A stretch of 64,000 nucleotides of DNA from Minisyncoccota bacterium (GTDB lineage: Bacteria; Patescibacteriota; Minisyncoccia; Phycocordibacterales; UBA9973): contig JBAZVG010000001.1 of assembly GCA_041661005.1 (NCBI GenBank), forward strand, positions 479,515 through 543,514, written 5' to 3'. The notes below the pieces were generated by a model. That model had not been told where the DNA came from. It ran no database searches and saw nothing but the letters and a program-made list of their open reading frames with translations. Shown here one piece after another: positions 1 to 64,000 of this stretch. A program made the position numbers and the translations under genes. Within the stretch, counting starts at the first letter, position 1. The number at the start of each line of letters is the position of its first letter.

Positions 1-202
1 GGTAAAACTCCATAAACTTCAACCACTTGAGGACCATCAATTTCTTTGTTTTGTCTAATGATTGTATTTATTGTTTCTTTATTCCAGTGACACGGTATAG
101 TAATACTACTTTTATTTGAACTGTCCATAATTTTAAGTTAGACGTAAATTAACTTTTAATAGCATAATTTATTTATTACCATATCTGGGCTTATCTTTCA
201 TA

Positions 203-874
203 TCATTTTTTCTTGGCGATAAAATGAATAAATTGTGTTTCCTCTCCTAAAATAGTTTCTGAAGTTTTTTTTATTTCAACTATTTCCAAATTAAGAAAAT
301 CACACAAAGATTTTATTCCATCTTCCGACCATACCCTACGAATATGGCCATCTATATCTTCATATAAATTTTTGCCAACTTCAATTGACCTTTTAATTTT
401 AAAATCTTCTTTTGTTTTGCCTTCAATCATCACCACTCCGTCTTTGTTTAAGTGTGAAACAAGCCATTGAAGAAATGAAATAATTTTATCGTCATCTAAA
501 TGAAGCGCAGAACGACTATAAAAAGCATCATAACATTCTTGGTTATTAAGTAATTTAGGAATTTCTTCAGCATTAGCAACAATTGGCATCATCTTATCTA
601 TAGTTCCATCTTTAACTGCGGCATCAACGAAATTCTTAATTGCTTCTGCTGAGATATCAACTCCAACTATTTTGTTTTGATTTTCTCTTGCAAAATATCT
701 TGCATCATTTCCGCTCGCGACGCCAATTTCTAAAACCGTACCTCCTGGTTTTATGTATTTCATATAATTTATTGCAAATTCATTCGGCACTCCCTCTACT
801 TCACTCGCCCTCTTTCCTTTTTTATGTAGTCCATCCCAATATTCTTGTTGGTTTTTGTTTAATTTTTCATTCAT
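203..874 (-). CDS. class I SAM-dependent methyltransferase
   Basis: Gly-rich SAM motif VLEIGVASGNDARY followed by an acidic residue downstream; 223 aa. Confidence 0.6.
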   Translation of the reverse strand: MNEKLNKNQQEYWDGLHKKGKRASEVEGVPNEFAINYMKYIKPGGTVLEIGVASGNDARYFARENQNKIVGVDISAEAIKNFVDAAVKDGTIDKMMPIVANAEEIPKLLNNQECYDAFYSRSALHLDDDKIISFLQWLVSHLNKDGVVMIEGKTKEDFKIKRSIEVGKNLYEDIDGHIRRVWSEDGIKSLCDFLNLEIVEIKKTSETILGEETQFIHFIAKKK

Positions 875-1041
875 AAATTTAAATTTTTCATAATAACTTT
901 TTTTTAATTCAACATTATTGAAATATTCCCCGTTTACTTATCCAACGATTTTTCTTTATTTCATTATATTTTGTTTCAGTTTGGCAAGCAAGTTTACAAA
1001 GGAAGGGTTGCACAGAGACGGTTTTTTATTTATAATTAGCA

Positions 1042-1593
1042 ATGATGAAAATACATCTTTCGACCCACAACCCAGGTAAAATAAAAGCCGCAAAAAGTGT
1101 TTTTGATAAATACAATATAGATATTTTGTTGGTTGAAAAAGAATATCCAGAAATACAAGCAGATTCTAGCCTTGAGGTTGCAAAGTATTCAGCAATTCAA
1201 GCTGCAAAAGATCTTGGTGTCCCTGTTGTGCGAGAAGATCACAGTTTATTCATCAATGCGCTTAGATTTCCTGGTCCATATACCAATTATTTTGAAAAAA
1301 AGATACCTCCCTCTATATTACTTGAATGGCTAAAAAATTATGATGATCGAGATGGATTTTTTGAAATTGCTGCAGTTTACGCAAAACCAGATGGATTTTT
1401 TAAAGAATTTATCTATCAGGTTCCAATCACCATAGCCTTGAAAGAGAAAGGAAAATTGCAAAAAGGCTGGGCTAGGGTGTTAATGTTAAAAAATGACAAA
1501 AGAACATTTGCTGAATATCCTGAACAAGAAAGATTATCTGTTTGGAATAAAAATTATCAGGCTATTGCCATGTATATTAAGAACGATATATGA
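1042..1593 (+). CDS. Ham1/ITPase-like non-canonical purine NTP pyrophosphatase
   Basis: HLSTHNPGKIKA resembles ATGNxGKxxE; REDHSLFINALRFPGPYTNYF resembles DDSGLxVDALxGxPGxYSAR. Confidence 0.55.
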   Translation: MMKIHLSTHNPGKIKAAKSVFDKYNIDILLVEKEYPEIQADSSLEVAKYSAIQAAKDLGVPVVREDHSLFINALRFPGPYTNYFEKKIPPSILLEWLKNYDDRDGFFEIAAVYAKPDGFFKEFIYQVPITIALKEKGKLQKGWARVLMLKNDKRTFAEYPEQERLSVWNKNYQAIAMYIKNDI

Positions 1594-2195
1594 TTTTCAT
1601 TGTAGGTGCTCATGCTACAGGTAAGACACATCTAGCAGATATAATCTGTCAATTTAATTTTACAAAAATTGACTTAGGTCCTATTCTTAGTGATATTCAT
1701 AAAAAATCAGGGAATAATGGATCTTTTGCTGAATGGATTAATGAAGGAGAAAAAAAATTTGGAAAAAACTTTACTGATGATTTACTTGTGAATGAAATTA
1801 AAAACAAAATAAATAGTTTGGATGATACTTTTAAACCGATTGACTTTATTATTATAGGAAGTCGTTCAATAACCGGTTTGAGATATATTATGGAACATAT
1901 CGGGCAATATAACAATAAGAACAACAAAGTTATTTTTTTAGAAGCGCCATTTGCTCTTATGCATGAACGCTATAAAAAAAGAGAAAGTGCTGATATTACA
2001 GTTGAACAGTTTGAAGAGATTCTTGATAGTGATAGAAGAATGGGCCTTGAAGAATTGCGTCAAGTCGCTGATTTTATAATTATTAATGACTCAACACTTG
2101 AAAAATTGTCTGACCATGCTCTAAGTCTTTTAAGAAATAAATTAAATTATAAATTATCTGAAAATATATGGAAACCAAAGTTAAATATAAAATAA
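1590..2195 (+). CDS. P-loop NTPase / small-molecule kinase-like protein
   Basis: Walker A GAHATGKT at the N-terminus; 4-nt overlap with the upstream gene suggests an operon. Confidence 0.4.
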   Translation: MIFIVGAHATGKTHLADIICQFNFTKIDLGPILSDIHKKSGNNGSFAEWINEGEKKFGKNFTDDLLVNEIKNKINSLDDTFKPIDFIIIGSRSITGLRYIMEHIGQYNNKNNKVIFLEAPFALMHERYKKRESADITVEQFEEILDSDRRMGLEELRQVADFIIINDSTLEKLSDHALSLLRNKLNYKLSENIWKPKLNIK

Positions 2196-3262
2196 ATCCT
2201 TTTTTAAAAGTTGGTACAGTGACTAACAAAATTGGTGGCATTTATCCCATTTTTAATCCTTCTATTAATTCAATCGACATTAAATTTCCAAGCAGGTTAA
2301 ATGCAATGGCGATAGATCCTAGTCTGATTCTGCCTAACAAAAAGGGTATTTATAGAGCAGGAGAGGTAGTTTTCTCAATAGGGTTATATAGAATAATTCA
2401 TGTTGAAAGGCGTCCCGGAGGGCATATTGAAATCAGTAATCGCTCAAAAAGAAGACCTTTAATTTTACATGCTGCTTTGTTAATGAAAAAAGCATTATCT
2501 TTTAGTGAAGGATTATTTATTGATGTTGATAACCAAAATGAAATAAAGCATGCAGGACTTGGTTCTAGTAGCGGGCTTATCGCTGGGGTAGCATGCGCAA
2601 TAAATGAACTCTACGGTTCCTTGATTTTACCCCAAAAGTTAGTAAGGTATTTGGCGCAAAATCATGGAGAAGAAATAGAATTTAATAATGAATATTTATG
2701 TCCCGTACAATGTCTAGGCGGCGCAGCGGCAGCGGGTTTGTTTAAGGCCGGCATGATTGTTATTGCCGGTGAAAGCATTGTTATAGCAACATCTGTAATA
2801 CCCAAAAAATATAAAGTTATCATCGGGATACCAAAGGATTATGTTCCGTTGGATTCAAAAAAGTTGTTCGAACTAGAAACTGAAAATATTGAAAAATTTA
2901 TTAATACAGGGAAAAAAATGGGTGATAAGATAGCATATAATGTCTTGCATAAGATGTTACCAGCAATGATTAATGGTGATTTATCTTCAATAGGAGATGT
3001 TATTTATGATTATCGGTTCAATATGGGGAGTATCGATAATTGTTCTTTTTCATATCCTAAAGTAATTGAATTATCAAAGAAATTATCTTTTCTAAAGAAA
3101 GACAAATTTACTCCAATTCTTTCACTTTCGTCTGTTGGACCCAGCTTTTTTACTATTTCAGAACATGTTACCTATTGCAAAAATTATTTTGAGAAATTGG
3201 GTTTATCTACTATTGTTACAAATATTGAAAATAATGGATATGAAATAATAAAAACGAGATGA
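2168..3262 (+). CDS. GHMP-family kinase
   Basis: GHMP ATP-binding motif HAGLGSSSGLIAGVACA; the true start is probably downstream of 2168 because it overlaps the previous gene. Confidence 0.5.
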   Translation: METKVKYKINPFLKVGTVTNKIGGIYPIFNPSINSIDIKFPSRLNAMAIDPSLILPNKKGIYRAGEVVFSIGLYRIIHVERRPGGHIEISNRSKRRPLILHAALLMKKALSFSEGLFIDVDNQNEIKHAGLGSSSGLIAGVACAINELYGSLILPQKLVRYLAQNHGEEIEFNNEYLCPVQCLGGAAAAGLFKAGMIVIAGESIVIATSVIPKKYKVIIGIPKDYVPLDSKKLFELETENIEKFINTGKKMGDKIAYNVLHKMLPAMINGDLSSIGDVIYDYRFNMGSIDNCSFSYPKVIELSKKLSFLKKDKFTPILSLSSVGPSFFTISEHVTYCKNYFEKLGLSTIVTNIENNGYEIIKTR

Positions 3263-3915
3263 AAAAATCTTATTGGCACCAAAAAGCAGTTGTAAATGCA
3301 TTTACGAATTATAAGCCATCGTTAGCTTTATCGCGATTTCTAAATAAATTATCAAATCCCAATTTAATAACTATTTTAGATCTTGGTTGCGGAGGTGGTA
3401 GAAATACAGAAATGATTTTTAAAAAAGGATTCAATGTCTATGCATGTGATAATTCAACTGCGATGGTTCAACAAACAAAAAGACGCATGAGTAAAATTAT
3501 TCAAAGAAAAACTATTAAGTTAAATATTGCCAAGGCGACAATGATAAAGTTGCCTTATAAAAGTAATTTTTTTGATGTTGTAGTTTCAATCGGTGTATTT
3601 CATAATGCTACTTCGGTGGATATGCTAAGTAGGACCATAGGAGAAGCCAGCAGGGTTTTGAAACATAAAGGGAAACTCTATCTAAATATTTTTTATGAAT
3701 TTAGAAATATGACAGGTGCCAAAAAATTAAATACCACCAACGTCTATTTAGCAAGTAGCGGTTTAAAAATGACATTACTGAATCGCAAGGACCTCTTGCG
3801 TATTTTTAAAAATTTTGGATTCAAGTTATGTTCAAGCGTGAGGTTGTATAAAAGAAAATTAAATGTTGGTGATCGTGGGGTATTTCGTGCGGTTTTTATA
3901 AAAAATTCCAAATAA
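3259..3915 (+). CDS. SAM-dependent methyltransferase
   Basis: ILDLGCGGGRNTE motif I; start overlaps the stop of the GHMP kinase gene. Confidence 0.6.
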   Translation: MKKSYWHQKAVVNAFTNYKPSLALSRFLNKLSNPNLITILDLGCGGGRNTEMIFKKGFNVYACDNSTAMVQQTKRRMSKIIQRKTIKLNIAKATMIKLPYKSNFFDVVVSIGVFHNATSVDMLSRTIGEASRVLKHKGKLYLNIFYEFRNMTGAKKLNTTNVYLASSGLKMTLLNRKDLLRIFKNFGFKLCSSVRLYKRKLNVGDRGVFRAVFIKNSK

Positions 3916-3959
3916 AAAATTACTAGTTAAATAAATATTAATAGCCAATAGCTAATTCT

Positions 3960-4475
3960 TTAAAATATGTTGGTGATTTTTAATTTCCTTCCTTGAAACA
4001 CAAAGATATCACCTTTGTTTTTTTGTAGACAGGCTCTGGCAATAGGTGCTTGTGGAGTGATAGAAACAATATTTAGATTATTTATGTCTAATTCTTCTCC
4101 ACCCCCAACGGGAACCAAAAAATAATTATCTTCTTCTGAGTTACCGCCAATTTCAGAAATTGCAAAAATTGCCCCTGGTGTAATTTTACTGTAAATATTA
4201 ATTGGCATTTGCTTTAACAAAGAAATTGCTTTTTCTACTTCAATTTTTTTTGAGTCTAGACCAAGTTGAATAATTGAAAGCTGAGACTTACTTGTGTCTG
4301 AATGTGATTGATTTGCGCTTGGTGCATCTCTTGCCATTTCCCGCTTATCATCACGAGAAGTAATAAGCATTTTAAGGTTTGTTTCCAATCGTTCCACAAG
4401 TTGCTGTAAAACTTGTTTTTTCAACGACATTGAAGATTCTTGATCTCCTTGTAAATTGAATGATTCTGAAGGCAT
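3960..4475 (-). CDS. GreA/GreB-family transcription elongation factor-like protein
   Basis: N-terminal coiled-coil region and a C-terminal FKBP-like segment (ITPQAPIARACLQKNKGDIF..GRKLKI); start taken at the internal Met (MPSE), because the 5' extension is hydrophobic and junk-like. Confidence 0.45.
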   Translation of the reverse strand: MPSESFNLQGDQESSMSLKKQVLQQLVERLETNLKMLITSRDDKREMARDAPSANQSHSDTSKSQLSIIQLGLDSKKIEVEKAISLLKQMPINIYSKITPGAIFAISEIGGNSEEDNYFLVPVGGGEELDINNLNIVSITPQAPIARACLQKNKGDIFVFQGRKLKITNIF

Positions 4476-4740
4476 ATAAATATAATTAAAATTATAATGT
4501 TTATATTGTACCAATAAACCCCCTAGACTCCAATAAGCAAGGATTATTATCCTTGCTATTTCTAACATTTAAAAACCAGTAAAAATTTCTTTTATTTTTT
4601 CCTGAGTATTTTTTAGTTGCTCATCAAAAAGCAAATAATCTTTTAATTGCGCAAATCACCACAGACCTAGGACTCGCAAGGACTCGCAAGGACAGTCCTT
4701 GCAAAAGTTGGAATATTTGGTTTATTGAGTGGAATGTATT

Positions 4741-5709
4741 TCATAATTTTAAGCTCTTAAATATGGGATCAAGTTCAATAGCCTTTTTAAATGATTTAAT
4801 ATCGGGATGTTTGGGAATATTAACAAACAAAAGAGCGGCTAAAGTTGCATTTCTCATGCGAATAAACAATGATAACAGTCTTTTTTCCACACTACTCCTT
4901 TTGAGATATTTTATATAGCCTTTATTATATTGCTGTAAAATCTTTCCATGGATAGACAATGGGTTAAAAAACAACCACCACCACAGCGAAAAAGCGCTGT
5001 CTAACACCAATGGTTGATATGACAGGTCATCAAAATCCAAAATACCGCGTATGTGTTTACCTGAAACAATAATATTATTACTATCATAATCTAAATGAAC
5101 AAAACCAGCTGGCAAAGATAAAATTTCTTTCTCATTATCTTTAATTTCAACTAATATATCTTTAACAATTTCTTTAAATTTTAGCTTTAGAACTTTATCA
5201 GATATTTTTTCCACAGCTTTTACTTCTTCATTCTTAAGCCAATCAGTCATTTTTTTAAAAGATAATTTTAGTTTTAGTTGTGATTTTATCTGTTTTTCAA
5301 GTTTATGCATCTTTGATTGGAATTCAGCAAATTCACAAATCAATTGGTATTCATTAGATTTTAAATGATGACCTTTTATAAACTCCATTAAAATAACCTG
5401 CCAAGAATTTTTTTTTGAATCAATAAACTTAGTTAAAATTTGATTTTTTTGGTTTTCTAAAACTAAGGGAATTGGAACTCCTGCTTGTCGAAACTTTGTC
5501 ATTGTTTGTAATTCATTCAAAATTTCTTTATCTCCATGAATTTCACGCTGATACACTCTCAATACATATTGCTTATCATTTTGATCCAAAACAAAAAATG
5601 ATGAGTTTATAATCCCATCTTTGATAGATTTTATAACCTTTGGCTTCAATCCGTACAAGGCTAAAACCTTTTTAACCTCTAATTTTAAACCTAGAAATTT
5701 TTTATCCAT
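4741..5709 (-). CDS. aminoglycoside/choline-kinase-type phosphotransferase (APH family)
   Basis: Brenner motif FVHLDYDSNNIIV and ILDFDD; 322 aa. Confidence 0.55.
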   Translation of the reverse strand: MDKKFLGLKLEVKKVLALYGLKPKVIKSIKDGIINSSFFVLDQNDKQYVLRVYQREIHGDKEILNELQTMTKFRQAGVPIPLVLENQKNQILTKFIDSKKNSWQVILMEFIKGHHLKSNEYQLICEFAEFQSKMHKLEKQIKSQLKLKLSFKKMTDWLKNEEVKAVEKISDKVLKLKFKEIVKDILVEIKDNEKEILSLPAGFVHLDYDSNNIIVSGKHIRGILDFDDLSYQPLVLDSAFSLWWWLFFNPLSIHGKILQQYNKGYIKYLKRSSVEKRLLSLFIRMRNATLAALLFVNIPKHPDIKSFKKAIELDPIFKSLKL

Positions 5710-5873
5710 ATAATATCTTTCAATCCTTTTATAATAGCAAAAAATAGTTTTTATCTCTATTCCAGCTTAATACTTGAATATGAACCACTTTTAAACTATA
5801 GTAAGCTCACAAGGACAGTCCTTGCGAAAATTTTGCGAAAATTCAGTTTTTTCACATGATATAATTCCACAAA

Positions 5874-6353
5874 ATGATTATTTTCATTAATGGCTCAATA
5901 AATTCAGGTAAAACTACGGTCAGCAAACTACTTGTCAGCCACTTTCCAAAAACTGCATTAATTGAGTTAGATGATATTCGCGATATGTTCAGCTGGATGC
6001 CACTAGAAGAAGCAATACCGATTACTATAAATCTTGGTATTAATTTAATTAAAGATTTTGTGAAAAAAAACATGTCGGTTATTGTTTCTTATCCATTATC
6101 TCAAAAGAATTACGATTACATCACGAATAAATTAAAGGACACTGAAGTTAAAAAATATTTTTTTACACTTGCGCCAAAATTAGAAAAGATTCTTACTAAC
6201 AGAGGGACAAGAAAGCTGACCAAGTGGGAAGAAGAAAGAATTAAGCATCATTATGATATCGGCATTCATAATCCGTCGTTTGGAATAGTTATAGATAACA
6301 CTGATCAAACACCGGAGGAAACAACGAAAGAAATATTGGGAAATATAAAATAA
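5874..6353 (+). CDS. P-loop kinase (shikimate/chloramphenicol-phosphotransferase-like fold)
   Basis: Walker A GSINSGKTT at residues 7-15; 159 aa. Confidence 0.45.
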   Translation: MIIFINGSINSGKTTVSKLLVSHFPKTALIELDDIRDMFSWMPLEEAIPITINLGINLIKDFVKKNMSVIVSYPLSQKNYDYITNKLKDTEVKKYFFTLAPKLEKILTNRGTRKLTKWEEERIKHHYDIGIHNPSFGIVIDNTDQTPEETTKEILGNIK

Positions 6354-6357
6354 TTTT

Positions 6358-7011
6358 ATGAAACAGGAAAATGAAAAAATTTATTGCACCCTCTATTTAG
6401 TCCGTCATGGAGAGACAGAATGGAATGTAAAAAATATAAATCAAGGTCAATCTGAATCTTATCTAACTGAAAGAGGTATAGAGCAAGCTAAAGAAACAGC
6501 TGAAAGACTCAAAGATATTAAATTCGATGCAGTTTTCTCATCAGATTTAGGTCGTTGTACAAGAACTGCAGAAATTATAAAACTTGATCGTGAGCTTATT
6601 GTCCAAACATCAAAACTTTTAAGAGAAAGGGCACATGGACGCTTTGAAGGACAACACGATGATGTAATGAAGAGCACTCTAAAAGACAAACTAAAAGAAA
6701 GGGAGAGTGTGTCAGAAAGTGAATATGATTCATTTAGACTCGCTCCTGATGTTGAAACCACCGAAGAAGTCATGACTAGATTTTTGATTGAATTAAGAGA
6801 AATAGCTATTGCTTATTCAAACCAAAAAGTTTTAGTTGTAACTCATGCAGGTTGTATTAAAAATTTTTTGATAAAATTAGGATATGTAAAAAGGGTAGAT
6901 TTGCCGGGAGGATCTTTTAAACAAGGAGGATATGTGGTAGTTGACTCCGACGGAGTAGATTTTTTTATAAAAGAAGTTTGGGGTATTAGAAAACCAGAAG
7001 GGGGTGAATAA
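6358..7011 (+). CDS. histidine phosphatase family protein (phosphoglycerate-mutase-like)
   Basis: RHGETEWN catalytic motif at the N-terminus. Confidence 0.6.
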   Translation: MKQENEKIYCTLYLVRHGETEWNVKNINQGQSESYLTERGIEQAKETAERLKDIKFDAVFSSDLGRCTRTAEIIKLDRELIVQTSKLLRERAHGRFEGQHDDVMKSTLKDKLKERESVSESEYDSFRLAPDVETTEEVMTRFLIELREIAIAYSNQKVLVVTHAGCIKNFLIKLGYVKRVDLPGGSFKQGGYVVVDSDGVDFFIKEVWGIRKPEGGE

Positions 7012-7630
7012 AAAAACGACACGTGGTTTTTTCTATTTTATTTATAAAATGTGGAAAAAATATTTTAAAAAACATGAAAAAAGAAAACCAAGAAAGCAGT
7101 TAGTACGCGCCGTATCTTTTTGCGCAAATAAACAAAATGCCCTTGACTTGGGTTCTGGCACTATGATTGAATCAAAATACCTTGCAAAGAAAAAATTTGA
7201 CGTTGTCGCCATTGACCACTCCCCCGAAACTTTGAAATATACAAAAAACCTTTCCGAAAAGATTGATTTTAAAAACATTTCTTTTCAAGAATATAATTTT
7301 CCAAAAAATACTTTTGATCTAATCAATTCTCAATTCTCGCTTCATCTTTATGGCAAAAAAGGTTTTAATAGTTTCATTAAGAAAATAAAAAACTCTTTAA
7401 AACCCAAAGGTATTTTTGTAGGTCAGTTTTTGGGAATAAAAGATAGTTGGAATATAGGACCCGTTCCATTCCCAGCATATGATTATGTTTTTCACACAAA
7501 AAAACAGGCTCTTGATCTATTATCTGACTTGAAAATTTTAGAATTTACAGAAGAAGACGAAGATGGAAAAACTGTTTTAGGTAAAGCAAAGCATTGGCAT
7601 ATATTTTATTTTATTGCTCAAAAAAGATAA
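7004..7630 (+). CDS. SAM-dependent methyltransferase
   Basis: ALDLGSGTMIES motif I and acidic DHS motif II; overlaps the previous stop. Confidence 0.5.
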   Translation: MNKKTTRGFFYFIYKMWKKYFKKHEKRKPRKQLVRAVSFCANKQNALDLGSGTMIESKYLAKKKFDVVAIDHSPETLKYTKNLSEKIDFKNISFQEYNFPKNTFDLINSQFSLHLYGKKGFNSFIKKIKNSLKPKGIFVGQFLGIKDSWNIGPVPFPAYDYVFHTKKQALDLLSDLKILEFTEEDEDGKTVLGKAKHWHIFYFIAQKR

Positions 7631-7723
7631 ACTCAAATTCTTTAAAAATTTTTTCAATCTACGAGGAAATGATTCCGTCTTTTTTATTCTTTTTGTTATA
7701 TAATGACATGTAATTAATTTGAT

Positions 7724-8206
7724 ATGACATTTAACGAAGAAGATCAAATTGAATATTCCGCAGATACAATAAATCATGAATCAGCTGGTGGTTTTGTATT
7801 TTTTGAGTCGCCAAAAGATCATCAACTTTTTGTAGCATTACTGCGAAAAGCCGAAGGGGGGTATGTTATTCCCAAGGGGCACATACATAAAGGAGAAGCA
7901 CCCAATAAGGCGGCTATTCGAGAGGTAAAAGAGGAGCTTAATCTTAACTCTGATCCGGAGATTATTTCCAAAATAGGAACCGCTAGCTACACATTTAAGT
8001 TAGAGGATAGCGACGCTATTCATAATAAAAATGTACAGCTGTTTGTTTTTCAAATGCTTAATAAAGCGGATATATACCCGCAAAAAAATGAAGGTTACGA
8101 ATTTGCGGAATGGGTACCATTTGAACAAGCATTAGATCAGATGGTTTTTGACAAAGAAAATCTTCTGAAAGCTAGAGAACATTTTAAAGTTCGCAAGGAC
8201 AATTAA
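7724..8206 (+). CDS. NUDIX hydrolase
   Basis: Nudix box GHIHKGEAPNKAAIREVKEELNL (GX5EX7REVXEEXG). Confidence 0.65.
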   Translation: MTFNEEDQIEYSADTINHESAGGFVFFESPKDHQLFVALLRKAEGGYVIPKGHIHKGEAPNKAAIREVKEELNLNSDPEIISKIGTASYTFKLEDSDAIHNKNVQLFVFQMLNKADIYPQKNEGYEFAEWVPFEQALDQMVFDKENLLKAREHFKVRKDN

Positions 8207-8208
8207 AA

Positions 8209-8625
8209 TTACAAAGAATTCACAAAATCTCGAATAATTTCCGATTTAAAAAACTTTTCTTGAAAGTGTGTCGCTGACGCAATCTGTTCATCTGTCAAAA
8301 TAACCCCATCCGGTATCACAATCAATTTATCATCGTCATCATCGGTGCGATGAATAACTGCTACGCATTTTCCCGTAAAAGTTTCGACAGGTTCATTAAC
8401 TCCAAGAACGTATGCGTCTAGTTCTTCGCCGTCATCGGAAATTGTATTCGGGATAAAACCGTAGTTGAGTTCATATTTCCAATCATACTTTGGATGTTTC
8501 GAATTTAATGGTCTGTCAATCGTTACCTGAACGATTTTTCCAATAAAATCAGACGCTCTGGATTTCTTGTTAGTCCTGGTGATATCCATATGTTTTATAA
8601 AATAAATATGCTGATATTCTACCAC
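8209..8625 (-). CDS. ppa: inorganic pyrophosphatase (short form)
   Basis: YGFIPNTISDDGEELDAYVLG and VAVIHRTDDDDDKLIVIP match the PPase active-site regions. Confidence 0.55.
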   Translation of the reverse strand: MVEYQHIYFIKHMDITRTNKKSRASDFIGKIVQVTIDRPLNSKHPKYDWKYELNYGFIPNTISDDGEELDAYVLGVNEPVETFTGKCVAVIHRTDDDDDKLIVIPDGVILTDEQIASATHFQEKFFKSEIIRDFVNSL

Positions 8626-8750
8626 AAAAAATCTATAAATCGTCGTTCAATATTGAATTGTTTTAATGAAATAGTTTTTGGCATAAAAATTCAATAGCAA
8701 TATGTAAATTATATACTCATGCTAGTAGAAAAAAGAACTAACAACGGCAC

Positions 8751-9386
8751 CTAAGGTGCTGGAGACATATTTTCCACAACAATCACTTCACCATCTTGAA
8801 GTGTTTTATAGGGCATACTTTTTTCTTTAAAATACTCAACTTCTTTTTCAACTAATTCTGATTCGGGGTGATTTGATTGATAATGAACTGCAACATTGTA
8901 TGGAATAAGTCCTAAACCATTCCAACTAAAATTTGGAATATACCCTTCTGGAACCACATTAGGATTATCAACCAATTCCGCGCCACGTAGGGTTGGTGTA
9001 GCCACACAAACTGCCGCACTAAACCCCGCATATATTATCTGATCATTTATAACAAATTCTTTTATAAGGATTTCAAAACCACTTTGTTCAAAAGCTCGCT
9101 TGAGAATAAAAGTGTTACCACCGTGTATCCAAACCATTCCAATGCCTTTTAAATACTCTCTGAGTTCATCTTTCTTGCCAAAATAATTTCGCAGGTCAAG
9201 CCCTCTAGCTTCAAAACCAAGTTCATTCAACTTCTCAATCTGCGCAAGTAAACTATTGTGTTGACGTTCTTTATCGCCAAAATCTACAGCATTCATTATA
9301 ACTGCAACCTTTTTATTACTCCCAGCTAATTCGGCCAATTTTTCAGGATGATTACCGAATTTGTATGATGAAAGATATAGTTTCAT
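8751..9386 (-). CDS. peptidase E-like (S51) / class I glutamine-amidotransferase-like protein
   Basis: HGGNTFILKRA and YAGFSAAVCVATPTL resemble PepE GGGNTFxLL and the nucleophile-region motif. Confidence 0.5.
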   Translation of the reverse strand: MKLYLSSYKFGNHPEKLAELAGSNKKVAVIMNAVDFGDKERQHNSLLAQIEKLNELGFEARGLDLRNYFGKKDELREYLKGIGMVWIHGGNTFILKRAFEQSGFEILIKEFVINDQIIYAGFSAAVCVATPTLRGAELVDNPNVVPEGYIPNFSWNGLGLIPYNVAVHYQSNHPESELVEKEVEYFKEKSMPYKTLQDGEVIVVENMSPAP

Positions 9387-9497
9387 TGAGGGTTATTATA
9401 TCACTATTTCTACTCTCCTCCCTAAAAGCAAGCAAGAATAGTCCTTGATATTTCTACATAAGATTTATTGTCACAGGTTTTCTGTGCAATAAATTAC

Positions 9498-9728
9498 CTA
9501 ACTAAAAAAATACTTCAAGCTTTCCATGTCCAATTCTGCTTGAACTGCAATCGACTTTATGGTTTTTGGTGCCAATATTTTTCCATGAAATGGAACAACG
9601 ACTCGCAAATACAATTTCATCGGATGTCGTAAATGAATATGGCTTCCTTTTATATGATGAATAATAAATCCTGCATTTTGCAAAATTTTAACAACTTGCT
9701 TTGCTGTCAGCCTTTTTAAGCGAGGCAT
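9498..9728 (-). CDS. hicA: HicA-family toxin (mRNA interferase)
   Basis: 76 aa; KQVVKILQNAGF..IKGSHIHLRHP matches the HicA/YcfA signature. Confidence 0.7.
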   Translation of the reverse strand: MPRLKRLTAKQVVKILQNAGFIIHHIKGSHIHLRHPMKLYLRVVVPFHGKILAPKTIKSIAVQAELDMESLKYFFS

Positions 9729-9733
9729 AAACT

Positions 9734-9967
9734 CTATACTGAAACGGAAAGCCTCATGCTTGCTATGTCATTTTCGACTGGCATTTTTATTTTTTCGCTT
9801 TTAAAACCTTCAAGGTAACATTGAATAGCTTCTGTTGCCATCGCGCGCGCGTCATCAAGATTTTTACCCTCAGTCACTAATCCTGGAAGCGCAGGAACAA
9901 GGACGGTGTAGCCACCATTTTCGTTTCTCTCAAAAACTGCTGTATAGTTATATATTTGTTTCCTCAT
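9734..9967 (-). CDS. hicB: HicB-family antitoxin
   Basis: 77 aa; YTAVFERNENGGYTVLVPALPGLVTEGKNLDDA is a UPF0150/HicB N-terminal domain; lies directly upstream of hicA. Confidence 0.65.
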   Translation of the reverse strand: MRKQIYNYTAVFERNENGGYTVLVPALPGLVTEGKNLDDARAMATEAIQCYLEGFKSEKIKMPVENDIASMRLSVSV

Positions 9968-10053
9968 GTTTTCATTCTAACATATAGAAAAATAGGATGC
10001 AAAAAATTTACCCCCCCCTTGCAATTTTCTAATTTATTTGGTATAATAGCTTT

Positions 10054-10395
10054 ATGAAAAATACATACATTGTGGCGTTAATAATCTCAATAACAGTGGT
10101 AGGAATTGGTGCATTCACCATGAAAACCAATGACGCTTTTGCTCAGTATTACGAAAACAGAATCCCGTTTACACCTAAAGCGCAATTTGTTAACAAAACA
10201 AAAACAGACAGAAAATTTCCTCCTTATGAAATAAACGGAAACAGTAAAATTTTCAGGTCGCCACTCATGTCCGAAAGAATTTTTGTCAATCCGGCAACAA
10301 AAAATGTAAACACTAGTAATTTCAAATTCCAATCTACAAATACAAATTACTACGCTCCAAATAGTGTATATAAAATCAAAGCTTCAACAAAATAA
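10054..10395 (+). CDS. small secreted hypothetical protein
   Basis: N-terminal signal peptide MKNTYIVALIISITVVGIGAF..AFAQ; no recognisable domain. Confidence 0.35.
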   Translation: MKNTYIVALIISITVVGIGAFTMKTNDAFAQYYENRIPFTPKAQFVNKTKTDRKFPPYEINGNSKIFRSPLMSERIFVNPATKNVNTSNFKFQSTNTNYYAPNSVYKIKASTK

Positions 10396-10410
10396 AAAGA
10401 TATTTAACAA

Positions 10411-10442
10411 AAAAAAAAGACCGGGTTAACCCGGTTTTTTTT
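10411..10442. terminator. bidirectional rho-independent terminator
   Basis: A-run, GC hairpin gaccgggttaacccggt, then T8 run. Confidence 0.6.
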
Positions 10443-10444
10443 GA

Positions 10445-10533
10445 TGCGGACAGAGTGGGATTCGAACCCACGGTTCTTTTAAAGGAACGGCGGTTTAGTA
10501 AACCGCTGGTTTAAACCACTCACCCATCTGTCC
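10445..10533 (-). tRNA. class II tRNA (Ser-like, G73 discriminator, long variable arm); apparent anticodon loop UUACUAA
   Basis: Reverse complement folds with acceptor GGACAGA/TCTGTCC, T-arm GTGGG-TTCGAAT-CCCAC, 18-nt variable arm and anticodon stem GCGGT/ACCGC; anticodon reads ACU, which is unusual. Confidence 0.55.
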
Positions 10534-10636
10534 TTAAGATGTTCCGAGTGTAGCATAAAAAATTAAAAAATACATGGAAAAGTACAGATAATGTGTTAGA
10601 GTAATTACGTAATTAAATATGTAATTAATTACGTAT

Positions 10637-10725
10637 GGAGCCGTGTCAGAGTGGTCTAACGTACCTCTTTGCTAAAGAGGCAGGGGCTTCAAAACCCCTC
10701 GGCGGTTCGAATCCGCCCGGCTCCG
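10637..10725 (+). tRNA. tRNA-Ser(GCU)
   Basis: Acceptor GGAGCCG/CGGCTCC, anticodon stem CCTCT/AGAGG with loop TTGCTAA, long variable arm, T-loop TTCGAAT, G73. Confidence 0.8.
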
Positions 10726-10885
10726 CAAATTTGAACGTAGTGAAAACTGCGGAACGGCCCTAATATACTCAAGTATATTAGGGAGGATTCGAACGGCGAA
10801 ATGTAAAATTTTCAGCAGAAAATTTTATGAGTCGGTGCCCAGACAAATTTTTTGTGACGACAATAAATTTAGTCGAGGGAGAAAT

Positions 10886-10900
10886 TCCGCCCGGCTCCGC
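10886..10900 (+). repeat. direct repeat of the tRNA-Ser 3' end (tccgcccggctccgc), att-like
   Basis: 15-nt exact copy of 10712-10726 lying 160 bp downstream; the interval carries the hairpin ccctaatatac-tcaa-gtatattaggg and the aaaattttcagcagaaaatttt palindrome. Confidence 0.5.
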
Positions 10901-10917
10901 CAAAATATCATTCTTTG

Positions 10918-11280
10918 TTAGACCTTATTTTTCGCCACACGCAGACCTTTTTTAACTATTTTGTTTACATCTTTCCACTCGTCCTTTAATTTGTCAGCAA
11001 AAGATTTTATTTCCTTCTCATGCATTTTGTATTGTTTAGCATAATTCTTTGAAATCACATCCACTGCCTTGTGATACAAAGGAACAGAAACTTCTTTGGC
11101 TTTTTTAACTTCACTCGCTACTTCTTTCTTCATTTTAACCAAAAGCGCTCCCGCTTTCTTCTGATGCACTTTCGCCTTAGGACCAAAAAGATAATACGCT
11201 CCGGCGCTAGCCACACTCGCCGCCACTACCCCCGCCCCAATTGCCATTTTTTTACCTGTAGACATTTTTTTATTTTTCAT
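10918..11280 (-). CDS. hypothetical membrane-anchored Lys-rich protein
   Basis: 120 aa ORF with an N-terminal hydrophobic segment AIGAGVVAASVASAGAYYLF. Confidence 0.4.
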   Translation of the reverse strand: MKNKKMSTGKKMAIGAGVVAASVASAGAYYLFGPKAKVHQKKAGALLVKMKKEVASEVKKAKEVSVPLYHKAVDVISKNYAKQYKMHEKEIKSFADKLKDEWKDVNKIVKKGLRVAKNKV

Positions 11281-11304
11281 AGTATTTGTATTTAACTTTA
11301 TAAT

Positions 11305-11577
11305 TTATTTTAATTTTGATTTTTGTGAAACTTTCTTTTTTTTCTTAAAGAATTTAGTAAGAAATTGAAACAAGCCACTTTCTCTCACCTCTTCCAAAAT
11401 CTCCTTTGTGGTATCTCCAATATTATTTATATCTTCTTCTGCTTTATCCATAATCCTAGAGAAAGTACAACTTACACGAATAAGGTAAAACAAAAGTATA
11501 GCCACCATTATTCCTAAAATGATAAATCCGACCGAAGAGATAAAAAAGAAGACTTGTGATTGTAAAAGCGAGTTCAT
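11305..11577 (-). CDS. small membrane protein
   Basis: Hydrophobic helix FFFISSVGFIILGIMVAILLFYLI; start trimmed to the internal Met to avoid overlap with recG. Confidence 0.3.
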   Translation of the reverse strand: MNSLLQSQVFFFISSVGFIILGIMVAILLFYLIRVSCTFSRIMDKAEEDINNIGDTTKEILEEVRESGLFQFLTKFFKKKKKVSQKSKLK

Positions 11578-11596
11578 GAGTATATTATAGCACAAT

Positions 11597-13936
11597 ATGG
11601 AGCTCCACGACAAACTTGAATTAAAATTCCGTTTAGACATAAACCAAAAGAAAGCCCTGCACCGGTTGAAACTTTTCTCCGTATCGGATTTGCTTTTTCA
11701 CTTCCCTGTTCGATACAGCGATATCAGTGAAGTAAAGAAAATTTCTGAATTAGTCCCGGGTGATATGGCGACAGTCTACGGAAAAGTTTCAAATCTAAAA
11801 ACTAAAAAGGGATTCCGGTCAAAAATTCCTATGGCGGAAGGCACTATTGAAGATCTTTCCGGTAAAATAAAAATTACTTGGTTCAATCAGGCATATCTAG
11901 CCAAAATGATCCACGAAGGCGACACGGTGAAGCTGACTGGCAAAGTAACGGCGAGCAAGAGTGGGACATACTTAGCCAACCCAGAATTTGAAAAGATGCT
12001 GGATATGCCGATCGACTCGCACAACACGCTCTTTCGTCAAAGGGCATCTTTGACAAGCATGTCAAAGATGCCCTTTGACATTGGACTTTCCTATCCCATT
12101 TACGCGGAAACTCGCGGAATAACCAGCAAGTGGTTTTACCACGCAATAGAAAAAATACTGCGAGAAAAGACGTTGGATAATGTTTTAGATTATATTCCCT
12201 CAGATATTTTAAATAGATATCATTTGCCTATGCTCAAAACAGCTCTTGTATGGATTCATAAGCCCAAAAATGCGAAGGACGCGGAATCAGCCCGCAAAAG
12301 ATTCGCATTCGAAGAAGTCTTCTGCATCCAGTTGGAACGTCAGCATGATAAATTTGAATATAGGAAAAATAAATCTTTTCAAGTAAAAACAGATAATAAA
12401 AAAACAGGAGAATTTTTGGAACGCTTTCCTTGGGGGCTGACTAATTCGCAAAAAAAATCCATTGAAACCATACTGGGAGATATGGCAAAATCTTTTCCGA
12501 TGTCGAGACTCCTCGAAGGCGACGTCGGTTCAGGAAAAACCGCCGTCGCGGCCACAGCCGCATATACTGTGGTAAATACTAGACCCTTCGACTTTGCTCA
12601 GGGCAAACTCCAAAGCTTTGGGAGTTTGCAAGTGGCCTACATGGCGCCCACAGAAATTCTAGCGACTCAGCATTTTGAATCTTTTATACAGTATTTTTCA
12701 CCCCGCCCAGAAACGGGCGGGGCAAGCATTCCCATAAATATCGGGCTCATCACCGGAAGCGGTTGCCGAAAATTTCCCTCAAAATTAAATCCTGAAGGAT
12801 TCACCACCATCTCTCGCGCGCAACTTTTGAAATGGGTAGCTAATGGAGAAATACCTATCCTGATCGGCACTCATGCTCTTATTCAAAAAACTGTTAAATT
12901 TAAAAACCTAGCGCTAGTTGTGATTGATGAACAGCACAGATTCGGCACGGCGCAAAGAAGAAAATTGGTCAGAAAGGATACAAAAGGAAACATAAGCGCT
13001 CCACACTTACTTTCGATGACAGCCACCCCCATCCCCCGCACGCTTGCGCTCACTATCTATGGAGATTTGGATTTGTCATTGCTTAATGAAATGCCTCCGG
13101 GAAGAAAACAGGTAATTACAGAAATTATTACGCCAAACAAGCGCGCAGAAACTTATGAAAAAATTCGCTCTGAATTAAAAAATGGTCGGCAACTTTACGT
13201 GATTTGTCCGAGAATTTTTGAGGCGGAAAGCGAAGGAGGAGATGTTCCCGAGCGAACCCTTGGAAGGAGCGACGGCGACGGACAGAGAAAATTTTCAGCA
13301 GAAAATTTTCGTGGTGAGTCCGGGAATATCTCCTCCTTCGCTAAATTGGAAATGAAAGCGGTCACCACTGAGGCTAAAAGACTCAAAAAAGAAATCTTTC
13401 CTGAATATGAAATAGGCATCTTGCACAGTAAGATGAGTAAGGAAAAAAAAGAAGAAGTAATGCAAAAATTCACTGAAAATAAAATAAACATTCTTTGCGC
13501 CACATCCGTGGTAGAAGTCGGAGTAAATGTCCCTAACGCCACCGTCATAATTATAGAAGGCGCAGAACGTTTTGGTTTGGCGCAATTGCATCAGCTTCGC
13601 GGACGTGTGATCCGAAGCACGCATCAAGCTTATTGCTTTATTTTCGCGGAAGCCAAAAGTGCTAAAACGATGGAAAGATTAAAAGCATTAAAAACCGCTA
13701 AAAATGGTTTTGAACTGGCAGAACTAGACCTCACCCTTCGTGGCGCGGGAGAGCTCGGAGGCACCAAACAATGGGGCATCACTGACCTCGGAATGGAAGC
13801 GATTAAAAATATCAGAATGGTAGAAGCCGCTCGCACGGAAGCCATTCGCTTAATCGAAGAAGACCCGGAACTCACTAAATATCCCCTTTTGAAACAAAAA
13901 GTTCACCAAAAAGCGGGTGAATTCCATTTCGAGTAA
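11597..13936 (+). CDS. recG: ATP-dependent DNA helicase RecG (with in-frame insertions)
   Basis: Wedge domain, Walker A GDVGSGKT, DEQHRFG, QMTATPIPRTL and HQLRGRVIR motifs; 779 aa. Confidence 0.8.
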   Translation: MELHDKLELKFRLDINQKKALHRLKLFSVSDLLFHFPVRYSDISEVKKISELVPGDMATVYGKVSNLKTKKGFRSKIPMAEGTIEDLSGKIKITWFNQAYLAKMIHEGDTVKLTGKVTASKSGTYLANPEFEKMLDMPIDSHNTLFRQRASLTSMSKMPFDIGLSYPIYAETRGITSKWFYHAIEKILREKTLDNVLDYIPSDILNRYHLPMLKTALVWIHKPKNAKDAESARKRFAFEEVFCIQLERQHDKFEYRKNKSFQVKTDNKKTGEFLERFPWGLTNSQKKSIETILGDMAKSFPMSRLLEGDVGSGKTAVAATAAYTVVNTRPFDFAQGKLQSFGSLQVAYMAPTEILATQHFESFIQYFSPRPETGGASIPINIGLITGSGCRKFPSKLNPEGFTTISRAQLLKWVANGEIPILIGTHALIQKTVKFKNLALVVIDEQHRFGTAQRRKLVRKDTKGNISAPHLLSMTATPIPRTLALTIYGDLDLSLLNEMPPGRKQVITEIITPNKRAETYEKIRSELKNGRQLYVICPRIFEAESEGGDVPERTLGRSDGDGQRKFSAENFRGESGNISSFAKLEMKAVTTEAKRLKKEIFPEYEIGILHSKMSKEKKEEVMQKFTENKINILCATSVVEVGVNVPNATVIIIEGAERFGLAQLHQLRGRVIRSTHQAYCFIFAEAKSAKTMERLKALKTAKNGFELAELDLTLRGAGELGGTKQWGITDLGMEAIKNIRMVEAARTEAIRLIEEDPELTKYPLLKQKVHQKAGEFHFE

Positions 13937-13947
13937 TTCAAAAGTTG

Positions 13948-14217
13948 TCATTTCACTTCATCCAAGATGATTTTTTCTGCTGCCTCCGGGTCAAATCTAT
14001 AATTATTCTCCAAATTTGTCTTTACTTCATTCGCTCTATCTATCGCATCTTGTCCTTTTTCGATTATATTCTTTCCATCCTTATCGCCAGTAAATAAATC
14101 CGTGCGTATAATAAAAGTGAAAATGATCACCAATCCGATCATAAGCAATAAAAGTCCTATGTATCCGCCGTTTAAGCTATTTTTGTTTTTTATATATACT
14201 ATGTATTCTTTGAACAT
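13948..14217 (-). CDS. small membrane protein
   Basis: 89 aa with one TM segment GGYIGLLLLMIGLVIIFTFII. Confidence 0.35.
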   Translation of the reverse strand: MFKEYIVYIKNKNSLNGGYIGLLLLMIGLVIIFTFIIRTDLFTGDKDGKNIIEKGQDAIDRANEVKTNLENNYRFDPEAAEKIILDEVK

Positions 14218-14446
14218 CTTGTCCTCTTATCTTAACCTTTGCGCGAACCTTTTTCGAGAATCAAATGAAGTAATGCGCACGCTCCGCGTGCATCATTTCT
14301 CGAAAGCAATTACTACGCTCTGATAATGTGGTAACTCAATGAACTCCGCCACGCGCGATTACGCGCGTCTGCCCTCGCCTCGCCACCGTTTCCATGCATA
14401 TATTATTTCGCGGGGGTTTCTTTTGATTTGGTATGGGTGGCGGGCG
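14218..14446. repeat. left terminal inverted repeat of island (GC-rich, about 229 bp)
   Basis: Plus strand here is the near-exact reverse complement of 25925-26152. Confidence 0.75.
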
Positions 14447-14940
14447 AGGTCAGGTTTCTTCAAAGAAGAAACGGCGAAATTCAAAATACAAATTCAAATC
14501 ATTGTCTCGGGCATTATACCATTTTTCTATTTTGGTGGTCACGCAAAGTTTTGAGGTGCACCCTCGGCATTCGCCTCGGGCATTTCCGCTAGGGCTACGA
14601 GTGCCTAGATGCCTATGAGCGGGCAAGCAAAATAACCGAACGGCTCAAATACCAGTAAATGAGCCGTTCACTCGATTGCCCGCAACTTCTTGGGGAGAGG
14701 AAGTTTCCTCTCCCCGGGTCGGGCTACTCTGGGATTACCCAGAGTTCTGCCCTCGCCATCCCCACTCTACGTTTTTCAATATTGTGTTTAGTGTGTAGCT
14801 TTCGCTTTCGAGAATGCATTTCAATTCGGGTCAGGCACTCGTCCTTTAGCCGTGGCCACCCTAGCGGAAATGCCCAAGGCGGAAAATGCAAATGCACTTG
14901 ACCCACCCACCCATTCGCGTGCAAATTTTCGCCGTGAGGA
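14446..14940 (+). ncRNA. GC-rich hairpin-dense noncoding segment (candidate structured RNA or recombination site region)
   Basis: GC far above the window average; nested hairpins gcgggcaa[gaacggctca..tgagccgttc]ttgcccgc, ggggagagg/cctctcccc and ctctggg/cccagag; long-range complement gggcatttccgctaggg (14579) with ccctagcggaaatgccc (14856). Confidence 0.3.
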
Positions 14941-14963
14941 AAAAGGGACGGCGACTCCCTTAT

Positions 14964-15131
14964 TTATAAATCATCTTTCAATTCAATAGCTTCTTCTTCG
15001 TCTAGTCCTTCCGTATCCATAATTTCTTTTACATGTTCAGCTTCATCTTGATCCAGTCCGTGATTTTCCATAAGTTCCACAACTTCTTCGTCAATTTCTT
15101 CTCCATTTTCATTTTTAATTTCTTCATCCAT
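14964..15131 (-). CDS. tiny highly acidic protein (55 aa, MDEEIKNENGEEIDEEVVELMENHGLDQDEAEHVKEIMDTEGLDEEEAIELKDDL)
   Basis: Manual translation of the minus strand; below the ORF-track size cutoff; last gene of the island operon. Confidence 0.25.
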   Translation of the reverse strand: MDEEIKNENGEEIDEEVVELMENHGLDQDEAEHVKEIMDTEGLDEEEAIELKDDL

Positions 15132-15135
15132 TTTT

Positions 15136-15804
15136 TTATATTTCAGAATAAAATACTGAATGCCCAGTTTTTCCGTTCTGTTTTATTTTTCCTTCTTTCT
15201 CTAATTGTGAAAGGTATCTAGTTGCAGTTGCATCAGACACATGCAAAAACTTTTCTACTTCGTCGTTGGTGACTCGTGGTGAGCTTGTCGAACCATTTTT
15301 ATTTTCAAACAAAGACATGACACGATCTAGTTTCTTTCTTTTTCTGAATTGAATCGCATTTCTAGCTGTGATTAGAAGTTCGCGAGCTAGATTAGATTTA
15401 GGTTGCTCACTCACAGGCTTCGCCTGTTCGTTTTGAGAAGTTTCCGGTTCTTTCAACGGCTCATTTACTGGTATTTGAGCCGTTGGAGGTTCAATAGCTT
15501 GGACGGGTTCAAAAACTGACTCAATTGAGGGTTCATTTGTCCCGTTAGAGGTAGGATTTGCTTGCATATCCGTTGGCTCTAATGGGATTGCTTCTTCTGG
15601 TGTAGGGGTAGAATTTGAGGGTGGTATATTAGTACTTTCATCACTAAAACCCTCCCTAGAAGCTTCCGGGGCTTCAGGAAGCACTTCGACAGGCTCGGAA
15701 TCTATGGGTGGAATAGGTGCATCAGCCATAGGCTCTTGGGGGCTTGGTGGAATAGAGTTTTCTTCGGGAATTGGTTTTTGGGTTGTATTTTGTTCGTCGG
15801 ACAT
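15136..15804 (-). CDS. Pro/Glu-rich disordered protein with C-terminal winged-HTH
   Basis: Low-complexity PEPS-rich N-terminal 150 aa; C-terminal VSDATATRYLSQLEKEGKIKQNGKTGHSVFY is wHTH-like. Confidence 0.4.
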   Translation of the reverse strand: MSDEQNTTQKPIPEENSIPPSPQEPMADAPIPPIDSEPVEVLPEAPEASREGFSDESTNIPPSNSTPTPEEAIPLEPTDMQANPTSNGTNEPSIESVFEPVQAIEPPTAQIPVNEPLKEPETSQNEQAKPVSEQPKSNLARELLITARNAIQFRKRKKLDRVMSLFENKNGSTSSPRVTNDEVEKFLHVSDATATRYLSQLEKEGKIKQNGKTGHSVFYSEI

Positions 15805-15805
15805 A

Positions 15806-16681
15806 TTATTTCCCTAATTCTTCTAAATTAATGAACGGATTGGTATATTCTATACCTTTTGGTATAAATCTAATTGATTCTTCATAACATTTTTTTGCTT
15901 CCTCTGGCTTACCCGTCTCAGCAAATAATACCCCAATATTATTATATATATTTGAGTAATGAAGATTAGACTTTAATACAAGATAAAAAGAACTAAAATA
16001 TGCTGGGAGTATGTAGCGATTCATTTCTTGGTCATCATGTAAAGCAACACCCATCATTGGGTTGTCTTGAACAATTTTTTGTGCAGTTTCTCCCGTAGGA
16101 AATCTAAGTGCTCTTACTCTATCTTTAATAGCATTTTTATGAGCAATCCTCGTAGCTAAATCTACCCATCCTTCCTCTTTCTCGCCAGTATAATTAAAAT
16201 CTCTTCCTTTTAAATTAGTAAATTGTAATGGCTCATTTTTAATCTCCTCATAAACTTTTTGTCCGAGTATTTCTAGTGCTGCGTTATAGTTTTTTAATGA
16301 ATTTACTGTGTCCCCATTTAGCTTATATGTTAATGCCAAACTATTTAGTGTATCCACTATTTGAGTTCGAGAGATATTTTCTTTAGTTTGAATTACTATT
16401 TCTAGATACTTAATTGCTTTTTTATATTCTCCTTTCGTCTGGTAAATAATACCTAACTCAAAATTTAACTGACTGGAATCAGGATATTTTGAAATAGCTT
16501 TTTGGCAAACTTCTTCTGATTTATCTAAACGTCCCAACTTACGATTAACATGGACTAAAAAATACCAATAATCCATATCATCAATATATTCTGACTTAAT
16601 CGATATTAAGAAACTTTCAGCGGTGGAATAATCTTTATTTTTTATATAGTACTCAAGTTGTTGATGGTGTGTATCTGTCAT
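15806..16681 (-). CDS. tetratricopeptide-repeat protein
   Basis: Repeated TPR-like helices (YWYFLVHVNRKLGRLDKSEEVCQKAI, NFELGIIYQTKGEYKKAIKYLE and others). Confidence 0.5.
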   Translation of the reverse strand: MTDTHHQQLEYYIKNKDYSTAESFLISIKSEYIDDMDYWYFLVHVNRKLGRLDKSEEVCQKAISKYPDSSQLNFELGIIYQTKGEYKKAIKYLEIVIQTKENISRTQIVDTLNSLALTYKLNGDTVNSLKNYNAALEILGQKVYEEIKNEPLQFTNLKGRDFNYTGEKEEGWVDLATRIAHKNAIKDRVRALRFPTGETAQKIVQDNPMMGVALHDDQEMNRYILPAYFSSFYLVLKSNLHYSNIYNNIGVLFAETGKPEEAKKCYEESIRFIPKGIEYTNPFINLEELGK

Positions 16682-16694
16682 AAATTATTTTTAT

Positions 16695-17153
16695 TTACAC
16701 AACTTCTCCTAAACTAGAAACAAAAACTCCGACCGGCTCTTTCACTATTTTTACCTCAGTGATTACTAACGGTATGAAATTCTCGTCTGTTTTTGAAGAC
16801 TTTTCAGGGTCGCCTAATTTGCAAGTAAGTGCTACTCCCTCAATTCTTAGTAATATTGGGGAATCAGAAAAATTAACAACAACTGGCTGATTAGTTTGTT
16901 TTTGTATTTGCTCAGTAAGCGCTAATTTATTAATAAGCTTAAACTCTTGAAAAATATATATAAACACTTTTAAAACTTCGTCATTAAAATTAAACGAGGC
17001 AACCATTCCATTTATGTTAGCTGTAATACTCGAAGTATGATCTGGATATAATATTAAATCTAATGGAACAAAACTATCCGTAATTACAATCTTTCCATTT
17101 TTGGGAAGCCCAGTGTCTTTTATAAAGGAACCAAAATCTTTTTTGAATATCAT
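16695..17153 (-). CDS. hypothetical protein
   Basis: 152-aa ORF tightly packed between the TPR and ATPase genes. Confidence 0.35.
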   Translation of the reverse strand: MIFKKDFGSFIKDTGLPKNGKIVITDSFVPLDLILYPDHTSSITANINGMVASFNFNDEVLKVFIYIFQEFKLINKLALTEQIQKQTNQPVVVNFSDSPILLRIEGVALTCKLGDPEKSSKTDENFIPLVITEVKIVKEPVGVFVSSLGEVV

Positions 17154-17189
17154 AATTTTTTTATTTGTAAATTATTTTTCATTAGTTCT

Positions 17190-19541
17190 TTAATAATTTA
17201 AAGAGTATAAATAATCCATCATCTCAGTAGCAAAATTACGAACATCTTCATCGTTATTTGAAGTGAAAATATGAGAATCAGAATTTAGATTATTCCTAAA
17301 CCCATGAAGTTTTGTTTTTACTTCTTCTTTTCCCTCAAAAATTCCATCAATCATTTTTTCTAAACTACTACAATCTACTTTTTTATCTTGTATCTGTTTA
17401 GCAAAGATAGTTGGAAGGTATAAATTTTCTAAAAATGGCCTTAAATCCGTTTTTATAGATTCAGATTGTGATCTATTTATAAACTCATAAATTTTCATAA
17501 AAACTTTTTCATAATCACTCATAGTGTATACATTTCGTTCCGACAAAACTAAAGAACTAGTTGCATCATCTTTTTTGATTTTTAGATACTTTGTTGTTAT
17601 CTGTGAATCTTTTGTAATTTCACAAAATCTTTTTATAAAATTAGGGTAATGAGTTAATATTATAATTTGACTGACTTGACTTATCGTTTCTTTAAAAAGA
17701 TTTATACTATAAGTGGTTCTATTGTCATCAAAACTCGTCATTGGGTCGTCTAATATAATTACCATTTTCTCTTTTTCTGCTTGTTCTTTTAAGTCTATTT
17801 TAACCCAAAAAATAGCTAAGGCTAAAGTGCGTCTGTCTGATTCACTAAACACAGATTTTAATTGATCGTTAGATATTTTTACATTATGAAATTTTACTTT
17901 CAAAGAGTAGACGGGCATGTGTCCCTGATTATTAGTATCTTTTTCAAGGGTAAAATTCTTACTTCCAAGTTTTTTAAATAAATCATTTATTTGAGTAAAG
18001 TAATTTACTAAATACTGAGATTGATCTCCCTCCAAACGACTTTCTAACACAGAAATTTCTGCCTCTGATATAGTAATTTCTTGTTGTATTTTTATGTAAT
18101 TAATACAATCTTGGTCTTGGTCAATTCTTGCCTTTTTATATTCTAATTCTTCAATTTCACTTATTAAAAAATCGACACCCTGCTGAATCGTTACGATATT
18201 TTCGTACTGTTTTTTAAAAGCTTTTATTTTTACCGAAAGTTCATCAATTATTTCTTTTATATTTATAAGGGATTGGTTATATTCAAGATATATTGTTTTA
18301 AAATGTGAAAAGTCAATAATGTCCACTCTCTTATATGGGCACTTACTTTTTAGATCTTGACTTGATTCTATGTTTTTTAATATTTTGCCTTTTTCAACAC
18401 TTAAATCCTCTTCTTGTAGTAAATCTATGTTTGTTTGTAGTTCAATCAATTTAGCTTGAAAAATTTCGTCGCTTATAAATTCTTTGTATTTATTGAATCC
18501 TATTAGAACAGTTTGTAAAATTGTTTTTTGAGCGAAGGTAAAATTTTCAATTTCTCTATTTTTGCTTTCTAATTCTTTGTCAATTCTACTTATAAAATCA
18601 TTGTAAACCTCATCGAAATATGAATCATAAATATTTATTAAATCTTGAGCATTATGAAGAAATTGACCACAAAACGGACAACCATCTTTTGTTCTATCCT
18701 TACAATAATGTAAGCCTGCTTTTATCCAATTTTCAGCGTTATCTTTAGAAGAAAAATTGTCAAATAAATGTTTATTTAGCTTTACTAATATATCTTCCTT
18801 AATACTTGAGTAGTCCTCTTGTAGTAAAGTATTTATCATTTCAAGTAATTCTATAATAGTAAAAGTTGGTAAATAAAATTCGTTTGGCTCCTGTAATTGC
18901 GATATCTTTTGTGGCTCCTTTAAACGTTCTTGTTCCTTCTGTAATGCGATTTTCTTTTGAGGCAAAATATTTTCAATATTATCTTTTTCTAACCCCACAA
19001 TAGAAAATTCCAAGAATTTTATGATTTCAATATCTATCTTATCTTTTACGAAATTTGGTACTTTTGTCTTTAATTCTCTTTTTTTATCTCCTGTTTCTTT
19101 TTTCTTTTTTGCAATTTCTTTTGCAAGTTTTACGCTTTGCTCTCCAAGAATAAACTGGGTAAAGTTTTCCTTGTTTTCTCTTCCAATATTTAAACCAGTA
19201 AATAAATTTTTATGAATAAAATCAGTGTCAAAAACCTCTAAATACTTTGACAGATCATTTTGGGTCCAATTATCATGTTCAAACATGATATCGTTTTCTA
19301 TCTCTTCTTTAACAGAAAAAACCACCTTCTGTTGTCCTGTCTGTGCTGGAATTGTTTTTCTATCTTGAATAATTTTAGGATCATTGTCTTTTAAAGATTG
19401 GAAAATATCTGTCAAAGTAGTTTTTCCATAAGTATTAAAACCATAGATAAAAGTTAGTTTTTCAAAACCCAAAGAAGCTCCATTTGTGAAATTGGAAAAT
19501 GTACCTATATTTTTAATTTCTTTAATGCGAGCTATTTTCAT
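17190..19541 (-). CDS. AAA_13 / RloC-like Rad50-type ABC ATPase with coiled-coil zinc hook and possible C-terminal anticodon-nuclease-like domain
   Basis: N-terminal KLTFIYGFNTYGKTTL Walker A in an SMC-like context; central coiled coil with CPFCGQ; Walker B IILDDP; H-loop ILTHY; C-terminal LRPFLE...KLHGF resembles an R-x3-E...H triad. Confidence 0.5.
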   Translation of the reverse strand: MKIARIKEIKNIGTFSNFTNGASLGFEKLTFIYGFNTYGKTTLTDIFQSLKDNDPKIIQDRKTIPAQTGQQKVVFSVKEEIENDIMFEHDNWTQNDLSKYLEVFDTDFIHKNLFTGLNIGRENKENFTQFILGEQSVKLAKEIAKKKKETGDKKRELKTKVPNFVKDKIDIEIIKFLEFSIVGLEKDNIENILPQKKIALQKEQERLKEPQKISQLQEPNEFYLPTFTIIELLEMINTLLQEDYSSIKEDILVKLNKHLFDNFSSKDNAENWIKAGLHYCKDRTKDGCPFCGQFLHNAQDLINIYDSYFDEVYNDFISRIDKELESKNREIENFTFAQKTILQTVLIGFNKYKEFISDEIFQAKLIELQTNIDLLQEEDLSVEKGKILKNIESSQDLKSKCPYKRVDIIDFSHFKTIYLEYNQSLINIKEIIDELSVKIKAFKKQYENIVTIQQGVDFLISEIEELEYKKARIDQDQDCINYIKIQQEITISEAEISVLESRLEGDQSQYLVNYFTQINDLFKKLGSKNFTLEKDTNNQGHMPVYSLKVKFHNVKISNDQLKSVFSESDRRTLALAIFWVKIDLKEQAEKEKMVIILDDPMTSFDDNRTTYSINLFKETISQVSQIIILTHYPNFIKRFCEITKDSQITTKYLKIKKDDATSSLVLSERNVYTMSDYEKVFMKIYEFINRSQSESIKTDLRPFLENLYLPTIFAKQIQDKKVDCSSLEKMIDGIFEGKEEVKTKLHGFRNNLNSDSHIFTSNNDEDVRNFATEMMDYLYSLNY

Positions 19542-19543
19542 AA

Positions 19544-21052
19544 TTATTCTTCCCCTTCACCCAATTCTAATCTTTTTATCTGCGGCAAGGCCACCAATCC
19601 ACTCAAATCACCATACATACCAACTGTATTAGTAATTACTTTTTTAATTTGTTTTTCTCTTTCTGACCAAATTTTTTCGTAAGCTAACCTTTCTTTCTTT
19701 AATCCGTTATCCATACCTGTAAAAGCTTCAACTATTGCTTCTACTCTTTGTTTAAACTCTATACCTGTTAAATAAGCGTAAAGTATTTCCATTTTATCAT
19801 TTTTACCAACGGACATTGTTTTTTCCCTTGTTACAGATTCTAAATTTACTCGCAAGGCAGTTGCAAGAGCTGTAGCAAGTTTTATGTCACAAATCCACAC
19901 ACCATCACGAAAACCAAAGCCTTTAATGTCTCCTGGTAGCGTGATAGAAACTATAACAGCAATTTCAGCCTTCATAATCCTTTGATCATCTTTTAATTTT
20001 TGTATCCATCCTTCACTCCATGCTTTGGTCTTTTTTGATTCCCACACAATTTGACCACAATATTTACCAGATTGATTCTGAACCTTTTGTATGATATCGG
20101 CTCCACTTACTCCTTTCGGAACTGGAGATATTTCATCAAAAGGAAATTCAGATCTTAAAAGATCCTCCAACTCAAGCTCCAACACTTCTCCTTGTGTTTG
20201 TTGTGAACCCTGTTCAAGCTTACGAGAAAGTTCGTCTTTTGCCTTAGTAGCATCAGTTAAACGTTTCTCTAGTTGTGCAATAATATACTTCTGTTCTTCA
20301 TTTGCTTTTTTACTAGCTTCCTCTATTATTTGTTTTCTTTCTATATCCAACTGTCTTTGTTTTTCTAACTCAAAGTTTTGTTTATCTTCTTCAAGTTTAT
20401 TTTTCTCTTTGCGCAAATCCAGCTCTTTTTTGTTTGCTTCTTTCAGTTTGATATCTTTCTCTTCTAATTGTTCCTGAAGTATTTTCTTGTCTGCTTCCTT
20501 TTCTTTTTCTGCCTCCTCTATTTGTTTTAATAATTTTATAGAATCTCTCTCGCTTTGTTTTACGGCACGAGCAAAAGCTTCTTGCTCTATCCCTTTACGC
20601 TCAGCATCGATTATTTTTGCTTTTTCCACCTCAAAATTTTTCTTTTCATCCTCAAATTTCTGCCTACTTGCACGAGCTTTTAAAGATTCAGTGTTTGCCT
20701 CATCCAACTTTTTATCTTTTTCTTTCATTTGTTCTTCTAACAACTTAACTTCAGCTGCTGTTTTCTTTTCAGCTGCTGTTTGTGCTTCTTTCCATAGTGT
20801 AATTTTTTCCACTGCAAGTTTTTCTGCCACTTTTTTACTGACTTCACTTTGTGTGTTTTTCTGTAATTCTTCCAATTTTATTTTTTGTTCTTCTATTTCT
20901 TTTCTCTCTTTTGCCATTTCTATTTCCTTTAGCTTGTTTTCTTCACTAATTTCCTTCTTTATATTTTCTTCAATTTGATGCGTTAATACATCATCAATTG
21001 ATATTGCTGTTTTACAATTGGGGCAGATAATATTTTTTGTATCGTTTTTCAT
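19544..21052 (-). CDS. DUF2130-like coiled-coil protein with N-terminal zinc ribbon and C-terminal PD-(D/E)xK-like domain
   Basis: CPNCK at the N-terminus; about 250 aa of K/E-rich coiled coil; C-terminal GADIIQ...IVWESKKTK. Confidence 0.45.
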   Translation of the reverse strand: MKNDTKNIICPNCKTAISIDDVLTHQIEENIKKEISEENKLKEIEMAKERKEIEEQKIKLEELQKNTQSEVSKKVAEKLAVEKITLWKEAQTAAEKKTAAEVKLLEEQMKEKDKKLDEANTESLKARASRQKFEDEKKNFEVEKAKIIDAERKGIEQEAFARAVKQSERDSIKLLKQIEEAEKEKEADKKILQEQLEEKDIKLKEANKKELDLRKEKNKLEEDKQNFELEKQRQLDIERKQIIEEASKKANEEQKYIIAQLEKRLTDATKAKDELSRKLEQGSQQTQGEVLELELEDLLRSEFPFDEISPVPKGVSGADIIQKVQNQSGKYCGQIVWESKKTKAWSEGWIQKLKDDQRIMKAEIAVIVSITLPGDIKGFGFRDGVWICDIKLATALATALRVNLESVTREKTMSVGKNDKMEILYAYLTGIEFKQRVEAIVEAFTGMDNGLKKERLAYEKIWSEREKQIKKVITNTVGMYGDLSGLVALPQIKRLELGEGEE

Positions 21053-21079
21053 ATTTTTTAATTTTATTAATAAATTTTC

Positions 21080-24000
21080 TTAAACTGCTTTTGTCCCACG
21101 ACAATAAGGAAACTTTGAACATCCATAAAATTTGCCTCTCCTTCCATTTCTTAAAATCATTTTTGATCCACAGCGCGGACAATCTTTATCAGAAAGTATT
21201 GGCACTGGTCTATCATTTCTCGAAATTCGAGATAGACCTTTACAAGTCTTGCAAAAGCGTCCGTAGCCACGGATTAGAGTTGGGTCTTTAAAATCAACTA
21301 AATCCCTTATCTCGCGACATTTTGGACATTCTTTTTTATCTCCATTGTGCAAGCCCTCAATCGTATTCTGAATACCGTTTAAAACAGCATTGTTTTGTGT
21401 GCGATAATTTTTAAACAAACTCGTGATTCTTTCATTAAGCGTTGTAACAGGGTTAGAACCAACATTGAATTTGTTAATTCGCAAGAATTTATATCCGTAA
21501 CTCTCCAAAACTTTCTGACGATAAACATCATCTTCAGAATAATAGTTTTCATAATTAAACTCATTTGCCTCGTCGAGATCGTTAAAATGTTCTGTAAATC
21601 CATCATACTCAATGATAATCTTGTGTTCTTTTTGGTTTTCATCTTTATACACAAGTAAAAAATCAACTTTATAGTGAGGATGTTTATAAGTCCTATCAAG
21701 TTGTTTTAGATATTTTCCAATTTCAAATTGAGGGAAGAATTCAATATTTTCTTTATTATTTTTCCAAAAATCTGTATCATAAAACCATTTTAAAACCTTA
21801 GGTTCCATTTTTGATTTTTGATCCACTTCAGAAATTTCGTGTTCTTTCTTCGCTTCCTCAAGAATAAAATTATAATGTCTTAAAGCATCTCCAATTGAAC
21901 CTGTAAATTTATCAAGTGGCTTACTAAGCACAAAGTGTACAGTTTCTTTAGCCCGACTAAATCCAACATTGAGGCGTTGAACTTTTATTTTTCCATCTTC
22001 CTCACTATCAACGCTATTAAAATCTTTTATAAAGACACCCCACAATCTATCAGAGTTTTCATTTGCAACCATCGAATAGAAAATAATATCTCGTTCTTCT
22101 CCCTGACAAGTATCAAAAGTCATTATTTTTAACTTCAGATTTTCAAAGTAAAAATCTCGTTCAGGTAATTTACTGATGGCCTCCATAAGCAATTTCTGCT
22201 GATTGGTGTGTGGCGTGATAATACCTACACTTTCGGTCTTGTTGTTTTCATACATTATCTTTAATTGTCCAACTATAAAATCAATCTCGGCTTTATTACT
22301 ATTTCCAACTAGCTCGTCTTTCCCGTCGTGGTCAACGAAACTAAATTTAACAACATCAGCAATTTTTTTACCCCTAATCTTCATTACTTGAAGACTGTCC
22401 TGATAAAAATACTTATTCGAGTAAGAAATAATTTCTTTGTATCCACGAAAATGTTTCAAAAGTTGCGTGTTGTAATTTGTTATAAATTCAAAAAATTCTA
22501 GTATTGAGGTCTTGATGTCAAATTTCCCAAGCTTCACTATTTTAGAATCTTCTTCTGATACTTGATCGCGAAATACTTGCGCCAAGGAATTTAAGTACTC
22601 CCGATTTGTTTCAGACCGAGCTTGTGCCGCCTTAATGTTACTGAATTGTTTTCTATCCCCGAGAATAAGCACCTTTTTCGCTCGAATCAAAGCGGGAAAA
22701 GCTTGTGCAATACTAACTTGTGATGCTTCATCAATAATAACCAAGTCAAAAAGTCCTGCATGCAAAGGAATGTATTCTGCGTAATCTCTGATTCCGGCAA
22801 GTATGCAAGGGAAAGCGTCTTTGAGTTTAAGAAATTGCTCTTTCGGAAACTTCATTTTATTTTTAATAACTTCTCTTAAAGTTTCCGCATCTGCTTTGTT
22901 GTTATTATAAAAATCAATAAGGCGAGTATCTAAAACATGAGTAACTTGCGTAGTTACCAAAGTTTCCAACTCTTTCTTCTGTCCCATATAACTCAATGTC
23001 GGGATTAACCCGAATTTAGCAACTATGGAACCCTTAAGTATTGCGTAGCGTGTTGCTTTATCAAAGTCCAAGCTAGTCATTTTAACAAGCTTGCTGTCTA
23101 ACATTTCTGAAAAATTGTCTTTCGAGATTTTTAACTTTTTTATTGAATGAGGGTATGAATCTAATTCTTGCAAGAGCGATAAAAAGTCCGTCTCGAGAGA
23201 AAGTACCTTTTCTTTATTTTCACTAAAATTACTACCCGTCAATATTAGTTTAGATAAAATTTCAATATGATCAATCCCCAAATGTGAAATTGTTTTTGCT
23301 TGCTCTTTTAAGGCATTATAATAATCACAAATCTCTATAACTCGTTTAAAGTTTTTTATATTTTCATTAGGATTTTGAAAATCTGACAACGGAAATAGTT
23401 CCCTAAATGAGTTATTTAAAGTCTGAACCTTAGAACTGCTGAACAGGTATCCAAAAATAGGTATTCTGGTTTCATCATAAGATCGAGTCCACTTTTTGAG
23501 CTCGTTTAAGTCTTTGTGAGAAAAAACTTTGAAACGAGATAGTATCTGAACATCTTGATTAAATTTCAAAGAGACATCTTCCACAATTTGATAATAAGCG
23601 GTAAGAATACGTAATGTGTCTAAAAACATCTCACTACTTTTTAATGTTTCTAGTTTTACATTCAATATTTCTGATAAGTAATCGTTTTTAAGAATGTCGG
23701 GCAAAGATAATAATAAAGACCTTAGATCATCGAAAAAGACGACAGCGTTTTCATTCTCGGATAACTCATCAAGATCAAAATCATATTGCCTTGAAGAATA
23801 AAATTCCTCTAGCCCACAAAATTCAGTTATTTCCCGAAGATCAATATCAGAATACGCTAATGCTTCTACTTCAATATCTTCTTTCAAAGAATTCGATAAT
23901 TTGGAAATATTTTCCTCAATCGAAGAATAATCTTTTTGTACTGCTCTATGGTGAGTTTTAATTTTTTCTATAGAAGACTTTGCAAGAATTTGACCATAAG

Positions 24001-25642
24001 TATTCCCTGTTTTTCCAAGCCTTAAAATTGGATTTTGAAAATTCTCCTCATCAAAACGAACTCTATTCATAGTTTCAGTTATCTTGTCCTCAACAACATC
24101 AAGTGCTTCTTTTTTATCAGAAAGTACAAGTACTGATTGATGATTAAGAATTGCATCAAATATAATTGCGGTGATCGTATGACTTTTACCCGTACCCGGA
24201 GGGCCTTCAACTGTTATATATTTGCATCCATCTTTTCTTATTGCTGACAATATCTGTATTTGTTCACTGTTAAGAGGAATCGGGCTTGTTGAGACAAGTT
24301 TATCGGGAACCGATGTATCATCCCACTCCCTTTCAACTTCAGGATTTATAGGCTTTGGATTTTTGTGAATAAAATCATCAACTAATATGTTGAATATCTT
24401 GGCAAGTTCTCCTTCTCCATTACTTAGCTGTTGCAAGATTTCCTCATAGTCATTTACAAGGGCTTCATCTGATTTATCAAATAACGAAAGATACACTGAG
24501 TTAGAAGTTCTAACGCTTAGGCTTTTTGCTTGTTGGGGGTCTTTTGAATCAAGGTCAATATTTTTATTTAACCCAAAAAGATTTGTGATTTCATTAAGAA
24601 TTTTTTCAAGTGTATCATTAACACGCTCTGTTTCTTGCGATAAATAAATAATGCGTTCAGTAATACTTTTAAGATTACCCTTTGCACCAGTTTCTTTGTT
24701 GTACTCTTGCACAATAAACTCAAGAGCTTTTTTGTTTATGTATATTTGAGAATCAAATTCAATATGAAATATATCGTTATCCCTCTTTAGAGAAAATGGT
24801 GTATAAAAGATTGGATATTTTACTTTATTAAAACTAATATCGCAGAAATAAAGATAGAATTCTTGTTTATCTAAAATTGCTCTGTTTTTATCAATTTCAA
24901 AAAGTTCGCTGAACAAATCTCCGACTTGAAACGACTCAAAAAAGTTTGTGATAGTGTTTTTTGTATCATTTAAGTCAATAACTGATTTAAGCTCTTTTTG
25001 AATATTAACTTTCTGTTTAGAAATTAAAACTTTCAAAAGTTCAGAAACTTTATTTTCGGTGATATTTAAAAAAACTTCGGCTAGCTCTTCTTCCATTAAA
25101 AATATATCGTTCTCGTCGCCAATACCAAGACTTTCTATTGATTTTTCAATACTACTGACAAATGGAAGGACTAGGAATGTTTTGATATGTAATGAAACTG
25201 CTTCAAGGGTTATGGTCAAAGCCTTCTCGTATTCTTTTGAATACAGGGTCGCTGATTTTTCAAGATCATCAGTTATGGCATTAATTAACTCATTGATTTG
25301 AGAACTTTGAATTTTACCAACTTGCAAAGTTATTAGATCTAAAAGATTTTTTGGAAGATTACTACGATATACTCCTTTACTGATTGTACTTAAAACACTC
25401 TTGTCAAAACCGTGAGTAACTAATTTCCATATATCCTTTGTGAAAGATGGATATTTTGAAAGATTTATGCCGACAAGCAAATTATCGTTAGTTCTATATT
25501 TGACTGATCGTTTTGGATTTTTTCTCTTATGAAAATCTGTCTCAAGAAAATCCATGAAATACTTAGCAACCTCTTTAACAAAGGCGAGATTGCCAGTAAG
25601 GCTAGTGTCTAATCTTTTTTCTTGTGAATTATTTTCATTCAT
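21080..25642 (-). CDS. SF1 (Upf1/Dna2-like, AAA_11/AAA_12) helicase fused to DUF559/Vsr-like endonuclease and topoisomerase-type C4 zinc ribbon; N-terminal DUF4011-like region
   Basis: GPPGTGKSHT, DLVIIDEASQ, LILGDRKQ, TFDTCQGEERDIIFYS; KVDFLLVY..IIIEYDGFTEHF..YGYKFLRIN; CPRCGSKMILRNGRRGKFYGCSKFPYC. Confidence 0.65.
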   Translation of the reverse strand: MNENNSQEKRLDTSLTGNLAFVKEVAKYFMDFLETDFHKRKNPKRSVKYRTNDNLLVGINLSKYPSFTKDIWKLVTHGFDKSVLSTISKGVYRSNLPKNLLDLITLQVGKIQSSQINELINAITDDLEKSATLYSKEYEKALTITLEAVSLHIKTFLVLPFVSSIEKSIESLGIGDENDIFLMEEELAEVFLNITENKVSELLKVLISKQKVNIQKELKSVIDLNDTKNTITNFFESFQVGDLFSELFEIDKNRAILDKQEFYLYFCDISFNKVKYPIFYTPFSLKRDNDIFHIEFDSQIYINKKALEFIVQEYNKETGAKGNLKSITERIIYLSQETERVNDTLEKILNEITNLFGLNKNIDLDSKDPQQAKSLSVRTSNSVYLSLFDKSDEALVNDYEEILQQLSNGEGELAKIFNILVDDFIHKNPKPINPEVEREWDDTSVPDKLVSTSPIPLNSEQIQILSAIRKDGCKYITVEGPPGTGKSHTITAIIFDAILNHQSVLVLSDKKEALDVVEDKITETMNRVRFDEENFQNPILRLGKTGNTYGQILAKSSIEKIKTHHRAVQKDYSSIEENISKLSNSLKEDIEVEALAYSDIDLREITEFCGLEEFYSSRQYDFDLDELSENENAVVFFDDLRSLLLSLPDILKNDYLSEILNVKLETLKSSEMFLDTLRILTAYYQIVEDVSLKFNQDVQILSRFKVFSHKDLNELKKWTRSYDETRIPIFGYLFSSSKVQTLNNSFRELFPLSDFQNPNENIKNFKRVIEICDYYNALKEQAKTISHLGIDHIEILSKLILTGSNFSENKEKVLSLETDFLSLLQELDSYPHSIKKLKISKDNFSEMLDSKLVKMTSLDFDKATRYAILKGSIVAKFGLIPTLSYMGQKKELETLVTTQVTHVLDTRLIDFYNNNKADAETLREVIKNKMKFPKEQFLKLKDAFPCILAGIRDYAEYIPLHAGLFDLVIIDEASQVSIAQAFPALIRAKKVLILGDRKQFSNIKAAQARSETNREYLNSLAQVFRDQVSEEDSKIVKLGKFDIKTSILEFFEFITNYNTQLLKHFRGYKEIISYSNKYFYQDSLQVMKIRGKKIADVVKFSFVDHDGKDELVGNSNKAEIDFIVGQLKIMYENNKTESVGIITPHTNQQKLLMEAISKLPERDFYFENLKLKIMTFDTCQGEERDIIFYSMVANENSDRLWGVFIKDFNSVDSEEDGKIKVQRLNVGFSRAKETVHFVLSKPLDKFTGSIGDALRHYNFILEEAKKEHEISEVDQKSKMEPKVLKWFYDTDFWKNNKENIEFFPQFEIGKYLKQLDRTYKHPHYKVDFLLVYKDENQKEHKIIIEYDGFTEHFNDLDEANEFNYENYYSEDDVYRQKVLESYGYKFLRINKFNVGSNPVTTLNERITSLFKNYRTQNNAVLNGIQNTIEGLHNGDKKECPKCREIRDLVDFKDPTLIRGYGRFCKTCKGLSRISRNDRPVPILSDKDCPRCGSKMILRNGRRGKFYGCSKFPYCRGTKAV

Positions 25643-25646
25643 AAGT

Positions 25647-25853
25647 TTATTTCAAAAGTTCATTAGTAGAAACATTTAATGCTTTTGCTAACTTTGCAAT
25701 TGTCGAAAGCGTTGGGTTTGTTTTGCCACTTTCAATATTACTAATAAAACCACGACTAACACCAAGGGAACGAAAAATATCGCCTTGCGTTAAGCCCTTG
25801 CTGATTCTGATGCGTTTCATGTTTTTGCCAAGCTTTACCGACTCAGTTTTCAT
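25647..25853 (-). CDS. XRE-family HTH transcriptional regulator
   Basis: LTQGDIFRSLGVSRGFISNIESGKTNP HTH_3 motif; start taken at the internal Met (MKTES), because the 5' extension runs into the inverted repeat. Confidence 0.6.
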   Translation of the reverse strand: MKTESVKLGKNMKRIRISKGLTQGDIFRSLGVSRGFISNIESGKTNPTLSTIAKLAKALNVSTNELLK

Positions 25854-25877
25854 TATCCACAGTATAGCTCTTGCTAC

Positions 25878-25886
25878 ATTATACCA
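25878..25886 (-). promoter_or_regulatory. extended -10 element TGgTATAAT upstream of the XRE gene
   Basis: Reverse complement reads tgtggtataat about 25 nt upstream of the ATG. Confidence 0.4.
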
Positions 25887-25924
25887 CAATATTATATTAT
25901 AATGTAATAGATGGAATATACCCA

Positions 25925-26152
25925 TCGCCCGCCACCCATACCAAATCAAAAGAAACCCCCGCGAAATAATATATGCATGGAAACGGTGGCGAGGCGAGGG
26001 CAGACGCGCGTAATCGCGCGTGGCGGAGTTCATTGAGTTACCACATTATCAGAGCGTAGTAATTACTTTCGAGAAATGATGCACGCGGAGCGTGCGCATT
26101 ACTTCATTTGATTCTCGAAAAAGGTTCGCGCAAAGGTTAAGATAAGAGGACA
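25925..26152. repeat. right terminal inverted repeat of island
   Basis: Reverse complement matches 14218-14446. Confidence 0.75.
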
Positions 26153-26164
26153 AATTGAGACATC

Positions 26165-26265
26165 AGTGAAAAAATCGGTCGCGCGCTTGCGCGCAATAAT
26201 GGAAAGGGGGTGGGCGAATTCCGAACCCATCTTCTCCGCAAATGCGAATTCGGTGGGTGGGCAAG
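26165..26265. repeat. inverted repeat copy flanking the recombinase gene (partner 27735-27835)
   Basis: Reverse complement of ttgcccacccaccgaattcgcatttgcggagaag...ccattattgcgcgcaagcgcgcgacc is present at 27735-27835. Confidence 0.65.
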
Positions 26266-26320
26266 AAAACAGAAATGAGCCAGACACGAATTCTTCTTTT
26301 TTTATAATCTAAAAACAAAT

Positions 26321-27871
26321 ATGAACAAACCAAAATATTTTCTATACGCGCGAAAGTCAACGGAAGATGACGACAAACAAGTCATGAGTATTGAAGCTCA
26401 ACTTTTTGAGCTTCGTGAATTCGCGCGTAAAGAAAATCTGCAAATTCTTGAGGAATTTACAGAATCAAAAAGCGCAAAGAAACCTGGTCGTGAAAAATTC
26501 AGCGTGATGATGGGTAAAATTGAAAGTATGGACGGTGTAGGTATTCTCGCTTGGCATCCGGATCGTTTAGCGAGAAATAGTATTGACGGTGGACGCATCA
26601 TTTACGCTGTGGACACTACCAAAATAGTTTCTTTACGCTTTCCAACATTTTGGTTTGAACCCACCCCGCAAGGGCTGTTTATGTTGCAAGTGGCGTTCGG
26701 GCAATCCAAGTATTATTCCGACAACCTCAAGCAAAATGTTGAGCGAGGAATCCGCCAAAAATTAAGACGTGGCGAATGGCTAGCCTTGGCTCCTCGTGGC
26801 TTTGTGAATAATCCAAAAACAAAAAATATTGAACCCGATCCGGTGGTGGCAAGAATAATTGTGCAAGCATATAAAGAATTCGCCACGGGAAAACATAATT
26901 TTCCAACGCTTTCAAAATTTTTGGCGGATTTAGGCATGGTCGGAAAAAATGGAACGCCACTTTACAAATCTGCCGTCAGTAATTTGCTTTCCAATAAAGC
27001 ATACATCGGTTTGGTAAAGCATAAAAATGAATGGCATGCCGGCAGTTTTACGCCAATTATTTCTCCCGATTTATTTGAAGCCGTGCAGAAACGTTTGAAA
27101 GAACGAGCAAGGCCTCGCAAAACAAAAGTTGGACACAATTTTCCTTTTACTGGACTTTTTCGTTGTGGTGAATGTAATTGTATGATTTCAGCACAATGGG
27201 CGAAAGGTCGCGGAGGTTTGTACCGGTATTATCGCTGTACGAAAAAAGCAGGAGAAAATTGTTCACAAGGATATTTGCAAGAAAAATTGCTCGTCTCTCA
27301 AGTAAAGGAACGACTTCAACAAATCGCACTTCCCGACGAATGGACCAACTGGATGCTGAAACAAACTGACACATGGGAAAAAGAAGAAAAGTTTTCGTCG
27401 GGAAGTAATCTCGGACAAATCAAAGACGATGAGCAAGTAATACAGCAAAAGCTCGACGATTTAATTACGCTTTATCTCGATGGCGATATTCCGAAAGAAA
27501 ATTATCTCGCCAAAAAGGACGAGCTTTTGCTGAAAAAAGTCTCGCTCACGAAAAAAATTGATTCTGCCCGACACGAGAGAAATAATTGGGTCGAACCCTT
27601 GCGGGAATGGATTTTAGATATGAAAAAAGGTGCCGAATTGGTTTCGTCTTCCGATTTTTACGAAATTCGTGATTATTTGAAAAAAATCGGAACGAACCCT
27701 CGGATGCACGACAAATCCGTCTCTGTCTCATTTTGCCCACCCACCGAATTCGCATTTGCGGAGAAGACGGGTTCGAAATTCGCCCACCCCCTTTCCATTA
27801 TTGCGCGCAAGCGCGCGACCGATTTTTTCGCTGAAGTTTCGTCTTGTCCGCCTGCTACGATTCGAACGTAG
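26321..27871 (+). CDS. large serine recombinase (site-specific integrase/invertase)
   Basis: N-terminal resolvase catalytic domain YARKSTEDDDKQVMSIEAQ, recombinase domain, zinc ribbon CGECNC..YYRC and coiled coil; 516 aa; the 3' end overlaps tRNA-Ile. Confidence 0.7.
   Translation: MNKPKYFLYARKSTEDDDKQVMSIEAQLFELREFARKENLQILEEFTESKSAKKPGREKFSVMMGKIESMDGVGILAWHPDRLARNSIDGGRIIYAVDTTKIVSLRFPTFWFEPTPQGLFMLQVAFGQSKYYSDNLKQNVERGIRQKLRRGEWLALAPRGFVNNPKTKNIEPDPVVARIIVQAYKEFATGKHNFPTLSKFLADLGMVGKNGTPLYKSAVSNLLSNKAYIGLVKHKNEWHAGSFTPIISPDLFEAVQKRLKERARPRKTKVGHNFPFTGLFRCGECNCMISAQWAKGRGGLYRYYRCTKKAGENCSQGYLQEKLLVSQVKERLQQIALPDEWTNWMLKQTDTWEKEEKFSSGSNLGQIKDDEQVIQQKLDDLITLYLDGDIPKENYLAKKDELLLKKVSLTKKIDSARHERNNWVEPLREWILDMKKGAELVSSSDFYEIRDYLKKIGTNPRMHDKSVSVSFCPPTEFAFAEKTGSKFAHPLSIIARKRATDFFAEVSSCPPATIRT
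27735..27835. repeat. inverted repeat copy (partner of 26165-26265); encodes the C-terminus of the recombinase
   Basis: See the partner repeat at 26165-26265. Confidence 0.65.
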
Positions 27872-27920
27872 GACCCTCTAGGTATAAGCTAGATGCTCTA
27901 ACCAACTGAGCTACAGGCGG
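27847..27920 (-). tRNA. tRNA-Ile(UAU)
   Basis: Reverse complement CCGCCTG-TA-GCTC-AGTTGGTTA-GAGC-A-TCTAG-CTTATAC-CTAGA-GGGTC-CTACG-TTCGAAT-CGTAG-CAGGCGG-A; Ile-type D-arm; anticodon TAT. Confidence 0.65.
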
Positions 27921-27954
27921 ATAACTAACAATAATAACTATAAGCAAAACAAGG

Positions 27955-28635
27955 TTAAAATGCAATTTTGTGCTCATGTAATAAAACATCTTGTATGTAC
28001 TGTATACCCATCAGAACTTGAGCAGAAACAAGACCATCTTCGACGATAACTGAACACGTCCCTTGTCCAAAACCGTTAGTATAGGTAATAGAAGATAAAG
28101 TGGTTTTCTTAATATAAGGCTTTCTAAATTGCGAAATTGGAATATTGAGTGTTTTGGACCAAAAATTTATTTGCTTTTTAATATTCATATCTGAATACAG
28201 ATGTAAGTGAACTTTGAGTTTTGATCTAGGAACTCCAAAGAATTTCAGCCAACGAATAAATAAAATTAGCATCTTGGGATTTGTATTGGTGAGTGCAGTT
28301 GAAAAAGTTTTTGTTTTTGAACCCTCAGCCCAATATAAAAATAGTCCTGCAATTAAAAACTCTCTTTCAGAAATTTTACCAATTCTTTTTGCAATATTTT
28401 GATATGCAGTTTTATTTTTTGCCTCACGTTTTGCCCGCATAGTATTTCTATACTTTTCAATGCGAATAGGACTAAAATCTCTTAGTTCTCTGATTCTTTT
28501 CTCGGAAAGAGGCATATTATAAAGCCAGCCACTTAGGGTGCTCTTGCTTATACCAAGCTTTTCTTTGATTTGACTATAGCTCATTCCCTTTTGCCGCATA
28601 GCTAGTGCCTTTTGCTTATCTTCTTTTCTTGCCAT
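27955..28635 (-). CDS. HTH-domain protein with LAGLIDADG-like C-terminal region
   Basis: MSYSQIKEKLGISKSTLSGWL resolvase-type HTH; REFLIAGLFLYWAEGSK resembles a degenerate LAGLIDADG motif. Confidence 0.3.
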   Translation of the reverse strand: MARKEDKQKALAMRQKGMSYSQIKEKLGISKSTLSGWLYNMPLSEKRIRELRDFSPIRIEKYRNTMRAKREAKNKTAYQNIAKRIGKISEREFLIAGLFLYWAEGSKTKTFSTALTNTNPKMLILFIRWLKFFGVPRSKLKVHLHLYSDMNIKKQINFWSKTLNIPISQFRKPYIKKTTLSSITYTNGFGQGTCSVIVEDGLVSAQVLMGIQYIQDVLLHEHKIAF

Positions 28636-28854
28636 TCTTTATTTATATATGTGAACCTACGAATAATGATTACTGGTATAGTATACCATAGTTCATTTAT
28701 AGTAGTAAATGCTAGGCTTCCCTTCGGACAAACAAAGACACAATCGCTTTTTTGTCTCGTGAAAATATTGGAGCTAGAATTATGTTCGATTAGTCTTTGT
28801 TGAGCAATTTTCGCGGTATAACCAAAGCTATAACAAAATAAGGTCAAAAGGCAA

Positions 28855-29076
28855 TTAAGCCAATTTCTTGAGTTCTTCTTCATGTTTCTTCATCACTTCC
28901 ATACTCGCATCCATCTCGCTCATTCCCCCTTTTACTTTCTCTTGCACTTCTTTTGCAATAGTTTGAAAAAGCTCGGGATTTTTCTCGATCATTTTCACAA
29001 ACATATCTATCTGCGCCTCAGGCACGCCCTTCCCCCGCAACATTTTTTTAAGCAAAAAATTTTGAAACATATCCAA
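28855..29076 (-). CDS. small hypothetical protein
   Basis: 73 aa ORF; its 3' end is partially duplicated at 29321-29360. Confidence 0.3.
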   Translation of the reverse strand: MDMFQNFLLKKMLRGKGVPEAQIDMFVKMIEKNPELFQTIAKEVQEKVKGGMSEMDASMEVMKKHEEELKKLA

Positions 29077-29088
29077 AAATATAACAGT

Positions 29089-29313
29089 TTAATCTTCGAT
29101 AATCAATAACTTGCTGGGGTGGTGGTGTCCGTTCACGATACGGACTTTGCTTTTGGAAACTTTAAAATGACTTGCCACCATCTCTAGAACGCGAGTATTT
29201 GCCATATTCCGCTCAGCTTTTTCTTTTACTGAAATTTCAAAATGATCTGAAGATTTTTGCTTGAAAGACTCCCTTTTCACTCCTGCTGTAACTTTTATAT
29301 GAATATAGAACAT
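29089..29313 (-). CDS. DUF167 (YggU-like) protein
   Basis: IKVTAGVKRESFKQ...HFEISVKEKAERNMANTRVLEMVASHFKVSKSKVRIVNGHHHPSK matches the UPF0235 pattern. Confidence 0.5.
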   Translation of the reverse strand: MFYIHIKVTAGVKRESFKQKSSDHFEISVKEKAERNMANTRVLEMVASHFKVSKSKVRIVNGHHHPSKLLIIED

Positions 29314-29439
29314 TTAATTACACCAACTTCTTAAACTCCCTTTCATGTTTCTTCATCATTTGTATGCTGGCAAGAGTATATCATATTTTTTCTCCATTTC
29401 CACAAAACAAAATAGAGGGCCTCCGCGTTGGAAGACCCC

Positions 29440-29901
29440 CTATAAAATCAGATGACCGAAGAAGTACCCGAGGAGCATGCACACCAGGTATATCACTAAA
29501 GTCCACACCACGATGATGCGCATGAATTTCGGAAGTGACATTTTCGTCATGCCAGCTACGATGATTACCGGTTTTGATCCGACAAGAACCTTTGATGCGA
29601 CAATTGCTCTAGGGAGATTTTTGTTCCATTCACCTTTAAACTGACCAATTCTGTCGCGCCAACTCTTTCTGATGAAGAAACTACACACCCTGTTTCCGAC
29701 ACGCCCGACAAAATAGTAGAACATGTCGCCTAAAACTCCCATCGTGACAAATATGCTATATGCCACAATTGGATTGACGTAACCTTGAGCTACAAAGGCT
29801 CCGACGGCTATTGCCGTGAGCCGACCCTCAATCACAGAAAACGTGATTATGGTCCAGTAAGGATGGGCTTTTATGCCCTCCAACAGACTAATATAATCCA
29901 C
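29440..29901 (-). CDS. DedA/SNARE-associated-family membrane protein
   Basis: Multiple TM helices and a YYFVGRVGNR-type motif. Confidence 0.4.
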   Translation of the reverse strand: MDYISLLEGIKAHPYWTIITFSVIEGRLTAIAVGAFVAQGYVNPIVAYSIFVTMGVLGDMFYYFVGRVGNRVCSFFIRKSWRDRIGQFKGEWNKNLPRAIVASKVLVGSKPVIIVAGMTKMSLPKFMRIIVVWTLVIYLVCMLLGYFFGHLIL

Positions 29902-29975
29902 AAATTCCTTTCGTTTCGCTTGGTTTGGGTACTGATCACAAGGAGTTTAGCATAGTTTGTGCTAAAATTATAACC

Positions 29976-30623
29976 ATGGCAAAAAAATTAATATATTTTG
30001 TGCGACATGGAGAAACGGAAAATAATGCCAAAAATATCAGACAGGGGTCGGAAGGTCCCCTGAGTGAGAAAGGCAGAGCTCAAGCGCTAGAAACAGCAAA
30101 AAGATTTCCTAAAAATAAAGGATGCCCGCAAGCCATAATCGCGAGCCCGTATGAACGCACCAAGGAAACTGCCGGAATTATAGGAAAAGAGCTCAATATG
30201 AATGTGGAATATTCCGATCTTCTAATGGAGAGGAGGAATCCGACAGACATAATCGGTCACGAAGGAAAAGAAAGGAATGTGAGACAAATCGTAGATTATA
30301 TCGATAACAGCTTCCATGATGACAACTTGCGATACGCGGATGAAGAGAATTTTGTCGATCTAAAAGAGCGGGCAAAAAAATTGTTAGCCTATATCTTGGA
30401 AAGACCGGAAGAAAGAATGATAATGGTAACACATAAAATATTTTTAAGAATGGTAGTTTCCTATATGCTCCTCGGAGAAAAACTCACCGCTTCAGAATAC
30501 AATAATCTGAGCTACTTAAACCCGATAAACAATGCCAGCATGGCTATCTGTTCATGCACCACTCACTTCTTCAAAGAGCCGGAGTGGAAACTCTTGATTT
30601 GGAATGATCTTGAAGAAAAATAG
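29976..30623 (+). CDS. histidine phosphatase family protein
   Basis: YFVRHGETENN motif; start taken at MAKKL. Confidence 0.6.
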   Translation: MAKKLIYFVRHGETENNAKNIRQGSEGPLSEKGRAQALETAKRFPKNKGCPQAIIASPYERTKETAGIIGKELNMNVEYSDLLMERRNPTDIIGHEGKERNVRQIVDYIDNSFHDDNLRYADEENFVDLKERAKKLLAYILERPEERMIMVTHKIFLRMVVSYMLLGEKLTASEYNNLSYLNPINNASMAICSCTTHFFKEPEWKLLIWNDLEEK

Positions 30624-30627
30624 TTTT

Positions 30628-31596
30628 CTATTCACTTATCCCACACTTTGCTTTGAGTGCATCTAGATCTGTTTTTGTTAGATTAACGCTTGTGCCTTGA
30701 TTTAGCTCATACATAATCGCTTTTGGATCATCCACATGTTCAAGGTCAAGAGCGTGACCCAATTCATGCGTGAGCACCCATATAAGATTGGATCTATTTC
30801 TAAATTCAAAAATATCTATTCCCTTACTTGATCCATCAGAATAATAAACCCCTTCGGTAAAAGATTCCCCGCGTGAAGCGCCGACTGTATTATATTTTTC
30901 GACAGAGAGATTGAGTGTGCCCACAAGGCGATTCAAGGCTACAACAAGCGCATTTATCTCTTCCACCATCTCACCCATTTTATTGTGTAAAGTTTGCAAT
31001 TGAGATGATTCTCTTTCCAAAACACTTTTCTCTACTTGAAGCTGTTCATATTCTTTTTTAGGCGCCCCGCCTCGCGCGTTCCAATATTCCACTTGTCCCT
31101 CATAAACTTTCTGTTTTTGATTAAAATCCTGCACGCGAGCATTGTAATCCACCCCCTCTACTTCAAGTTCCGCTTTTAACTCTGTAAATTTTATTTTCAG
31201 ACTGTCATATGAGGCCTGATTGTCTTTCATAGTAATTCCCAAACTCTCAAGTTTGTTCGTTGCCTGTTGGCGATAATCATAGACGAGATTGATCTTCAAA
31301 CTATCAACATTTTCGCTATCTTCTTCATATTCAAAGAGTTCTTTTCCCAAAGGCTTTTCCCACATTTTTTCAGCATCCAAGAGGGCGTTTAAAAAATATT
31401 CTCGTGAAATATTAAACCGCGTATCAAAATCGCCCAAAGTGTACATTATGGGCTCTGCGCAAGGAACCTGGGGAAAAATATATGATTCAACCATATACCA
31501 AAGTGGCATGAGTCCCCCGCGAAGCGGGAGGCGGAATTGATACGCCAAGGCTCCGAGGATGAGGAGAGGAAACAAAATTTTTAAAATTCTTTTCAT
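30628..31596 (-). CDS. secreted/membrane-anchored zinc metalloprotease (metzincin-like)
   Basis: Signal/anchor MKRILKILFPLLILGALA; coiled-coil middle region; VLTHELGHALDLEHVDD zinc-binding motif. Confidence 0.55.
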   Translation of the reverse strand: MKRILKILFPLLILGALAYQFRLPLRGGLMPLWYMVESYIFPQVPCAEPIMYTLGDFDTRFNISREYFLNALLDAEKMWEKPLGKELFEYEEDSENVDSLKINLVYDYRQQATNKLESLGITMKDNQASYDSLKIKFTELKAELEVEGVDYNARVQDFNQKQKVYEGQVEYWNARGGAPKKEYEQLQVEKSVLERESSQLQTLHNKMGEMVEEINALVVALNRLVGTLNLSVEKYNTVGASRGESFTEGVYYSDGSSKGIDIFEFRNRSNLIWVLTHELGHALDLEHVDDPKAIMYELNQGTSVNLTKTDLDALKAKCGISE

Positions 31597-31662
31597 ACTC
31601 ACAAATGATACTATAGAAAAAGGCAATTTGCATTTTGGTCTTTATTGTGCGATAATAGCTTT

Positions 31663-31896
31663 ATGAGTTCAGTAGTGCAAATTCTACCATATATAGAGAT
31701 AATCCTTTCAGTAATATTGGTGACAGCAATTTTGCTTCAACAGTCTAGCGCCGGAGTAGGAGGGGCTTTGGGTGGAAACGACAGCGGGGGGTTTCATCAC
31801 ACTCGCCGGGGTTTTGAGAAATTTCTCTTTTATTTATCTATCGTCTGTGGAGTTCTCTTTGCTTTATTTGCATTGCTAAGTATAATTAGTAAGTGA
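31663..31896 (+). CDS. secG: preprotein translocase subunit SecG
   Basis: Two TM helices flanking the Gly-rich loop LLQQSSAGVGGALGGNDSGG. Confidence 0.55.
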   Translation: MSSVVQILPYIEIILSVILVTAILLQQSSAGVGGALGGNDSGGFHHTRRGFEKFLFYLSIVCGVLFALFALLSIISK

Positions 31897-32016
31897 GAAA
31901 GGAATGACAAGCTCGCTTCACTATCCTAGAGTGAACAAGCTGATTATGTTACAATCCAGCTATATAATGACAGAGGCTAATAGCTAGTTTTTGATCTCAC
32001 TCTAGACAATTACCGT

Positions 32017-33744
32017 ATGCGTAATTTTAAATTACCTTCAAAAGCACAAATCAATACAGTTTTTCATTCTTTCTCTCAAAAAGAGCGAACAGTTTTCGTG
32101 ATACTTTTATTGATACTGCTCTTAAGTACAATATCCATACTCCAAAGTATCAATACATCTCTCATGGTACAAGTACCCCTAAAAGGAGGCTCTGTCTCCG
32201 AAGGTATTGTCGGAGTTCCACGTTTTATAAACCCAGTACTTGCAAATTCTCAAGCTGATCTAGATCTAATCTCACTCATTTATTCCGGTCTTATGAGAAA
32301 AGACAGCAACGGAAATTTAATTCTAGATTTGGCAGAAAAATATGAAAGATCAGAGAATGGCTTGATTTACACTTTTACCTTGAAAAACAATTTATACTTC
32401 CATGATGGGAAACCCCTCACTGCGGACGATGTCCTGTTCACCGTAAACAAAGTCAAAGACGGGGTCATCGAGAGTCCACACAAAATACATTGGGATGGTG
32501 TGACTGTCGAAAAGATAGATCAAAAGACCGTTAAATTTATTTTAAAACAACCCTATGCTTCATTCTTAAAAAATACCACGCTTGGAATAATGCCCGCACA
32601 TTTATGGGACAACACTCCCCTCGAACTCAATGACACAAACACAAACCCTATCGGATCAGGACCTTACAAAGTAAGTTCAGTGAGCAAGCAATCGTCAGGA
32701 ATAATAGACTACTTCGAGCTCGTGCCATTTGAAGAATTTACATTGGGTGAACCGTATATTGAAAAAATAAATTTACATTTTTACCAAAATGAAGACGATC
32801 TCGTCAAAGCCCTCGGAGATAAAAAGGTAGATCAGATAAGCTCTATTACCCCACTAAATGCGGAGACTTTAAAAGAAAAAAACTACCAAATTGAATCCTC
32901 AGTGCTTCCCAGAATATTCGGACTTTTTTTCAATCAAAACCAGAACCAGCTTTTTGTGGATAAAAATATAGTCAAAGCTATTGGAGAGGTTATAGACAAA
33001 GATAGGATCGTCAAAGAAGTGCTTTTAGGATACGGAACTGCAATTGATAGCCCAATACCGCCAAATATGATGGAATACAAAAAAACAGTGAGCAATAGTC
33101 TCTCACGCCAAGAGTTACTGCAAAAAGTGAAAAATGACTTGTCAAAAGACGGATGGAAGGCTGGCGCAGATGGATTTTTAGAAAAGACAACCACAGATAA
33201 AAAAAAGAAAACAACGATAAAATTGGAATTCTCCTTATCAACGAGCAACATCGGAGAACTTTCGAAAACAGCTGAATTGATAAAACAAGATTTGGCGGAT
33301 GTCGGCATAAAAGTTGAGATAAAAACTTTTGAAACCGGGAATCTGAGTCAGAATGTGATTCGCCCGCGTAAATATGACACTCTTTTGTTTGGAGAGATAA
33401 TCAATCACGAATCTGATCTCTTTGCTTTTTGGCACTCTTCGCAGAGAAAAGACCCAGGGCTCAACATCGCCATGTATACCAATGCAAAAGTAGATAAAAT
33501 TTTAGAAGACGCCTCTGTTACGATAGACGAAGAATCTCGAATCAAAAAATACACCCAATTTTCTGAAGAAATAAAAAAAGACATGCCAGCAATCTTTTTA
33601 TACAGCCCTGATTTCATATACACAGCATCGAAAAATCTTAAAAGTTTTAAAATGGATCAAATTATTTCATCTTCAGATCGTTATTTAAATGCATATTTAT
33701 GGTATGCTCGAACGGAAAACGTCTGGAAAATATTTGCTAAATAA
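32017..33744 (+). CDS. ABC transporter substrate-binding protein, family 5 (Opp/Dpp-like)
   Basis: N-terminal anchor; FTLKNNLYFHDGKPLTADDVLFT SBP_bac_5 signature; 575 aa. Confidence 0.6.
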   Translation: MRNFKLPSKAQINTVFHSFSQKERTVFVILLLILLLSTISILQSINTSLMVQVPLKGGSVSEGIVGVPRFINPVLANSQADLDLISLIYSGLMRKDSNGNLILDLAEKYERSENGLIYTFTLKNNLYFHDGKPLTADDVLFTVNKVKDGVIESPHKIHWDGVTVEKIDQKTVKFILKQPYASFLKNTTLGIMPAHLWDNTPLELNDTNTNPIGSGPYKVSSVSKQSSGIIDYFELVPFEEFTLGEPYIEKINLHFYQNEDDLVKALGDKKVDQISSITPLNAETLKEKNYQIESSVLPRIFGLFFNQNQNQLFVDKNIVKAIGEVIDKDRIVKEVLLGYGTAIDSPIPPNMMEYKKTVSNSLSRQELLQKVKNDLSKDGWKAGADGFLEKTTTDKKKKTTIKLEFSLSTSNIGELSKTAELIKQDLADVGIKVEIKTFETGNLSQNVIRPRKYDTLLFGEIINHESDLFAFWHSSQRKDPGLNIAMYTNAKVDKILEDASVTIDEESRIKKYTQFSEEIKKDMPAIFLYSPDFIYTASKNLKSFKMDQIISSSDRYLNAYLWYARTENVWKIFAK

Positions 33745-33810
33745 TTATCATTAACTCCAACCTAAAATTGGATTCCCGATCAAAAACATCGGAGCGAGAA
33801 AATAAATAAA

Positions 33811-35814
33811 ATGACAAAGAGACATAGACTATCTTTCAGCGCCATAAGTGTTGACAGTAAAACCAAAGAACAGAAGACTCCTCTAAATCCAGCGCACTCT
33901 GGCGCTAGCGAATCTGCGAGGGCAAATGTTCAATCAAACACGGAACACAAACCACTTGATCGAAAAAAATTGATAAAGAGCTCAACTTATCAGTATTCCA
34001 AAAAAAGATTCGGGTCAGGAGGAAAATCCTCCAGATTCAGCGTAAAAAACCAATTCAAATCGGACACTAAATCAAGTGTGAAAATCCCCTCACCGGAAAA
34101 AGGAGTAATTCGCGTTATCCCGCTTGGGGGCGTGGAAGAAATTGGTAAAAATATGACAGCCATCGAAATCGGAGAGGACATCATCGTCATTGACGCTGGT
34201 ATGCACTTCTCGACTGAAGCGACCCCCGGGGTTGATTATGTTATCCCAAATACTACCTATCTTGAAGAAAGAAAAGACAAGATACGCGCGCTCATCATAA
34301 CTCATGGACATTTGGACCACATCGGAGGCGTGCCACTCGTGCTTTCGCGTATTGGGAATCCTCCCGTATATTCTAGAAAACTCTCTGTTTTGATGATGAG
34401 AAAGCGTCAAGCAGAGTTTCCGCACTTGCCGGCTATGAAAGAAAATATAGTTGAAAAAGATTCTGTCATCACCTGCGGGAAAATAAAAATCAGGTTCTTT
34501 GGTGTAACGCATACCATTCCTGATAGCATGGGCATAATCATAGAAACAGAAAATGGATGGATTGTTACTCCGGGAGATTATAAACTCGACCAAGTGGACG
34601 GAATTGTTTCAAAAGAAGAAGAGAAAGAATATTCAATTTTTGATAAAGCCAAAGTTCTTCTTTTAATGACTGATTCCACGAATATTGAAAATGAAGGCTT
34701 CTCCTTGCCTGAAATAAAAGTGCACCAGGGACTTGAGAATTTGATAAGAAAAGTGAGCGGTCGGATAATTATCGCCGCTTTTGCCTCGCACATCACTAGA
34801 TTGGCTTACGTGGTGAAATTTGCCGAGTCTATAGGTAAAAAAATAGCAATCGATGGACGTTCGATGAAAACAAACATTGACGTAGCGATAGAAGCCGGGC
34901 TGTTTGAACCAAAAAAAGGAACAATCATACCGATAGAAGAAGCAAATAATTATCCACCTAATAAGATCGTAGTTCTCATGACAGGAGCGCAAGGAGAAGA
35001 ATTTGCTTCGCTTAATCGTGTAGCTAACAAAACCCACACAAAATTTTCTCTCCAGAAAGGCGACACTATCATCCTCTCTGCTTCCATCGTCCCGGGCAAT
35101 GAAAGAGCAGTAGAAAAAATGAAGGATGGTTTGACCAGACAAGGCGTACGCATCATTAGTTACCGCACAGCTGGTGAGGATTTTGTTCATGCGACAGGAC
35201 ACGGGAATATTGAAGATGTAAAATGGCTACACAGAAAAACACATCCAAAATTCTTTATCCCAATACATGGCAACCATTACCGCTTGGTGCTTCATAAAGA
35301 ACTCGCCATGGACATCGGAATGAGTGAAGAAAACATCGTCGTTCCAGACAATGGTTCAATTATTGAGATATCTGCCAATGGACAAAAGATATTGATGCGT
35401 AAAGAAAAAGCTCCGAGCGGAGCAATGATGGTGGACGGCACTTCTATCAGCGACACGCAAGACGTCGTCATCCGCGACCGTGTGATGCTCGCGCAAGATG
35501 GAATGTTTGTCATTATCGCGCTTATTGATCAAAAAACCGGAAAATTAAAAAAATCTCCTGACTTGATTTCTCGCGGATTTGTCTATCTAAAAGAAAACCA
35601 AGAACTCTTGCGTCAAGTGAGAATCATCATTAAGAAATCAGTGGAAGATACCGCTACAAAAAGACCCATCCATGGAACAAGTGGGTTAGATACTGGAAGC
35701 AGTCCAACAGACTTTGACCATATAAAAAGTAATTTAGGAGAAACAGTCTCAAAATTCTTATATCAGAAAACCGAAAAAAGGCCCCTGGTCATACCTGTAA
35801 TATTAAGCGTATAA
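33811..35814 (+). CDS. rnj: ribonuclease J
   Basis: MBL motif ITHGHLDHIGGVP, beta-CASP region, RNase J C-terminal domain; N-terminal S/K-rich extension of about 95 aa. Confidence 0.75.
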   Translation: MTKRHRLSFSAISVDSKTKEQKTPLNPAHSGASESARANVQSNTEHKPLDRKKLIKSSTYQYSKKRFGSGGKSSRFSVKNQFKSDTKSSVKIPSPEKGVIRVIPLGGVEEIGKNMTAIEIGEDIIVIDAGMHFSTEATPGVDYVIPNTTYLEERKDKIRALIITHGHLDHIGGVPLVLSRIGNPPVYSRKLSVLMMRKRQAEFPHLPAMKENIVEKDSVITCGKIKIRFFGVTHTIPDSMGIIIETENGWIVTPGDYKLDQVDGIVSKEEEKEYSIFDKAKVLLLMTDSTNIENEGFSLPEIKVHQGLENLIRKVSGRIIIAAFASHITRLAYVVKFAESIGKKIAIDGRSMKTNIDVAIEAGLFEPKKGTIIPIEEANNYPPNKIVVLMTGAQGEEFASLNRVANKTHTKFSLQKGDTIILSASIVPGNERAVEKMKDGLTRQGVRIISYRTAGEDFVHATGHGNIEDVKWLHRKTHPKFFIPIHGNHYRLVLHKELAMDIGMSEENIVVPDNGSIIEISANGQKILMRKEKAPSGAMMVDGTSISDTQDVVIRDRVMLAQDGMFVIIALIDQKTGKLKKSPDLISRGFVYLKENQELLRQVRIIIKKSVEDTATKRPIHGTSGLDTGSSPTDFDHIKSNLGETVSKFLYQKTEKRPLVIPVILSV

Positions 35815-35824
35815 AATAACAAAA

Positions 35825-36976
35825 ATGATTCATAAAAAAAGAATAGTATACTTGGCAGGTTTTGTTTTTGCTTTATCGATAGCCTTGATGTCTTACATCA
35901 ATTCAAGCTTCATTTCTTCTTTCATCGACGAGAAACTGGTTGGACTGGTTTATGCCCTTGGATCAATTGCTTCGGTAATCGCGCTTTTAATAGTCCCCGA
36001 AATATTCAGGAAGATCGGTGGATATAAATTCCTCCTCTCAGTAATCGGGCTCAATGCGCTAGCAATCTTATTGTTTGCGTTTTCACAAAATGCTTGGAGC
36101 GCCATTGTCGTTTTCATCGCAAACTACACATTGAACATCTTGATCTTTTTCTCCTTAGATGAACTTTTGGAAATATTTTCAAAAAATTCTTCAACTGGAA
36201 AAACGAGAGGAAGTTATCTCACTCTCTCTAGTTTAGCTTGGATAATAGCGCAATTAGGATTGGGCACAATCTTGGGAGGATTTTCTTTTAGAATGATTTA
36301 CCTTTCCAGTTTTGTGATAATGTTGTGTCTATTTGCCATATCATACTTTGGTTTGAACCATATTCCAGAACCAAAATACGATAGAATAAATACAAGAAAA
36401 TATATCGGGGAATTTTTAAAAAATAGAAACCTATTCCGCGCTTTCAGTATGAACTTACTACTTCAGTTTTTTTATTGCTGGATGATTATCTACACACCGA
36501 TATATCTGTCTTCATATCTGGGTTTTTCTTGGAAAGAAATAGGCCTTACATTCGCTGTGATGCTTTTGCCTTTTATTATTATTCCATTCCGAATGGGAAA
36601 ATACGCAGACAAAGTGGGAGAACGAAAAATGTTAATGTGGGGATTTGGGATCGCGTCTATCTCGACCTTGTCTCTTTTTTATATTCACTCGAACGAAATA
36701 TGGATATGGGCTATGTTGCTATTCACAACTCGAATCGGCGCCGCAAGTATCGAAGTAATGAATGATATTTATTTTTTTAAACACATAAGACCTGAAAATG
36801 AAGAGTTTGTGGGAGTCTATCGTAGCGCGCCCCCCGTCGCATATATACTAGGTCCCCTGCTTGCCTTCGTAGTTTTTAATTTTGTTCCGTCTTTTAACTT
36901 TATCTACCCCATCCTAGGCACTTTTATGATGTTCGGAGTTTATCTCTCTTCCACCATCCAAAAGAGCGACATTTAA
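35825..36976 (+). CDS. MFS-type transporter
   Basis: About 12 predicted TM helices; 383 aa. Confidence 0.45.
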   Translation: MIHKKRIVYLAGFVFALSIALMSYINSSFISSFIDEKLVGLVYALGSIASVIALLIVPEIFRKIGGYKFLLSVIGLNALAILLFAFSQNAWSAIVVFIANYTLNILIFFSLDELLEIFSKNSSTGKTRGSYLTLSSLAWIIAQLGLGTILGGFSFRMIYLSSFVIMLCLFAISYFGLNHIPEPKYDRINTRKYIGEFLKNRNLFRAFSMNLLLQFFYCWMIIYTPIYLSSYLGFSWKEIGLTFAVMLLPFIIIPFRMGKYADKVGERKMLMWGFGIASISTLSLFYIHSNEIWIWAMLLFTTRIGAASIEVMNDIYFFKHIRPENEEFVGVYRSAPPVAYILGPLLAFVVFNFVPSFNFIYPILGTFMMFGVYLSSTIQKSDI

Positions 36977-36992
36977 AAAATATAAAATTATA

Positions 36993-37412
36993 TTATTTTT
37001 TGTTTTTTAGTAAGTGGCTTTTGTAAATCTTTTCTTTAAAAGGCTTCAAGCGCGCCATTTTTACTATCAGACCTTTATTTTTTAAGTCCTTTTTAAGATT
37101 TTGAACGTAGGCCTTTTGATCGTATCCTAAAGCTATAATATCAGGATGTTCTTTTATAATGTGAGGAATATGATTCTTGATTCCAGAGAGCACTGCTTTA
37201 TCAACCAATTTGCATTTTTTAACCAAAGCTAGCCTCTGGTTCTCATTTAAATAAGAGCTCTTTCCCTTTATTCGTTTTACATTCTTATCTCTTGCTATTG
37301 AAACAATTAAAAATGAAATCTGCGCAAGATTTTTTGCCTGTTTAAAAAAATCAATATGACCTTTGTGCAATCCGTCAAAGGTTCCAAAAACCATTATCTT
37401 CTTTTTCTTCAT
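36993..37412 (-). CDS. cytidylyltransferase-like nucleotidyltransferase (FAD synthetase/RibL-like)
   Basis: FGTFDGLHKGH (HxGH) motif. Confidence 0.5.
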   Translation of the reverse strand: MKKKKIMVFGTFDGLHKGHIDFFKQAKNLAQISFLIVSIARDKNVKRIKGKSSYLNENQRLALVKKCKLVDKAVLSGIKNHIPHIIKEHPDIIALGYDQKAYVQNLKKDLKNKGLIVKMARLKPFKEKIYKSHLLKNKK

Positions 37413-37421
37413 ACAGACTTT

Positions 37422-37456
37422 ATTACGTAATCTATTACGTAATAGATTACGTAATT
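37422..37456. repeat. three tandem TTACGTAA palindromes
   Basis: attacgtaat-ct-attacgtaat-ag-attacgtaat; a related array lies at 10601-10635. Confidence 0.5.
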
Positions 37457-38045
37457 ATTTAAAAGAAATACTTTCTATAACCACAGGGGTCGCAGGTCTG
37501 TCGGCAATACCGGGAAGCAGAGTCGGCACATTTTCAATTTTTGTAACTATATCCATACCGTTCGTCACTCGCCCAAATACTGTATGCTTGTCATCCAGAA
37601 AATTATTTGAAGCTACGTTAATAAAAAACTGGCTTCCATTTGTGTTCGGACCAGAGTTTGCCATCGAGATAGTTCCCGCATCATTTTTATTATTCTTGTT
37701 TACACTACCCAATTCATCGGGGAAACTGTATCCCGGACCTCCGGTACCCCAAAGATTAATCTTGGAATCGTCTTTCGTCAGAGGGTCCCCTCCTTGAATC
37801 ATAAAACCTTTTATCACTCGATGAAATTTAGTTCCATTATAGAAACCGTCTTTGGCTAACTTCACAAAATTAGCAACCGTATTCGGAGCTTGTGAGTCAA
37901 AAAATTCAATTGTAATATCCCCCTGATTTGTGTGCAATGTTGCATTCATGGTATTTTTCTCTTCTTTTGTACTGCTTGTTGCAGAAAACCAGATGCTTCC
38001 GATCACCGCAACAACACCGACTAAAATAATAATGTTCTTTTTCAT
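37455..38045 (-). CDS. ppiB: peptidyl-prolyl cis-trans isomerase, cyclophilin type (membrane-anchored)
   Basis: HTNQGDITIEFF...FHRVIKGFMIQGGDP and NGSQFFI motifs. Confidence 0.75.
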   Translation of the reverse strand: MKKNIIILVGVVAVIGSIWFSATSSTKEEKNTMNATLHTNQGDITIEFFDSQAPNTVANFVKLAKDGFYNGTKFHRVIKGFMIQGGDPLTKDDSKINLWGTGGPGYSFPDELGSVNKNNKNDAGTISMANSGPNTNGSQFFINVASNNFLDDKHTVFGRVTNGMDIVTKIENVPTLLPGIADRPATPVVIESISFK

Positions 38046-38049
38046 AAAA

Positions 38050-38970
38050 CTATAAATTCCCCGCTTCTATTATTCTAAGCCCTGTAGGAATAAAGATCGC
38101 ACCGATATTAATCTGCCCGGAAACATTAGCATAAGCTCTATGGCCATTGTTACCCGGAGAACCATCGCCTTCATCATCAAAATCTATCCCTACTCCAAAT
38201 GGAGCTCCCGATGATGCACTAAACCCTCTCAAAAATCCAACATAGTAATTAGCATCAATTTTGGAAAAAAAAGTAGCAAGTTCTCCGCTGGTCATTGGAG
38301 TATTCGGAGAATCTGTATACCAACATGTTGTAAATTCTACATAACGTAAACCTGAGCCATCTGTCGAAACAGTACATCGCACAGCCTTTGGTGAAACATT
38401 CTCTACTGCTGTCCAGCTAGCTACACCATTCGCATCAGAGGTGAGCACTTTTCCGGCACCAGCGCCGGTGGCAACTTGTAAACCAGTCGCTTTGACTGTT
38501 CCCACTACATCCAGCTTTGTGGCTGGCGCTGTTGTCCCAATGCCAACATTCGTCGTAAATATAAAATTAGAGTTTGCACCAACATTATAGATGCCCCATG
38601 TGCTTGCATTTGCTTGGTTAAATTTAAATCCGTTTCCATTGTTTGTAAACAAAAAACCGTTTGGACTATCAATATGCAACTTCGCCAGTGGATTCGTTGT
38701 GCCTATTCCCACATTGCCGTATTGAACGATAAGACCATTTGTTGGATTTCCTGTTCCAGCAACTAATCCTCCCCCTACAGTTAATCCCCCAGTTTTAGTC
38801 TGAAGTGTACCTGATACGTTGATCGGTGTATCAACATTGTTACCGGGCGGATTCGCTGTGGGACCACTCCAAGCGCCAAACACAACATAAGCATAACTGA
38901 CACCCACGGTCAGTATCAAAGCGAGGATTATAGATTTTATATTTTGTGTTACTTTTTTCTTCATAAACAT
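38050..38970 (-). CDS. secreted Gly/Thr/Asn-rich repeat protein (tail-fibre-like NVGIGTTxPxxKL repeats)
   Basis: Signal anchor; repeated GNVGIGTTNPLAKLHI / NVGIGTTAPATKLDVVG. Confidence 0.4.
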   Translation of the reverse strand: MFMKKKVTQNIKSIILALILTVGVSYAYVVFGAWSGPTANPPGNNVDTPINVSGTLQTKTGGLTVGGGLVAGTGNPTNGLIVQYGNVGIGTTNPLAKLHIDSPNGFLFTNNGNGFKFNQANASTWGIYNVGANSNFIFTTNVGIGTTAPATKLDVVGTVKATGLQVATGAGAGKVLTSDANGVASWTAVENVSPKAVRCTVSTDGSGLRYVEFTTCWYTDSPNTPMTSGELATFFSKIDANYYVGFLRGFSASSGAPFGVGIDFDDEGDGSPGNNGHRAYANVSGQINIGAIFIPTGLRIIEAGNL

Positions 38971-38991
38971 TTGGTTAAATTATTAATAGTT

Positions 38992-39303
38992 TTATTTACT
39001 CTGTTCTCGTGGCTCAATAGAATCAGATAGTTTCTTTAATTCTTGCGCGGTAAGTAGAGTGGTCGTAGTTGTGGGCTTAATGGAATCAGACAGTTTCTTT
39101 AATTCTTGCGCGGTAAGTGAAGTTATCATAGTCTTAGGTGTGATGGAATCAATAAGAGCTTGTTTTTTTTGTTCATCTGTAAGAGGAGAAGACAAAGGCG
39201 TGGCAGGCGGAGAGGATTTAGACTGAAAAGTATAATGAAAAATAAATGCCCCAGAAAGAAGGATAACCAAAATAAGCAAGATAATTTTTAGACTTTTCAC
39301 CAT
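38992..39303 (-). CDS. small anchored protein with tandem TAQELKKLSDSI repeats
   Basis: Approximately 60-bp tandem DNA repeats at 39030-39150 encode the peptide repeats. Confidence 0.35.
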   Translation of the reverse strand: MVKSLKIILLILVILLSGAFIFHYTFQSKSSPPATPLSSPLTDEQKKQALIDSITPKTMITSLTAQELKKLSDSIKPTTTTTLLTAQELKKLSDSIEPREQSK

Positions 39304-39376
39304 GGCTCAATTATAGAACAAAAGGGTTACTAACAGAAATTATCAATGTGGATAACCCCCACACCCTTCATTCTAT

Positions 39377-39931
39377 TTAATCTTCTTTCTTGTAAAAATG
39401 CGCCACTAGGACTACAGCTAGCAAGGCAAAGAAAATGGTCAGAGCAAGCATGGGGATTGAAATATATCCCCCGAATTCTGACACTAGGCGTTGATAACAA
39501 GACACACCGGATGCATCACAGGGCAATGATGATCCTCCGCCAAAATAATAAAAGAAATTTTGATAAACGGATATCACAAAACCGACAGCAAGGAGCGGAA
39601 GGATATATTTCACTATTTTGCGATCTTTATGCCAGATGGCTGAACCGAAAATAAAAGGAAGCGGAAACAGAAAAATTCTCTGAAACCAGCAGAGATAGCA
39701 TGGCAGAAAATTAATAACCTCCGAATAAACCAAGGAGAAAAGCGATGCAGAAAGGGAAAGGAGGAATCCAATCGGCAAGAAATACTTGTCTACATAACCT
39801 AAAAATTTATTTTTCTCATTTTTCTTTGAAACAAAAAACAAAAGAAAAAGCGCGCAAACTGAAAGTATCTGGAGAATTATTGCTCCCAGTCCGAGAAAAA
39901 CATTCAGATAATGCACAGCTTCTGTATTCAT
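39377..39931 (-). CDS. DsbB/BdbC-family disulfide bond formation protein
   Basis: PCYLCWFQRIFLFPLPF matches the BdbC/DsbB CxxC loop motif; polytopic membrane protein. Confidence 0.55.
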   Translation of the reverse strand: MNTEAVHYLNVFLGLGAIILQILSVCALFLLFFVSKKNEKNKFLGYVDKYFLPIGFLLSLSASLFSLVYSEVINFLPCYLCWFQRIFLFPLPFIFGSAIWHKDRKIVKYILPLLAVGFVISVYQNFFYYFGGGSSLPCDASGVSCYQRLVSEFGGYISIPMLALTIFFALLAVVLVAHFYKKED

Positions 39932-39943
39932 ATTTTTATTTTA

Positions 39944-40363
39944 TTACGGCAAAACGCTCGCCTCGCTGGAGCTTTGGAGAAGCGGGCAGGAAGTTTTTTC
40001 TGCCAATTGCGCAAGAGGAATTTCTCCATTTAGACGCGACCCGTCTATAAACTCCCAAGTCGGATAACTGAGGATCTTTTTATCTATGCAGGCTTGTGTC
40101 TGACCTTGTCCATTGGCAGTAGAACATTCTACGTAGGGCAGAAGTTTAGCGGACGAACCAAAAAGTTTTTTCTGCGCTTGACAATGCGTGCACCAAAAAG
40201 CGCCGTAAAATACTGCGCCCTTATCTTTCAAGCAGGTGGCAAAACTATCATATTTTCCGGGTCCTGCTGGCACATTGGCATTATTTGATCGAATTATAAC
40301 AGTCGCGATAACGCCCAAGACTAAAAGCCCAACTATTGAAATAAATATTTTTACATTATTCAT
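39944..40363 (-). CDS. thioredoxin-like thiol-disulfide oxidoreductase (anchored)
   Basis: YGAFWCTHCQAQKKLFG...PYVEC...YPTW. Confidence 0.5.
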   Translation of the reverse strand: MNNVKIFISIVGLLVLGVIATVIIRSNNANVPAGPGKYDSFATCLKDKGAVFYGAFWCTHCQAQKKLFGSSAKLLPYVECSTANGQGQTQACIDKKILSYPTWEFIDGSRLNGEIPLAQLAEKTSCPLLQSSSEASVLP

Positions 40364-40380
40364 GTTTAAATTATACTAAT

Positions 40381-40764
40381 TTAAAATATCTTTGGCAAAA
40401 AGATAATCAGTCCTACAATTATTGCCACAAACACAGACAATAAAACGGCTGCAGCCGCTACGTCCTTAGTGTCCCGAGCATAAGGGTGGTATTCAGGAGA
40501 AGTTAAATCTATGTCTATCTCAATAGCCGTGTTTAATGTCTCAGTGATGAAAACAAAACCAATTGCAAAGACAAGCGCAATCCATTCTAGACCGGAAACT
40601 TTTAAATAACATCCCAAAACTACTACAATCAGGGCCGACACTATGTGTATAAATAAATGCCTCGTTGTTTTAGAAACAACATATAGACCTCGAAAAGCGT
40701 TCAAGAATTTTTCCTTGTATTTCACCTCACGCCACGCTTTTTTTTCTTTTTGAGAATCGTTCAT
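40381..40764 (-). CDS. dgkA: diacylglycerol/undecaprenol kinase (DgkA family)
   Basis: ETLNTAIEIDIDL and TM organisation typical of prokaryotic DAGK. Confidence 0.55.
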   Translation of the reverse strand: MNDSQKEKKAWREVKYKEKFLNAFRGLYVVSKTTRHLFIHIVSALIVVVLGCYLKVSGLEWIALVFAIGFVFITETLNTAIEIDIDLTSPEYHPYARDTKDVAAAAVLLSVFVAIIVGLIIFLPKIF

Positions 40765-40768
40765 TTTT

Positions 40769-41146
40769 TTATTCAGTTTTTGGCAATTCACACCCGCTTA
40801 TTTTTGACAATTTTTCTAACCCCTGCTCCCCCACATATTTACCACCTTTTTCGTCTATCCAAGTCGGATAGCCTTCCACGCCTTTCAGTAGACACTGATT
40901 GGGATTTTCCGTGCATTCAACATAAGGCACATATTTGAAAGAATCTCCAAAACGCGCCTTTTCCGCCTTGCAATGGGAACACCACACAGCTCCATACATA
41001 GTTAAATTTTTCGCCGCTAGACACTGGGCAAAAACATCATATTTTCCTGAAGAAATATCTGGACCTCCTTGTCGAAGTATCGTCGTTGCGACCGTCCCTA
41101 AAACCAAAAGACCTATTATTAAAATGAAAATATTTTTTTGCGACAT
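40769..41146 (-). CDS. thioredoxin-like thiol-disulfide oxidoreductase (paralogue of 39944-40363)
   Basis: YGAVWCSHCKAEKARFG...PYVEC...YPTW. Confidence 0.5.
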   Translation of the reverse strand: MSQKNIFILIIGLLVLGTVATTILRQGGPDISSGKYDVFAQCLAAKNLTMYGAVWCSHCKAEKARFGDSFKYVPYVECTENPNQCLLKGVEGYPTWIDEKGGKYVGEQGLEKLSKISGCELPKTE

Positions 41147-41158
41147 AGTTTTATTGTG

Positions 41159-41662
41159 TTATTCTTTACAGCAATCGACTAACTTGCCCATGATATCGTC
41201 AAAAGTCATAGGCTTCTCTTTTTCCAAACTATTTTTCACATCCGGTATATTGATAATTTTTAATCTGAGCCCGAAAAATAAATTATATGCTTTATATGCG
41301 AAACTAAACATTTGTTTTGCTTCATCTGTTTTGCCATCTCCCTGCAGTTTAGTGCCGACTTCCATGAGTCGCATCGTGGTGGCGAGCAAGTGCTTGGATA
41401 TGCACCAGCTTTCACCCTCTGTCTTGTCTATCATGCGAGCCAAAAGAACTTTTCGCATCTCGCGCACTTCTCTCAACATATCATAATACTCGTCTTTGCC
41501 TGTTTTTGCCCCGGAAAAAAAGAAATGCTCTTCCAAGCTTATCAGATTCATCACAGCGATGCTCAAATCTTCCTCGGTCGACAAATCAACTCCCCTGTTT
41601 TCCTTCAGTAGGGATATCTTTTTTTGAAGCTCTTCGAAACTCATTAGTTTTAGATCAGCCAT
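41159..41662 (-). CDS. hypothetical protein
   Basis: 167 aa ORF; no recognisable motif. Confidence 0.3.
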   Translation of the reverse strand: MADLKLMSFEELQKKISLLKENRGVDLSTEEDLSIAVMNLISLEEHFFFSGAKTGKDEYYDMLREVREMRKVLLARMIDKTEGESWCISKHLLATTMRLMEVGTKLQGDGKTDEAKQMFSFAYKAYNLFFGLRLKIINIPDVKNSLEKEKPMTFDDIMGKLVDCCKE

Positions 41663-41689
41663 AAAATTATTTATATCTTTTTATATATT

Positions 41690-41793
41690 AATACTAAATA
41701 TTGTTGTTTTAAAAGACTTGGGAGCGCGACGGCGCGAGCACGAGGAATTTTTTAGCAAAAAAATATCCGTGCTTTTAAAACAACAATATTTAG
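41690..41793. repeat. 27-bp perfect inverted repeat enclosing a GC-rich 50-bp core (large hairpin)
   Basis: taatactaaatattgttgttttaaaag ... cttttaaaacaacaatatttagtatta. Confidence 0.6.
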
Positions 41794-41803
41794 TATTATA
41801 ACA

Positions 41804-42520
41804 TTATAATGAAAATATAATAAGACCAAATGCGATAAGAACAAGGAGCAAAAATACGCGAGCTTTTTTCGTCTCCAATCGGCGCAACTTGTCTATCTTT
41901 TCTATCATAACCTTGTTCGTGGCAAATGCAAGTATGAGAATGAGTGGCGACACGAAAACGATGTTATAAATAATCAAATACCAGAAACCTTTCCAGAAAC
42001 TCGCATAATCATGAAGCAGTGTCAGAACAAAGAGGTATGGTCCGCCGGTGCATGGAAATTCGAACAAGGCAACCAAGGCGCCCAAAAAGAAAAAAGCTGG
42101 AATGGAACCCTTGCTGATCACTCTCGCGATGGTCGAATGCGAGCTTTCTGGAATTTTTAATTTAATCGGAAAATTTGGGTAAAATTCATTTATCAAACCA
42201 ATGAAGCTGTAAATGAGCAGTATCGATGCCCCCACTTTCGCCATGATGTTTGGCACATTTAAAAAGCTGAGGGCTTGGAGAGCTCCCAGCCCTATCAATG
42301 TGTAGACTATGGCAATAGCCAAAATGTATACACCCCCCGATAACAAGACAAACTTTCTATTCTTCCCGAGACTGAATAAAAAAGTAATGGTCAAAAATAA
42401 TACGGATATTGCGCAAGGGTTGATGCTGTCTATTAAAGCCGAAACCATGATAGCTGGCAAAAAGAATCCCTGCGCGTTAGTAGCTAAATAACTTGAAAAC
42501 ATTATAGAATAATAGCACAA
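41804..42520 (-). CDS. ccdA: CcdA/DsbD-family thiol-disulfide transporter membrane protein
   Basis: SALIDSINPCAISVLFL motif and 6 or more TM helices. Confidence 0.5.
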   Translation of the reverse strand: MCYYSIMFSSYLATNAQGFFLPAIMVSALIDSINPCAISVLFLTITFLFSLGKNRKFVLLSGGVYILAIAIVYTLIGLGALQALSFLNVPNIMAKVGASILLIYSFIGLINEFYPNFPIKLKIPESSHSTIARVISKGSIPAFFFLGALVALFEFPCTGGPYLFVLTLLHDYASFWKGFWYLIIYNIVFVSPLILILAFATNKVMIEKIDKLRRLETKKARVFLLLVLIAFGLIIFSL

Positions 42521-42550
42521 ATAATTTTGAAAACAAAAATTATTTAATAC

Positions 42551-43699
42551 TTACTGATACTGAATATAAACAGGCTGTGGGTTTAATTTCAGTAAATCAT
42601 CTGGCGTCATTAGAACAGTACCGGGGGTTAAAACATCGTTTTTGTAAAACAATTTAAAACCGGTAAACTGGACTGGTTCTTTGTAGATAAATTGCTGATA
42701 GGTATTTCTTTTTTTCGCCGCTCCGCCCCAACCATCCATATGCATGACTATCTGCACTTCAGGTAAAGGTTTTATTTCTTGATAATTCGTAATCATCTTT
42801 TGGGTATAACGATGAACTATCAAAATCTTTGGGGGGAGGTTGTTTTCTTTGATAATCCTAGCCAAAAAATTGGCTGCAAAATTCAAATCCCCTGCATCAT
42901 AGGTGCCCACGACTTTCCCCGGTCTTATCCCATATTTCATAGAAAATTCAGCATCGACTCCTAGATGCACATTCGGCAATTTAAAATATTTTTCAAGTCT
43001 AGGCAATTCGGATTCTAATGTGCTAAAGCCAACTTGCAAATCCAAAAAAACGATGGCGTTTATTTTGTCTGCTATTGCTAGCACTTTGTCTATCTCACTG
43101 TCTGGCATGCGAGCTCTGTATTTTCCGTCCACCCCGGGACTGCCTTGCGCCACCACCGCAATATAATGGAGCGCTGGAATAACCGGAGTAGACGGATCCG
43201 CCACTTCCCATTTTTTTACTTCTACATCTAACCTGGCAAGCATTTCATCTTCCGGATATTCACCGAGCACTCCCATTTTTTTTGAATATAAATTTCCGTA
43301 ATAAGCAATGATGCGTTTGAAGGGAAGAATCGCCCCAGCGTTAGGATAGACAGTTTTGACTGGCCAGAGGTGTGACCTGATCGGCTGTGGATCAAGGAGA
43401 ACTTTAGTTGTCTTAGTTATCGTTTTACCGTTTTCATCTATTTCAGTAGTCTTAACGGTATTGTAAACAATGGGGTCAGGCGGATTGTTGGCTATTTCAT
43501 TTAACTTTTTGTCGTAGGCCATGGTATCAAGCGGAAGAATAACAGGTGTTGCAGGCTTTTCTTTATTCACTGTTTCTTCACTTCTCACATAAGACGCTCC
43601 AGTGCTAAAAAATTCTGGAAATACAAAAAGAGAAACAGAAAACGCAAGTACGCAAATTAGAAATATCCAAAAGATATTTTTTTTCATTATTTTAACCAC
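42551..43699 (-). CDS. exported hypothetical protein
   Basis: Signal peptide; 382 aa; no confident domain. Confidence 0.35.
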   Translation of the reverse strand: MVKIMKKNIFWIFLICVLAFSVSLFVFPEFFSTGASYVRSEETVNKEKPATPVILPLDTMAYDKKLNEIANNPPDPIVYNTVKTTEIDENGKTITKTTKVLLDPQPIRSHLWPVKTVYPNAGAILPFKRIIAYYGNLYSKKMGVLGEYPEDEMLARLDVEVKKWEVADPSTPVIPALHYIAVVAQGSPGVDGKYRARMPDSEIDKVLAIADKINAIVFLDLQVGFSTLESELPRLEKYFKLPNVHLGVDAEFSMKYGIRPGKVVGTYDAGDLNFAANFLARIIKENNLPPKILIVHRYTQKMITNYQEIKPLPEVQIVMHMDGWGGAAKKRNTYQQFIYKEPVQFTGFKLFYKNDVLTPGTVLMTPDDLLKLNPQPVYIQYQ

Positions 43700-43763
43700 T
43701 AAGGCATCATAGCAGAATTTGGACTAAATCTACAATTTGATAAAAGGTGATTTTTGTATTATT

Positions 43764-43836
43764 GTACTTAGATTGGGAGATCGTCTAACGGTAGGACCGC
43801 GCCCTCTGGAGGCGTGTATCTTGGTTCGAATCCAAG
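43764..43836 (+). tRNA. tRNA-Gln(CUG)
   Basis: U1-A72 acceptor TGGGAGA/TCTCCCA, anticodon loop CTCTGGA, T-loop TTCGAAT, G73 and CC. Confidence 0.8.
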
Positions 43837-43933
43837 TCTCCCAGCCTTGTGGATAAAAAGGTAGTCGTTGACTTTTGGACCTGAATACGCTATCATCTTG
43901 TAGTCAAAGGTTTTTTGGCACTATTTACACCAA

Positions 43934-44437
43934 TTGCGTGAAAGAATAAACAACCAAATACGAGCAACAGAACTTCGGGTTTTAGACAGTGAAAATAAAA
44001 ATCTCGGTGTTTTAAGCATAAAAGACGCTTTAGAACTGGCTCAAAATCAAGGCTTGGATTTGATTGAGATAGGTCCGAACGCTAACCCTCCATTAGCAAA
44101 AATAATGGATTTTGGAAAATATAAATATGAGGCAAGCAAGAAATTGAAGAAACAGAAAGGTGGCGCCAAGCAGACAGAGACCAAAGGAATCCAGATTAAA
44201 ATAGGCACTGGAGATCATGATCTGGAGCTGAAGGCCAAAAGCGCTTCCAAATGGTTGAAAGAAGGACATCGGGTGAAAGTTGAACTTTTCCTCGCTGGAC
44301 GCGCAAAGTATATGGATGAAAAATTTTTAAGAGAGCGTTTAGATAGAGTTCTTCATTTAATCACTGAAGATTACAAAATATCGGATGCATACAAAAAAGG
44401 ACCGAAGGGTTTGACGACAACAATAGAGAGAAAATAA
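43934..44437 (+). CDS. infC: translation initiation factor IF-3
   Basis: INNQIRATELRVLDSENKNLGVLSIKDALELAQNQGLDLIEI. Confidence 0.75.
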   Translation: MRERINNQIRATELRVLDSENKNLGVLSIKDALELAQNQGLDLIEIGPNANPPLAKIMDFGKYKYEASKKLKKQKGGAKQTETKGIQIKIGTGDHDLELKAKSASKWLKEGHRVKVELFLAGRAKYMDEKFLRERLDRVLHLITEDYKISDAYKKGPKGLTTTIERK

Positions 44438-44447
44438 TTCAACAACA

Positions 44448-44633
44448 ATGAAAACAAATAAATCATTTTCAAAAAGATTAAAAGTCACAAAGAATGGAAA
44501 GATACTCTCGCGCAAGCCGGGTTTTAATCATTTCAATGCGAAACAATCACGAACAAGACAGCTTGCCGGAAAAAAAGGTCAGAATTTCGTTATTAAAAAT
44601 AAACCAAAAAGTCACCTATTACCATTTAATTAA
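44448..44633 (+). CDS. rpmI: 50S ribosomal protein L35
   Basis: Basic 61-aa protein with MKTNKSFSKRLKVTKNGKI; in the infC-rpmI-rplT context. Confidence 0.65.
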   Translation: MKTNKSFSKRLKVTKNGKILSRKPGFNHFNAKQSRTRQLAGKKGQNFVIKNKPKSHLLPFN

Positions 44634-44696
44634 ACCTCTCCCCAACCCCTCTCCTTATCAAGGAGAGGGGCGAAGGGGTGAGGTGAATCAGATTTT

Positions 44697-45041
44697 ATGA
44701 CCAGAGTAAAAAAGGGAGTACATGCATTAAAAAGAAGAAGAAGTGTTTTAAAACAAACTAAAGGTTTTCGCCATGGCCGAAGCACCAAAGAACGCCAAGC
44801 AAAAGACGCGCTGTTGCACGCCGGAAATTATTCTTTTGCGCACAGGAAAGACAAAAAATCCCACAACAGAAAACTCTGGAACATAAAAATAAACGCAGGC
44901 GCGCGCGAACTTGGCATGACTTATTCGAAATTGATGGGAGCGCTTTCAAAAAAGAAAAACTTACTTGACCGAAAAATTCTCGCAGACTTAGCCGAACATC
45001 ATCCGTCAACTTTTGCTAAAGTTTTGGAATCGGTAAAATAA
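44697..45041 (+). CDS. rplT: 50S ribosomal protein L20
   Basis: MTRVKKGVHALKRRRSVLKQTKGFRHGRS. Confidence 0.8.
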   Translation: MTRVKKGVHALKRRRSVLKQTKGFRHGRSTKERQAKDALLHAGNYSFAHRKDKKSHNRKLWNIKINAGARELGMTYSKLMGALSKKKNLLDRKILADLAEHHPSTFAKVLESVK

Positions 45042-45053
45042 TCTAAAAAAATA

Positions 45054-45140
45054 AAACATAACTTTTGAAGGGGTTTCGAGGCTGACGAGCCGAGAACTTC
45101 AGGATTTTTTAAACTTCAAAAAATCCGTACCGGAAAAAGC
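45054..45140. mobile_element. MITE-like palindromic element copy 1 (about 90 bp)
   Basis: Core aacttttgaaggggtttcgaggctgacgagccgagaacttcaggattttttaaacttcaaaaaatccgtaccggaaaaag with terminal inverted repeats cataactttt/aaaagctatg. Confidence 0.6.
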
Positions 45141-45156
45141 TATGTTTTATTTTTTT

Positions 45157-45756
45157 CTATATTTTATACTCAGCTATTTTATTTTTCTTAACCATATCAA
45201 TAACACCTTCCAAAAGTTTCTTTGGGTCATCACTCGCCATGATCTTTGTATAAGGACGATGACTTTTTTCTAAGATATCTTTGAGCTGATTCCCCATTTC
45301 CCATGGTCCTTCAAAAATACCTAGAGGCTTATCGTCTTCAAAGGCAACAGTAAACTCATGGATAGTCCCGATGCGTCCACAACCGCATATCACAGCATCG
45401 ACACAACGAGTGAGCAATAAATCACGCCCTGGGTAACCAAAACCTGTATAAATTATCAGGTCCATATAATCCAGCGGAAGTTTGTAGACCTCGACATGCT
45501 CTTTTTCGGATGCCGCAGGGGAAAATCCGATAGATATTCCGCCGAGTTCTTTCACTCCCATTGCCACCCAAAAAGGAAAACCTGTCGTAGCTCCCGTCAC
45601 CAGAATCGCTCCTTGTCGAGCTATTTCACGTCCAAGCTCTTTAGCCTTATCTAATGCGTTTAGTCCGCAGTGACCAGTCTCAGCCGCGCCAGAAACGCAA
45701 ATTTTTATTTGACGATGACCGTGCTTATTTTTCGAATTTAAAAAATTAGAATCCAT
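45157..45756 (-). CDS. LOG-family / TIGR00725-type Rossmann-fold nucleotide-binding protein
   Basis: ICVSGAAETGHCG...ILVTGATTGFPFWVAMGVKELGGISIGFSP. Confidence 0.55.
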   Translation of the reverse strand: MDSNFLNSKNKHGHRQIKICVSGAAETGHCGLNALDKAKELGREIARQGAILVTGATTGFPFWVAMGVKELGGISIGFSPAASEKEHVEVYKLPLDYMDLIIYTGFGYPGRDLLLTRCVDAVICGCGRIGTIHEFTVAFEDDKPLGIFEGPWEMGNQLKDILEKSHRPYTKIMASDDPKKLLEGVIDMVKKNKIAEYKI

Positions 45757-45780
45757 GCAAAAAAGTATATCACATATTTA

Positions 45781-45897
45781 GACAAAAAAACATAACTTTT
45801 GAAGGGGTTTCGAGGCTGACGAGCCGAGAACTTCAGGATTTTTTAAACTTCAAAAAATCCGTACCGGAAAAAGTTATGTTTTTTGTCTAAATTTAAC
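45781..45897. mobile_element. MITE-like element copy 2 (direct orientation, 19-bp TIR gacaaaaaaacataactttt)
   Basis: Same core as copy 1. Confidence 0.6.
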
Positions 45898-47257
45898 AAT
45901 CAAGCGTCACACTGCTCCCCTGTTCTGGAGCGTAAGCTTCGATTCCTAAATTGTCTCGCAATTTCTGCACCAGAAACATTGCCGACTTTGGCTCACCCAT
46001 AACCACAAAAACTTTCTTGAGCGTGTCCTCTATATCTTCAACAAAACTCAACAACCCATCAGAATCTTTATGCCCTGAATATCCAGTAATCGTCACAACG
46101 TGCGCTCGAACTATCACATCTTCACCCGTTATGCGCACTGTTTTGACCCCCTCCTGAATCAAGCGCCCAGGGCTACCCACAGCCTGATATCCAGTGAGGA
46201 GCAGTGTATTGTTAGGATCTGGTAAATAATGCCTCTCATGGTGCACCACACGTCCACCAGTAGACATCCCGCTTCCAGCAATAACTATTTTTGGGTTAGG
46301 CACATCGCCAATCATGCGAGATTCTTCTGATTTCAGAGTGCTGTGAAGTCCTGGAAAATCAAATAAATATTTATCATGCGACATTGCTTTTTGGGCATTT
46401 TCATTGAAATAATTTCTGAACTGCTTGAAAATTTCAGTCAGGCGAATAGCGAGCGGAGAATCCAAGAAGATGGGCATTATGGGTATGCGATTGTTTTCAA
46501 CCAGCGCATTAAGCTCAAAGAGAAGCTCTTGAGAACGTTCCAAAGAAAAGGTCGGAATAATAAGTGTCCCACGCCTTTTATAATTATCTTCAATTGTTTC
46601 CTCTAAAAATTTCCTACGATCGTCCCGCGACTCATGATTCCTGTCGCCATAGACAGACTCCATGATTAGATAATCCACATCGGTAATCTTTTCAGTGTCA
46701 GGCAAAAGCATTGAAGGCGAATTGCCTAAATCGCCGGTAAAAAGGATCTTCTTTCCATTGTAAATAAATTGCACCATAGCTGAACCCAATATATGCCCAG
46801 CGTTCAGAAAAGACATTTCCAGATTTGGGGTTATTTTTAACGCTTGATTATATCCAAAATCCTCCCACAACGACAGCGCTGATTTTATATTTTCGGGGGT
46901 ATAGATTTCATCCAAATGCAAATCCGTATTTTTTGATAAAATCCCTGCAGTATCTTCGAGCATCGGAAGAGCCAACGCTCGAGTCGGCTCTGTGGAATAA
47001 ATTTTTCCGTGAAATCCTTCATGAATAAGTTTTGAAACACGCCCTAAATGATCAATATGCGCGTGAGTAATAAAAAGAATATCTATCTCCTTTGAATCAT
47101 AAGGGAAAGGGTCCCAATTTATGTCATCCGCCAGTTTTAATCCTTGAGTGAGACCGCAATCAACCAGAATTTTCTTTCCATCTGCCTCTAAAAGAAAATT
47201 AGCTCCAGTCACTGAGCCAGTTCCTCCACAAAAAGTTATTTTGGCTATATTTTGCAT
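45893..47257 (-). CDS. MBL-fold beta-CASP RNA-metabolising metallo-hydrolase
   Basis: HAHIDHLGRV MBL motif and beta-CASP motifs; 454 aa. Confidence 0.6.
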   Translation of the reverse strand: MQNIAKITFCGGTGSVTGANFLLEADGKKILVDCGLTQGLKLADDINWDPFPYDSKEIDILFITHAHIDHLGRVSKLIHEGFHGKIYSTEPTRALALPMLEDTAGILSKNTDLHLDEIYTPENIKSALSLWEDFGYNQALKITPNLEMSFLNAGHILGSAMVQFIYNGKKILFTGDLGNSPSMLLPDTEKITDVDYLIMESVYGDRNHESRDDRRKFLEETIEDNYKRRGTLIIPTFSLERSQELLFELNALVENNRIPIMPIFLDSPLAIRLTEIFKQFRNYFNENAQKAMSHDKYLFDFPGLHSTLKSEESRMIGDVPNPKIVIAGSGMSTGGRVVHHERHYLPDPNNTLLLTGYQAVGSPGRLIQEGVKTVRITGEDVIVRAHVVTITGYSGHKDSDGLLSFVEDIEDTLKKVFVVMGEPKSAMFLVQKLRDNLGIEAYAPEQGSSVTLDC

Positions 47258-47287
47258 TATTTTATTGTACCCGATAGTGAGACTTTT

Positions 47288-47704
47288 TCAAAGCTCTACT
47301 ACCGGGTGTACCCTACTTTCCGGAGTAAGCATAATTCTTTTTGAAAAGTATAAAATTGCCAGCACACCTCCAGAAAGATCAAAGAAAATATCTGAAATGA
47401 TATCTAGAAAATCAAGCGGGTTTTGCGCAAGAGCACCATTAACCAAGATTTCAAACACTTCCCATCCAACCCCGATCAATAACACAAATAATAATATTTT
47501 TAAAATTGCATATACGAGATGATCTTTCGAAAAAGGAAAAATATAAAAATAAAGAAGCCCAAGCCAAAATCCACCGAGAAAGTGCATGATCATATCAAAA
47601 TACCAAATAGAAAAGTACCAATAGAATTTATTTGCAATAAAATTCACCAAAAAAATGAAAATGATTAGGAATATCAGACGTTGTATAAGCTTTTTTCTGT
47701 CCAT
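47288..47704 (-). CDS. polytopic membrane protein (VanZ-like?)
   Basis: Four hydrophobic helices; 138 aa. Confidence 0.3.
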   Translation of the reverse strand: MDRKKLIQRLIFLIIFIFLVNFIANKFYWYFSIWYFDMIMHFLGGFWLGLLYFYIFPFSKDHLVYAILKILLFVLLIGVGWEVFEILVNGALAQNPLDFLDIISDIFFDLSGGVLAILYFSKRIMLTPESRVHPVVEL

Positions 47705-47998
47705 CAGAGTATTATAGCGCGAAATAAAACTTTTTGATAAGAAAAAATCCGCTACGGTGCGGAGTTCTTCTTAGGACTATTTCAGATGTATTACCATAGC
47801 TCAAAGCTAGGTGGGTGTTAGACGTGTGCAACCAAGGCTACACTCGATCGAAACTCCCATAAATTAGTGTTCTAGGTAATAATCGGAAATAACCCTACCG
47901 AAATTATACGCCCTCTATAAATTCTAGCAACTAGACGGAAGCATTTTTTTGTTTTCGAATTATTTTGCGAAACTTTTGCATAAATTTCTTTCATAAAT

Positions 47999-48559
47999 TT
48001 ATTTCACACCCAATTTTCTTTGTATTTCATGAAGCATGATATCATATTTACCTCCAACAACATGATCTTCTTTTGAAATACCAATTGTTTCCAAAAACTT
48101 AAATAGTTCGTCTTGAATTTTTTTACGATTTTCTGGGTTTTCATCGGTTGAAATTTTTTCCGCCTCGACAAACTCACCTAAATCTTTTACGTTATCGAGT
48201 ACAATTTCCATATCTCTATACTTGGTTTTGATTCTTTTTTTTTCTACCAGAACAAACTTTTTGTATTTTAGAAGTTTCATAATTTCCATCATTTTTGCAC
48301 CATCTTTTATCTCTAATTCCTTTTCAATACAATCTTGTCGACTGGATTGGGAAATTTTTAAAGTGAAAAGAAAAATTCCATTCTGCTCTCGGATACGCAA
48401 AACTGGTGTGCTAAAAAGCGGAGGGAAGATAGAATCTTCTGGAAGAAAAATGTGATCAATTTGATAGAGTTCTTTCCCAAATTTACAACCTAAATCTTTT
48501 AGTTTTTTTATAACAGCTTTTTTGTCTCGTAGATGCGCTTTTACCTCAACTTCATACAT
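47999..48559 (-). CDS. CYTH-domain (triphosphate tunnel metalloenzyme) protein
   Basis: N-terminal EVEVKAHL (ExExK) signature. Confidence 0.5.
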   Translation of the reverse strand: MYEVEVKAHLRDKKAVIKKLKDLGCKFGKELYQIDHIFLPEDSIFPPLFSTPVLRIREQNGIFLFTLKISQSSRQDCIEKELEIKDGAKMMEIMKLLKYKKFVLVEKKRIKTKYRDMEIVLDNVKDLGEFVEAEKISTDENPENRKKIQDELFKFLETIGISKEDHVVGGKYDIMLHEIQRKLGVK

Positions 48560-48567
48560 AGATTGTT

Positions 48568-49152
48568 TTATTCATCCACCCCAAAACGTTTGTAGTCGTA
48601 AGTTTTTTTATCGCCAAACCAATGCTTTATTTCATGCTCAGCTTCTTCTGGAGTTTCCGAACAATGAACAATGTTCATCACTGCGCGTTTTTCTTTGTTT
48701 GCCAAAGCCGGAGAATCGATTGAGAAATCTCCCCGAATTGTACCTACTTCGGCTAAGTATGGCATGGTCGGTCCGGCAATCTTGCGAACAACATCAACTG
48801 CATGGACTCCCTGTACCACCATTTTTACCAACGGCGCGGACTCCATGTAATCAATCAACCATTTGCGGATATTCGGACCGATTTTTTCAGGTTCTAGAGT
48901 TCCAAAATCAAGTAACGCATCATAACCATACTTTTCATAGGTGGAAAGAGTCTTTTTGCCAAGTCTAGTAATCCACTCTTCATTTTTTGGGTAATGATTA
49001 TCAATCTGGTCGTGCGATGGCTGGAACATTTCGAGCGCCACAATCTTTAAATCTCGCTGTTCAAAACGCTTGATAATCTCTCCGGTAAGACCCTTACGGA
49101 CTCCGTCCGGCTTCAACATTACATATGTTCTTTCTTCTTTTGGATGTTTCAT
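48568..49152 (-). CDS. ndk: nucleoside diphosphate kinase (long form)
   Basis: ERTYVMLKPDGVRKGLTGEIIKRFE and the NIVHCSE active-site His region. Confidence 0.7.
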   Translation of the reverse strand: MKHPKEERTYVMLKPDGVRKGLTGEIIKRFEQRDLKIVALEMFQPSHDQIDNHYPKNEEWITRLGKKTLSTYEKYGYDALLDFGTLEPEKIGPNIRKWLIDYMESAPLVKMVVQGVHAVDVVRKIAGPTMPYLAEVGTIRGDFSIDSPALANKEKRAVMNIVHCSETPEEAEHEIKHWFGDKKTYDYKRFGVDE

Positions 49153-49189
49153 ATTTTTTATTCTAGCAGAAAAAAATAATTTTGCAAAA

Positions 49190-49765
49190 CTATTTTTTTA
49201 TCATTCCTTCAAAAGTTATAGAAGAATACGCGCCGGTACTGAAACCATATTTTTTATAAACAGTCCCAGCCGAGCCTATGATGCCATTTTTTGGGTCAAA
49301 ACCGAGTTCGACGGCTGCAGCTTCTGCTTTTTTATGAGAGCTTGATTCAATTTCGAGGTAAGTCGGAATAAACGGCCAAGAATCTATATCGAAAACCACA
49401 TCGTCTTTAATATAGCGTGTCCTTTTATTTTTTTCTTCAGTAGTTACCACGAGCCCCATGGCTTTAAGAAGTTCACAAGTTTTCGCATAATCATTGACAG
49501 AGACTTCAATTTCTTTTGCCCCGATATTCTCCTCACTTCCGTCATCTAATTTTTTCCTTAGGTTCTGCTTGTATGTCAACGTTGTTTCCTTGCCATCAGT
49601 TCGCACTCGGATCCAGCTATGCCTATCATTCATAGCACCATCAGGATAATCAAAAAGTTTTCGGCTATAGTCATAGCTACCCACTTTTTTCGCGCCAATT
49701 GCCAGCAATTTCTTCTCTAATTCCGGCACGTCAACTTCCAAAAATTTTATCTCAAATTCTTCCAT
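49190..49765 (-). CDS. CYTH-like domain protein
   Basis: N-terminal EFEIKFLEV (ExExK). Confidence 0.4.
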   Translation of the reverse strand: MEEFEIKFLEVDVPELEKKLLAIGAKKVGSYDYSRKLFDYPDGAMNDRHSWIRVRTDGKETTLTYKQNLRKKLDDGSEENIGAKEIEVSVNDYAKTCELLKAMGLVVTTEEKNKRTRYIKDDVVFDIDSWPFIPTYLEIESSSHKKAEAAAVELGFDPKNGIIGSAGTVYKKYGFSTGAYSSITFEGMIKK

Positions 49766-49889
49766 ACATATTATTTTATCATAACTTTCCTATATTGCTT
49801 GTAATATCATATCCCAGTTCTTTTGTTCGAACCACAGATTTTTTTAAAAAATAAATCCAATGGTCATAGCCCTTACTCTCTTTATATGA

Positions 49890-50525
49890 TTAAAACAGAC
49901 GGATGAGAAGGATGACCGAAGCAACGATTAAAAGAATCCCGAAAACTTTATTGATAACTTGAAGAGATGGAATTTTCATCCGCGCTTTTACAAGAGACAC
50001 GATGATAAGGACCCCAACCCACCAGAGAAATAAACCGCATATGATTCCCCCTGCAATCGAAATCATATACATGACACTTCCGACTTCTCCTCCACCTCCG
50101 AGCCACGCTATGAATCCCAAGATGGCGAGAAAAGTAAGCGGGTTTGTGATAGTAAGCATGAATCCCACACCTAAATCCTTGAGAACCCATTTAACCTCCC
50201 GCTTGATCAACCTTTGCTCATCCTCATCCTTGGTGGTTAAAAAATTCGATCTGGAAAACATAATATTAAGGCCAATGAAAAAAAGGAAAAGAGCGCCCAA
50301 CATGCCCAAACCTCTTTCTTCTTCGGAGATAAAAACAGAGAGAAAAGAAACACCAAAGGAAGCAACGAGACTAAAGACAATGTTGGCCAACATCGAACCA
50401 ACGATGATTGGGATGCTAGATTTCCAATTTTTAGCAATAATTCGATGGATAACAAAAATCGCTACCGCCCCCATCGGCACGCTGATTGCGAGAGCGACTA
50501 TTATTCCTGTCAGAAAAACAGACAT
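49890..50525 (-). CDS. LysE/RhtB-type exporter-like membrane protein
   Basis: Six TM helices; 211 aa. Confidence 0.35.
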   Translation of the reverse strand: MSVFLTGIIVALAISVPMGAVAIFVIHRIIAKNWKSSIPIIVGSMLANIVFSLVASFGVSFLSVFISEEERGLGMLGALFLFFIGLNIMFSRSNFLTTKDEDEQRLIKREVKWVLKDLGVGFMLTITNPLTFLAILGFIAWLGGGGEVGSVMYMISIAGGIICGLFLWWVGVLIIVSLVKARMKIPSLQVINKVFGILLIVASVILLIRLF

Positions 50526-50552
50526 GGGTTAATGTTAGCAGAAAACAAAATA

Positions 50553-53321
50553 TTACTCCATAGACTTATATCTGCCCATAATTTCAGCCTCCACCTCTCC
50601 CCTATCTCTGCCATATTTGACATAAGAAAGTTCTTTTAAATTATCCACGATGTCCATATTGCCCTTCTCAGCATCCATGGTTCTAAGATTGAAGGGTTTA
50701 ACCGGTTGGCCATTGACCAACATACTTATATAAGCATTGCGGTTATCGAGTTTGGTGATATCTTGGGCAGAAAATGTCGGCTTGAATTTAGACTCGAGAA
50801 ATGTCGCGTCTTCAGTGCCGACACGAAAAACAGCCATGGAACCCACGTTGCCAAAAACGGCATTTTTTATTTTCTCTTCGAGTTGAGTGATGTATTGATG
50901 GGCGATATTGAGCGATAATCTGTATTTTCGAGCCTCAGACAATATGGAGGCGATAGAATCAGTCGTAACATTTTGAAACTCATCGATATAAAGATAGAAA
51001 TCATTCATGGGTTTGCCAAACATATCTACGCGTGAGAGCGCCGCCATTTGGATTTTGCCCACCAAAACGAGACCAATCAAATTCGCATTGATGTCGCCTA
51101 GCCTGCCTTTAGAAAGATTCACCAACAGGATTTTTTTCTCATCCATGATTTTTCGGAAGTTAAAAACGGAATTCTGTTGGAGCACCACCGGACGCATAAT
51201 GTCATTTGAGATAAAGTTGTCGAATTTGGAAGAAATGTATGGAACAAAGTTCGCAAGAGATTGATCTCCCGTTGTTTGTTCGGCTGAAATCCAAAATTGT
51301 TTGATAATCGGATTCTTGCATTTAGCAAGTTTCATATCGCGAAATTCTTTATCTCCTAGCACTCTCGTTATTTCTAAAAGGGTCGAACCTGATTCTGGAT
51401 CTTCCATCACTAGAAACGCGCTATTCCTGAAATATTGTTCAAACATCGCTCCCCCACCCACCTTCATATCAAAAAGTTTGTTGAAAATCCCCATCAATTC
51501 ATTTACTACAAAAGTTTTCTGTTCCGGATATTTTGGATCATATTCCAACATGTTAAGTCCCATAGGACGCGGTGTATATGCCGGATCAAAATAAATCACA
51601 TCATCAATGCGTTCTTTTGGAATTCGAGAAAGAATAGTTTGAATATCGGTGCCGTGCGGATCAATATAACAAACCCCGTCGCCGTTTCTTATGTCCTGTG
51701 CAATCATGTTGAGCATGATGTTTGTCTTGCCCGTTCCCGTCTGACCGATAACATAGAAATGCCTCATCCTGTCTTCACGCGCTAGATGAATTTCAGTATC
51801 TTTGCCCCGATAACTATTTACGCCCAAAACTATACCCTCCTGACCCATTTCCATAGGCGCTCCTGCAATACCGGCCTTTGCTTCCTTTAATTGTGGCTGG
51901 CCTCCAAGACCGACTGGAAAATGAAACACAGAAGCGAGTTCTTTTAAATTCAATGGCATTATTTTGTCATGTGAAAAAGAACGATATGAAAAATCATGGA
52001 AAAGTTGCTTCAAATCACTCCCATGAGCTTTTTCAAAAACAAATGAATTACTAGCAGCTTCGGAGAATTGATTGAAAGAAGATTCTATCTCCTGCAAGAT
52101 CGCCTCCGCGCGCTCTTTTGTCTCTCCAGACGCAATCACACGGATATTCACTTTCATGATGGTGCTCTTTATTTTATTTCCTATCTTTTCGACTGCGCCT
52201 TCATCAACCGCGCGCCTACCTTTCATGTATTTTTCCTTACCATTTTCTTCAGTTTTTTCTTTATGCCCGAATAGAAGATCTTTACCGACTTTGAGAAACG
52301 CTTTGTTGAATTTATAGAAATTATCCGCCGCGTGTTTTATAGACACACCGTCTTTCACATCATCCAATATCATATGAAATTCATTTATAAATTTATCTCC
52401 GGCTGGCGCCACTAGAAGCTGAATCGCCGCTCCTTCACCCTTTGTTTTCAACTTAGAGAAAACATTTAGTATCATGTTCATAGGGTCATGCTCAATATTG
52501 TCATAAGTCTTGATGGGCATCACGCCACGCTCCGCGAGATTCGCATACGCTCCGACTGATCCGCCAGAAGCGTTAAAAATATTATAATCATCCGCAACTT
52601 CGCGGACCTTTGCATGGTGATAAAACGCCAAGATTTGTTTTTCAAAAAGTGAAATATATTTATTCGGTATCCCGGCATAAATAACCACTTCATCGCTCTC
52701 TCCGCTGAGCGCCACCTCAAGTGTAAAATAAATTTCTTTATCATTTTTTTTGTCAGGAGAAATAGATTGCATGCCGGCATAAAATTGTTCCATAGCGCCG
52801 ATAAATTCCTTGAAACCTTTCGACTTGTCGGCTTCATCCGTGGGTGGTGGAAGTGTTATTTCGAAAAGCGTCATGTTGAGAGCTTTATATAAAGGCGTAC
52901 CTTCTTTAAGGTCAAGTACAGCCTGACCTGTCTTCAAATATTGCACTAAGATTCTATGGAAATCATCATCAACGTGCGGATTCCCCATTGCTTCCACAAC
53001 CGAGAGCGCGTTACGAACCCCCTTGGTGATGACAATGCCCAGAAGCTCTTCCATGACACTATCATGAGATTCAGGTCGAAGAGCCAGTACTATACCCTCT
53101 GCTTCTTTTTTGTTTATGATGTGACTGTCGTGTACCACTTGCTCAGCTGGCACATCCTTGTAAGCGCCCACCACGTCATGTACTGCGTTATCTTTCGCAT
53201 TTTCAAAGTGGCCCAGTTTGGTGAGTTCCGCTTCGCGTTTTGAAACATGCGCGCGCAAATAATCAAGCTCTTCCTCTGGAGTTTTAAACTTCGGCATTTC
53301 CTTAAAAAAGGATGGTTCCAT
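50553..53321 (-). CDS. HerA/FtsK-superfamily (DUF87/VirB4-like) P-loop ATPase with large N-terminal domain
   Basis: Walker A GQTGTGKT, Walker B YLYIDEFQN, and ARKYRLSLNIAHQYITQL (HerA-type RKYG...QR motif). Confidence 0.5.
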   Translation of the reverse strand: MEPSFFKEMPKFKTPEEELDYLRAHVSKREAELTKLGHFENAKDNAVHDVVGAYKDVPAEQVVHDSHIINKKEAEGIVLALRPESHDSVMEELLGIVITKGVRNALSVVEAMGNPHVDDDFHRILVQYLKTGQAVLDLKEGTPLYKALNMTLFEITLPPPTDEADKSKGFKEFIGAMEQFYAGMQSISPDKKNDKEIYFTLEVALSGESDEVVIYAGIPNKYISLFEKQILAFYHHAKVREVADDYNIFNASGGSVGAYANLAERGVMPIKTYDNIEHDPMNMILNVFSKLKTKGEGAAIQLLVAPAGDKFINEFHMILDDVKDGVSIKHAADNFYKFNKAFLKVGKDLLFGHKEKTEENGKEKYMKGRRAVDEGAVEKIGNKIKSTIMKVNIRVIASGETKERAEAILQEIESSFNQFSEAASNSFVFEKAHGSDLKQLFHDFSYRSFSHDKIMPLNLKELASVFHFPVGLGGQPQLKEAKAGIAGAPMEMGQEGIVLGVNSYRGKDTEIHLAREDRMRHFYVIGQTGTGKTNIMLNMIAQDIRNGDGVCYIDPHGTDIQTILSRIPKERIDDVIYFDPAYTPRPMGLNMLEYDPKYPEQKTFVVNELMGIFNKLFDMKVGGGAMFEQYFRNSAFLVMEDPESGSTLLEITRVLGDKEFRDMKLAKCKNPIIKQFWISAEQTTGDQSLANFVPYISSKFDNFISNDIMRPVVLQQNSVFNFRKIMDEKKILLVNLSKGRLGDINANLIGLVLVGKIQMAALSRVDMFGKPMNDFYLYIDEFQNVTTDSIASILSEARKYRLSLNIAHQYITQLEEKIKNAVFGNVGSMAVFRVGTEDATFLESKFKPTFSAQDITKLDNRNAYISMLVNGQPVKPFNLRTMDAEKGNMDIVDNLKELSYVKYGRDRGEVEAEIMGRYKSME

Positions 53322-53354
53322 GCCTTAATTATACAACAAACTAAATAAAAGATT

Positions 53355-53465
53355 AACTTCTTAAAATAAAACTTTTTCCGGTACGGATTTTTTGAAGCTT
53401 AAAAAATCCTGAAATTCTCGGCTCGTCAGCCTCGAAACCCCTTCAAAAGTTTCATTTTAAGAAGT
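53355..53465. mobile_element. MITE-like element copy 3 (inverted orientation)
   Basis: Reverse complement of the 45054-45140 core. Confidence 0.6.
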
Positions 53466-53466
53466 T

Positions 53467-53763
53467 TTATTCAGTCAACTTCGCCTTCAAGTCTTTTATT
53501 TTAGCTTGATCTTCAAGAATTTTTTTAGCTTTATCTATCTGACTCATAGCTTCCAAGCCTTGCTTTTGCATTTCAGCTATTTCTTTTACACCTTTTACTT
53601 CACTCATCAAAGCTTCTTCAAAAAAAGCAAAAGTTAATTTTTCTTGCACTTCTTCCGGAAATTTTTGCAAATTATCAACCAAAAACTTCCGCGCGCCAGC
53701 TTCGTCGTCTTTATTAACATAACCTAAAAATTCGTTATATAAATCTATAAATGTGTCGCTCAT
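53467..53763 (-). CDS. hypothetical protein
   Basis: 98 aa acidic helical ORF. Confidence 0.3.
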   Translation of the reverse strand: MSDTFIDLYNEFLGYVNKDDEAGARKFLVDNLQKFPEEVQEKLTFAFFEEALMSEVKGVKEIAEMQKQGLEAMSQIDKAKKILEDQAKIKDLKAKLTE

Positions 53764-53765
53764 AG

Positions 53766-54857
53766 TTAATTTAATTTATCTTTTTTACTGTTAATCAATG
53801 TCTCAGTGAGGGTTATCAAAACATTATGCCAAAATCCCTTGCCTGAATTTTTTTTCATATAATACGTGTGCGCGTCATCAATAAACGTCTGTTTTACATG
53901 TTCCCGCTCTGCATCACTTAATCTTTCATAATTTGTGTATCGCTTTTTATTTTCCCATTCTTCTTCAAATTCAGCCTCATCAAAAGCTTCCTTTTTCGCC
54001 TCCTTAAATCCACTTTTGGGTTCTTCTTGAACTTTTTCATTTGTTAGTTCACCGGCCAAAGCATTTCTCATATTGTCATTACCACTGACACTATAAAAAA
54101 GAACAGCTCCAATATCTTGGTGTAAAAGATCTAATTGAGCAATAGAATTCTCGAGTGAATTTTCAGAAGATTGCAAACCCCTAAGAACATCTTCATTGAA
54201 GGTACCTCCCTTTCCCACCATTCCGCGTGAAAGCCAATTCATGGTTTTTCTTAACTCGCTAGGTACCCTGCTTGCCAATTCTCTTAGTTTTTTATCTTTC
54301 TCTATCGGATCTTCTATCGCGAGGACAGCTAGATATTCCTGTGGACTGATATTATTATCTTTACATATCTTTTCAACTTCATCATTAACTGTTTTGTATT
54401 CTCCTTTTTTATAGCTATCCAAAGTCTCCATCGCAGATAAAATACCGTTAAATCTGCTTTCATCGGTAATAGATATTTCTCTCAATTGACCTTGAATCGC
54501 CTTTATAGCTTTTTCAGGACCAAGAAGATTAATTATTTTTTCAAATTCAGGATGATTGCGAGCAAAATCAATTATGTTTTCTTTGGTTAGTAATTTCTCA
54601 ATTTTTTCCGCTTGGATAATTTTTTCTGAAAAAATCAACCTCTTTTCTTCAAGCAGGGCAATGTCGCTTTCTTCAAGTTTTCCTTCAGCAAGTCTCGATG
54701 CAAGTTCTTGATCTCCATCCCTTTCAAGCAATTTACCAAAGAGATGACTTTTGTTTTTATCTTGCAAAACTTGCGCTAAAGTATGTCCCTGTGGAGGCGG
54801 TGTGGCATGCTCTTTTTTTTCTTCTCTACTTTTCCTTAATGAATCTAGGATTCCCAT
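53766..54857 (-). CDS. hypothetical protein
   Basis: 363 aa; adjacent upstream ORF in the same orientation as the ATPase (the MITE intervenes). Confidence 0.35.
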   Translation of the reverse strand: MGILDSLRKSREEKKEHATPPPQGHTLAQVLQDKNKSHLFGKLLERDGDQELASRLAEGKLEESDIALLEEKRLIFSEKIIQAEKIEKLLTKENIIDFARNHPEFEKIINLLGPEKAIKAIQGQLREISITDESRFNGILSAMETLDSYKKGEYKTVNDEVEKICKDNNISPQEYLAVLAIEDPIEKDKKLRELASRVPSELRKTMNWLSRGMVGKGGTFNEDVLRGLQSSENSLENSIAQLDLLHQDIGAVLFYSVSGNDNMRNALAGELTNEKVQEEPKSGFKEAKKEAFDEAEFEEEWENKKRYTNYERLSDAEREHVKQTFIDDAHTYYMKKNSGKGFWHNVLITLTETLINSKKDKLN

Positions 54858-54906
54858 ATGTTATGTTTGTTATTTATAAGCTATATCTAAATAATAAACT
54901 TTTCTA

Positions 54907-55680
54907 CTATTTAGTCAACACTTCTGCCTCGCCTTCCGTAATCAAAATAGTATGTTCAAAATGAGCGCTTTTTTTACCGTCAGCAGTGCGAAAAGTATAT
55001 CCGTCGTCATCTATAGTGACATTCTTTGTCCCATTGTTTAACATCGGCTCTATAGCCACCACCATGCCCGGAACCAACTTTTCCCCTTTGCCGGCTTTGC
55101 CGAAATTTGGGATGTAAGGATCTTCATGTATTGCACGACCTACGCCATGTCCAGACAAAACTTCCACAATGCCATAGGTATTGCCTTTTTGAGCGCGAAC
55201 AAAACTCTCCACTGCATGGCCAATGTCTCCGACAGTATTGCCATTGAGTGCAGCATCGATCCCCACCTGCAACGCTTTTTCTGTCGTATCCATTAATTTC
55301 TGACTTCCTTTTGTCACTTCACCCACAGGCACGGTAATAGCCATATCGGTAAAAAGCCCCCTGTGTTTTAGACCTAAATCAAGTGAGACAATGTCCCCTT
55401 CTTGCAATATTTTATCTTTGCTTGGTATACCATGCACGACTTCATCGTTAACTGAAATACATAGCGACGCGGGAAATGGGATTTTCGCTCCAGCTGGACG
55501 GTAATTTAAGAATGCTGGATAATCACCCATATCTTTAATTAATTGTTCCGCATATTTATCTAAATCCCAAGTGGAAACCCCCGGTTTTACCATTTCCTTT
55601 ACTTTATACAAAACAGTAGCCAACCGTTTGCCACCCTCTCGCAGTATTTCTATTTCTTCTTTGGTTTTTATTATTATCAT
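54907..55680 (-). CDS. map: methionine aminopeptidase type I
   Basis: IKTKEEIEILREGGKRL and metal-ligand regions (D...D...H...E...E). Confidence 0.8.
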   Translation of the reverse strand: MIIIKTKEEIEILREGGKRLATVLYKVKEMVKPGVSTWDLDKYAEQLIKDMGDYPAFLNYRPAGAKIPFPASLCISVNDEVVHGIPSKDKILQEGDIVSLDLGLKHRGLFTDMAITVPVGEVTKGSQKLMDTTEKALQVGIDAALNGNTVGDIGHAVESFVRAQKGNTYGIVEVLSGHGVGRAIHEDPYIPNFGKAGKGEKLVPGMVVAIEPMLNNGTKNVTIDDDGYTFRTADGKKSAHFEHTILITEGEAEVLTK

Positions 55681-55823
55681 AAAAAAAATTTATAAAATTC
55701 GTTGCAGGCGTATGTTTTATGGAACATTGCGCAGGCTGACAAGCCGAGCATAGCAAATTTTCAGCAGAAAATTATGTCGTGTTCCAGAAAATATATGCCA
55801 AGAAAGAATTTTATAAATCATAT

Positions 55824-56504
55824 TTAAGAAATTAATGTACCAATAAAACTTTCCCCATCTAGACACTTTGCCAGATTATCAATCGGTTTGCCATTCATAA
55901 TCATCACCTGCATTCCCTCTTCTTCCGCCATCTTTGAAGCTGTGGGGTCAAAAGGAGAATTGAGTCCCGGATTCCATTCTTTTGGGATAATTGCTCGATA
56001 TTCCGCCCAGGATATTTTTTCTATCTTTTTTGCATCTGGATTTATTTTTGGATCTGAATCATACACATAGTCAGTATTCGATAGATTAATAACTTTTTTC
56101 GCTCCAAATGTTTTGGCTGCCAAAACAGCATCCCAGTCTGTGCTATGTCCTGGTTCATAAGCCGCGCCTATAATGATTGGTTTTGTAGAAATAAGTTTAT
56201 TGGATAAATTAAAAATTACCTCATCATGAGCTTGTTCTCCAAAAATTACCCTGACTAGTTCAGCATTTAATTTCAAAGACGCTATGCCAATCCAATCCAG
56301 ATCATCATACGACGGAATCGCAAGTTCCTTGGCCACATCTTGATATCGGCGACAAATTTTCCCTCCGCCTGTGGTAATTATAAATTTTTTCCCCTGCTCC
56401 ACATGTGAAAGAATAAGAGATTTAAAATCTTTTAAAAAATCAACATCTACCTGGTCGGGAATTATGAGTGACCCGCCAAGAGAAATTACTATCGTTTCTT
56501 GCAT
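55824..56504 (-). CDS. pyrH: UMP kinase (archaeal-type amino-acid-kinase fold)
   Basis: IVISLGGSLI and ITTGGGKICRRY. Confidence 0.5.
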   Translation of the reverse strand: MQETIVISLGGSLIIPDQVDVDFLKDFKSLILSHVEQGKKFIITTGGGKICRRYQDVAKELAIPSYDDLDWIGIASLKLNAELVRVIFGEQAHDEVIFNLSNKLISTKPIIIGAAYEPGHSTDWDAVLAAKTFGAKKVINLSNTDYVYDSDPKINPDAKKIEKISWAEYRAIIPKEWNPGLNSPFDPTASKMAEEEGMQVMIMNGKPIDNLAKCLDGESFIGTLIS

Positions 56505-56510
56505 AAATAA

Positions 56511-57107
56511 TTAAAAATTTAGCGCTTTAATAATGTCCTGATGCACATTTTCGACTGTTTGTTCGCCATTAATAGTGTAAATCGTATAATTCTCTTTGCC
56601 TTTAAAATAATTCATCGATGGAATCACATTATTCACATATTCATCGAATCTTTTGGCGATACCCTCTTTGGTATCATCATGCCTGCCACGCAAAAGATTG
56701 CGTTTCATTGCCTCTTCTTTGCCCACCTCAATGTAAATGATTTTAATATTTTCCCTTTTATAAAATTTCATCATCTCTTCAAAGGCTTGGGATTGATCTA
56801 AGGTACGAGGATAACCATCAGCAAAGAGGTGTTTTTCTGGGGTTAGAGACGAAACTAAAATATTTGTAAAAATCGCATTAGTCAGAAAATTTGGCTGGAG
56901 TTCTCCGCGTGTAATAGAATCTTTCACAATACCGCCGGTATAACTGCCACTTGCTATAAGCTTGCGATATTCATCACCTGTCGAAGTATAGACAGAGTCG
57001 CGATGATCACGATTTTTCAAGAATTCAGTCAAAAGCTTGACCTGAGTTCCTTTACCAGAACCCACTATTCCAAAAAATACAAAAGTTTGCGGTTGCCCAT
57101 TTGTCAT
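56511..57107 (-). CDS. adk: adenylate kinase
   Basis: GIVGSGKGTQ P-loop and ADGYPRT. Confidence 0.65.
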   Translation of the reverse strand: MTNGQPQTFVFFGIVGSGKGTQVKLLTEFLKNRDHRDSVYTSTGDEYRKLIASGSYTGGIVKDSITRGELQPNFLTNAIFTNILVSSLTPEKHLFADGYPRTLDQSQAFEEMMKFYKRENIKIIYIEVGKEEAMKRNLLRGRHDDTKEGIAKRFDEYVNNVIPSMNYFKGKENYTIYTINGEQTVENVHQDIIKALNF

Positions 57108-57234
57108 AGGCTAACAATACAAAATTTGTGATATAAAATCAACCCGGTAGTAGAGCTCGGCAATGCTTGTTTCACAAGCGTGTTTTGCGCTTTGCCAAGT
57201 CTCACTACCGGGTCAAATATGCTATAATCGCACC

Positions 57235-57804
57235 ATGCAGAAAATTAAAATAATAACTATCAATGGCTTTCCTGGAAGTGGAAAATCCAGCACAGCAGAT
57301 GGAGTCGCAAAAGAACTAGGCTTCAAAAGATTTTCTTCGGGAGATTTCATGCGCCAAATCGCCCTCGACAGAGGCATATCCTTGAATGAACTCAGTAAAA
57401 AAGCTGAAAGTGATACCGCAGTAGATAAAAGCATAGATGAAGCGGTGAAAAAAACTGGGGAGGGTGAAAAAATAGTGATAGATTCCCGTTTGGCATTCCA
57501 TTGGATTCCAAATTCTTTTAAAGTCTATTTAGATCTTCCACCCGAGATTGCCAAAGAAAGAATTTCAAACAACCTAAAAACAAACAAATTCAGGCAAGAA
57601 AGTGAGGGAAAAATGGACGTTGAAGAAGTTTATAAAAAAATAATAGAAAGATTTGAAAGCGAGAAAAAAAGATACCAGAATTTATATCAAGTTGATCATG
57701 CCGATAAAAACAACTTTGACTTAGTGGTAGACACAAACAAAAACAACTTAAAGCAAGTCATTGATATTATAGTTCGAGAATACAAAAATTGGATCGAAAA
57801 TTAA
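57235..57804 (+). CDS. cmk: cytidylate kinase (short/archaeal-type)
   Basis: ITINGFPGSGKSSTADGVAKELGF; start taken at the internal Met (MQKIK). Confidence 0.55.
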   Translation: MQKIKIITINGFPGSGKSSTADGVAKELGFKRFSSGDFMRQIALDRGISLNELSKKAESDTAVDKSIDEAVKKTGEGEKIVIDSRLAFHWIPNSFKVYLDLPPEIAKERISNNLKTNKFRQESEGKMDVEEVYKKIIERFESEKKRYQNLYQVDHADKNNFDLVVDTNKNNLKQVIDIIVREYKNWIEN

Positions 57805-59087
57805 TACTCCCGCATTGAGATCTGCGCGTCTACTTTTTTTATCAAATCAAGAACAACTGAGACGACGATGAGAACTGACGTCCCACCCAAAGCGAGAGCG
57901 GTAATGCCGGTAAAACGTTGCATGATGAGAGGTAAAATTGCAATAAACCCCAAGAAAACAGCGCCCAGGAGCGTAATGCGAGTCAAGACCTTGGAAATAT
58001 ATTCAGCAGTCGATTGCCCCGGACGGATGCCTGGAATAAACGCGCCATTTTTTTGTAAGTTAGTGGAAAGAGCCTCAGGATCAAAAGTAACGGCTGTGTA
58101 AAAATAAGTGAAAAGAAAAACTAAAATAAAATAAAAAATAGCGTAAAGCGCTGAGGTTTGCGTAAATGAGATAAGCACACTGGAAATTTTTGCAATAATT
58201 TCATTGCTGAATCTAGCCAAAAAAGTTCCAATCATTTGTGGGAAAAGGAGAATGGATAGAGCAAAGATTATTGGGATAACTCCCGCTTGATTGACCCGTA
58301 ACGGCAGATAAGTAGATCCACCGCCATACATCTTCATGCCACGCACGCGCTTGGCATAAGTAACAGGGATAGGACGTTCAGCCTCGGTAACAAGGACAAT
58401 ACTTGCAATAACTAGAACGCCCACCAACACAGATATAATCAATGTAGGCAAAATGCTTGAATCAAATGTAGGGTAAATATATGTAAAAATAAATGTTCCT
58501 ACTGTCGATGGAAGACCCGAGACAATACCGGCAAAAATTATGAGCGATACACCGTTGCCAATACCAAATTCAGATACGAGTTCTCCTATCCACATCAACA
58601 ACATCGATCCCGCAACTACAATAATCAAATTCGTGATTCGATCGAAAGCTGTTAAGTTTACTAAAATACTTTGGCTTTCCAAAATAGCTAAAAGAGCAAA
58701 CCCTTGAATAGCAGCCAAAGGAACAGTCAAAAGCCGTGAATATTGGGTAAATCTTTTCCTTCCAGCTTCGCCTTCTTCATGATATATCTTCTTCAAAGCT
58801 GGAACCATGATGGTCAAAAGTTGCATGATGATGGAGCTGGTGATATAAGGCCCGACACCAAGCATGATTATGGAAAGATTGGAAAGCCCGCCTCCGGAGA
58901 ATATATTCAAGATACCGAAAAATTGGTTGTTGGACAAGAAACGATCAAGCGCCAGAGTGTCAATGCCGGGGATTGGGATAGCCGAAAGCAATCTGAACAC
59001 AATCAGTGAAAAAAGCACGAACAAAACCCGCTTTCTCAGCGTGATATCTGTCCAAACTAATTTCATTTTATTTAAAAAATTTTGCAT
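57801..59087 (-). CDS. secY: preprotein translocase SecY
   Basis: 10 TM helices; GIDTLALDRF and GGLSNLSIIMLGVGPYITSSIIMQLL. Confidence 0.8.
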   Translation of the reverse strand: MQNFLNKMKLVWTDITLRKRVLFVLFSLIVFRLLSAIPIPGIDTLALDRFLSNNQFFGILNIFSGGGLSNLSIIMLGVGPYITSSIIMQLLTIMVPALKKIYHEEGEAGRKRFTQYSRLLTVPLAAIQGFALLAILESQSILVNLTAFDRITNLIIVVAGSMLLMWIGELVSEFGIGNGVSLIIFAGIVSGLPSTVGTFIFTYIYPTFDSSILPTLIISVLVGVLVIASIVLVTEAERPIPVTYAKRVRGMKMYGGGSTYLPLRVNQAGVIPIIFALSILLFPQMIGTFLARFSNEIIAKISSVLISFTQTSALYAIFYFILVFLFTYFYTAVTFDPEALSTNLQKNGAFIPGIRPGQSTAEYISKVLTRITLLGAVFLGFIAILPLIMQRFTGITALALGGTSVLIVVSVVLDLIKKVDAQISMREY

Positions 59088-59153
59088 ATACTTTTTTTTG
59101 TAACAGCGCTTTAGGCGCTCTGAGCGCCTAAAGCGCTATCTCACCCGATTCTC

Positions 59154-59456
59154 TTACTTGATTTTAATCTTCTTTCCTTGAATACCAAGACGCTTTCTTA
59201 TTTCAGAGAACTTTTCCGTTGTAGAGACCATTTTGTCTTTTTCCACCAAAAACAATTTCTGAATTGACTTGAATTGATATCCACGATTCTTTGGCAACCT
59301 TTTAATGATATCACGAAGTTCCGGGCGACGCTTGTTGCCGGAACGAGCTGTCTGCCCCTTGCCTCCTCGGCCAGAAGTCTTGGCGTGCTTTCCCCCGCGA
59401 CCCACCAGTCGGTCTTTTCTATTCTTATGAATTCTTTTTAAATTATGTATCTGCAT
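59154..59456 (-). CDS. rplO: 50S ribosomal protein L15 (short)
   Basis: GRGGKHAKTSGRGGKGQTARSG. Confidence 0.6.
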   Translation of the reverse strand: MQIHNLKRIHKNRKDRLVGRGGKHAKTSGRGGKGQTARSGNKRRPELRDIIKRLPKNRGYQFKSIQKLFLVEKDKMVSTTEKFSEIRKRLGIQGKKIKIK

Positions 59457-59490
59457 TGTTTTAATTTCTTAGCTTATAACTTTCGGCTTG

Positions 59491-60096
59491 TTATTCTTTT
59501 TCTTTCCCGACACTTTCGATCTGGATTCCGACATCTGCAAGTGTTGGAACTTTATTTACGACGATAGCGCTCTCGGGTATATGTTTTGTGTATTTTGAGG
59601 AAATTGCTGAAAGCGCCTCCATGACCGCCTTGGCATTGTTCAATTTATTCTTGCTGTTAGATATGATTTTCCCTGTGATATCTTTCATCCCAGAAAGCTT
59701 CACTATGTCGCGGACTACCGAACCCGCCACAAGTCCACGGCCTTTGTTTGGGATGAGCACAACTTTCGAACTTGAAAATTTAGCAGAAAGCTCGTGTGGA
59801 ATAGACATGGTCTTTGTCAGATTCAACTTGACCATGTTTTTCTTGGCATTTCTGACTGCTTTATTTATCGCAAGAGCCGTGTCGCCCGCTTTTCCTAAGC
59901 CCAAACCAACAGATCCTTTTTTGTCTCCCGCTACCAAAGCGACGCTGAAAGAAAATCTGCGTCCGCCGGCAACGACTCTGGTGACGCGACGAATATTCAG
60001 AATCTTTTGATCAAATTCTGGCTTGGATCGTCCAAAAGAAGAACCTTTTCGGCCACCACTCTTTTTGTCTCTAATTTTATCTTGTGTTTTTTCCAT
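59491..60096 (-). CDS. rpsE: 30S ribosomal protein S5
   Basis: RRVTRVVAGGRRFSFSVALVAGDKKGSVGLGLGKA. Confidence 0.8.
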   Translation of the reverse strand: MEKTQDKIRDKKSGGRKGSSFGRSKPEFDQKILNIRRVTRVVAGGRRFSFSVALVAGDKKGSVGLGLGKAGDTALAINKAVRNAKKNMVKLNLTKTMSIPHELSAKFSSSKVVLIPNKGRGLVAGSVVRDIVKLSGMKDITGKIISNSKNKLNNAKAVMEALSAISSKYTKHIPESAIVVNKVPTLADVGIQIESVGKEKE

Positions 60097-60115
60097 TGTA
60101 TTTTACTTTATAACT

Positions 60116-60481
60116 TTAAAACTTGAGTCCGGCTGCTCTCGCTTCATCTGCTACTAATTTTATTCGTCCAGTGTATTTAAATCCATTTCGATCAAAGACA
60201 ACTTTGTTTATCTTGGCTTCCAAACAAATCTTACCGATCGTGCTTCCAACTTCTTTTGCCCTCTCTGTTTTTGTGCCCTTTGCAATTTTAACACCCGCCT
60301 TGACTTGGCGAGGCAGGTCGCTCGCCTGCGCTAGAGTCTTGCCAGTCGTATCGTCGATAACCTGCGCATAGATAAATTTGTTAGAACGAAAAACTGTAAG
60401 TCTCGGACGCTCTGCCGTGCCTTTTATTTTTGCCCTAATTTTTCTCTTTAATCTTATTCTTTTGTCGGTTTTTGTTTGCAT
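60116..60481 (-). CDS. rplR: 50S ribosomal protein L18
   Basis: RPRLTVFRSNKFIYAQVIDDTTGKTLA. Confidence 0.8.
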   Translation of the reverse strand: MQTKTDKRIRLKRKIRAKIKGTAERPRLTVFRSNKFIYAQVIDDTTGKTLAQASDLPRQVKAGVKIAKGTKTERAKEVGSTIGKICLEAKINKVVFDRNGFKYTGRIKLVADEARAAGLKF

Positions 60482-60504
60482 TTTTCTTTATAACTTTCAA
60501 CTAC

Positions 60505-61059
60505 CTAAACAGTCTTCTTGCCTTGTTTGCGTCTGATAACTTCACCTTCATAACGCATTCCCTTGCCTTTATAAGGCTCTCCTTTCTTTAAAGCGCGAAT
60601 GGATGCGGTGAAACTGCCGACCAGCTCTTTATCAATTCCAGTAATTGTAATATTGTTCTTGTCAGCAGTAGCAGTGATAGCATCTGGGATTTTGACAATA
60701 ACTGGATGAGAAAACCCTAAGGCAAAATGAAATTCTTTGCCCTTTACTTCAGATTTGAATCCCACACCTTCTAATATTAATTTCTTTTGATATGGGGTCT
60801 GCACACCGGCAATCATGTTTTTTATGTGTGAAGCATAAGTTCCCCAAAGAGATTTAGAAAACTTGTCATTTCTTTTTATATTTAAATTTATAGTCTTACT
60901 TGCCCCGTCTTTGGCGGAGTCAGCGATAGTAATCGTAATATCATCTCGAAAAGTTTTCGAAAGAGTCCCTTTGGGACCGACAACAGAAAGAACAAGTCCA
61001 TTCTGACTTACTTTGACTCCGTCCGGTATTTGTATTTCTTGTTTGCCTATTCTACTCAT
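60505..61059 (-). CDS. rplF: 50S ribosomal protein L6
   Basis: MSRIGKQEIQIPDGVKV; two L6 repeats. Confidence 0.8.
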   Translation of the reverse strand: MSRIGKQEIQIPDGVKVSQNGLVLSVVGPKGTLSKTFRDDITITIADSAKDGASKTINLNIKRNDKFSKSLWGTYASHIKNMIAGVQTPYQKKLILEGVGFKSEVKGKEFHFALGFSHPVIVKIPDAITATADKNNITITGIDKELVGSFTASIRALKKGEPYKGKGMRYEGEVIRRKQGKKTV

Positions 61060-61124
61060 ATAATTTTTTGAATTACCTCCCCTTCCTCCCCTCCTTAATC
61101 AAGGAGGGGACAGAGGGGTGGTCT

Positions 61125-61511
61125 CTACCAAATTTTAAATAATACTTCCCCGCCGACTTGTTCTTTGCGAGCATCTTTGCCTGATAAAATCCCTTTCGAT
61201 GTTGAAAGCACCAGCAATCCAGATCCACTTCTAACCGAATGAATGTCTTTCATCCCAAAATAAACACGTCGTGATTGCTTTGAGATTCTCTCAACTTCGG
61301 TGATTTTTGGTTTTTTATCAACGTAGAACAGCTCTATTTCCAACAACGGCTGATCGTCTTTTGTTTTCTTTGAAACACTGTGAACATACCCTTCCTTTTT
61401 TAAACATTCTGCAATGGCATTTTTTATTTTGGAATACGGAAGAGACACGGACTTCTTGCCTACCAAACTTCCATTCTTCATTACTATTAACATGTTTGAA
61501 ATTGAATCCAT
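61125..61511 (-). CDS. rpsH: 30S ribosomal protein S8
   Basis: MDSISNMLIVMKNG...GGEVLFKIW. Confidence 0.8.
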   Translation of the reverse strand: MDSISNMLIVMKNGSLVGKKSVSLPYSKIKNAIAECLKKEGYVHSVSKKTKDDQPLLEIELFYVDKKPKITEVERISKQSRRVYFGMKDIHSVRSGSGLLVLSTSKGILSGKDARKEQVGGEVLFKIW

Positions 61512-61526
61512 TTTATTTTTATATAA

Positions 61527-61712
61527 CTACCAACTTGATTTGCGAACACCCGGCAACATCCCTTCATTTGCTAATTCTCTGAAACAAATACGACATACTC
61601 CAAAATCTCTCATAAAAGCATTACCTCGGCCACAGCGAAAACATCGATTTTTTTGTCGAGTGCTGAATTTTGGTTTTTTTAAAGCTCTTGCTTTTACTGA
61701 TGTTTTTGCCAT
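61527..61712 (-). CDS. rpsZ: 30S ribosomal protein S14 type Z (zinc-binding)
   Basis: 61 aa with [20 protein letters not shown]. Confidence 0.8.
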
Positions 61713-61884
61713 ATAGTAAATATCGTCTATTTATAGGTGATATCTTGTGTTTTTTCTTCTTGGCCTCTTCCCTAAAGCACTTTTAAGCGCTCGGGCAAAG
61801 AAGGAGAAACACAGATCGAACCTATTTCTTAGACTCTCTGATATTAGCAGATTGGGGAAAATTAGTCAAATGAAACGTAATTGG

Positions 61885-62223
61885 TTATTTAAACAAAGTA
61901 GAAGCCCGAGCTAAAATTTCATTGATTTCTGGTTCACTAACTTTACCCATTGTTATTTTCACTCTTTCTTTAACATCAAAAGATCTTATTTGGTCAGCCA
62001 AAACAAAAGATTTTCCTTTCGGTCCATCTATTGGAACCTCAAAAAAATAATTCTTGCGTTTACTGGTCATCGGACACACTAAAACTAGATTGGAAAAAGA
62101 ATTGTATTGCAAGGAAGAAATCACCACAGCTGGTCGTAATCCTGATTGTTCATGGCCTTTTGTGGGACTAAAATCAATCCAGACAATATCACCTCGTTCA
62201 GGAATTTTAGAATTTTTTACCAT
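61885..62223 (-). CDS. mazF: MazF/PemK-family toxin endoribonuclease
   Basis: RGDIVWIDFSPTKGHEQSGLRPAVVIS...VLVCPMTS. Confidence 0.65.
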   Translation of the reverse strand: MVKNSKIPERGDIVWIDFSPTKGHEQSGLRPAVVISSLQYNSFSNLVLVCPMTSKRKNYFFEVPIDGPKGKSFVLADQIRSFDVKERVKITMGKVSEPEINEILARASTLFK

Positions 62224-62480
62224 ATTTCTTTACCCCTCGGCCTATCATTGGGCCAAAGTGATTTATGGCGATTTTTCTTGGTAATGCCTTTAACCATATC
62301 TTCTAGAGTATATTGAGGACGGCTGGAAGTAATAATCATCTGGTCCTTTAATTGCTTAAAACCGACAATAGAACCTGCTTGCCAATTAAGGTTTTCGGCA
62401 AATTCATTCGGTATTCGAACCGCCAAACTATTTCCCCATTTTTGTATTTTAGTTGTCATGGATTCAATTTTATTCACCAT
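62217..62480 (-). CDS. mazE: MazE/AbrB-type antitoxin
   Basis: KIQKWGNSLAVRIPNEF SpoVT/AbrB swapped-hairpin motif; overlaps the mazF start. Confidence 0.55.
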   Translation of the reverse strand: MVNKIESMTTKIQKWGNSLAVRIPNEFAENLNWQAGSIVGFKQLKDQMIITSSRPQYTLEDMVKGITKKNRHKSLWPNDRPRGKEIW

Positions 62481-62560
62481 GACCCTGAGTTTTTATCGAA
62501 GGGTCATGGATTCAAGTATATACAATGTATCTACAAAGTCAAGTAAAACATTAACCCCTT

Positions 62561-62610
62561 CGCAAGGACTGTCCTTGCGAAATCTTTTGCGAAATCTGTC
62601 CTTGCGAAAA
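62561..62610. promoter_or_regulatory. palindromic operator-like motif cgcaaggactgtccttgcg plus downstream TTGCGAAA direct repeats
   Basis: 19-bp perfect palindrome; the same motif family occurs at 4686-4702 and 5820-5853. Confidence 0.45.
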
Positions 62611-62613
62611 GTA

Positions 62614-63149
62614 TTATGGATTTTGGTGACAACCGATATTATCATACACGGGATTACCGGGAAGATTAATAAAGGCTTTTCCAAAACTAATGCCACTGCT
62701 TCCCACACAATAAAGCAAACCCTCTGGACCAAACCAACTTTCAGCAGAAAATAAGGAGCTATCCCCTCTAACATGCAGGGCATATCCTTGCGCATTACCG
62801 CTCGAAATTTCTAGAATTTTTTTACATAAAGCATTGGCTTGTGGAATATAAATAGATGCATTTGAATTTAAAGGATACATTTGATCACAAGTTCCTGCAA
62901 AAGCATGAACTGGATTATTAGCCCAATTAATTTGACCATTCAAGCCTGCATAAGACCCTTTATCTGAATACTCTAGTGCCAACAATGTACGAAATTGAGT
63001 CAATTCTTCTTTTAAAGCAGACAGTCTCGTCTTTATTCTCGCCGTATTCAAACTCGCCATTACGATCGAAGACAAAAGGCTGATGATGGCAACCACTACC
63101 AAAAGTTCTATAAGAGTGAAACCTTTTTTGTTGTTTTTAATATATTCAT
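62614..63149 (-). CDS. type IV pilin/pseudopilin-like protein, leader region frameshifted at an A6 tract
   Basis: Mature N-terminus GFTLIELLVVVAIISLLSSIVMASL lies in frame with the ORF; the MNILKTTKK leader ATG at 63149 is in the +1 frame across acaacaaaaaagg. Confidence 0.45.
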
Positions 63150-63162
63150 ATTTGTTATTTTA

Positions 63163-63483
63163 TCATTGATTTGGGGATGAAGGTATTTGTTCAAATTGTT
63201 CGGGAGTGAATTCTGGTTGGATGGATTTTCCACCAAAAAAGAAATAAAAAGAAAGAGCAAACATTAATACCGCAATTCCTAAAAGCACATACTCCGCTTG
63301 TTTCTGCTCTTTAATGATTCCACCAGAGTATTTCATCACCAGTCGAACCATCCTGGGAAGTTCAGAAGAAACTTCTGGGGTCTGTCCAGTTTCCTGCGCC
63401 TGTTCAGCGCTCGACTTCATTTCAAACTCTTTCAGAGCTTGATCGATTTCAGAGTTGTTTGGTATTTTTGTTTCAGGAGGCAT
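63163..63483 (-). CDS. hypothetical membrane protein
   Basis: One TM helix near the C-terminus; 106 aa. Confidence 0.3.
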   Translation of the reverse strand: MPPETKIPNNSEIDQALKEFEMKSSAEQAQETGQTPEVSSELPRMVRLVMKYSGGIIKEQKQAEYVLLGIAVLMFALSFYFFFGGKSIQPEFTPEQFEQIPSSPNQ

Positions 63484-63504
63484 GAAAATATCAAGACACC
63501 CAAA

Positions 63505-63741
63505 CTAAGGTTTAGGCTGATAAGAATTCGTCTTTATCATTTCGTCTGGAAAATCTTGATACATATTATACACACTTGCGCCATAAGGCTGGAGGGCGTG
63601 AGAGAGGTAGTCGCGTATAAAGAAAACTACTAAAACCAAGAGAATGACTCCAAGAAAAATATCCGAAGCATTATAATAAATAATAAATTTGCTTGAGCCC
63701 TTGTCGGCATACATATGCCTTTTGTGAATAAATTTAATCAT
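63505..63741 (-). CDS. small membrane protein
   Basis: 78 aa with a TM segment ASDIFLGVILLVLVVFFI. Confidence 0.3.
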   Translation of the reverse strand: MIKFIHKRHMYADKGSSKFIIYYNASDIFLGVILLVLVVFFIRDYLSHALQPYGASVYNMYQDFPDEMIKTNSYQPKP

Positions 63742-64000
63742 ATGCTTACATTATACACGAATGTCAAAACATTACGCAAGGGAGAGCGCCTAGTTATTCC
63801 CCAGTGTATTCTATTTCTTTTCTTCCTTTTTAAAAGGAATACCCAAGAGTCCAAAAAAAGTGATCCCTTCTTTTTTATTTTTAGCTGTAGAGACGAGAGT
63901 GATAGAAAGTCCGAAAACATCTCGGATATCCTCATCGGCAGTTTCTGGAAAAATAGTGTGTTCTTTGATGCCGATAGTCAAGTTGCCGATATTGTCTACC

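Follow-up and report, generated by a model that had tools for sequence, protein, structure and literature searches.

A probable stack of defence-type genes on a two-module, possibly flippable tRNA island of Candidatus Paceibacterota

Several described systems resemble parts of the locus analysed here. The anticodon nuclease RloC carries the motif Arg-X3-Glu-X36-52-His, with Ser often preceding the His, and is active alone, without partners (PMC2610378). Hhe and PDC-S37 proteins are stand-alone candidate anti-phage enzymes of about 1500 aa in defence islands, in which an SF1 helicase (AAA_11/AAA_12) is followed by a DUF559-type nuclease. In RmuC, a long coiled coil at the N-terminus precedes a PD-(D/E)xK domain at the C-terminus. 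Among mobile segments, those of Mu (G/Gin), P1 (C/Cin) and Salmonella (Hin) lie between inverted repeats, have a serine recombinase gene adjacent and occur in both orientations. Islands of large serine recombinases carry the recombinase gene at one end, abut the 3' end of a tRNA gene, and have direct repeats of 6-8 nt at both ends and low-GC cargo.

The window, a stretch of 64,000 nt, contained a 13.6-kb integrative island of Candidatus Paceibacterota (14219-27849) at the 3' end of a tRNA-Ile gene. The island consisted of two modules, each with its own inverted repeats (IR1 and IR2), and the repeat pairs had a 6-nt core in common. A large serine recombinase gene lay between 117-nt repeats in the first module, and an 11.5-kb cargo segment lay between 229-nt repeats in the second. 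Our reading, to which we give a probability of about 0.62, is that the cargo array is a stack of separately mobile defence-type genes acting as co-regulated layered defences on a two-module, flippable tRNA island. The unexpected part was the carrier, in which the array is set between 229-nt inverted repeats and a recombinase with 117-nt repeats of its own abuts the tRNA-Ile. The features were as follows.

14219-14447, no strand: IR1 distal arm, 229 nt, 228/229 complementary to 25925-26153
14448-14930, minus: conserved GC-rich non-coding element, GC 0.495
14940-14959, minus: hairpin and T-run (GGGAGTCGCCGTCCC TTTTT), probable operon terminator, read from sequence
14964-15131, minus: acidic ORF, 55 aa, no family
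15136-15804, minus: 222-aa ORF, low-complexity N-terminal half, C-terminal winged-helix region
15806-16681, minus: TPR-repeat protein, 291 aa (TPR_1/2/8, E 1e-18 to 1e-21)
16695-17153, minus: 152-aa ORF, specific to the window element
17190-19541, minus: RloC-type anticodon nuclease, 783 aa (AAA_13, E 5e-37)
19544-21052, minus: DUF2130 protein, 502 aa (PF09903, E 1e-64)
21080-25642, minus: helicase-nuclease, 1520 aa (Pfam, PADLOC, NCBIfam, hhalign)
25647-25850, minus: XRE-family HTH regulator, 67 aa (HTH_3, E 1e-17)
25851-25924, minus: promoter and putative operator region, read from sequence
25925-26153, no strand: IR1 proximal arm, with an inward-facing terminator-like hairpin
26148-26264, no strand: IR2 inner arm, overlapping IR1 by the 6-nt core, with an inward-facing terminator-like hairpin
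26321-27871, plus: large serine recombinase, 516 aa (NCBIfam CcrB/XisF-type matches below cut-off)
27733-27849, no strand: IR2 outer arm, inside the 3' end of the recombinase ORF and ending at the tRNA 3' end
27846-27920, minus: tRNA-Ile, anticodon TAT, its 3' end overlapping the core repeat

Three large cargo proteins

The first large protein had been described from the sequence as an Upf1-like helicase with a DUF559 nuclease and a topoisomerase-type zinc ribbon, and profile analysis bore this out. AAA_11 (E 4e-17), AAA_12 (E 1e-20) and Zn_ribbon_Top1 (residues 1486-1518, E 1e-11) all matched above the Pfam cut-offs, and the nuclease was recognised by profile comparison. A family-specific N-terminal domain (residues 1-450) was followed by the SF1 helicase, which is Upf1-like and contains a large insert; then came a DUF559/MTES_1575-type nuclease domain (residues 1316-1403, approximately) and a pair of C4 zinc ribbons, at 1439-1467 and at 1488-1514. 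The Pfam match of MTES_1575 to the nuclease domain was below threshold (21.7 bits; cut-off 38.2); hhalign with a PDC-S37 protein gave a probability of 99.4% over 409 columns at 29% identity, spanning the second helicase domain and the MTES_1575/DUF559 nuclease. Residues D1327, E1345, D1347 and H1352 of the nuclease domain were invariant. DUF4011 (PF13195), which the sequence-only reading had listed among the domains of interest, had no match in the array and was absent from the 1520-aa protein at E <= 0.01 in Pfam. The protein shares with Hhe and PDC-S37 the order of helicase and nuclease, the size and the stand-alone setting, but differs from them in having neither DUF4011 nor DUF3320 and in having its own 450-aa N-terminal domain and two C-terminal zinc ribbons.

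Only the helicase core matched MkoC, PDC-S37, Hhe and ProA. Hhe (NCBIfam NF042953; PADLOC PDLC02194) was rejected at 110 bits against an equivalog cut-off of 2000, with only residues 925-1238 matching. Membership of PDC-S37 was rejected with the match limited to the core, and Mokosh type II (MkoC) with only the helicase core (962-1235) matching and no PLD domain found in Pfam. With regard to the array as a whole, Lamassu (LmuB SMC with LmuA) was rejected on a single weak LmuB match of 86 residues (E 3e-4) in PADLOC, and Gabija (GajA OLD-TOPRIM with GajB UvrD) and PARIS (AriA with AriB) were rejected as no GajA, GajB or Ari models matched in PADLOC.

By sequence comparison the helicase-nuclease family is distinct and widespread, with over 1700 homologues, about 1520 aa in length, across bacterial and archaeal phyla and 470 clusters at 50% identity for the N-terminal 450-aa domain. 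Its members usually stood alone behind a small HTH gene, found immediately upstream in many relatives; SIR2_2, AbiEii and Fic genes also occurred upstream. The sole recurrent neighbour within 10 kb was a large serine recombinase (23 loci). Among the 47 family loci with a co-directional downstream gene, the gene just downstream varied: DUF2779 in 3, DUF2130 in 2, AAA_13 in 1, Abi_C in 1, and others.

The 502-aa protein matched PF09903 (DUF2130) at 218 bits, where the cut-off is 26.7. Residues D319, E338 and K340 of its C-terminal PD-(D/E)xK domain were invariant in 14 sequences, and DUF2130 has been placed in the PD-(D/E)xK superfamily (PMC3424549). The coiled coil and the nuclease-like C-terminus that had been read from the sequence were retained, the former as two helices of about 125 aa in a low-confidence predicted model; the zinc ribbon was not, because the N-terminus held a single CxxC hairpin (conserved C10 and C13) instead of four cysteines. 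The overall plan would be analogous to that of RmuC. No match to DUF2130 was found in PADLOC, NCBIfam or PDB. The family was mostly restriction-linked, often lying inside Type I R-M operons, and HsdM, HsdS and HsdR were found in 17-21 of 79 DUF2130 loci. Where a gene followed DUF2130 (70 loci), it encoded an OLD-type ATPase in 17 and AAA_13 in 5, together 22 ABC-ATPases directly behind DUF2130, an arrangement that may be likened to the sbcD-sbcC order of Mre11/SbcD-Rad50/SbcC. DUF2130 and the ABC ATPase may form a two-gene module. DUF2130 also adjoined SF1 helicase-nucleases in about ten loci (L002, L005, L025, L082, L090, L124, L138, L141, L142 and also L171). These helicases were of several kinds, including the family of the window, PDC-S37 and that of L171, which is PDC-S37-like only in part. 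As a raw count, this adjacency might be more frequent than a random mix.

The third large protein, proposed earlier as a Rad50/SMC-like ATPase of AAA_13 type with a CxxC hook, proved to be so, and to belong to a known family. The PADLOC model of the single-gene candidate PDC-S06 (PDLC04895) matched residues 3-780 on model positions 2-778 of 784 (E 2.8e-193, 642 bits). In 16 homologues, G34, N36 and the Walker A residues G39-K40-T41-T42 were invariant, as were S566-S568-D569-R571 of the signature, D598-D599 of the Walker B/D-loop and the switch histidine H631. The zinc hook C288/C291 (CPFCGQ) was likewise invariant and lay between Walker A and the signature in a putative coiled-coil insert. At the C-terminus, R701-P-F-L-E705 was followed after 51 residues by S756-H757, with R701, E705 and H757 invariant. 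Because these residues fit the published Arg-X3-Glu-X36-52-His motif (PMC2610378), the protein, judged from its residues, is an already known RloC-type anticodon nuclease equivalent to PDC-S06. It has in common with RloC the ABC ATPase motifs, the CxxC coiled-coil insert and Arg-X3-Glu-X51-(Ser)His; the triad R692/E696/H737 of the G. kaustophilus protein occupies positions comparable to R701/E705/H757, and no structural difference was apparent in this comparison. The setting does differ, since the gene lies directly behind DUF2130 on a putatively invertible island instead of in a Type I R-M locus. Other RloC homologues were found behind a HinfI-type R-M system or ahead of SIR2_2 and Abi_C.

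Stack of genes or single system

The sequence-only reading had proposed that the three large proteins form a novel, unnamed three-component system. This was not supported: the ATPase is PDC-S06/RloC, the trio was not conserved, and DNA identity to relatives ended at single-gene borders. In PADLOC, the ATPase matched PDC-S06 over its full length, the helicase matched PDC-S37 over the core only, and DUF2130 had no match. All three proteins fell in defence-type families and none in housekeeping ones.

DNA identity was mosaic in two relatives. L082 had 94% DNA identity to the window, confined to the DUF2130 gene, which there directly followed a full-length PDC-S37 helicase with DUF4011. L005 had 90% DNA identity to the window, confined to the XRE and helicase genes. 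Identity in both broke at the boundaries of single genes.

In the stack reading, the cargo would be one XRE-controlled transcription unit in which separately mobile defence-type genes accumulated. The Hhe-like helicase-nuclease would translocate as an SF1 enzyme, be brought to DNA by its Top1-type zinc ribbons and cut invading DNA with its DUF559-type nuclease. DUF2130, a putative coiled-coil PD-(D/E)xK nuclease, would be a second layer. By homology to characterised RloC, the ATPase would sense DNA damage in a Rad50-like manner and halt translation by excising the wobble base from tRNA. The four small ORFs would be accessory cargo, and the cargo genes most likely act as co-regulated layered defences; for the helicase family and DUF2130, we infer the defence activity from sequence and genomic setting.

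The alternative closest to this reading is a single multi-component system, a complex of helicase-nuclease, DUF2130 and RloC-like ATPase whose first position is open to different helicase families. The gaps of 27 and 2 nt between the three genes, with a single promoter and terminator, would suit such a complex. L171 repeated the order XRE, helicase-nuclease, DUF2130, AAA_13. Its helicase-nuclease, of 1626 aa, comes from another family, whereas DUF2130 has 61% and AAA_13 68% identity; L171 also shares the GC-rich element and is bracketed by a repeat of 134 nt. In L082, the DUF2130 directly behind the PDC-S37 helicase was 98% identical to that of the window. However, the full order recurred only once, in L171, and downstream of helicases of the window's family DUF2130 was found in only 2 and AAA_13 in only 1 of the 47 loci. 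DUF2130 mostly occurred in R-M loci without such a helicase, RloC homologues exist without either partner, RloC works alone as noted above (PMC2610378), and the breaks in DNA identity follow single genes. We therefore regard one system as unlikely and obligate subunits of one machine as improbable. Some functional coupling among the array proteins may exist, because the L171 array recurs and DUF2130 adjoins helicase-nucleases in about ten loci.

The carrier island and possible inversion of the cargo

The location beside a serine recombinase and a tRNA, from which a mobile island had been proposed, was confirmed, and the repeats add its structure. The sequence-only reading gave 25925 as the array end; at this very base begins an inverted-repeat arm of 229 nt, which was overlooked there. 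The IR1 arms differed by one mismatch (14307/26065), and the 117-nt IR2 arms were complementary at 109 of 117 positions (93%). The 6-nt core TTGTCC stood at the outer IR1 end (14219-14224) and again at 26149-26154 and 27844-27849. The direct repeat TCTTGTCC was present at both island ends (14217-14224 and 27842-27849), and the final codons of the recombinase (stop 27869-27871) extended past the IR2 arm into the tRNA gene, the 3' end of which is the probable integration site. GC content was 0.316 in the cargo genes and 0.38-0.39 in the flanks.

The window, L005, L006 and L019 all showed the double-repeat layout, a tRNA 3' end and the threefold core, with equivalent end cores in the latter three. 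The tRNA genes at the same position were Ser in L006 and Glu in L019 by ARAGORN, and in L005 the 3' part of a tRNA was recognised by eye at the contig end. The arms were near-perfect, 115-312 nt long, and long repeats also bracketed the helicase in L012, L017, L024, L040, L142 and L171. The island resembles other tRNA islands of large serine recombinases in its recombinase position, tRNA junction, end repeats and low-GC cargo, but differs in an internal inverted copy of its end sequences; no description of such a copy giving two long repeat pairs was found in the literature searched. It resembles the Gin, Cin and Hin segments in its inverted repeats, adjacent recombinase gene and possible second orientation, but their sites measure about 26-34 bp against the arms of 115-312 nt, the recombinase here is of the large (integrase) type, and the segment comprises a whole 11.5-kb operon with its own promoter on an island integrated at a tRNA. 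On excision, the joined island ends would give a second inverted copy of the central repeat region, and the circle would resemble that of the yeast 2-micron flip-flop.

Evidence for inversion came from a flipped junction, a single 926-nt short-read metagenome contig (L162) that spanned the 229-nt repeat; in it, the arm connects the XRE side with the flank of p89/RecG, and both unique sides are 100% identical; the reciprocal flipped junction was not found. In L019, the segment was oriented oppositely relative to its recombinase. The cargo segment of the window may thus have been assembled in both orientations, although L162 may be a mis-join, since one short-read contig of this length crosses the whole repeat. 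The arm in L162 has the allele found on the p89 side. This speaks against crossing over at the outer core, and hence against the simplest recombinase-driven flip. The allele suggests a crossover inside the arm and fits homologous recombination better. Recombination between the long arms is the most likely route by which the cargo would be inverted, and the adjacent recombinase may take part. As to the purpose of the flip, which we can only infer, no simple on/off switch was evident because the entire 11.5-kb operon would invert with its own promoter.

The repeats also bear on a reading in which the helicase-nuclease maintains, replicates or transfers the island, nicking and unwinding at the long inverted repeats, with the other genes as passengers. 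The minimal element L006 had no genes between its repeats other than the helicase and its HTH gene; the helicase gene was closely framed by long repeats at about ten loci and by short direct repeats at another five. The conservation of 55-60% identity across distant phyla is unusual, and the domains (Vsr-type endonuclease-like, SF1 helicase, single-strand-binding zinc ribbons) would suit such an enzyme. Long repeats were absent, however, from about 55 of 66 family loci, and family members occurred among SIR2, AbiE, Fic, KAP and R-M genes. In L171, the slot was taken by a helicase of another family. The helicase-nuclease module also has homology to Hhe/PDC-S37, listed as anti-phage by NCBI and PADLOC. 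This role is accordingly quite improbable.

That the repeat architecture and flipped contig are assembly artefacts around ordinary repair or housekeeping genes is hardly credible: nearly all loci examined came from metagenomes, chiefly as MAGs or short-read contigs, and the short contig L162 spans a repeat longer than usual k-mers, but the two-repeat layout, shared core and tRNA recurred in four independently assembled elements, with arms that agreed within each element and differed between elements, the genes were patchy, low in GC and accompanied by a recombinase, and the housekeeping helicase RecG lay outside the island.

Transcription and the small genes of the cargo

Turning to expression of the stacked genes, the eight co-directional minus-strand ORFs claimed as an operon were all located in the ORF listing at the positions given earlier. 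The tight spacing was real, but the range of 2-27 nt was too narrow: from the end of the XRE gene to the last gene the gaps were 4, 27, 2, 36, 13, 1 and 4 nt. A scan between the genes found no terminators, and the eight genes look like one transcription unit with a single promoter and a single terminator, the latter (14940-14959) being a probable one because the pattern scan did not flag the hairpin. The start of the XRE gene was set at an internal ATG, giving 67 aa; the mechanical ORF extends to 26033. The extended -10 promoter ascribed to this gene was present as a TG-extended -10 (TGGTATAAT) at 25878-25886 on the minus strand. This site is contained in an inverted repeat with arms of 9 nt, TACATTATA at 25898-25906 and TATAATGTA at 25875-25883, a putative operator through which XRE would regulate the array.

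Among the small ORFs, the 152-aa ORF had no family match in profile and database comparisons, the TPR protein was present only in the window and in the identical Logan contig L001, and no homologue of the 55-aa ORF was found in sister elements. The array genes were rare on plasmids and in phage records. Their distribution was patchy.

The GC-rich element next to the distal IR1 arm contained a 23-nt internal inverted repeat (14572-14594/14859-14881) and an outward-facing promoter-like site with a TG-extended -10 (14542-14513). It had no Rfam match; nhmmer hits lay in L163/L171 (E 2e-45) and in L005 (E 2e-22), each time at the cargo's far end. A consensus fold had 76 pairs, 15 with compensatory changes, from only 3 sequences. 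The 222-aa ORF, with a weak HTH_24 match (E 7e-4), recurs in L005, a sister element, where it is likewise the last gene ahead of the GC-rich element; its residues 89-222 have 54% identity to L005 10749-11087 (tblastn). In the window, this ORF contained a hairpin-bearing insert of about 70 nt (15436-15504) that is an inverted copy of 14620-14690.

The array genes and their three large products

An ORF read-out placed all eight minus-strand genes of the array where the sequence-only reading had put them, with gaps of 4, 27, 2, 36, 13, 1 and 4 nt between successive ORFs. The TG-extended -10 proposed for the XRE regulator was present upstream of its gene (TGGTATAAT, 25878-25886) and was enclosed by a 9-nt inverted repeat, and a hairpin with a T-run lay directly after the last array gene. 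Promoter-like sites on the coding strand were not commoner than in shuffled sequence. No terminator-like sites were found between the genes on this strand, so that, with the single upstream -10 and the terminal hairpin and T-run, the array looks like one transcription unit. The GC content of the cargo genes was 0.316, compared with 0.38-0.39 in the flanks. A second low-GC stretch, at 1-8000 (GC 0.30-0.33), was similar to the island and may be other acquired DNA. Recurrence in the sister element was seen for one small ORF product, the 222-aa protein, and there only for its winged-helix C-terminal part. Exact look-ups of the recombinase, XRE, the helicase and the 222-aa and 55-aa proteins gave no record.

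The 783-aa protein matched AAA_13 in the Pfam search (E 5e-37) and, over its whole length, PDC-S06, a single-gene candidate in PADLOC (E 2.8e-193); a PDB sequence search gave no match. An alignment of 16 homologues (40-78% identity) revealed that all of the ABC ATPase motifs and the CxxC at 288-291 were kept, as was R701-X3-E705-X51-S756-H757. The motif that defines RloC is Arg-X3-Glu-X36-52-His, often with Ser preceding the His; a Rad50-like zinc-hook insert was described in RloC, and its excision of the wobble nucleotide was demonstrated (PMC2610378). The C-terminal motif of the window protein had exactly this published form, and judged by it the 783-aa gene belongs to the known, characterised RloC family. 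Elsewhere, RloC homologues were located behind a HinfI-type R-M system or ahead of SIR2_2 and Abi_C.

The 1520-aa protein contained AAA_11, AAA_12 and a Top1-type zinc ribbon, each over its Pfam cut-off, together with a second, conserved C4 ribbon and a DUF559/MTES_1575-like nuclease that was weakly seen by Pfam. The PADLOC models MkoC, PDC-S37, MkoA and Hhe and the NCBIfam models ProA and Hhe matched the helicase core only, far under the family cut-offs, and the PDB sequence search returned only the cores of Upf1, Nam7, Smubp2 and Sen1 and the zinc ribbons of TopA. When the profile of the 1520-aa protein was set against that of a true PDC-S37 protein, the second helicase domain and the nuclease aligned with 99.4% probability at 29% identity, and nothing else did. 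The N-terminal 450 residues formed a family of their own (470 clusters at 50% identity), found in every case N-terminally in proteins of ~1300-1700 aa. The AlphaFold2 model of this domain (pLDDT 59) was too weak for fold assignment, and a PDB fold search gave nothing below E 0.1, so no fold was assigned. Although similar to Hhe and PDC-S37 in architecture, the protein lies outside the family; by these profile comparisons it represents a new family of the Hhe/PDC-S37 kind, a large one of which current defence finders see the helicase core only. A replicative or housekeeping helicase was dropped as a reading; RecG, the housekeeping helicase, is located outside the island.

The 502-aa protein was a clear member of DUF2130 (E 1e-64), with D319, E338 and K340 invariant. 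It had no match in PADLOC, NCBIfam or the PDB sequence search, its AlphaFold2 model (pLDDT 63, with a poor C-terminal domain) was too weak for use, and the literature searched named DUF2130 solely as an uncharacterised PD-(D/E)xK family.

Gene neighbourhoods of the helicase and of DUF2130

The helicase neighbourhoods were surveyed in 80 genome loci, which span many phyla of bacteria and archaea, using Pfam scans of every immediate co-directional neighbour. The sole recurrent neighbour was a large serine recombinase (23 loci). Directly downstream, DUF2130 was found in 2/47 loci and AAA_13 in 1/47, and the other genes were a mixed set that included DUF2779, SMC_N, Abi_C and resolvases; upstream genes included small HTH genes (HTH_17 in 6/37, HTH_3 in 4/37), SIR2_2, AbiEii and Fic. 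The DNA identity to relatives, almost all of them metagenome-derived contigs, was a mosaic that broke at gene borders: 94% to L082 over the DUF2130 gene only, which in that contig lies downstream of a full-length gene for a PDC-S37 helicase; 90% to L005 for XRE and the helicase only; and 82% to L002 across the helicase and on into DUF2130 for its first 600 nt. These patterns of sequence and gene order fit separately mobile genes that were repeatedly shuffled together. On one contig (L163/L171), XRE was accompanied by a helicase-nuclease from a different family (1626 aa), DUF2130 and AAA_13, and the three large genes were spaced 2 and 8 nt apart, an arrangement that speaks against a pure chance assembly of the gene set. 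The trio is not conserved behind the window helicase's own family; a similar array occurred once, with another helicase family.

The array had been proposed as a new three-part defence system; on this analysis it breaks down into an effector already known (RloC), two families that are uncharacterised and a carrier of an unusual kind. The associated claim that it corresponds to no named system was narrowed by the PADLOC search, in which PDC-S06 covered the RloC-type protein at full length, the helicase was matched over its core, and the DUF2130 protein was left without a match. Membership in Lamassu, Gabija or Mokosh was dropped after the same search. An origin from a phage or plasmid was also dropped, as the array genes were rare on plasmids and in phage and viral records; this rarity fits host-side defence.

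Some companions of the helicase were seen in single elements or a few loci. A DUF2779 protein followed the helicase of the window's own family in 3/47 loci and could be an uncharacterised resident of defence islands. In L019 (14833-18421), the genes after the helicase encode an SMC_N-like ATPase of 946 aa and a PDDEXK_1 nuclease, an ATPase-nuclease pair like DUF2130/RloC, and in the repeat-bracketed element L024 (16010-18505) the companion was a KAP NTPase.

A separate survey of DUF2130 covered 80 metagenome loci. HsdM, HsdS and HsdR were present in 17-21 of these loci, and a helicase-nuclease of SF1 was the adjoining gene in a handful. The next gene downstream was an OLD-type AAA_15 and TOPRIM ATPase in 17/70 and AAA_13 in 5/70. 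Since an ABC-ATPase gene followed DUF2130 in 31% of the loci, a two-gene module of DUF2130 and an ABC ATPase is plausible from gene order. DUF2130 is strongly linked to restriction systems and ABC-ATPase nucleases, and this predicted nuclease is absent from PADLOC and the defence lists. The DUF2130 of L005 was divergent and was overlooked by tblastn and by a narrow HMM. A gene for a protein of ~491 aa (cluster 13; L103, 6118-7593) stood beside DUF2130 in 4 loci and could also be an uncharacterised defence-island resident.

The repeat-bounded carrier and its probable inversion

The setting on a mobile island was borne out, with the serine recombinase and tRNA-Ile present beside the array. Two pairs of inverted repeats lie directly beside each other in the island, and this double-repeat layout recurred in the independently assembled elements L005, L006 and L019.

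Inverted-repeat pairs of the window and of three comparison elements
14219-14447 and 25925-26153: long arms, 229 nt, 228/229 complementary, flanking the array
26148-26264 and 27733-27849: second arms, 117 nt, 109/117, bracketing the serine recombinase gene
L005: 213 and 115 nt
L006: 312 and 134 nt, with XRE and the helicase only inside
L019: 203 and 84 nt

The outer 117-nt arm terminates at the 3' end of tRNA-Ile. In each element of this layout, the two repeat pairs overlap by a core of 6-7 nt. There are three copies of this core: one at the 3' end of the tRNA, an inverted one at the junction, and a third, in direct orientation, at the island's far end. The tRNAs differed, being Ile in the window, Ser in L006 and Glu in L019; in L005, the 3' part of a tRNA at the contig end, read by eye, was Cys-like. 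The arms were near-identical within an element and different between elements, yet had common motifs. Long repeats also bracketed the helicase in L012, L017, L024, L040, L142 and L171. The arms of L012, L017, L040, L142, L171 and L006, with different helicase families, had in common the motif AATTCC, a C-run, a short spacer, a C-run and TTCC, trailed in several of them by a hairpin and a T-run. Short direct repeats (21-72 nt) flanked the helicase in L022, L023, L034, L053 and L073, closely hugging the gene in four.

Contig L162 (926 nt, JGI sample 3300014208) joined window 25674-25924, the arm and then 14218-13773, and its unique parts on both sides of the arm were 100% identical to the window. 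It is read, with the caution due to one short-read contig crossing a repeat, as the flipped state of the same element, in which the XRE end is joined to the p89/RecG flank, the side beyond 14219. At the single arm mismatch, L162 carried the p89-side allele, which suggests that the crossover took place within the arm, as would be expected of homologous recombination, and not at the outer core. In L019, the orientation of the segment relative to the recombinase module was opposite to that in the window. The island is a tRNA-targeting serine-recombinase element combined with a large, probably invertible cargo segment, a combination that was not returned by our literature searches.

The direct core copies would mark the island ends at 14219 and 27849, as attL and attR would. 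In an excised circle, the central repeat region would be restored a second time in inverted orientation, making a molecule like the 2-micron plasmid in which one segment holds the recombinase and the other the cargo; integration via one copy of the repeat region would account for both repeat pairs together. The stop codon of the recombinase (27869-27871) sits ~25 nt inside the tRNA-Ile gene (27846-27920), so its C-terminal tail would change on excision.

A conserved GC-rich non-coding element of ~450 nt, whose fold showed some compensatory changes, was shared by the window, L005 and L171, in each case at the segment's far end. Rfam searches of the whole window at the gathering score and of 13900-15100 at E <= 1 gave no family for this element or the arms, and an exact search of viral contigs with its 17-nt stem motif gave two unrelated coding matches. 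A promoter-like site with a TG-extended -10 (14542-14513) points outward through the arm; as a lead only, it would read into p89 now and into the recombinase after a flip. A sequence of ~70 nt with a perfect 30-nt hairpin (AACGGCTCA...TGAGCCGTT) occurred in two inverted copies, one (14620-14690) inserted in the GC-rich element and absent from L005 and L171, the other (15436-15504) in frame within the 222-aa ORF; its sequence suggests a miniature mobile hairpin.

Two leads stand out as the most valuable, a partnership of DUF2130 with ABC ATPases and the apparently invertible carrier. A joint reading, in which DUF2130 is an unrecognised nuclease partner of Rad50-like ABC ATPases and the carrier a new class of mobile element, is a tentative one to which we give little better than one chance in five. 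DUF2130 may be to RloC- and OLD-type ATPases in defence what Mre11/SbcD is to Rad50/SbcC, and the two together may act as a module for sensing and cutting DNA ends or structures, with helicase-nucleases or Type I R-M systems recruiting it. For the carrier, the reading is a serine-recombinase island that, once excised, would hold two copies of its attachment region, inverted relative to each other, by analogy with the 2-micron plasmid; it may flip its cargo and carry defence cassettes headed by a helicase-nuclease from phylum to phylum among bacteria and archaea. If the helicase-nuclease or DUF2130 protects, widely distributed genes would be added to the defence catalogue, and RloC, whose DNA attachment was left open in the original work, would gain a candidate partner. 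The island offers a concrete, testable example of the packaging of defence cassettes and of their movement among distant lineages, including the reduced genomes of Patescibacteria.

Other repeats in the window

Beyond the tRNA, a 226-aa ORF (27955-28635) had a weak match to an IS3 transposase (E 9e-5), and a pair of 57-nt repeats (28853-29372, 75% identical) was located near it; together they suggest further mobile DNA beside the island. A repeat of ~98 nt was present in three copies (45050-45148, 45784-45882 and 53362-53459; 92-98% identical), two of them direct and flanking the gene at 45157-45756 and one inverted, 7.5-8.2 kb away, and this set may mark a further segment bounded by repeats, or a small mobile element. 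A 63-nt tandem duplication (39011-39136, 83% identical) was found just upstream of the minus-strand gene starting at 38970.

Follow-up and report, generated by a model that had tools for sequence, protein, structure and literature searches.

Gene organization at the locus

The window, by which we mean the whole 64,000-nucleotide stretch of DNA that was analyzed, contains a seven-gene minus-strand run, with gaps of 1–36 nt, that includes a gene for an RloC-like protein (Table 1). An earlier note on this DNA had read this gene as an RloC-type ATPase from its motifs, and the open reading frame and every motif listed there are present where the note placed them. The IMG product name of the gene is "wobble nucleotide-excising tRNase," which is the COG name for RloC. 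The DUF2130 protein encoded next to it belongs to a family assigned to PD-(D/E)XK (PMC3424549), and its CPxC and D...ExK residues are invariant in seven homologues. The 1520-aa helicase gives partial matches to the MkoC, MkoA, Hhe, and ProA helicase cores. The probable start of the HTH gene is M61 of the listed open reading frame, the upstream 60 codons being read-through of an inverted-repeat arm, and 67-aa homologues head the cassette in two related loci (L001 and L085).

The RloC-like gene is low-GC cargo on a mobile element that bears a serine recombinase and is flanked by inverted repeats. An inverted repeat of 229 nt is accompanied by a second repeat pair that is 93% identical. Misassembly of the MAG was considered as the origin of the 229-nt repeat and is unlikely for the layout as a whole, because of the 93% identity of the second pair and because L085 shares the same layout. 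The element also carries a covarying RNA-like element of ~300 nt, which has no Rfam match.

Table 1. Genes and protein features of the locus, with positions in the window. Conservation is given as the number of 199 full-length relatives that keep the residue.
Feature	Position	Strand	Basis or remark
RloC-like gene, 783 aa, ATG start	17190-19541	-	ORF; NCBI MFA6076969.1, Candidatus Paceibacterota MAG
ABC-ATPase head lobe I, residues 1-113	19203-19541	-	Beta-rich in AlphaFold2 model; best Foldseek matches Rad50/SMC heads
Walker A GFNTYGKTT, G34-T42	19416-19442	-	K40 199/199
Q-loop, Q71	19329-19331	-	Q71 183/199
Outgoing helical arm, residues 121-280	18702-19181	-	DSSP helices in full-length model
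CxxC zinc-hook motif C288-P-F-C291, within CPFCGQ (288-293), apical loop 281-295	18669-18680	-	Both Cys 199/199
Returning helical arm, residues 296-524	17970-18656	-	DSSP helices
ABC-ATPase head lobe II, residues 530-666	17544-17954	-	RecF/Rad50 profile matches; conservation
Signature-like SESDRR, S566-R571	17829-17846	-	S568 and R571 199/199
Walker B/D-loop, I595-D605 (IILDDP at 595-600)	17727-17759	-	D598, D599, and D605 199/199
H-loop LTHY, L629-Y632	17646-17657	-	H631 199/199
C-terminal HEPN-fold domain, residues 670-783, predicted RNase (ACNase-like) module	17193-17534	-	
R701-P-F-L-E705, in LRPFLE (700-705)	17427-17441	-	R701 199/199, E705 192/199; equivalent of PrrC R320-x3-E324 and GkaRloC R692-x3-E696
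R749-N-N-L-N753-S-D-S756-H757	17271-17297	-	Equivalent of PrrC R349-I-I-N352-F-T-S355-H356; HEPN R-x-H type with one extra residue
H746 of KLHGF (744-748)	17304-17306	-	Not a catalytic candidate
DUF2130 protein, 502 aa: CPxC zinc ribbon, coiled coil, PD-(D/E)XK-type domain	19544-21052	-	Pfam DUF2130, E 1e-64; occasional family partner
SF1 helicase (AAA_11/AAA_12), 1520 aa; weak REase_MTES_1575 match, C-terminal Top1-type zinc ribbon	21080-25642	-	Pfam
Small XRE-type HTH gene at the head of the operon	25647-25853	-	HTH_3, E 7e-17

Overall architecture of the RloC-like protein

Conservation was counted over 199 full-length relatives, whose identity with the window protein ranges from 25 to 100%, with a median of 43%. 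The AlphaFold2 model of the full-length protein (mean pLDDT 83.8) predicts two ABC head lobes (residues 1–113 and 530–666), split by an antiparallel helical arm of ~400 residues (121–280 and 296–524) with the putative CxxC zinc hook at its tip (281–295), followed by a helical C-domain (670–778). The low pLDDT of the 281–295 loop is as expected for a monomer modeled without zinc. Residues K40, C288, C291, R571, D598, D599, D605, H631, and R701 are invariant in all 199 relatives.

In Foldseek comparisons the full-length model matches Rad50 best (E 1.4e-12), and Rad50, SbcC, and SMC proteins share with the window protein the split ABC head, the long antiparallel helical arm, and the apical CxxC hook. 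They differ from it in having no C-terminal HEPN domain and in working with an Mre11/SbcD phosphoesterase, a gene for which was not found near the RloC-like gene in Pfam scans of the operon. The Rad50-type similarity in sequence is confined to the region from the signature to the H-loop: NCBIfam RecF and PDB RecF/Rad50 profiles match residues 554–636, a phmmer search with the window protein against PDB sequences gave zero matches, and the family profile reached only the Walker-B regions of RecF and Rad50 in the PDB. Pfam AAA_13 covers residues 12–763 (E 5e-37) and is also found in genuine EcoPrrC. The closest database model is PDLC04895 of the PADLOC candidate PDC-S06 (E 2.8e-193), which aligns residues 3–780 with positions 2–778 of its 784 and so spans the C-domain too. 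PDC-S06 is a computational candidate comprising several HMMs of AAA_13-type proteins, and its other models match only the ATPase part of the window protein; no functional test is reported in the papers that mention it.

The C-terminal domain and its putative catalytic residues

The C-terminal region, for which the earlier note had suggested an anticodon-nuclease domain, is predicted to adopt an all-alpha HEPN fold, the fold to which the PrrC and RloC nucleases have been assigned (Anantharaman et al. 2013). Its closest structural matches are HepT-type toxins, Csm6, Csx1, RnlA, and LsoA. A Foldseek search of the C-domain against the PDB gave no significant match. A profile of the C-domain run against 1.84 billion representatives recovered just 219 proteins, all of the long architecture or fragments of it. 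Matches of 394–455 aa in this search were considered as PrrC-like proteins and rejected, as they are N-terminally truncated fragments that begin inside the coiled coil.

The Arg-Glu-His triad proposed in the earlier note is retained for its R-x3-E part and revised for its histidine. The histidine of KLHGF, H746, is kept in 153 of the 199 relatives (31 of 37 among the closer ones) and is replaced elsewhere by Leu, Asn, Gln, or Asp, compared with 194 of 199 for H757 in the LNSDSH motif. The third triad residue is, on the pattern of conservation and spacing, the putative catalytic H757, with a Ser before it and N753 upstream, as in PrrC and as described for RloC. N753 is present in 193 relatives, R749 in 174 with Lys in a further 14, and S756 in 113, and the spacing in the window protein is R701-x3-E705-x51-S756-H757. 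The R749-x7-H757 arrangement lies just outside the canonical HEPN Rx4-6H and compares with R349-x6-H356 in PrrC, the N-x3-H core having identical spacing in both. Pfam AAA_13 places PrrC H356 and window H757 in one model column, which is only suggestive, since the isolated C-domains of the window protein and of PrrC match no model in Pfam scans. A counterpart of PrrC H295 was sought in a partly conserved His ~10 residues before R701 and dropped, as the family varies at this position and the window protein has Gln there.

Comparison with RloC

[quoted passage not shown] The window protein has 783 aa, the ABC motifs, a helical insert with a CxxC loop, and R-x3-E-x51-SH, and the organization that the earlier note had recognized (ABC head, coiled-coil CxxC hook, Walker B and H-loop, C-domain with R-x3-E) is conserved in the 199 relatives and agrees with the AlphaFold2 layout. 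The match to RloC is based on residue numbers and motif rules taken from the literature. GkaRloC from Geobacillus kaustophilus (YP_146738) agrees with the window protein in domain order and in size class (804 versus 783 aa), and its landmarks, compared by published residue numbers, are colinear with those of the window protein (K44, C291, D572, R692, E696, and H737 versus K40, C288/C291, D598, R701, E705, and H757). Beyond the His, the window protein continues for 26 residues and GkaRloC for 67. Because the exact landmark positions of GkaRloC were found in 0 of 266 retrieved relatives, and because the Glu-His spacing is 51 in the window protein versus 40 in GkaRloC, the sequences place the window family, as it appears, in a sister subgroup of RloC rather than as a close orthologue of GkaRloC. 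The GkaRloC gene also lies on a mobile element, an IS4-family transposon beside an hsdR relic, and the host of the window protein is, unlike that of GkaRloC, a CPR bacterium.

Comparison with PrrC and other ABC-HEPN proteins

EcoPrrC, recovered through its published LARP peptide as L082:767-1957, served as the positive control; the PADLOC PrrC model matched it at 6e-148 and left the window protein unmatched even at E<=10. The PrrC homologues used were all at least 76% identical, resulting in a shallow profile (Neff 1.5). The earlier note had drawn a likeness to E. coli PrrC. Full-length hhalign of the two families (probability 86%, E 5e-6) covers the head lobe II region and co-aligns N352, S355, and H356 with N753, S756, and H757; the two R-x3-E motifs are not co-aligned, and the C-domain alone gave no significant match to the PrrC nuclease domain (residues 262–396) with this shallow profile (E 0.52 and 0.13 by hhalign, 0.3 bits by hmmsearch). 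PrrC residues R320, E324, R349, N352, and H356 are among six nuclease residues reported as essential and as conserved in RloC, and the counterparts of these five are kept in 174–199 of the 199 relatives. PrrC resembles the window protein in AAA_13, in alignable ATPase motifs, and in having R-x3-E and R..N-x3-(S)H among its nuclease residues, and differs in its size (396 aa, the PrrC type being about 340–416 aa), in lacking the ~400-residue coiled-coil/zinc-hook insert, and in a Glu-His spacing of 31 versus 51. PrrC also carries the PrrC box and LARP, its tRNA-recognition peptide. LARP is absent from RloC, and in the hhalign comparison the LARP segment aligns to unrelated residues of the window family.

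Two further groups, APECO1_4465 and ERFG_01251 (Anantharaman et al. 2013), resemble the window family in combining an ABC ATPase with a C-terminal HEPN domain and in their location on mobile islands or prophages. Membership in RloC proper rather than in one of these groups is favored by the CxxC insert and by agreement with the R-x3-E...SH rule. When E. coli and plasmids were searched by way of a Yersinia homologue, "AAA family ATPase" genes turned up in E. coli, none of them in APEC O1.

Genomic context of related genes

The relatives are spread patchily across unrelated phyla and occur within restriction-modification (R-M) loci and defense islands. Among 81 related loci, an hsdM homologue is present in 27, an hsdR homologue in 21, DUF2130 in 4, and the helicase in 1. 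Some relatives are embedded as hsdM-hsdS-gene-hsdR, as is known for prrC and rlo genes; prrC itself is part of an EcoprrI-like hsd locus of type Ic, and many relatives of the window protein are likewise found between hsdS and hsdR. No hsd genes are present among the annotated operon neighbors in the window (Pfam scan). Other relatives lie beside SIR2, Abi_C, or RhuM/Fic genes. DUF2130 adjoins the RloC-like gene in L001, L010, L017, and L045, which with the window makes five loci, with 32–68% protein identity and both gene orders represented. A helicase-DUF2130 core also exists without the RloC-like gene in L084–L086, where the third genes are unrelated. The window operon is a mosaic produced by recombination, each of its genes having a different closest relative. 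The earlier note overstated the link with a helicase-nuclease, which is not a family trait.

Proposed function

The gene probably encodes an RloC-family protein, with an ABC-ATPase head, a zinc-hook arm, and a HEPN-fold RNase domain, that likely acts as a tRNA-cutting abortive-infection defense. GkaRloC, described by Davidov & Kaufmann (2008) and by Klaiman et al. (2012), has a DNA-dependent ATPase, and hook mutations such as C291G deregulate its nuclease. By analogy with GkaRloC and E. coli PrrC, the head would dimerize and, together with the zinc-hook arm, serve as sensor and switch, such that a signal linked to phage or DNA damage would turn on the HEPN site formed by R701, E705, R749, N753, and H757. 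This site would cut RNA metal-independently, most likely in tRNA anticodon loops, and so halt translation. What the analysis shows is the architecture, the conservation of the motifs, the HEPN fold, the linkage of the family to defense islands and restriction genes, and the place of the gene as mobile-element cargo. We infer that the protein is an RNase, that tRNA is what it cuts, what sets it off, and whether it cooperates with the DUF2130 nuclease and the helicase.

A HEPN RNase of the same build could act in defense on mRNA or rRNA instead of tRNA anticodon loops, in the manner of RnlA/LsoA or activated Csm6/Cas13, which would fit the nearest structures of the C-domain (HepT-type toxins, Csm6, Csx1, RnlA, and LsoA, with no solved anticodon nuclease), the absence of LARP from RloC and its alignment to unrelated window residues, and the departure from the Glu-His spacing of GkaRloC. 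We consider this unlikely, as PrrC and GkaRloC, both of the studied proteins with the ABC-HEPN build and residue set, are tRNA anticodon nucleases. HepT toxins, moreover, also act on tRNA. A function directed at DNA, in which the protein would be mainly a Rad50/SbcC-like ATPase of a complex with the DUF2130 nuclease and the SF1 helicase-nuclease and its HEPN domain would be regulatory or bind nucleic acid, could draw on the tight spacing of the seven genes, the intact D...ExK of DUF2130 and its recurrence in five loci including the window, the Rad50 match, and the partner DNase considered by the RloC authors themselves by analogy with Mre11/SbcD (PMC2610378). It appears improbable given that the HEPN catalytic residues are near-invariant throughout the family, with or without DUF2130, that DUF2130 is missing from 77 and the helicase from 80 of the 81 related loci, and that the helicase-DUF2130 pair also exists without the RloC-like gene, the window operon being a mosaic. 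The Rad50/SMC-like head and coiled coil would likewise suit a housekeeping DNA repair protein of the SMC/SbcC type that takes no part in defense, a reading made very improbable by the patchy distribution across unrelated phyla and the locations inside R-M loci and defense islands, the status of the gene as low-GC cargo on a recombinase-bearing element with inverted repeats, the extra HEPN domain that Rad50/SbcC lack, and the absence of an Mre11/SbcD-type phosphoesterase gene among the operon neighbors in the Pfam scans.

The preferred reading, an RloC-type tRNase, leaves current understanding of RloC and PrrC unchanged. The RloC family is already described, and the gene, carried by a mobile element in a bacterium of the candidate phyla radiation, is a fairly ordinary find. 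If the reading holds, even very small genomes of CPR bacteria (Paceibacterota) carry an RloC-type, translation-disabling suicide nuclease as acquired mobile cargo. Real potential for discovery lies only in the recurring DUF2130 pairing and in the carrier element's structured RNA, which is unannotated. The pairing allows the speculation, which we consider unlikely, that the RloC-like ATPase-RNase and DUF2130 form a two-part system, an analogue of Rad50-Mre11/SbcCD that has an RNase of its own. In this system a signal from DNA ends or DNA damage would drive cleavage of both DNA and RNA, and the SF1 helicase-nuclease would extend it in the window and L001. Such a system would supply the "missing partner DNase" on which the discoverers of RloC speculated, and would be a multi-gene defense system not included in PADLOC v2, found in CPR bacteria on a serine-recombinase element with its own structured RNA.

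The PDLC04895 match suggests that PDC-S06, or at least this model, represents RloC-like ABC-HEPN proteins, which would connect this candidate with a mechanism that has been studied by experiment. The residue map from the 199 sequences fixes K40, C288, C291, R701, E705, R749, N753, and H757 as targets for mutation and excludes H746.

Family assignment and residue conservation

The minus-strand ORF at 17190-19541 is genuine: it opens with ATG and encodes 783 aa, and every motif named in the earlier note lies within its product (Table). The identical protein in NCBI, MFA6076969.1 from a Candidatus Paceibacterota MAG, bears the product name "AAA family ATPase", and the IMG product name, "wobble nucleotide-excising tRNase", is the COG name for RloC. 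Pfam AAA_13 matches residues 12-763 (E 5e-37) and the PADLOC candidate PDC-S06 (model PDLC04895) matches nearly end to end (residues 3-780, E 2.8e-193). Davidov and Kaufmann (PMC2610378) defined RloC by ABC motifs resembling those of PrrC, by a helical insert whose central loop carries CxxC, and by a C-proximal Arg-X3-Glu-X36-52-His, often with Ser before the His, and gave a size range of 658-897 aa. All four points are found in the window protein, whose C-proximal part reads R701-x3-E705-x51-S756-H757. It is another RloC-type protein, already so named by an automatic pipeline, and the earlier note placed it in the right family.

The published landmarks of Geobacillus kaustophilus RloC (GkaRloC, 804 aa), K44, C291, D572, R692, E696, and H737, are colinear, when compared by published residue numbers, with K40, C288 and C291, D598, R701, E705, and H757 of the window protein. 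The exact GkaRloC numbering was found in none of the retrieved relatives and the Glu-His spacing is 51 in the window protein compared with 40 in GkaRloC, so that, on sequence grounds, the window family is best placed inside RloC as first defined, as a subgroup that is not closely orthologous to the enzyme studied.

Conservation was assessed in a first alignment of 37 homologues (40-78% identity) and a second of 199 full-length relatives (25-100% identity). All 199 relatives keep K40, C288, C291, S568, R571, D598, D599, D605, H631, and R701; near-invariant are H757 (194), N753 (193), E705 (192), and Q71 (183), and R749 is present in 174, with Lys in 14 more. The proposed nuclease triad keeps its Arg and Glu, but its third residue had been assigned to the KLHGF histidine, H746, which is retained in 153 of the 199 and is the wrong one compared with H757.

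Comparison with PrrC

A genuine Escherichia coli PrrC, obtained from a viral contig by searching its published LARP peptide, has ten of ten published essential residues in the correct positions and is matched by the PADLOC PrrC model at 6e-148. That model does not match the window protein even at E<=10, and Pfam AAA_13 is common to both proteins, so that the window protein is not a PrrC, yet is a member of the same broad family. Meineke and Shuman reported PrrC residues H295, R320, E324, R349, N352, and H356 as essential and conserved in RloC; five of the six have conserved window counterparts (R701, E705, R749, N753, and H757), with identical N-x3-(S)H spacing and one extra window residue from Arg to Asn. 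When the PrrC family was aligned with the window family in a relaxed hhalign run (probability 86%, E 5e-6), PrrC N352/S355/H356 co-aligned with N753/S756/H757; the R-x3-E motifs did not, their distance to the His being 31 versus 51 residues. The C-terminal domains alone showed no significant similarity (hhalign E 0.52 and 0.13; hmmsearch 0.3 bits), which agrees with the "manual adjustment" needed in the original RloC paper (PMC2610378) to locate the C-proximal motif, and neither isolated domain was recognised by any Pfam model. Against 1.84 billion representatives, the window C-domain profile matched only 219 proteins, nearly all of ~780 aa with a C-terminal match, or fragments of such proteins.

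Genomic context and proposed function

The 81 related loci include 27 with an hsdM homologue close by and 21 with an hsdR homologue; several are ordered hsdM-hsdS-gene-hsdR, the position also taken by prrC and by the Campylobacter rlo genes. Further neighbours include SIR2_2, Abi_C, and RhuM/Fic genes. In four loci (L001, L010, L017, and L045) the RloC-like gene adjoins a DUF2130 gene, and the large helicase is found in L001 only. At L017:10001-12050 (Patescibacteria MAG) a 67%-identical RloC-like gene, following hsdM, RhuM/Fic, and DUF2130 genes, is split into ORFs of 169 and 459 aa, through either pseudogenisation or a frameshift error in sequencing.

The window operon is a tight run with intergenic gaps of 1-36 nt. 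DUF2130, included in a PD-(D/E)XK superfamily listing (PMC3424549), shows, in seven homologues, an invariant CPxC and a retained D...ExK signature; PADLOC v2 holds no model for it. Besides the window, other CPR genomes carry the HTH-helicase-DUF2130 core, and its third genes vary: the RloC-like gene in the window and L001, in L084 a 584-aa unknown and an ABC protein, and in L085 and L086 AAA_33, NUDIX, and methyltransferase genes. The window is a mosaic at the DNA level, its helicase being 90% identical to L085/L086, its DUF2130 gene 94% to L084, and its RloC-like gene 80% to L004. Given these varying third genes and mosaic identities, the helicase link is a local, modular arrangement and not a family property. 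The pairing with DUF2130 has been seen repeatedly enough to merit testing. The core with its variable downstream genes is a possible unlisted defence module.

The architecture, conservation, fold, and context observed here point best to an RloC-type abortive-infection effector, with activity, substrate, and trigger taken by analogy from GkaRloC and PrrC. The sensor and switch would be the ATPase head and zinc-hook arm; RNA, most probably tRNA anticodon loops, would be cut at the HEPN site (R701, E705, R749, N753, and H757). A rival reading keeps this site and gives it another RNA substrate. Another would place the protein, together with DUF2130 and the helicase, in a complex that targets DNA. 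A housekeeping repair role is a further rival. The observation in the earlier note is confirmed and its interpretation partly supported, the coupling to a helicase-nuclease having been overstated.

Carrier element and structured element

The operon block is low in GC (29-33%, compared with 37-43% around it) and is bracketed by 229-nt inverted repeats, 100% complementary by the repeat tool and 99.6% by blastn, which could be the ends of a mobile element or the bounds of an invertible segment. The first 60 codons of the listed ORF 25647-26033 are read-through of one repeat arm. A second inverted-repeat pair, 117 nt long, encloses the large serine recombinase gene, next to tRNA-Ile(TAT). This arrangement is shared by L085, whose recombinase is 77% identical and whose own cassette is also flanked by similar inverted repeats. 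The low GC, bracketing repeats, and recombinase layout show the RloC-like gene to be the cargo of a mobile or invertible element that bears a recombinase, a parallel to the GkaRloC gene in its IS4-family transposon.

Features of the window protein, its operon and the carrier element (window coordinates unless a residue or related locus, L, is given)
Feature	Position	Strand	Remarks
GFNTYGKTT	residues 34-42
CPFCGQ	residues 288-293
IILDDP	residues 595-600
LTHY	residues 629-632
LRPFLE	residues 700-705
KLHGF	residues 744-748
Operon gene 1, XRE-type HTH		minus
Operon gene 2, 1520-aa SF1 helicase		minus	AAA_11/AAA_12, weak REase match, Top1-type zinc ribbon
Operon gene 3, DUF2130		minus	CPxC, coiled coil, intact D...ExK
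Helicase + DUF2130 part of core	19544-25642
Operon gene 4, RloC-like		minus
Operon gene 5, 152-aa ORF		minus
Operon gene 6, TPR protein		minus
Operon gene 7, 222-aa wHTH protein	15136-15804	minus
Inverted repeats, 229 nt	14219-14447 and 25925-26153		11.5 kb apart; bracket whole defence operon
Inverted repeats, 117 nt	26148-26264 and 27733-27849		93% identical; bracket recombinase gene
Large serine recombinase, 516 aa	26321-27871	plus
tRNA-Ile(TAT)	27847-27920	minus	beside recombinase; 3' end abutted by right arm of 117-nt pair
GC-rich conserved element, ~300 nt	14551-14902, core 14576-14877	minus (operon strand)	just inside left 229-nt repeat arm
~300-nt element, other copies	L001:12465-12777; L085:11120-11473; L087-L108

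The ~300-nt element, also present in L001, L085, and 22 metagenomic contigs, folds much better than shuffled controls (z -9.5). In 25 copies the paired fraction of cells is 96.4%, and 16 pairs show compensatory changes; the covariation score is 0.200, compared with 0.107 +/- 0.006 for shuffles (0/500) and 0.04-0.07 for slid controls, the closing helix being uninformative because the 17-nt termini were constants of the search pattern. Its G-U pairs are valid on the operon strand only, and a search of Rfam 15 gave no match. The element may be a structured RNA, not yet annotated, that belongs to a CPR mobile element; alternatively, it may serve as a recombination site at the DNA level. In the 22 contigs it accompanies homologues of the 222-aa wHTH protein (10/22) and of the serine recombinase (5/22), not the defence genes. 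In the 222-aa protein a Pro/Glu-rich N-terminal half precedes a C-terminal winged-helix domain; the homologues match the C-terminal half, mostly lie ~100-200 nt or less from the element, and make the protein a candidate partner (regulator or recombination directionality factor).

The sequence AACGGCTCAAATACCAGTAAATGAGCCGTT, a perfectly palindromic hairpin of 30 nt, occurs twice, at 14639-14668 inside the element, as a variable stem absent or replaced in other copies, and at 15455-15484 within the sequence coding for the 222-aa protein. Elsewhere in the window, two divergent tRNA-Ser genes lie ~100 nt apart (10446-10533, minus; 10637-10726, plus), with anticodons called ACT and GCT by ARAGORN; an ACT anticodon (AGU-reading, unmodified A34) would be out of the ordinary, and the call may be wrong.

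What the first reader, a model, noticed from the sequence alone, without database searches (positions are those of the whole stretch)
19544..21052. DUF2130-like coiled-coil protein with putative PD-(D/E)xK C-terminal domain
It has an N-terminal CPNCK zinc ribbon, about 250 aa of extreme K/E-rich coiled coil, and a C-terminal globular domain containing GADIIQ..(x)..IVWESKKTK, a D...ExK-like arrangement. Its antisense strand gives Ser-rich junk ORFs (20091-20978), confirming low-complexity coding. The assignment to DUF2130 is from memory of the family pattern.
Basis: partly seen in the sequence, partly recalled or inferred. Interest (0 to 1): 0.55.

Follow-up and report, generated by a model that had tools for sequence, protein, structure and literature searches.

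The report
DUF2130 nuclease on a defence island
This gene encodes an ordinary member of the uncharacterised DUF2130 family, a long charged helical protein ending in a restriction-enzyme-like nuclease domain; it sits between a giant helicase and an ABC ATPase on a small mobile element, which points to a role in defence against foreign DNA.

Summary
ORF 19544-21052 (-) encodes 502 aa and hits Pfam DUF2130 (PF09903) at E=1.4e-64. The C-terminal domain models as an alpha-beta-beta-beta-alpha-beta core, with D319...E338-x-K340 invariant in 151/151 diverse relatives. Its fold matches Mrr-type and other PD-(D/E)xK nucleases.

Two details need correcting. The N-terminus carries only one CPxC knuckle, which is half a zinc site and not a four-ligand zinc ribbon. 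The K/E-rich helix shows only local heptad patterns, and it contains an 87-aa tandem duplication.

DUF2130 was already listed as a PD-(D/E)XK family of unknown function (Steczkiewicz 2012), so this is a new member of a known kind.

The context adds more. In 76 genomes the gene has a strictly polar neighbourhood: hsdM upstream, an OLD/GajA/AriA-like or AAA_13 ABC ATPase immediately downstream in 21/72 loci, then hsdS and hsdR. Here it lies 2 nt upstream of an AAA_13 ATPase (PADLOC candidate PDC-S06) and 27 nt downstream of a 1520-aa SF1 helicase. All three are cargo of a 13.6-kb serine-recombinase element inserted at tRNA-Ile.

The most likely function is a dimeric defence DNase, probably working with the ATPase. 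That function is inferred, not shown.

The parts
19544..21052 (-). DUF2130-family protein gene (502 aa), the subject of the finding
   Evidence: ORF. PF09903 at E=1.4e-64. The closest relative, at 98% aa identity, is in Ca. Nomurabacteria GW2011_GWE1_32_28.
20999..21034 (-). N-terminal beta-hairpin with a single CPxC knuckle (residues 7-18; C10, P11, C13). This is half a zinc site.
   Evidence: C10/P11/C13 are invariant. One CPxC occurs in 128/139 diverse relatives, and never two. Strands 7-9 and 16-18 appear in the model. Only non-significant half-matches to zinc-ribbon models were found.
20249..20998 (-). Long K/E-rich helical region (residues 19-268)
   Evidence: AlphaFold helices 19-90 and 102-268. 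43% K+E. Heptad pattern is only local.
20513..20773 (-). Helical repeat module 1 (residues 94-180)
   Evidence: 41% identical over 87 aa without gaps to residues 181-267. Score 172 against a shuffle mean of 60.7, sd 8.0.
20252..20512 (-). Helical repeat module 2 (residues 181-267). The ~417-aa relatives have only one such module.
   Evidence: The length classes and the ~85-aa gap are visible in the alignment.
20186..20224 (-). Nearly invariant linker motif RKLEQGSQQTQGE (residues 277-289), modelled as disordered
   Evidence: S283 147/151, Q287 146/151, G288 149/151, E289 147/151. pLDDT is below 50 for residues 267-291.
19886..20188 (-). PD-(D/E)xK nuclease core (residues 289-389). Candidate catalytic residues are E292, D306, D319, E338 and K340.
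   Evidence: D306, D319, E338 and K340 are 151/151 invariant and E292 is 150/151. Alpha-beta-beta-beta-alpha-beta topology with pLDDT about 90. Fold matches.
19625..19885 (-). C-terminal three-helix subdomain (residues 390-476) with conserved R401, Y427, F433, E454 and W462
   Evidence: It is part of the PF09903 match.
17190..19541 (-). Downstream gene, 2 nt after the DUF2130 stop: a 783-aa AAA_13 ABC-type ATPase that matches PADLOC candidate PDC-S06. It carries one mid-protein GCPFCGQ motif.
   Evidence: PF13166 at E=5.4e-37. PDC-S06 at E=2.8e-193. Junction sequence. CxxC motif.
21080..25642 (-). Upstream gene, ending 27 nt before the DUF2130 start: a 1520-aa SF1 (Upf1-like) helicase with a weak Vsr/MTES_1575 nuclease match and C-terminal zinc ribbons
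   Evidence: AAA_11, AAA_12 and Zn_ribbon_Top1 hits; MTES_1575 at E=2.2e-4, below cut-off. Partial hits to MkoC, PDC-S37, Hhe and ProA over the helicase core only. Junction sequence.
25647..26033 (-). HTH_3 (Cro/C1-type) regulator at the head of the same-strand gene array
   Evidence: PF01381 at E=7e-17. Homologues sit directly upstream of DUF2130 in L050 and L066.
15136..17153 (-). Three further same-strand genes: 152 aa (no hits), a 291-aa TPR protein, and a 222-aa protein with a weak winged-helix match
   Evidence: They are co-linear and 100% identical in the independent contig L092.
26321..27871 (+). Large serine recombinase of the element
   Evidence: Resolvase, Recombinase and Zn_ribbon_recom domains.
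14219..14447 (.). Left arm of a 229-nt near-perfect inverted repeat, forming the left end of the 13.6-kb element. An 8-bp TCTTGTCC direct repeat lies at 14217-14224.
25925..26264 (.). Internal 340-nt segment. 25925-26153 is the inverted partner of 14219-14447, and 26148-26264 is the inverted partner of 27733-27849.
27733..27920 (.). Right end of the element: a 117-nt inverted-repeat arm (27733-27849), the 8-bp direct repeat TCTTGTCC (27842-27849), and tRNA-Ile(tat) at 27846-27920 (-)

Best explanation
The gene encodes a typical DUF2130 protein. It has an N-terminal single CPxC knuckle, then about 250 residues of charged helix (here lengthened by an 87-aa duplication), a nearly invariant QGSQQTQGE linker, and a C-terminal metal-dependent PD-(D/E)xK nuclease domain with an intact E/D...D...ExK site. 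It is cargo on a 13.6-kb serine-recombinase element inserted at the 3' end of tRNA-Ile. There it is the middle gene of a tightly packed array: SF1 helicase-nuclease, DUF2130, AAA_13 ABC ATPase. I infer that it is a DNA-cutting effector of an anti-mobile-element defence module. Two (or more) chains would pair along the helical region, with the two N-terminal CPxC half-sites jointly binding one zinc, so that two nuclease heads can cut both strands. The ABC ATPase translated right behind it would act as sensor or regulator, as in other ATPase-plus-nuclease defence pairs. What is shown: family membership, the fold, conservation of the catalytic residues, the gene order and its recurrence, and the mobile-element setting. 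What is inferred: nuclease activity, DNA as substrate, dimerisation through zinc, partnership with the ATPase, and a defence role.
For: Family and fold. Catalytic residues are invariant in 151 representatives of clusters at 50% identity.

Polar neighbourhood in 76 GTDB genomes: an ABC ATPase (AAA_15/AAA_21 of OLD/GajA/AriA type, or AAA_13) is at +1 in 21/72 loci. HsdM occurs only at -1 to -3 (22 loci), HsdS mostly at +1 to +4 (16 of 18 hits), and HsdR at +3 to +6. Only 1 such hit occurs among 434 genes at offset 6 or more. 33/76 loci have one of these within three genes. Other neighbours are Fic, RhuM, Bro-N, GmrSD and serine recombinases.

The DUF2130 to AAA_13 pair recurs in different surroundings: L055, L068, L028, L012, L086 and L088. 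In L088 it stands alone between divergent genes.

In the window the gaps are 27 nt upstream and 2 nt downstream. The AAA_13 partner matches PADLOC PDC-S06 at E=2.8e-193.

Mobile setting: GC is 0.29-0.33 in the island against about 0.40 outside. There is a serine recombinase, inverted repeats, 8-bp direct repeats and a tRNA-Ile.

The gene behaves as a swappable cassette. The Nomurabacteria relative shares 94% nucleotide identity only over 19542-21064 and has different neighbours.

The family is rare in phages (7 of 50,697 records, all predicted Helicobacter prophages) and sits in TA-, TIR- and helicase-rich regions of plasmids.
Against: No experiment on any DUF2130 protein was found. Only 4 papers in the searched library mention the name, and none gives a function. 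The protein matches no PADLOC or NCBIfam model.

About 70% of loci have no ABC ATPase at +1. Partner types (AAA_13 versus AAA_15/21) are intermixed on the DUF2130 tree, so there is no sign of co-evolution with one partner. Close AAA_13 relatives also occur without DUF2130 (L089, L090).

The C-terminal domain is unusually conserved for a defence gene: 55-98% tblastn identity between the 81 best GTDB loci and 59-89% over the C-terminal 228 aa in alignment A2.

PDB fold matches do not reach E<=1e-3. The zinc-mediated dimer is pure inference, and heptad periodicity is weak.
Confidence: 0.55

Rival explanations
1. It is a housekeeping-type recombination or repair nuclease analogous to RmuC, which also has an N-terminal helical region followed by a PD-(D/E)xK domain. 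It would process DNA secondary structures or recombination intermediates, and its position next to defence genes would be incidental.
For: The overall architecture resembles RmuC, and both families are listed in the PD-(D/E)XK catalogue. hhalign placed the DUF2130 linker and first helix (QGSQQTQGE...) against the RmuC stretch KGDNKTQGNWGE. The domain is very highly conserved across phyla.
Against: The RmuC comparison is not significant: probability 0.2 and E about 0.3, with both a shallow and a diverse DUF2130 profile. Pfam gives no RmuC hit even at E<=10. The gene lies on a mobile element. It was exchanged as a single-gene cassette. It has a strictly polar neighbourhood of R-M genes and OLD-like ATPases, not of repair genes.
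Confidence: 0.15
2. It is a stand-alone toxic nuclease that stabilises the mobile element (addiction or abortive-infection type). Its activity would be held in check by a neighbouring regulator, and it would be functionally independent of the helicase and the ATPase.
For: Most loci (about 70%) have no ATPase at +1. In a Bradyrhizobium plasmid it follows a RelE/ParE toxin gene and an HTH gene in the same orientation. In L050 and L066 it directly follows the element's HTH regulator. It moves as a single-gene cassette.
Against: The +1 ABC ATPase is the single most frequent neighbour, with tight or overlapping spacing. No small antitoxin-like gene is consistently adjacent.
Confidence: 0.2
3. It is an accessory subunit of Type I restriction-modification enzymes, for example an alternative or auxiliary cutting module recruited by HsdM/HsdS. 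In this window it would be an orphan copy.
For: HsdM lies within three genes upstream in 22/76 loci, and the order hsdM, DUF2130, (ATPase), hsdS, hsdR never varies.
Against: No Type I R-M genes were seen in the parts of the window that were annotated. 11 of the 21 DUF2130+ATPase pairs have no R-M gene within three genes. Other unrelated genes (Fic, RhuM, Bro-N) occupy the same slot in Type I operons, which suggests a permissive insertion site and not a shared function.
Confidence: 0.07
4. It is a non-catalytic structural or tethering protein with a degenerate nuclease fold.
For: Long helical region. The top PDB hit, Rep15, is a non-enzymatic protein with this fold.
Against: D306, D319, E338 and K340 are invariant in 151/151 diverse relatives and E292 in 150/151. 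That is the signature of an active site under selection.
Confidence: 0.03

Closest known systems
Pfam DUF2130 (PF09903; COG4487), listed in the PD-(D/E)XK phosphodiesterase superfamily by Steczkiewicz et al. 2012 (PMC3424549)
   Same: Full-length match to the family model. All family-wide invariant residues are present, with the same N-terminal CPxC plus helix plus C-terminal domain layout as 128/139 diverse members.
   Different: This copy belongs to the longer (~500 aa) class, with an extra 87-aa helical module. The family itself has no assigned function.
RmuC (PF02646), E. coli putative recombination-limiting protein
   Same: Works-like resemblance only: an N-terminal helical region followed by a PD-(D/E)xK domain with helical C-terminal extensions, and a Gly/Gln-rich motif just before the first core helix.
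   Different: No significant sequence or profile similarity. RmuC is a chromosomal gene in E. coli, between udp and ubiE. DUF2130 here is mobile-element cargo.
ABC-ATPase plus nuclease defence pairs: Septu PtuA/PtuB, PARIS AriA/AriB, Gabija GajA/GajB, OLD-family nucleases
   Same: The genes at +1 of DUF2130 match Old, AriA, GajA, mad3, AbiLi and HEC-01A models. The layout of a nuclease gene adjacent to an ABC ATPase gene in defence islands is the same.
   Different: The nuclease partner here is DUF2130, which is in none of the PADLOC models, and it precedes the ATPase. Some partner ATPases already carry their own TOPRIM nuclease (7/71). No functional test exists.
PADLOC candidate PDC-S06 (single-gene AAA_13 ATPase) and the RloC/PrrC class of AAA_13-like ATPases embedded in Type I R-M loci (the RloC/PrrC part is from my own knowledge)
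   Same: The downstream gene is a near full-length PDC-S06 match. It has one mid-protein CxxC, as I recall for the RloC zinc-hook insert (for the motif). Embedding in Type I R-M loci is seen for DUF2130+AAA_13 in L028 and L012.
   Different: PDC-S06 is defined as a single gene. Here, and in L055, L068, L086 and L088, it is preceded by DUF2130, but not in L089 or L090. Anticodon-nuclease activity was not examined.
Rad50/SbcC zinc hook (from my own knowledge)
   Same: A single CPxC(G) motif at the end of a long helical arm, which in Rad50 pairs with the same motif of a second chain around one zinc.
   Different: In DUF2130 the motif is at the extreme N-terminus, not at the apex of an antiparallel coiled coil. 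There is no ATPase head in the same chain, and the analogy is untested.

Membership tests
DUF2130 (PF09903) | Match to the family HMM above Pfam's gathering score | tested here: met
   218.3 bits against a cut-off of 26.7, E=1.4e-64, profile positions 4-241 of 255
DUF2130 (PF09903) | Family-wide invariant residues and the usual architecture (single N-terminal CPxC, helical spacer, C-terminal domain) | tested here: met
   D306, D319, E338, K340, G314 and G317 are 151/151 invariant. CPxC occurs in 128/139 diverse relatives. The window protein has all of them.
PD-(D/E)xK nuclease superfamily | Alpha-beta-beta-beta-alpha-beta core, with an acidic residue at the start of strand 2 and (D/E)xK in strand 3 | tested here: met
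   AlphaFold model m1e859c69f705 (numbering converted to the full-length protein): helix 285-302, strands 307-310, 320-325 and 331-340, helix 348-360, strand 364-369. D319 and E338-S-K340 are at the expected places.
PD-(D/E)xK nuclease superfamily | Structural similarity to known members | tested here: met
PD-(D/E)xK nuclease superfamily | Metal-dependent phosphodiesterase activity | not testable with these tools
   Needs biochemistry
Zinc ribbon | Two knuckles supplying four zinc ligands within one chain | tested here: not met
   There is only one CxxC, no second pair in any of 139 relatives, and His25 is not conserved. Pfam zinc-ribbon models match only their first half, at E 0.05-0.3.
Canonical coiled coil | Heptad (3.5-residue) periodicity of hydrophobic residues along the helix | tested here: inconclusive
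   The global power at period 3.5 is not above shuffles. Local a/d contrast of 0.5 or more occurs only around residues 99-141 and 192-230. LIVMF content is 20-26%.
RmuC (PF02646) | Sequence or profile similarity to RmuC | tested here: not met
   No Pfam hit at E<=10. hhalign probability 0.2. The RmuC profile was shallow (84% identity or more), so remote homology is not excluded.
Any PADLOC v2 defence system protein | Match of the DUF2130 protein to a PADLOC model | tested here: not met
   0 families at E<=0.01
PDC-S06 (for the downstream neighbour) | Full-length match to the PADLOC PDC-S06 model | tested here: met
   E=2.8e-193, residues 3-780 on profile positions 2-778 of 784
Hhe / Mokosh / ProA helicases (for the upstream neighbour) | Full-length match above the curated cut-off | tested here: not met
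   Only the helicase core (about residues 940-1240) matches. NCBIfam scores are 142 and 110 bits against cut-offs of 1500 and 2000.

The most novel reading that the evidence does not exclude
DUF2130 plus the ABC ATPase translated immediately behind it (AAA_13/PDC-S06 here, OLD/AriA-like AAA_15/21 elsewhere) would be a widespread, so far unnamed two-gene anti-phage module that inserts preferentially between hsdM and hsdS of Type I R-M operons. Its effector would be a nuclease that dimerises through an intermolecular zinc site formed by two N-terminal CPxC half-sites, at the end of a helical arm whose length varies in 87-aa steps. On this reading the PADLOC 'single-gene' candidate PDC-S06 would, in part of its range, be half of a two-gene system.
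Probability: 0.3. Interest if true: 0.6.

Novelty: new member of a known kind. Interest (0 to 1): 0.35.

Why it matters
By itself the gene is one more member of a large family (more than 4000 clusters at 50% identity) that Pfam and the 2012 PD-(D/E)XK catalogue already classify as a predicted nuclease. The value lies in the context, which suggests a testable function for a family that has none. The gene order is strictly polar (hsdM, DUF2130, ABC ATPase, hsdS, hsdR). The pairing with defence-type ATPases recurs. The gene behaves as a cassette on serine-recombinase elements in small-genome Patescibacteria. If the pair defends against phages, it would add a new nuclease effector to the ABC-ATPase defence systems and would redefine a PADLOC candidate. 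The single conserved CPxC at the tip of a modular helix would be a simple model for zinc-mediated nuclease dimerisation.

Tried and rejected
1. A sequence search of the PDB with the protein and with a family profile found no solved relative. The weak N-terminal matches to C2H2 fingers (E 0.08-0.8) were dismissed because the His ligands are not conserved.

3. Homology to RmuC was tested three ways: Pfam at E<=10, and hhalign with a close and then a diverse DUF2130 profile. None was significant. The homologue search for RmuC returned only sequences at 84% identity or more, so the RmuC profile stayed shallow. No RmuC gene was present in any fetched locus.

4. The idea that DUF2130 is tied to this particular helicase was rejected. 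tblastn (E<=1e-5) matched the window helicase in only 3 of the 81 fetched loci: a true homologue in L005, and L001/L002, two copies of one place whose Hhe-like helicase is only 24% identical.

5. A heterotypic zinc hook between the CPxC of DUF2130 and the CPFCGQ of AAA_13 was considered and down-weighted. The AAA_15/21 partners have no CxxC, while the DUF2130 motif is conserved regardless of partner.

6. Co-evolution of DUF2130 with partner type was tested. Partner types are intermixed on a neighbour-joining tree.

7. A search for a known RNA in the ORF-free 14.2-15.1 kb stretch found no Rfam family at gathering score. The stretch has no nucleotide similarity to other loci.

8. Literature searches for DUF2130, PF09903, COG4487, rloA/rloB and PDC-S06 gave no functional data.
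Full report
**1. The observation**

The motifs quoted are present: CPNCK at residues 10-14, GADIIQ at 317-322 and IVWESKKTK at 335-343.

Residues 27-270 are 43% Lys+Glu, and AlphaFold models residues 19-90 and 102-268 as continuous helices. The two antisense ORFs (20091-20477 and 20487-20978) are real. They are Ser/Phe-rich, which is the trivial mirror image of AAR/GAR codons.

The gene is certainly real. More than 6000 homologues score E<=1e-5. The C-terminal domain alone matches 4293 clusters at 50% identity in an exhaustive HMMER search. The nearest relative, at 98% aa identity, is from Candidatus Nomurabacteria GW2011_GWE1_32_28, so the window comes from a Patescibacteria (CPR) genome.

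**2. The interpretation: family and fold**

Pfam PF09903 (DUF2130) matches at E=1.4e-64, with 218 bits against a cut-off of 26.7. A model of the last 228 residues has mean pLDDT 79, about 90 in the core. Its order of elements is helix, three strands, helix, strand, which is the restriction-endonuclease core. D319 opens strand 2 and E338-S-K340 closes strand 3.

I aligned 151 sequences: the window protein plus 150 representatives of clusters at 50% identity. D306, D319, E338, K340, G314 and G317 are invariant, and E292 is 150/151.

Foldseek against viral predicted structures gives nine hits at E<=1e-3. They include Mrr-type endonuclease domains and a 'PD-(D/E)XK nuclease superfamily protein', with Holliday-junction resolvases and VRR-NUC proteins further down the list.

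The 2012 PD-(D/E)XK catalogue already lists DUF2130 (COG4487) as a member with unknown function. Only four papers in the searched library mention the name, and none assigns a function.

**3. Corrections to the description**

- **The 'zinc ribbon' is half a site.** There is one CPxC on a small beta-hairpin (strands 7-9 and 16-18). Of 139 diverse relatives with a full N-terminal region, 128 have exactly one CxxC and none has two, and His25 is not conserved. Pfam zinc-ribbon models match only their first knuckle, at E 0.05-0.3. A motif this conserved that cannot bind zinc alone suggests a site completed by a second chain. That is inference.
- **The 'coiled coil' is not proven.** Hydrophobic periodicity at 3.5 residues is not above shuffles for the whole helix. 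Convincing heptad windows occur only around residues 99-141 and 192-230.
- **The helix contains an internal tandem duplication.** Residues 94-180 and 181-267 are 41% identical over 87 residues without gaps, scoring 172 against a shuffle mean of 60.7, sd 8. This explains the two length classes in the family, about 417 and about 500 aa.
- **The linker is conserved but disordered.** A nearly invariant motif, RKLEQGSQQTQGE (residues 277-289), links the helix to the nuclease domain and is modelled as disordered.

**4. Surroundings in the window**

The gene is the middle of a same-strand array:

| Coordinates (-) | Gene | Evidence |
|---|---|---|
| 25647-26033 | HTH_3 regulator | |
| 21080-25642 | 1520-aa SF1 helicase: AAA_11/AAA_12, weak MTES_1575 nuclease match, C-terminal Top1-type zinc ribbons | |
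| 19544-21052 | DUF2130 | |
| 17190-19541 | 783-aa AAA_13 ATPase | |
| 16695-17153 | 152 aa, no hits | |
| 15806-16681 | 291-aa TPR protein | |
| 15136-15804 | 222 aa, weak winged-helix match | |

The helicase stop is 27 nt before the DUF2130 start. The DUF2130 stop is 2 nt before the ATPase start.

The ATPase is a near full-length match to the PADLOC candidate PDC-S06 (E=2.8e-193). The papers found list PDC-S06 only as a prediction. The helicase matches MkoC, PDC-S37, Hhe and ProA models only over its helicase core, far below the curated cut-offs. DUF2130 itself matches no PADLOC or NCBIfam model.

**5. The island is a mobile element**

- GC falls to 0.29-0.33 between 16 and 26 kb, against about 0.40 outside.
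- A large serine recombinase (26321-27871, +) lies beside the array.
- A 229-nt near-perfect inverted repeat (14219-14447 and 25925-26153) brackets the cargo.
- A 117-nt, 93% inverted repeat (26148-26264 and 27733-27849) brackets the recombinase gene. The two repeat pairs abut.
- The same 8 bp, TCTTGTCC, occurs at 14217-14224 and 27842-27849. The right copy overlaps the 3' end of tRNA-Ile(tat) at 27846-27920.

This describes a 13.6-kb insertion at the tRNA. Joining its ends would recreate a second inverted copy of the 340-nt segment 25925-26264.

Related DUF2130 loci that carry a serine recombinase show the same habit. L005 has a 112-nt perfect repeat 11.5 kb apart. L066 has a 156-nt repeat 5.8 kb apart. 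L050 has several repeats of 334-386 nt. Assembly artefact therefore seems unlikely. What the repeats do is open.

An independent Logan contig (L092) is 100% identical over 15732-22126.

**6. Context across genomes**

I fetched 80 GTDB loci, called genes crudely, clustered the neighbours and named them with Pfam and PADLOC. The pattern is strongly polar:

| Neighbour | Position relative to DUF2130 | Count |
|---|---|---|
| HsdM | -1 to -3 only | 22 loci |
| ABC ATPase | +1 | 21/72 loci |
| HsdS | mostly +1 to +4 | 16 of 18 hits |
| HsdR | +3 to +6 | 13 hits |
| Any of these | offset 6 or more | 1 of 434 genes |

Of the 21 ATPases at +1, 17 are AAA_15/AAA_21 of the Old/AriA/GajA/mad3 type (in the Pfam scan of +1 genes, 7 of 71 have an OLD-like TOPRIM domain) and 4 are AAA_13. 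In all, 33 of 76 loci have one of these families within three genes. Other recurrent neighbours are Fic, RhuM, Bro-N, GmrSD and serine recombinases.

One caveat applies. The family HMMs were built from the near neighbours themselves, so very divergent members further away could be missed.

The DUF2130 to AAA_13 pair recurs in different surroundings: L055, L068, L028, L012, L086 and L088. In L088 it stands alone between divergent genes. Two of the four informative close AAA_13 relatives lack DUF2130 (L089, L090). Partner types are also intermixed on the DUF2130 tree. The partnership is therefore frequent but facultative.

The Nomurabacteria relative shares 94% nucleotide identity with the window only over 19542-21064, which is the ORF plus or minus 12 nt. 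Its neighbours are different: a DUF4011/Hhe-like helicase upstream and an unknown 584-aa protein downstream. The gene has moved as a single cassette, and in both places it landed behind a giant SF1 helicase-nuclease.

DUF2130 is almost absent from phage records (7 of 50,697, all predicted Helicobacter heilmannii prophages). It is present on 45 plasmids, mostly Bradyrhizobium. In the one plasmid inspected it follows a RelE/ParE toxin gene and an HTH gene, near TIR, TerB-N, AAA and DEAD-helicase genes.

**7. How it most likely works**

Shown:
- an intact, strongly conserved PD-(D/E)xK site;
- a conserved single CPxC at the far end of a modular helix;
- operon-like spacing to an ABC ATPase;
- a defence-island, mobile-element setting.

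Inferred:
- The protein is a metal-dependent DNase.
- It pairs through its helical region, with the two CPxC half-sites sharing one zinc. This would give two heads able to cut both strands. The Rad50 hook is the analogy, recalled from my own knowledge.
- The ATPase behind it senses or licenses the attack, as in the Septu, PARIS, Gabija and OLD pairs.

I put about 0.55 on the overall 'defence nuclease' reading and about 0.3 on a true two-gene system. A heterotypic hook with the GCPFCGQ motif of AAA_13 is possible here. It cannot be general, because AAA_15/21 partners lack any CxxC.

**8. Rivals**

- **An RmuC-like repair or recombination nuclease (0.15).** The architecture is similar, but there is no significant sequence link, and the context is mobile and defence-like.
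- **A stand-alone toxic or addiction nuclease of the element (0.2).**
- **A Type I R-M accessory subunit (0.07).** This is weakened by the many R-M-free loci, including this window.
- **A non-catalytic scaffold (0.03).** This is contradicted by the invariant active-site residues.

**9. Verdict**

The novelty class is 'new member of a known kind', and interest is modest at 0.35. The most useful output is a concrete, testable hypothesis for DUF2130 (a defence nuclease, often paired with an ABC ATPase and inserted between hsdM and hsdS), together with the description of the serine-recombinase element that carries it.

Noticed in passing
window 14217-14447, 25925-26264, 27733-27849: The DUF2130 island is bracketed by long inverted repeats. 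A 229-nt near-perfect pair lies 11.5 kb apart, and an abutting 117-nt 93% pair flanks the serine recombinase gene. An 8-bp direct repeat, TCTTGTCC, marks both ends of a 13.6-kb unit, and the right copy overlaps the 3' end of tRNA-Ile. Circularising the unit would recreate a second inverted copy of the 340-nt segment upstream of the recombinase gene. The mechanism (integration, inversion or both) is unresolved.
   Followed up: partly
L005 2699-2810 / 14323-14434; L066 8257-8412 / 14250-14405; L050 (several, 334-386 nt); L069 6517-6610 / 8057-8150: Other Patescibacteria loci with a serine recombinase beside DUF2130 also have 94-386-nt, 94-100% identical inverted repeats. These enclose either the recombinase plus HTH plus DUF2130 cargo, or the recombinase alone. 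This looks like a family of elements and not an assembly artefact.
   Followed up: partly
window 14448-15135: A stretch of about 690 nt inside the element's left end has no ORF of 100 aa or more and has higher GC than the cargo. It contains internal inverted repeats (14572-14594/14859-14881, and 14639-14668 paired with 15455-15484 inside the wHTH gene). It has no Rfam hit and no nucleotide similarity to other fetched loci.
   Followed up: partly
window 19542-21064 vs L002 9989-11511: The Ca. Nomurabacteria GW2011_GWE1_32_28 genome shares 94% nucleotide identity with the window only across the DUF2130 ORF plus or minus 12 nt. The flanking genes are unrelated, although in both genomes a giant SF1 helicase-nuclease lies immediately upstream. 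This is a clean single-gene cassette exchange.
   Followed up: yes
window 17190-19541 (-): The AAA_13 ATPase (PADLOC PDC-S06) has a single mid-protein GCPFCGQ motif that is conserved in all AAA_13 partners of DUF2130 (L012, L028, L055). It recalls a Rad50/RloC-type zinc hook. In the C-terminus the stretch FRNNLNSDSH was noted as possibly HEPN-like but was not tested.
   Followed up: partly
window 21080-25642 (-): In the 1520-aa helicase, about 450 N-terminal residues match no family. It also has an Upf1-like SF1 core, a sub-threshold MTES_1575 (Vsr-like) nuclease match, and three C-terminal CxxC motifs (at residues 1439, 1464 and 1488), one Zn_ribbon_Top1 match covering the last. It fits no named defence helicase (Hhe, Mokosh, ProA) over its full length.
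   Followed up: partly
window 25925-26033 and 14339-14447: The first 36 codons of the annotated HTH_3 ORF lie inside the inverted repeat and are duplicated at the other end of the element, where they open a 71-aa ORF. The peptide does not look protein-like, so the true HTH start is probably further downstream.
   Followed up: no
76 GTDB loci (L002-L081): The slot between hsdM and hsdS in Type I R-M operons holds DUF2130 alone, DUF2130 plus an OLD/AriA-like ATPase, or Fic, RhuM or Bro-N genes, always in the same orientation. It appears to be a permissive insertion site for accessory defence genes.
   Followed up: partly
L016, L018, L020, L021, L024, L032 (gene at -1): One clade of DUF2130 genes (Bdellovibrionales and Patescibacteria MAGs) is consistently preceded by a DUF5671 membrane protein of about 385 aa, and not by defence genes.
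   Followed up: no
BK070121-BK070128 (e.g. L084 6506-7774): The only phage-database hits for DUF2130 are seven predicted Helicobacter heilmannii prophage records, where the gene lies among hypothetical genes near a ParA fragment. It may be host or island DNA included in the prophage prediction.
   Followed up: no
window 10446-10533 (-) and 10637-10726 (+): Two divergently oriented tRNA-Ser genes (anticodons act and gct). RecG (11597-13936) lies between them and the element.
   Followed up: no
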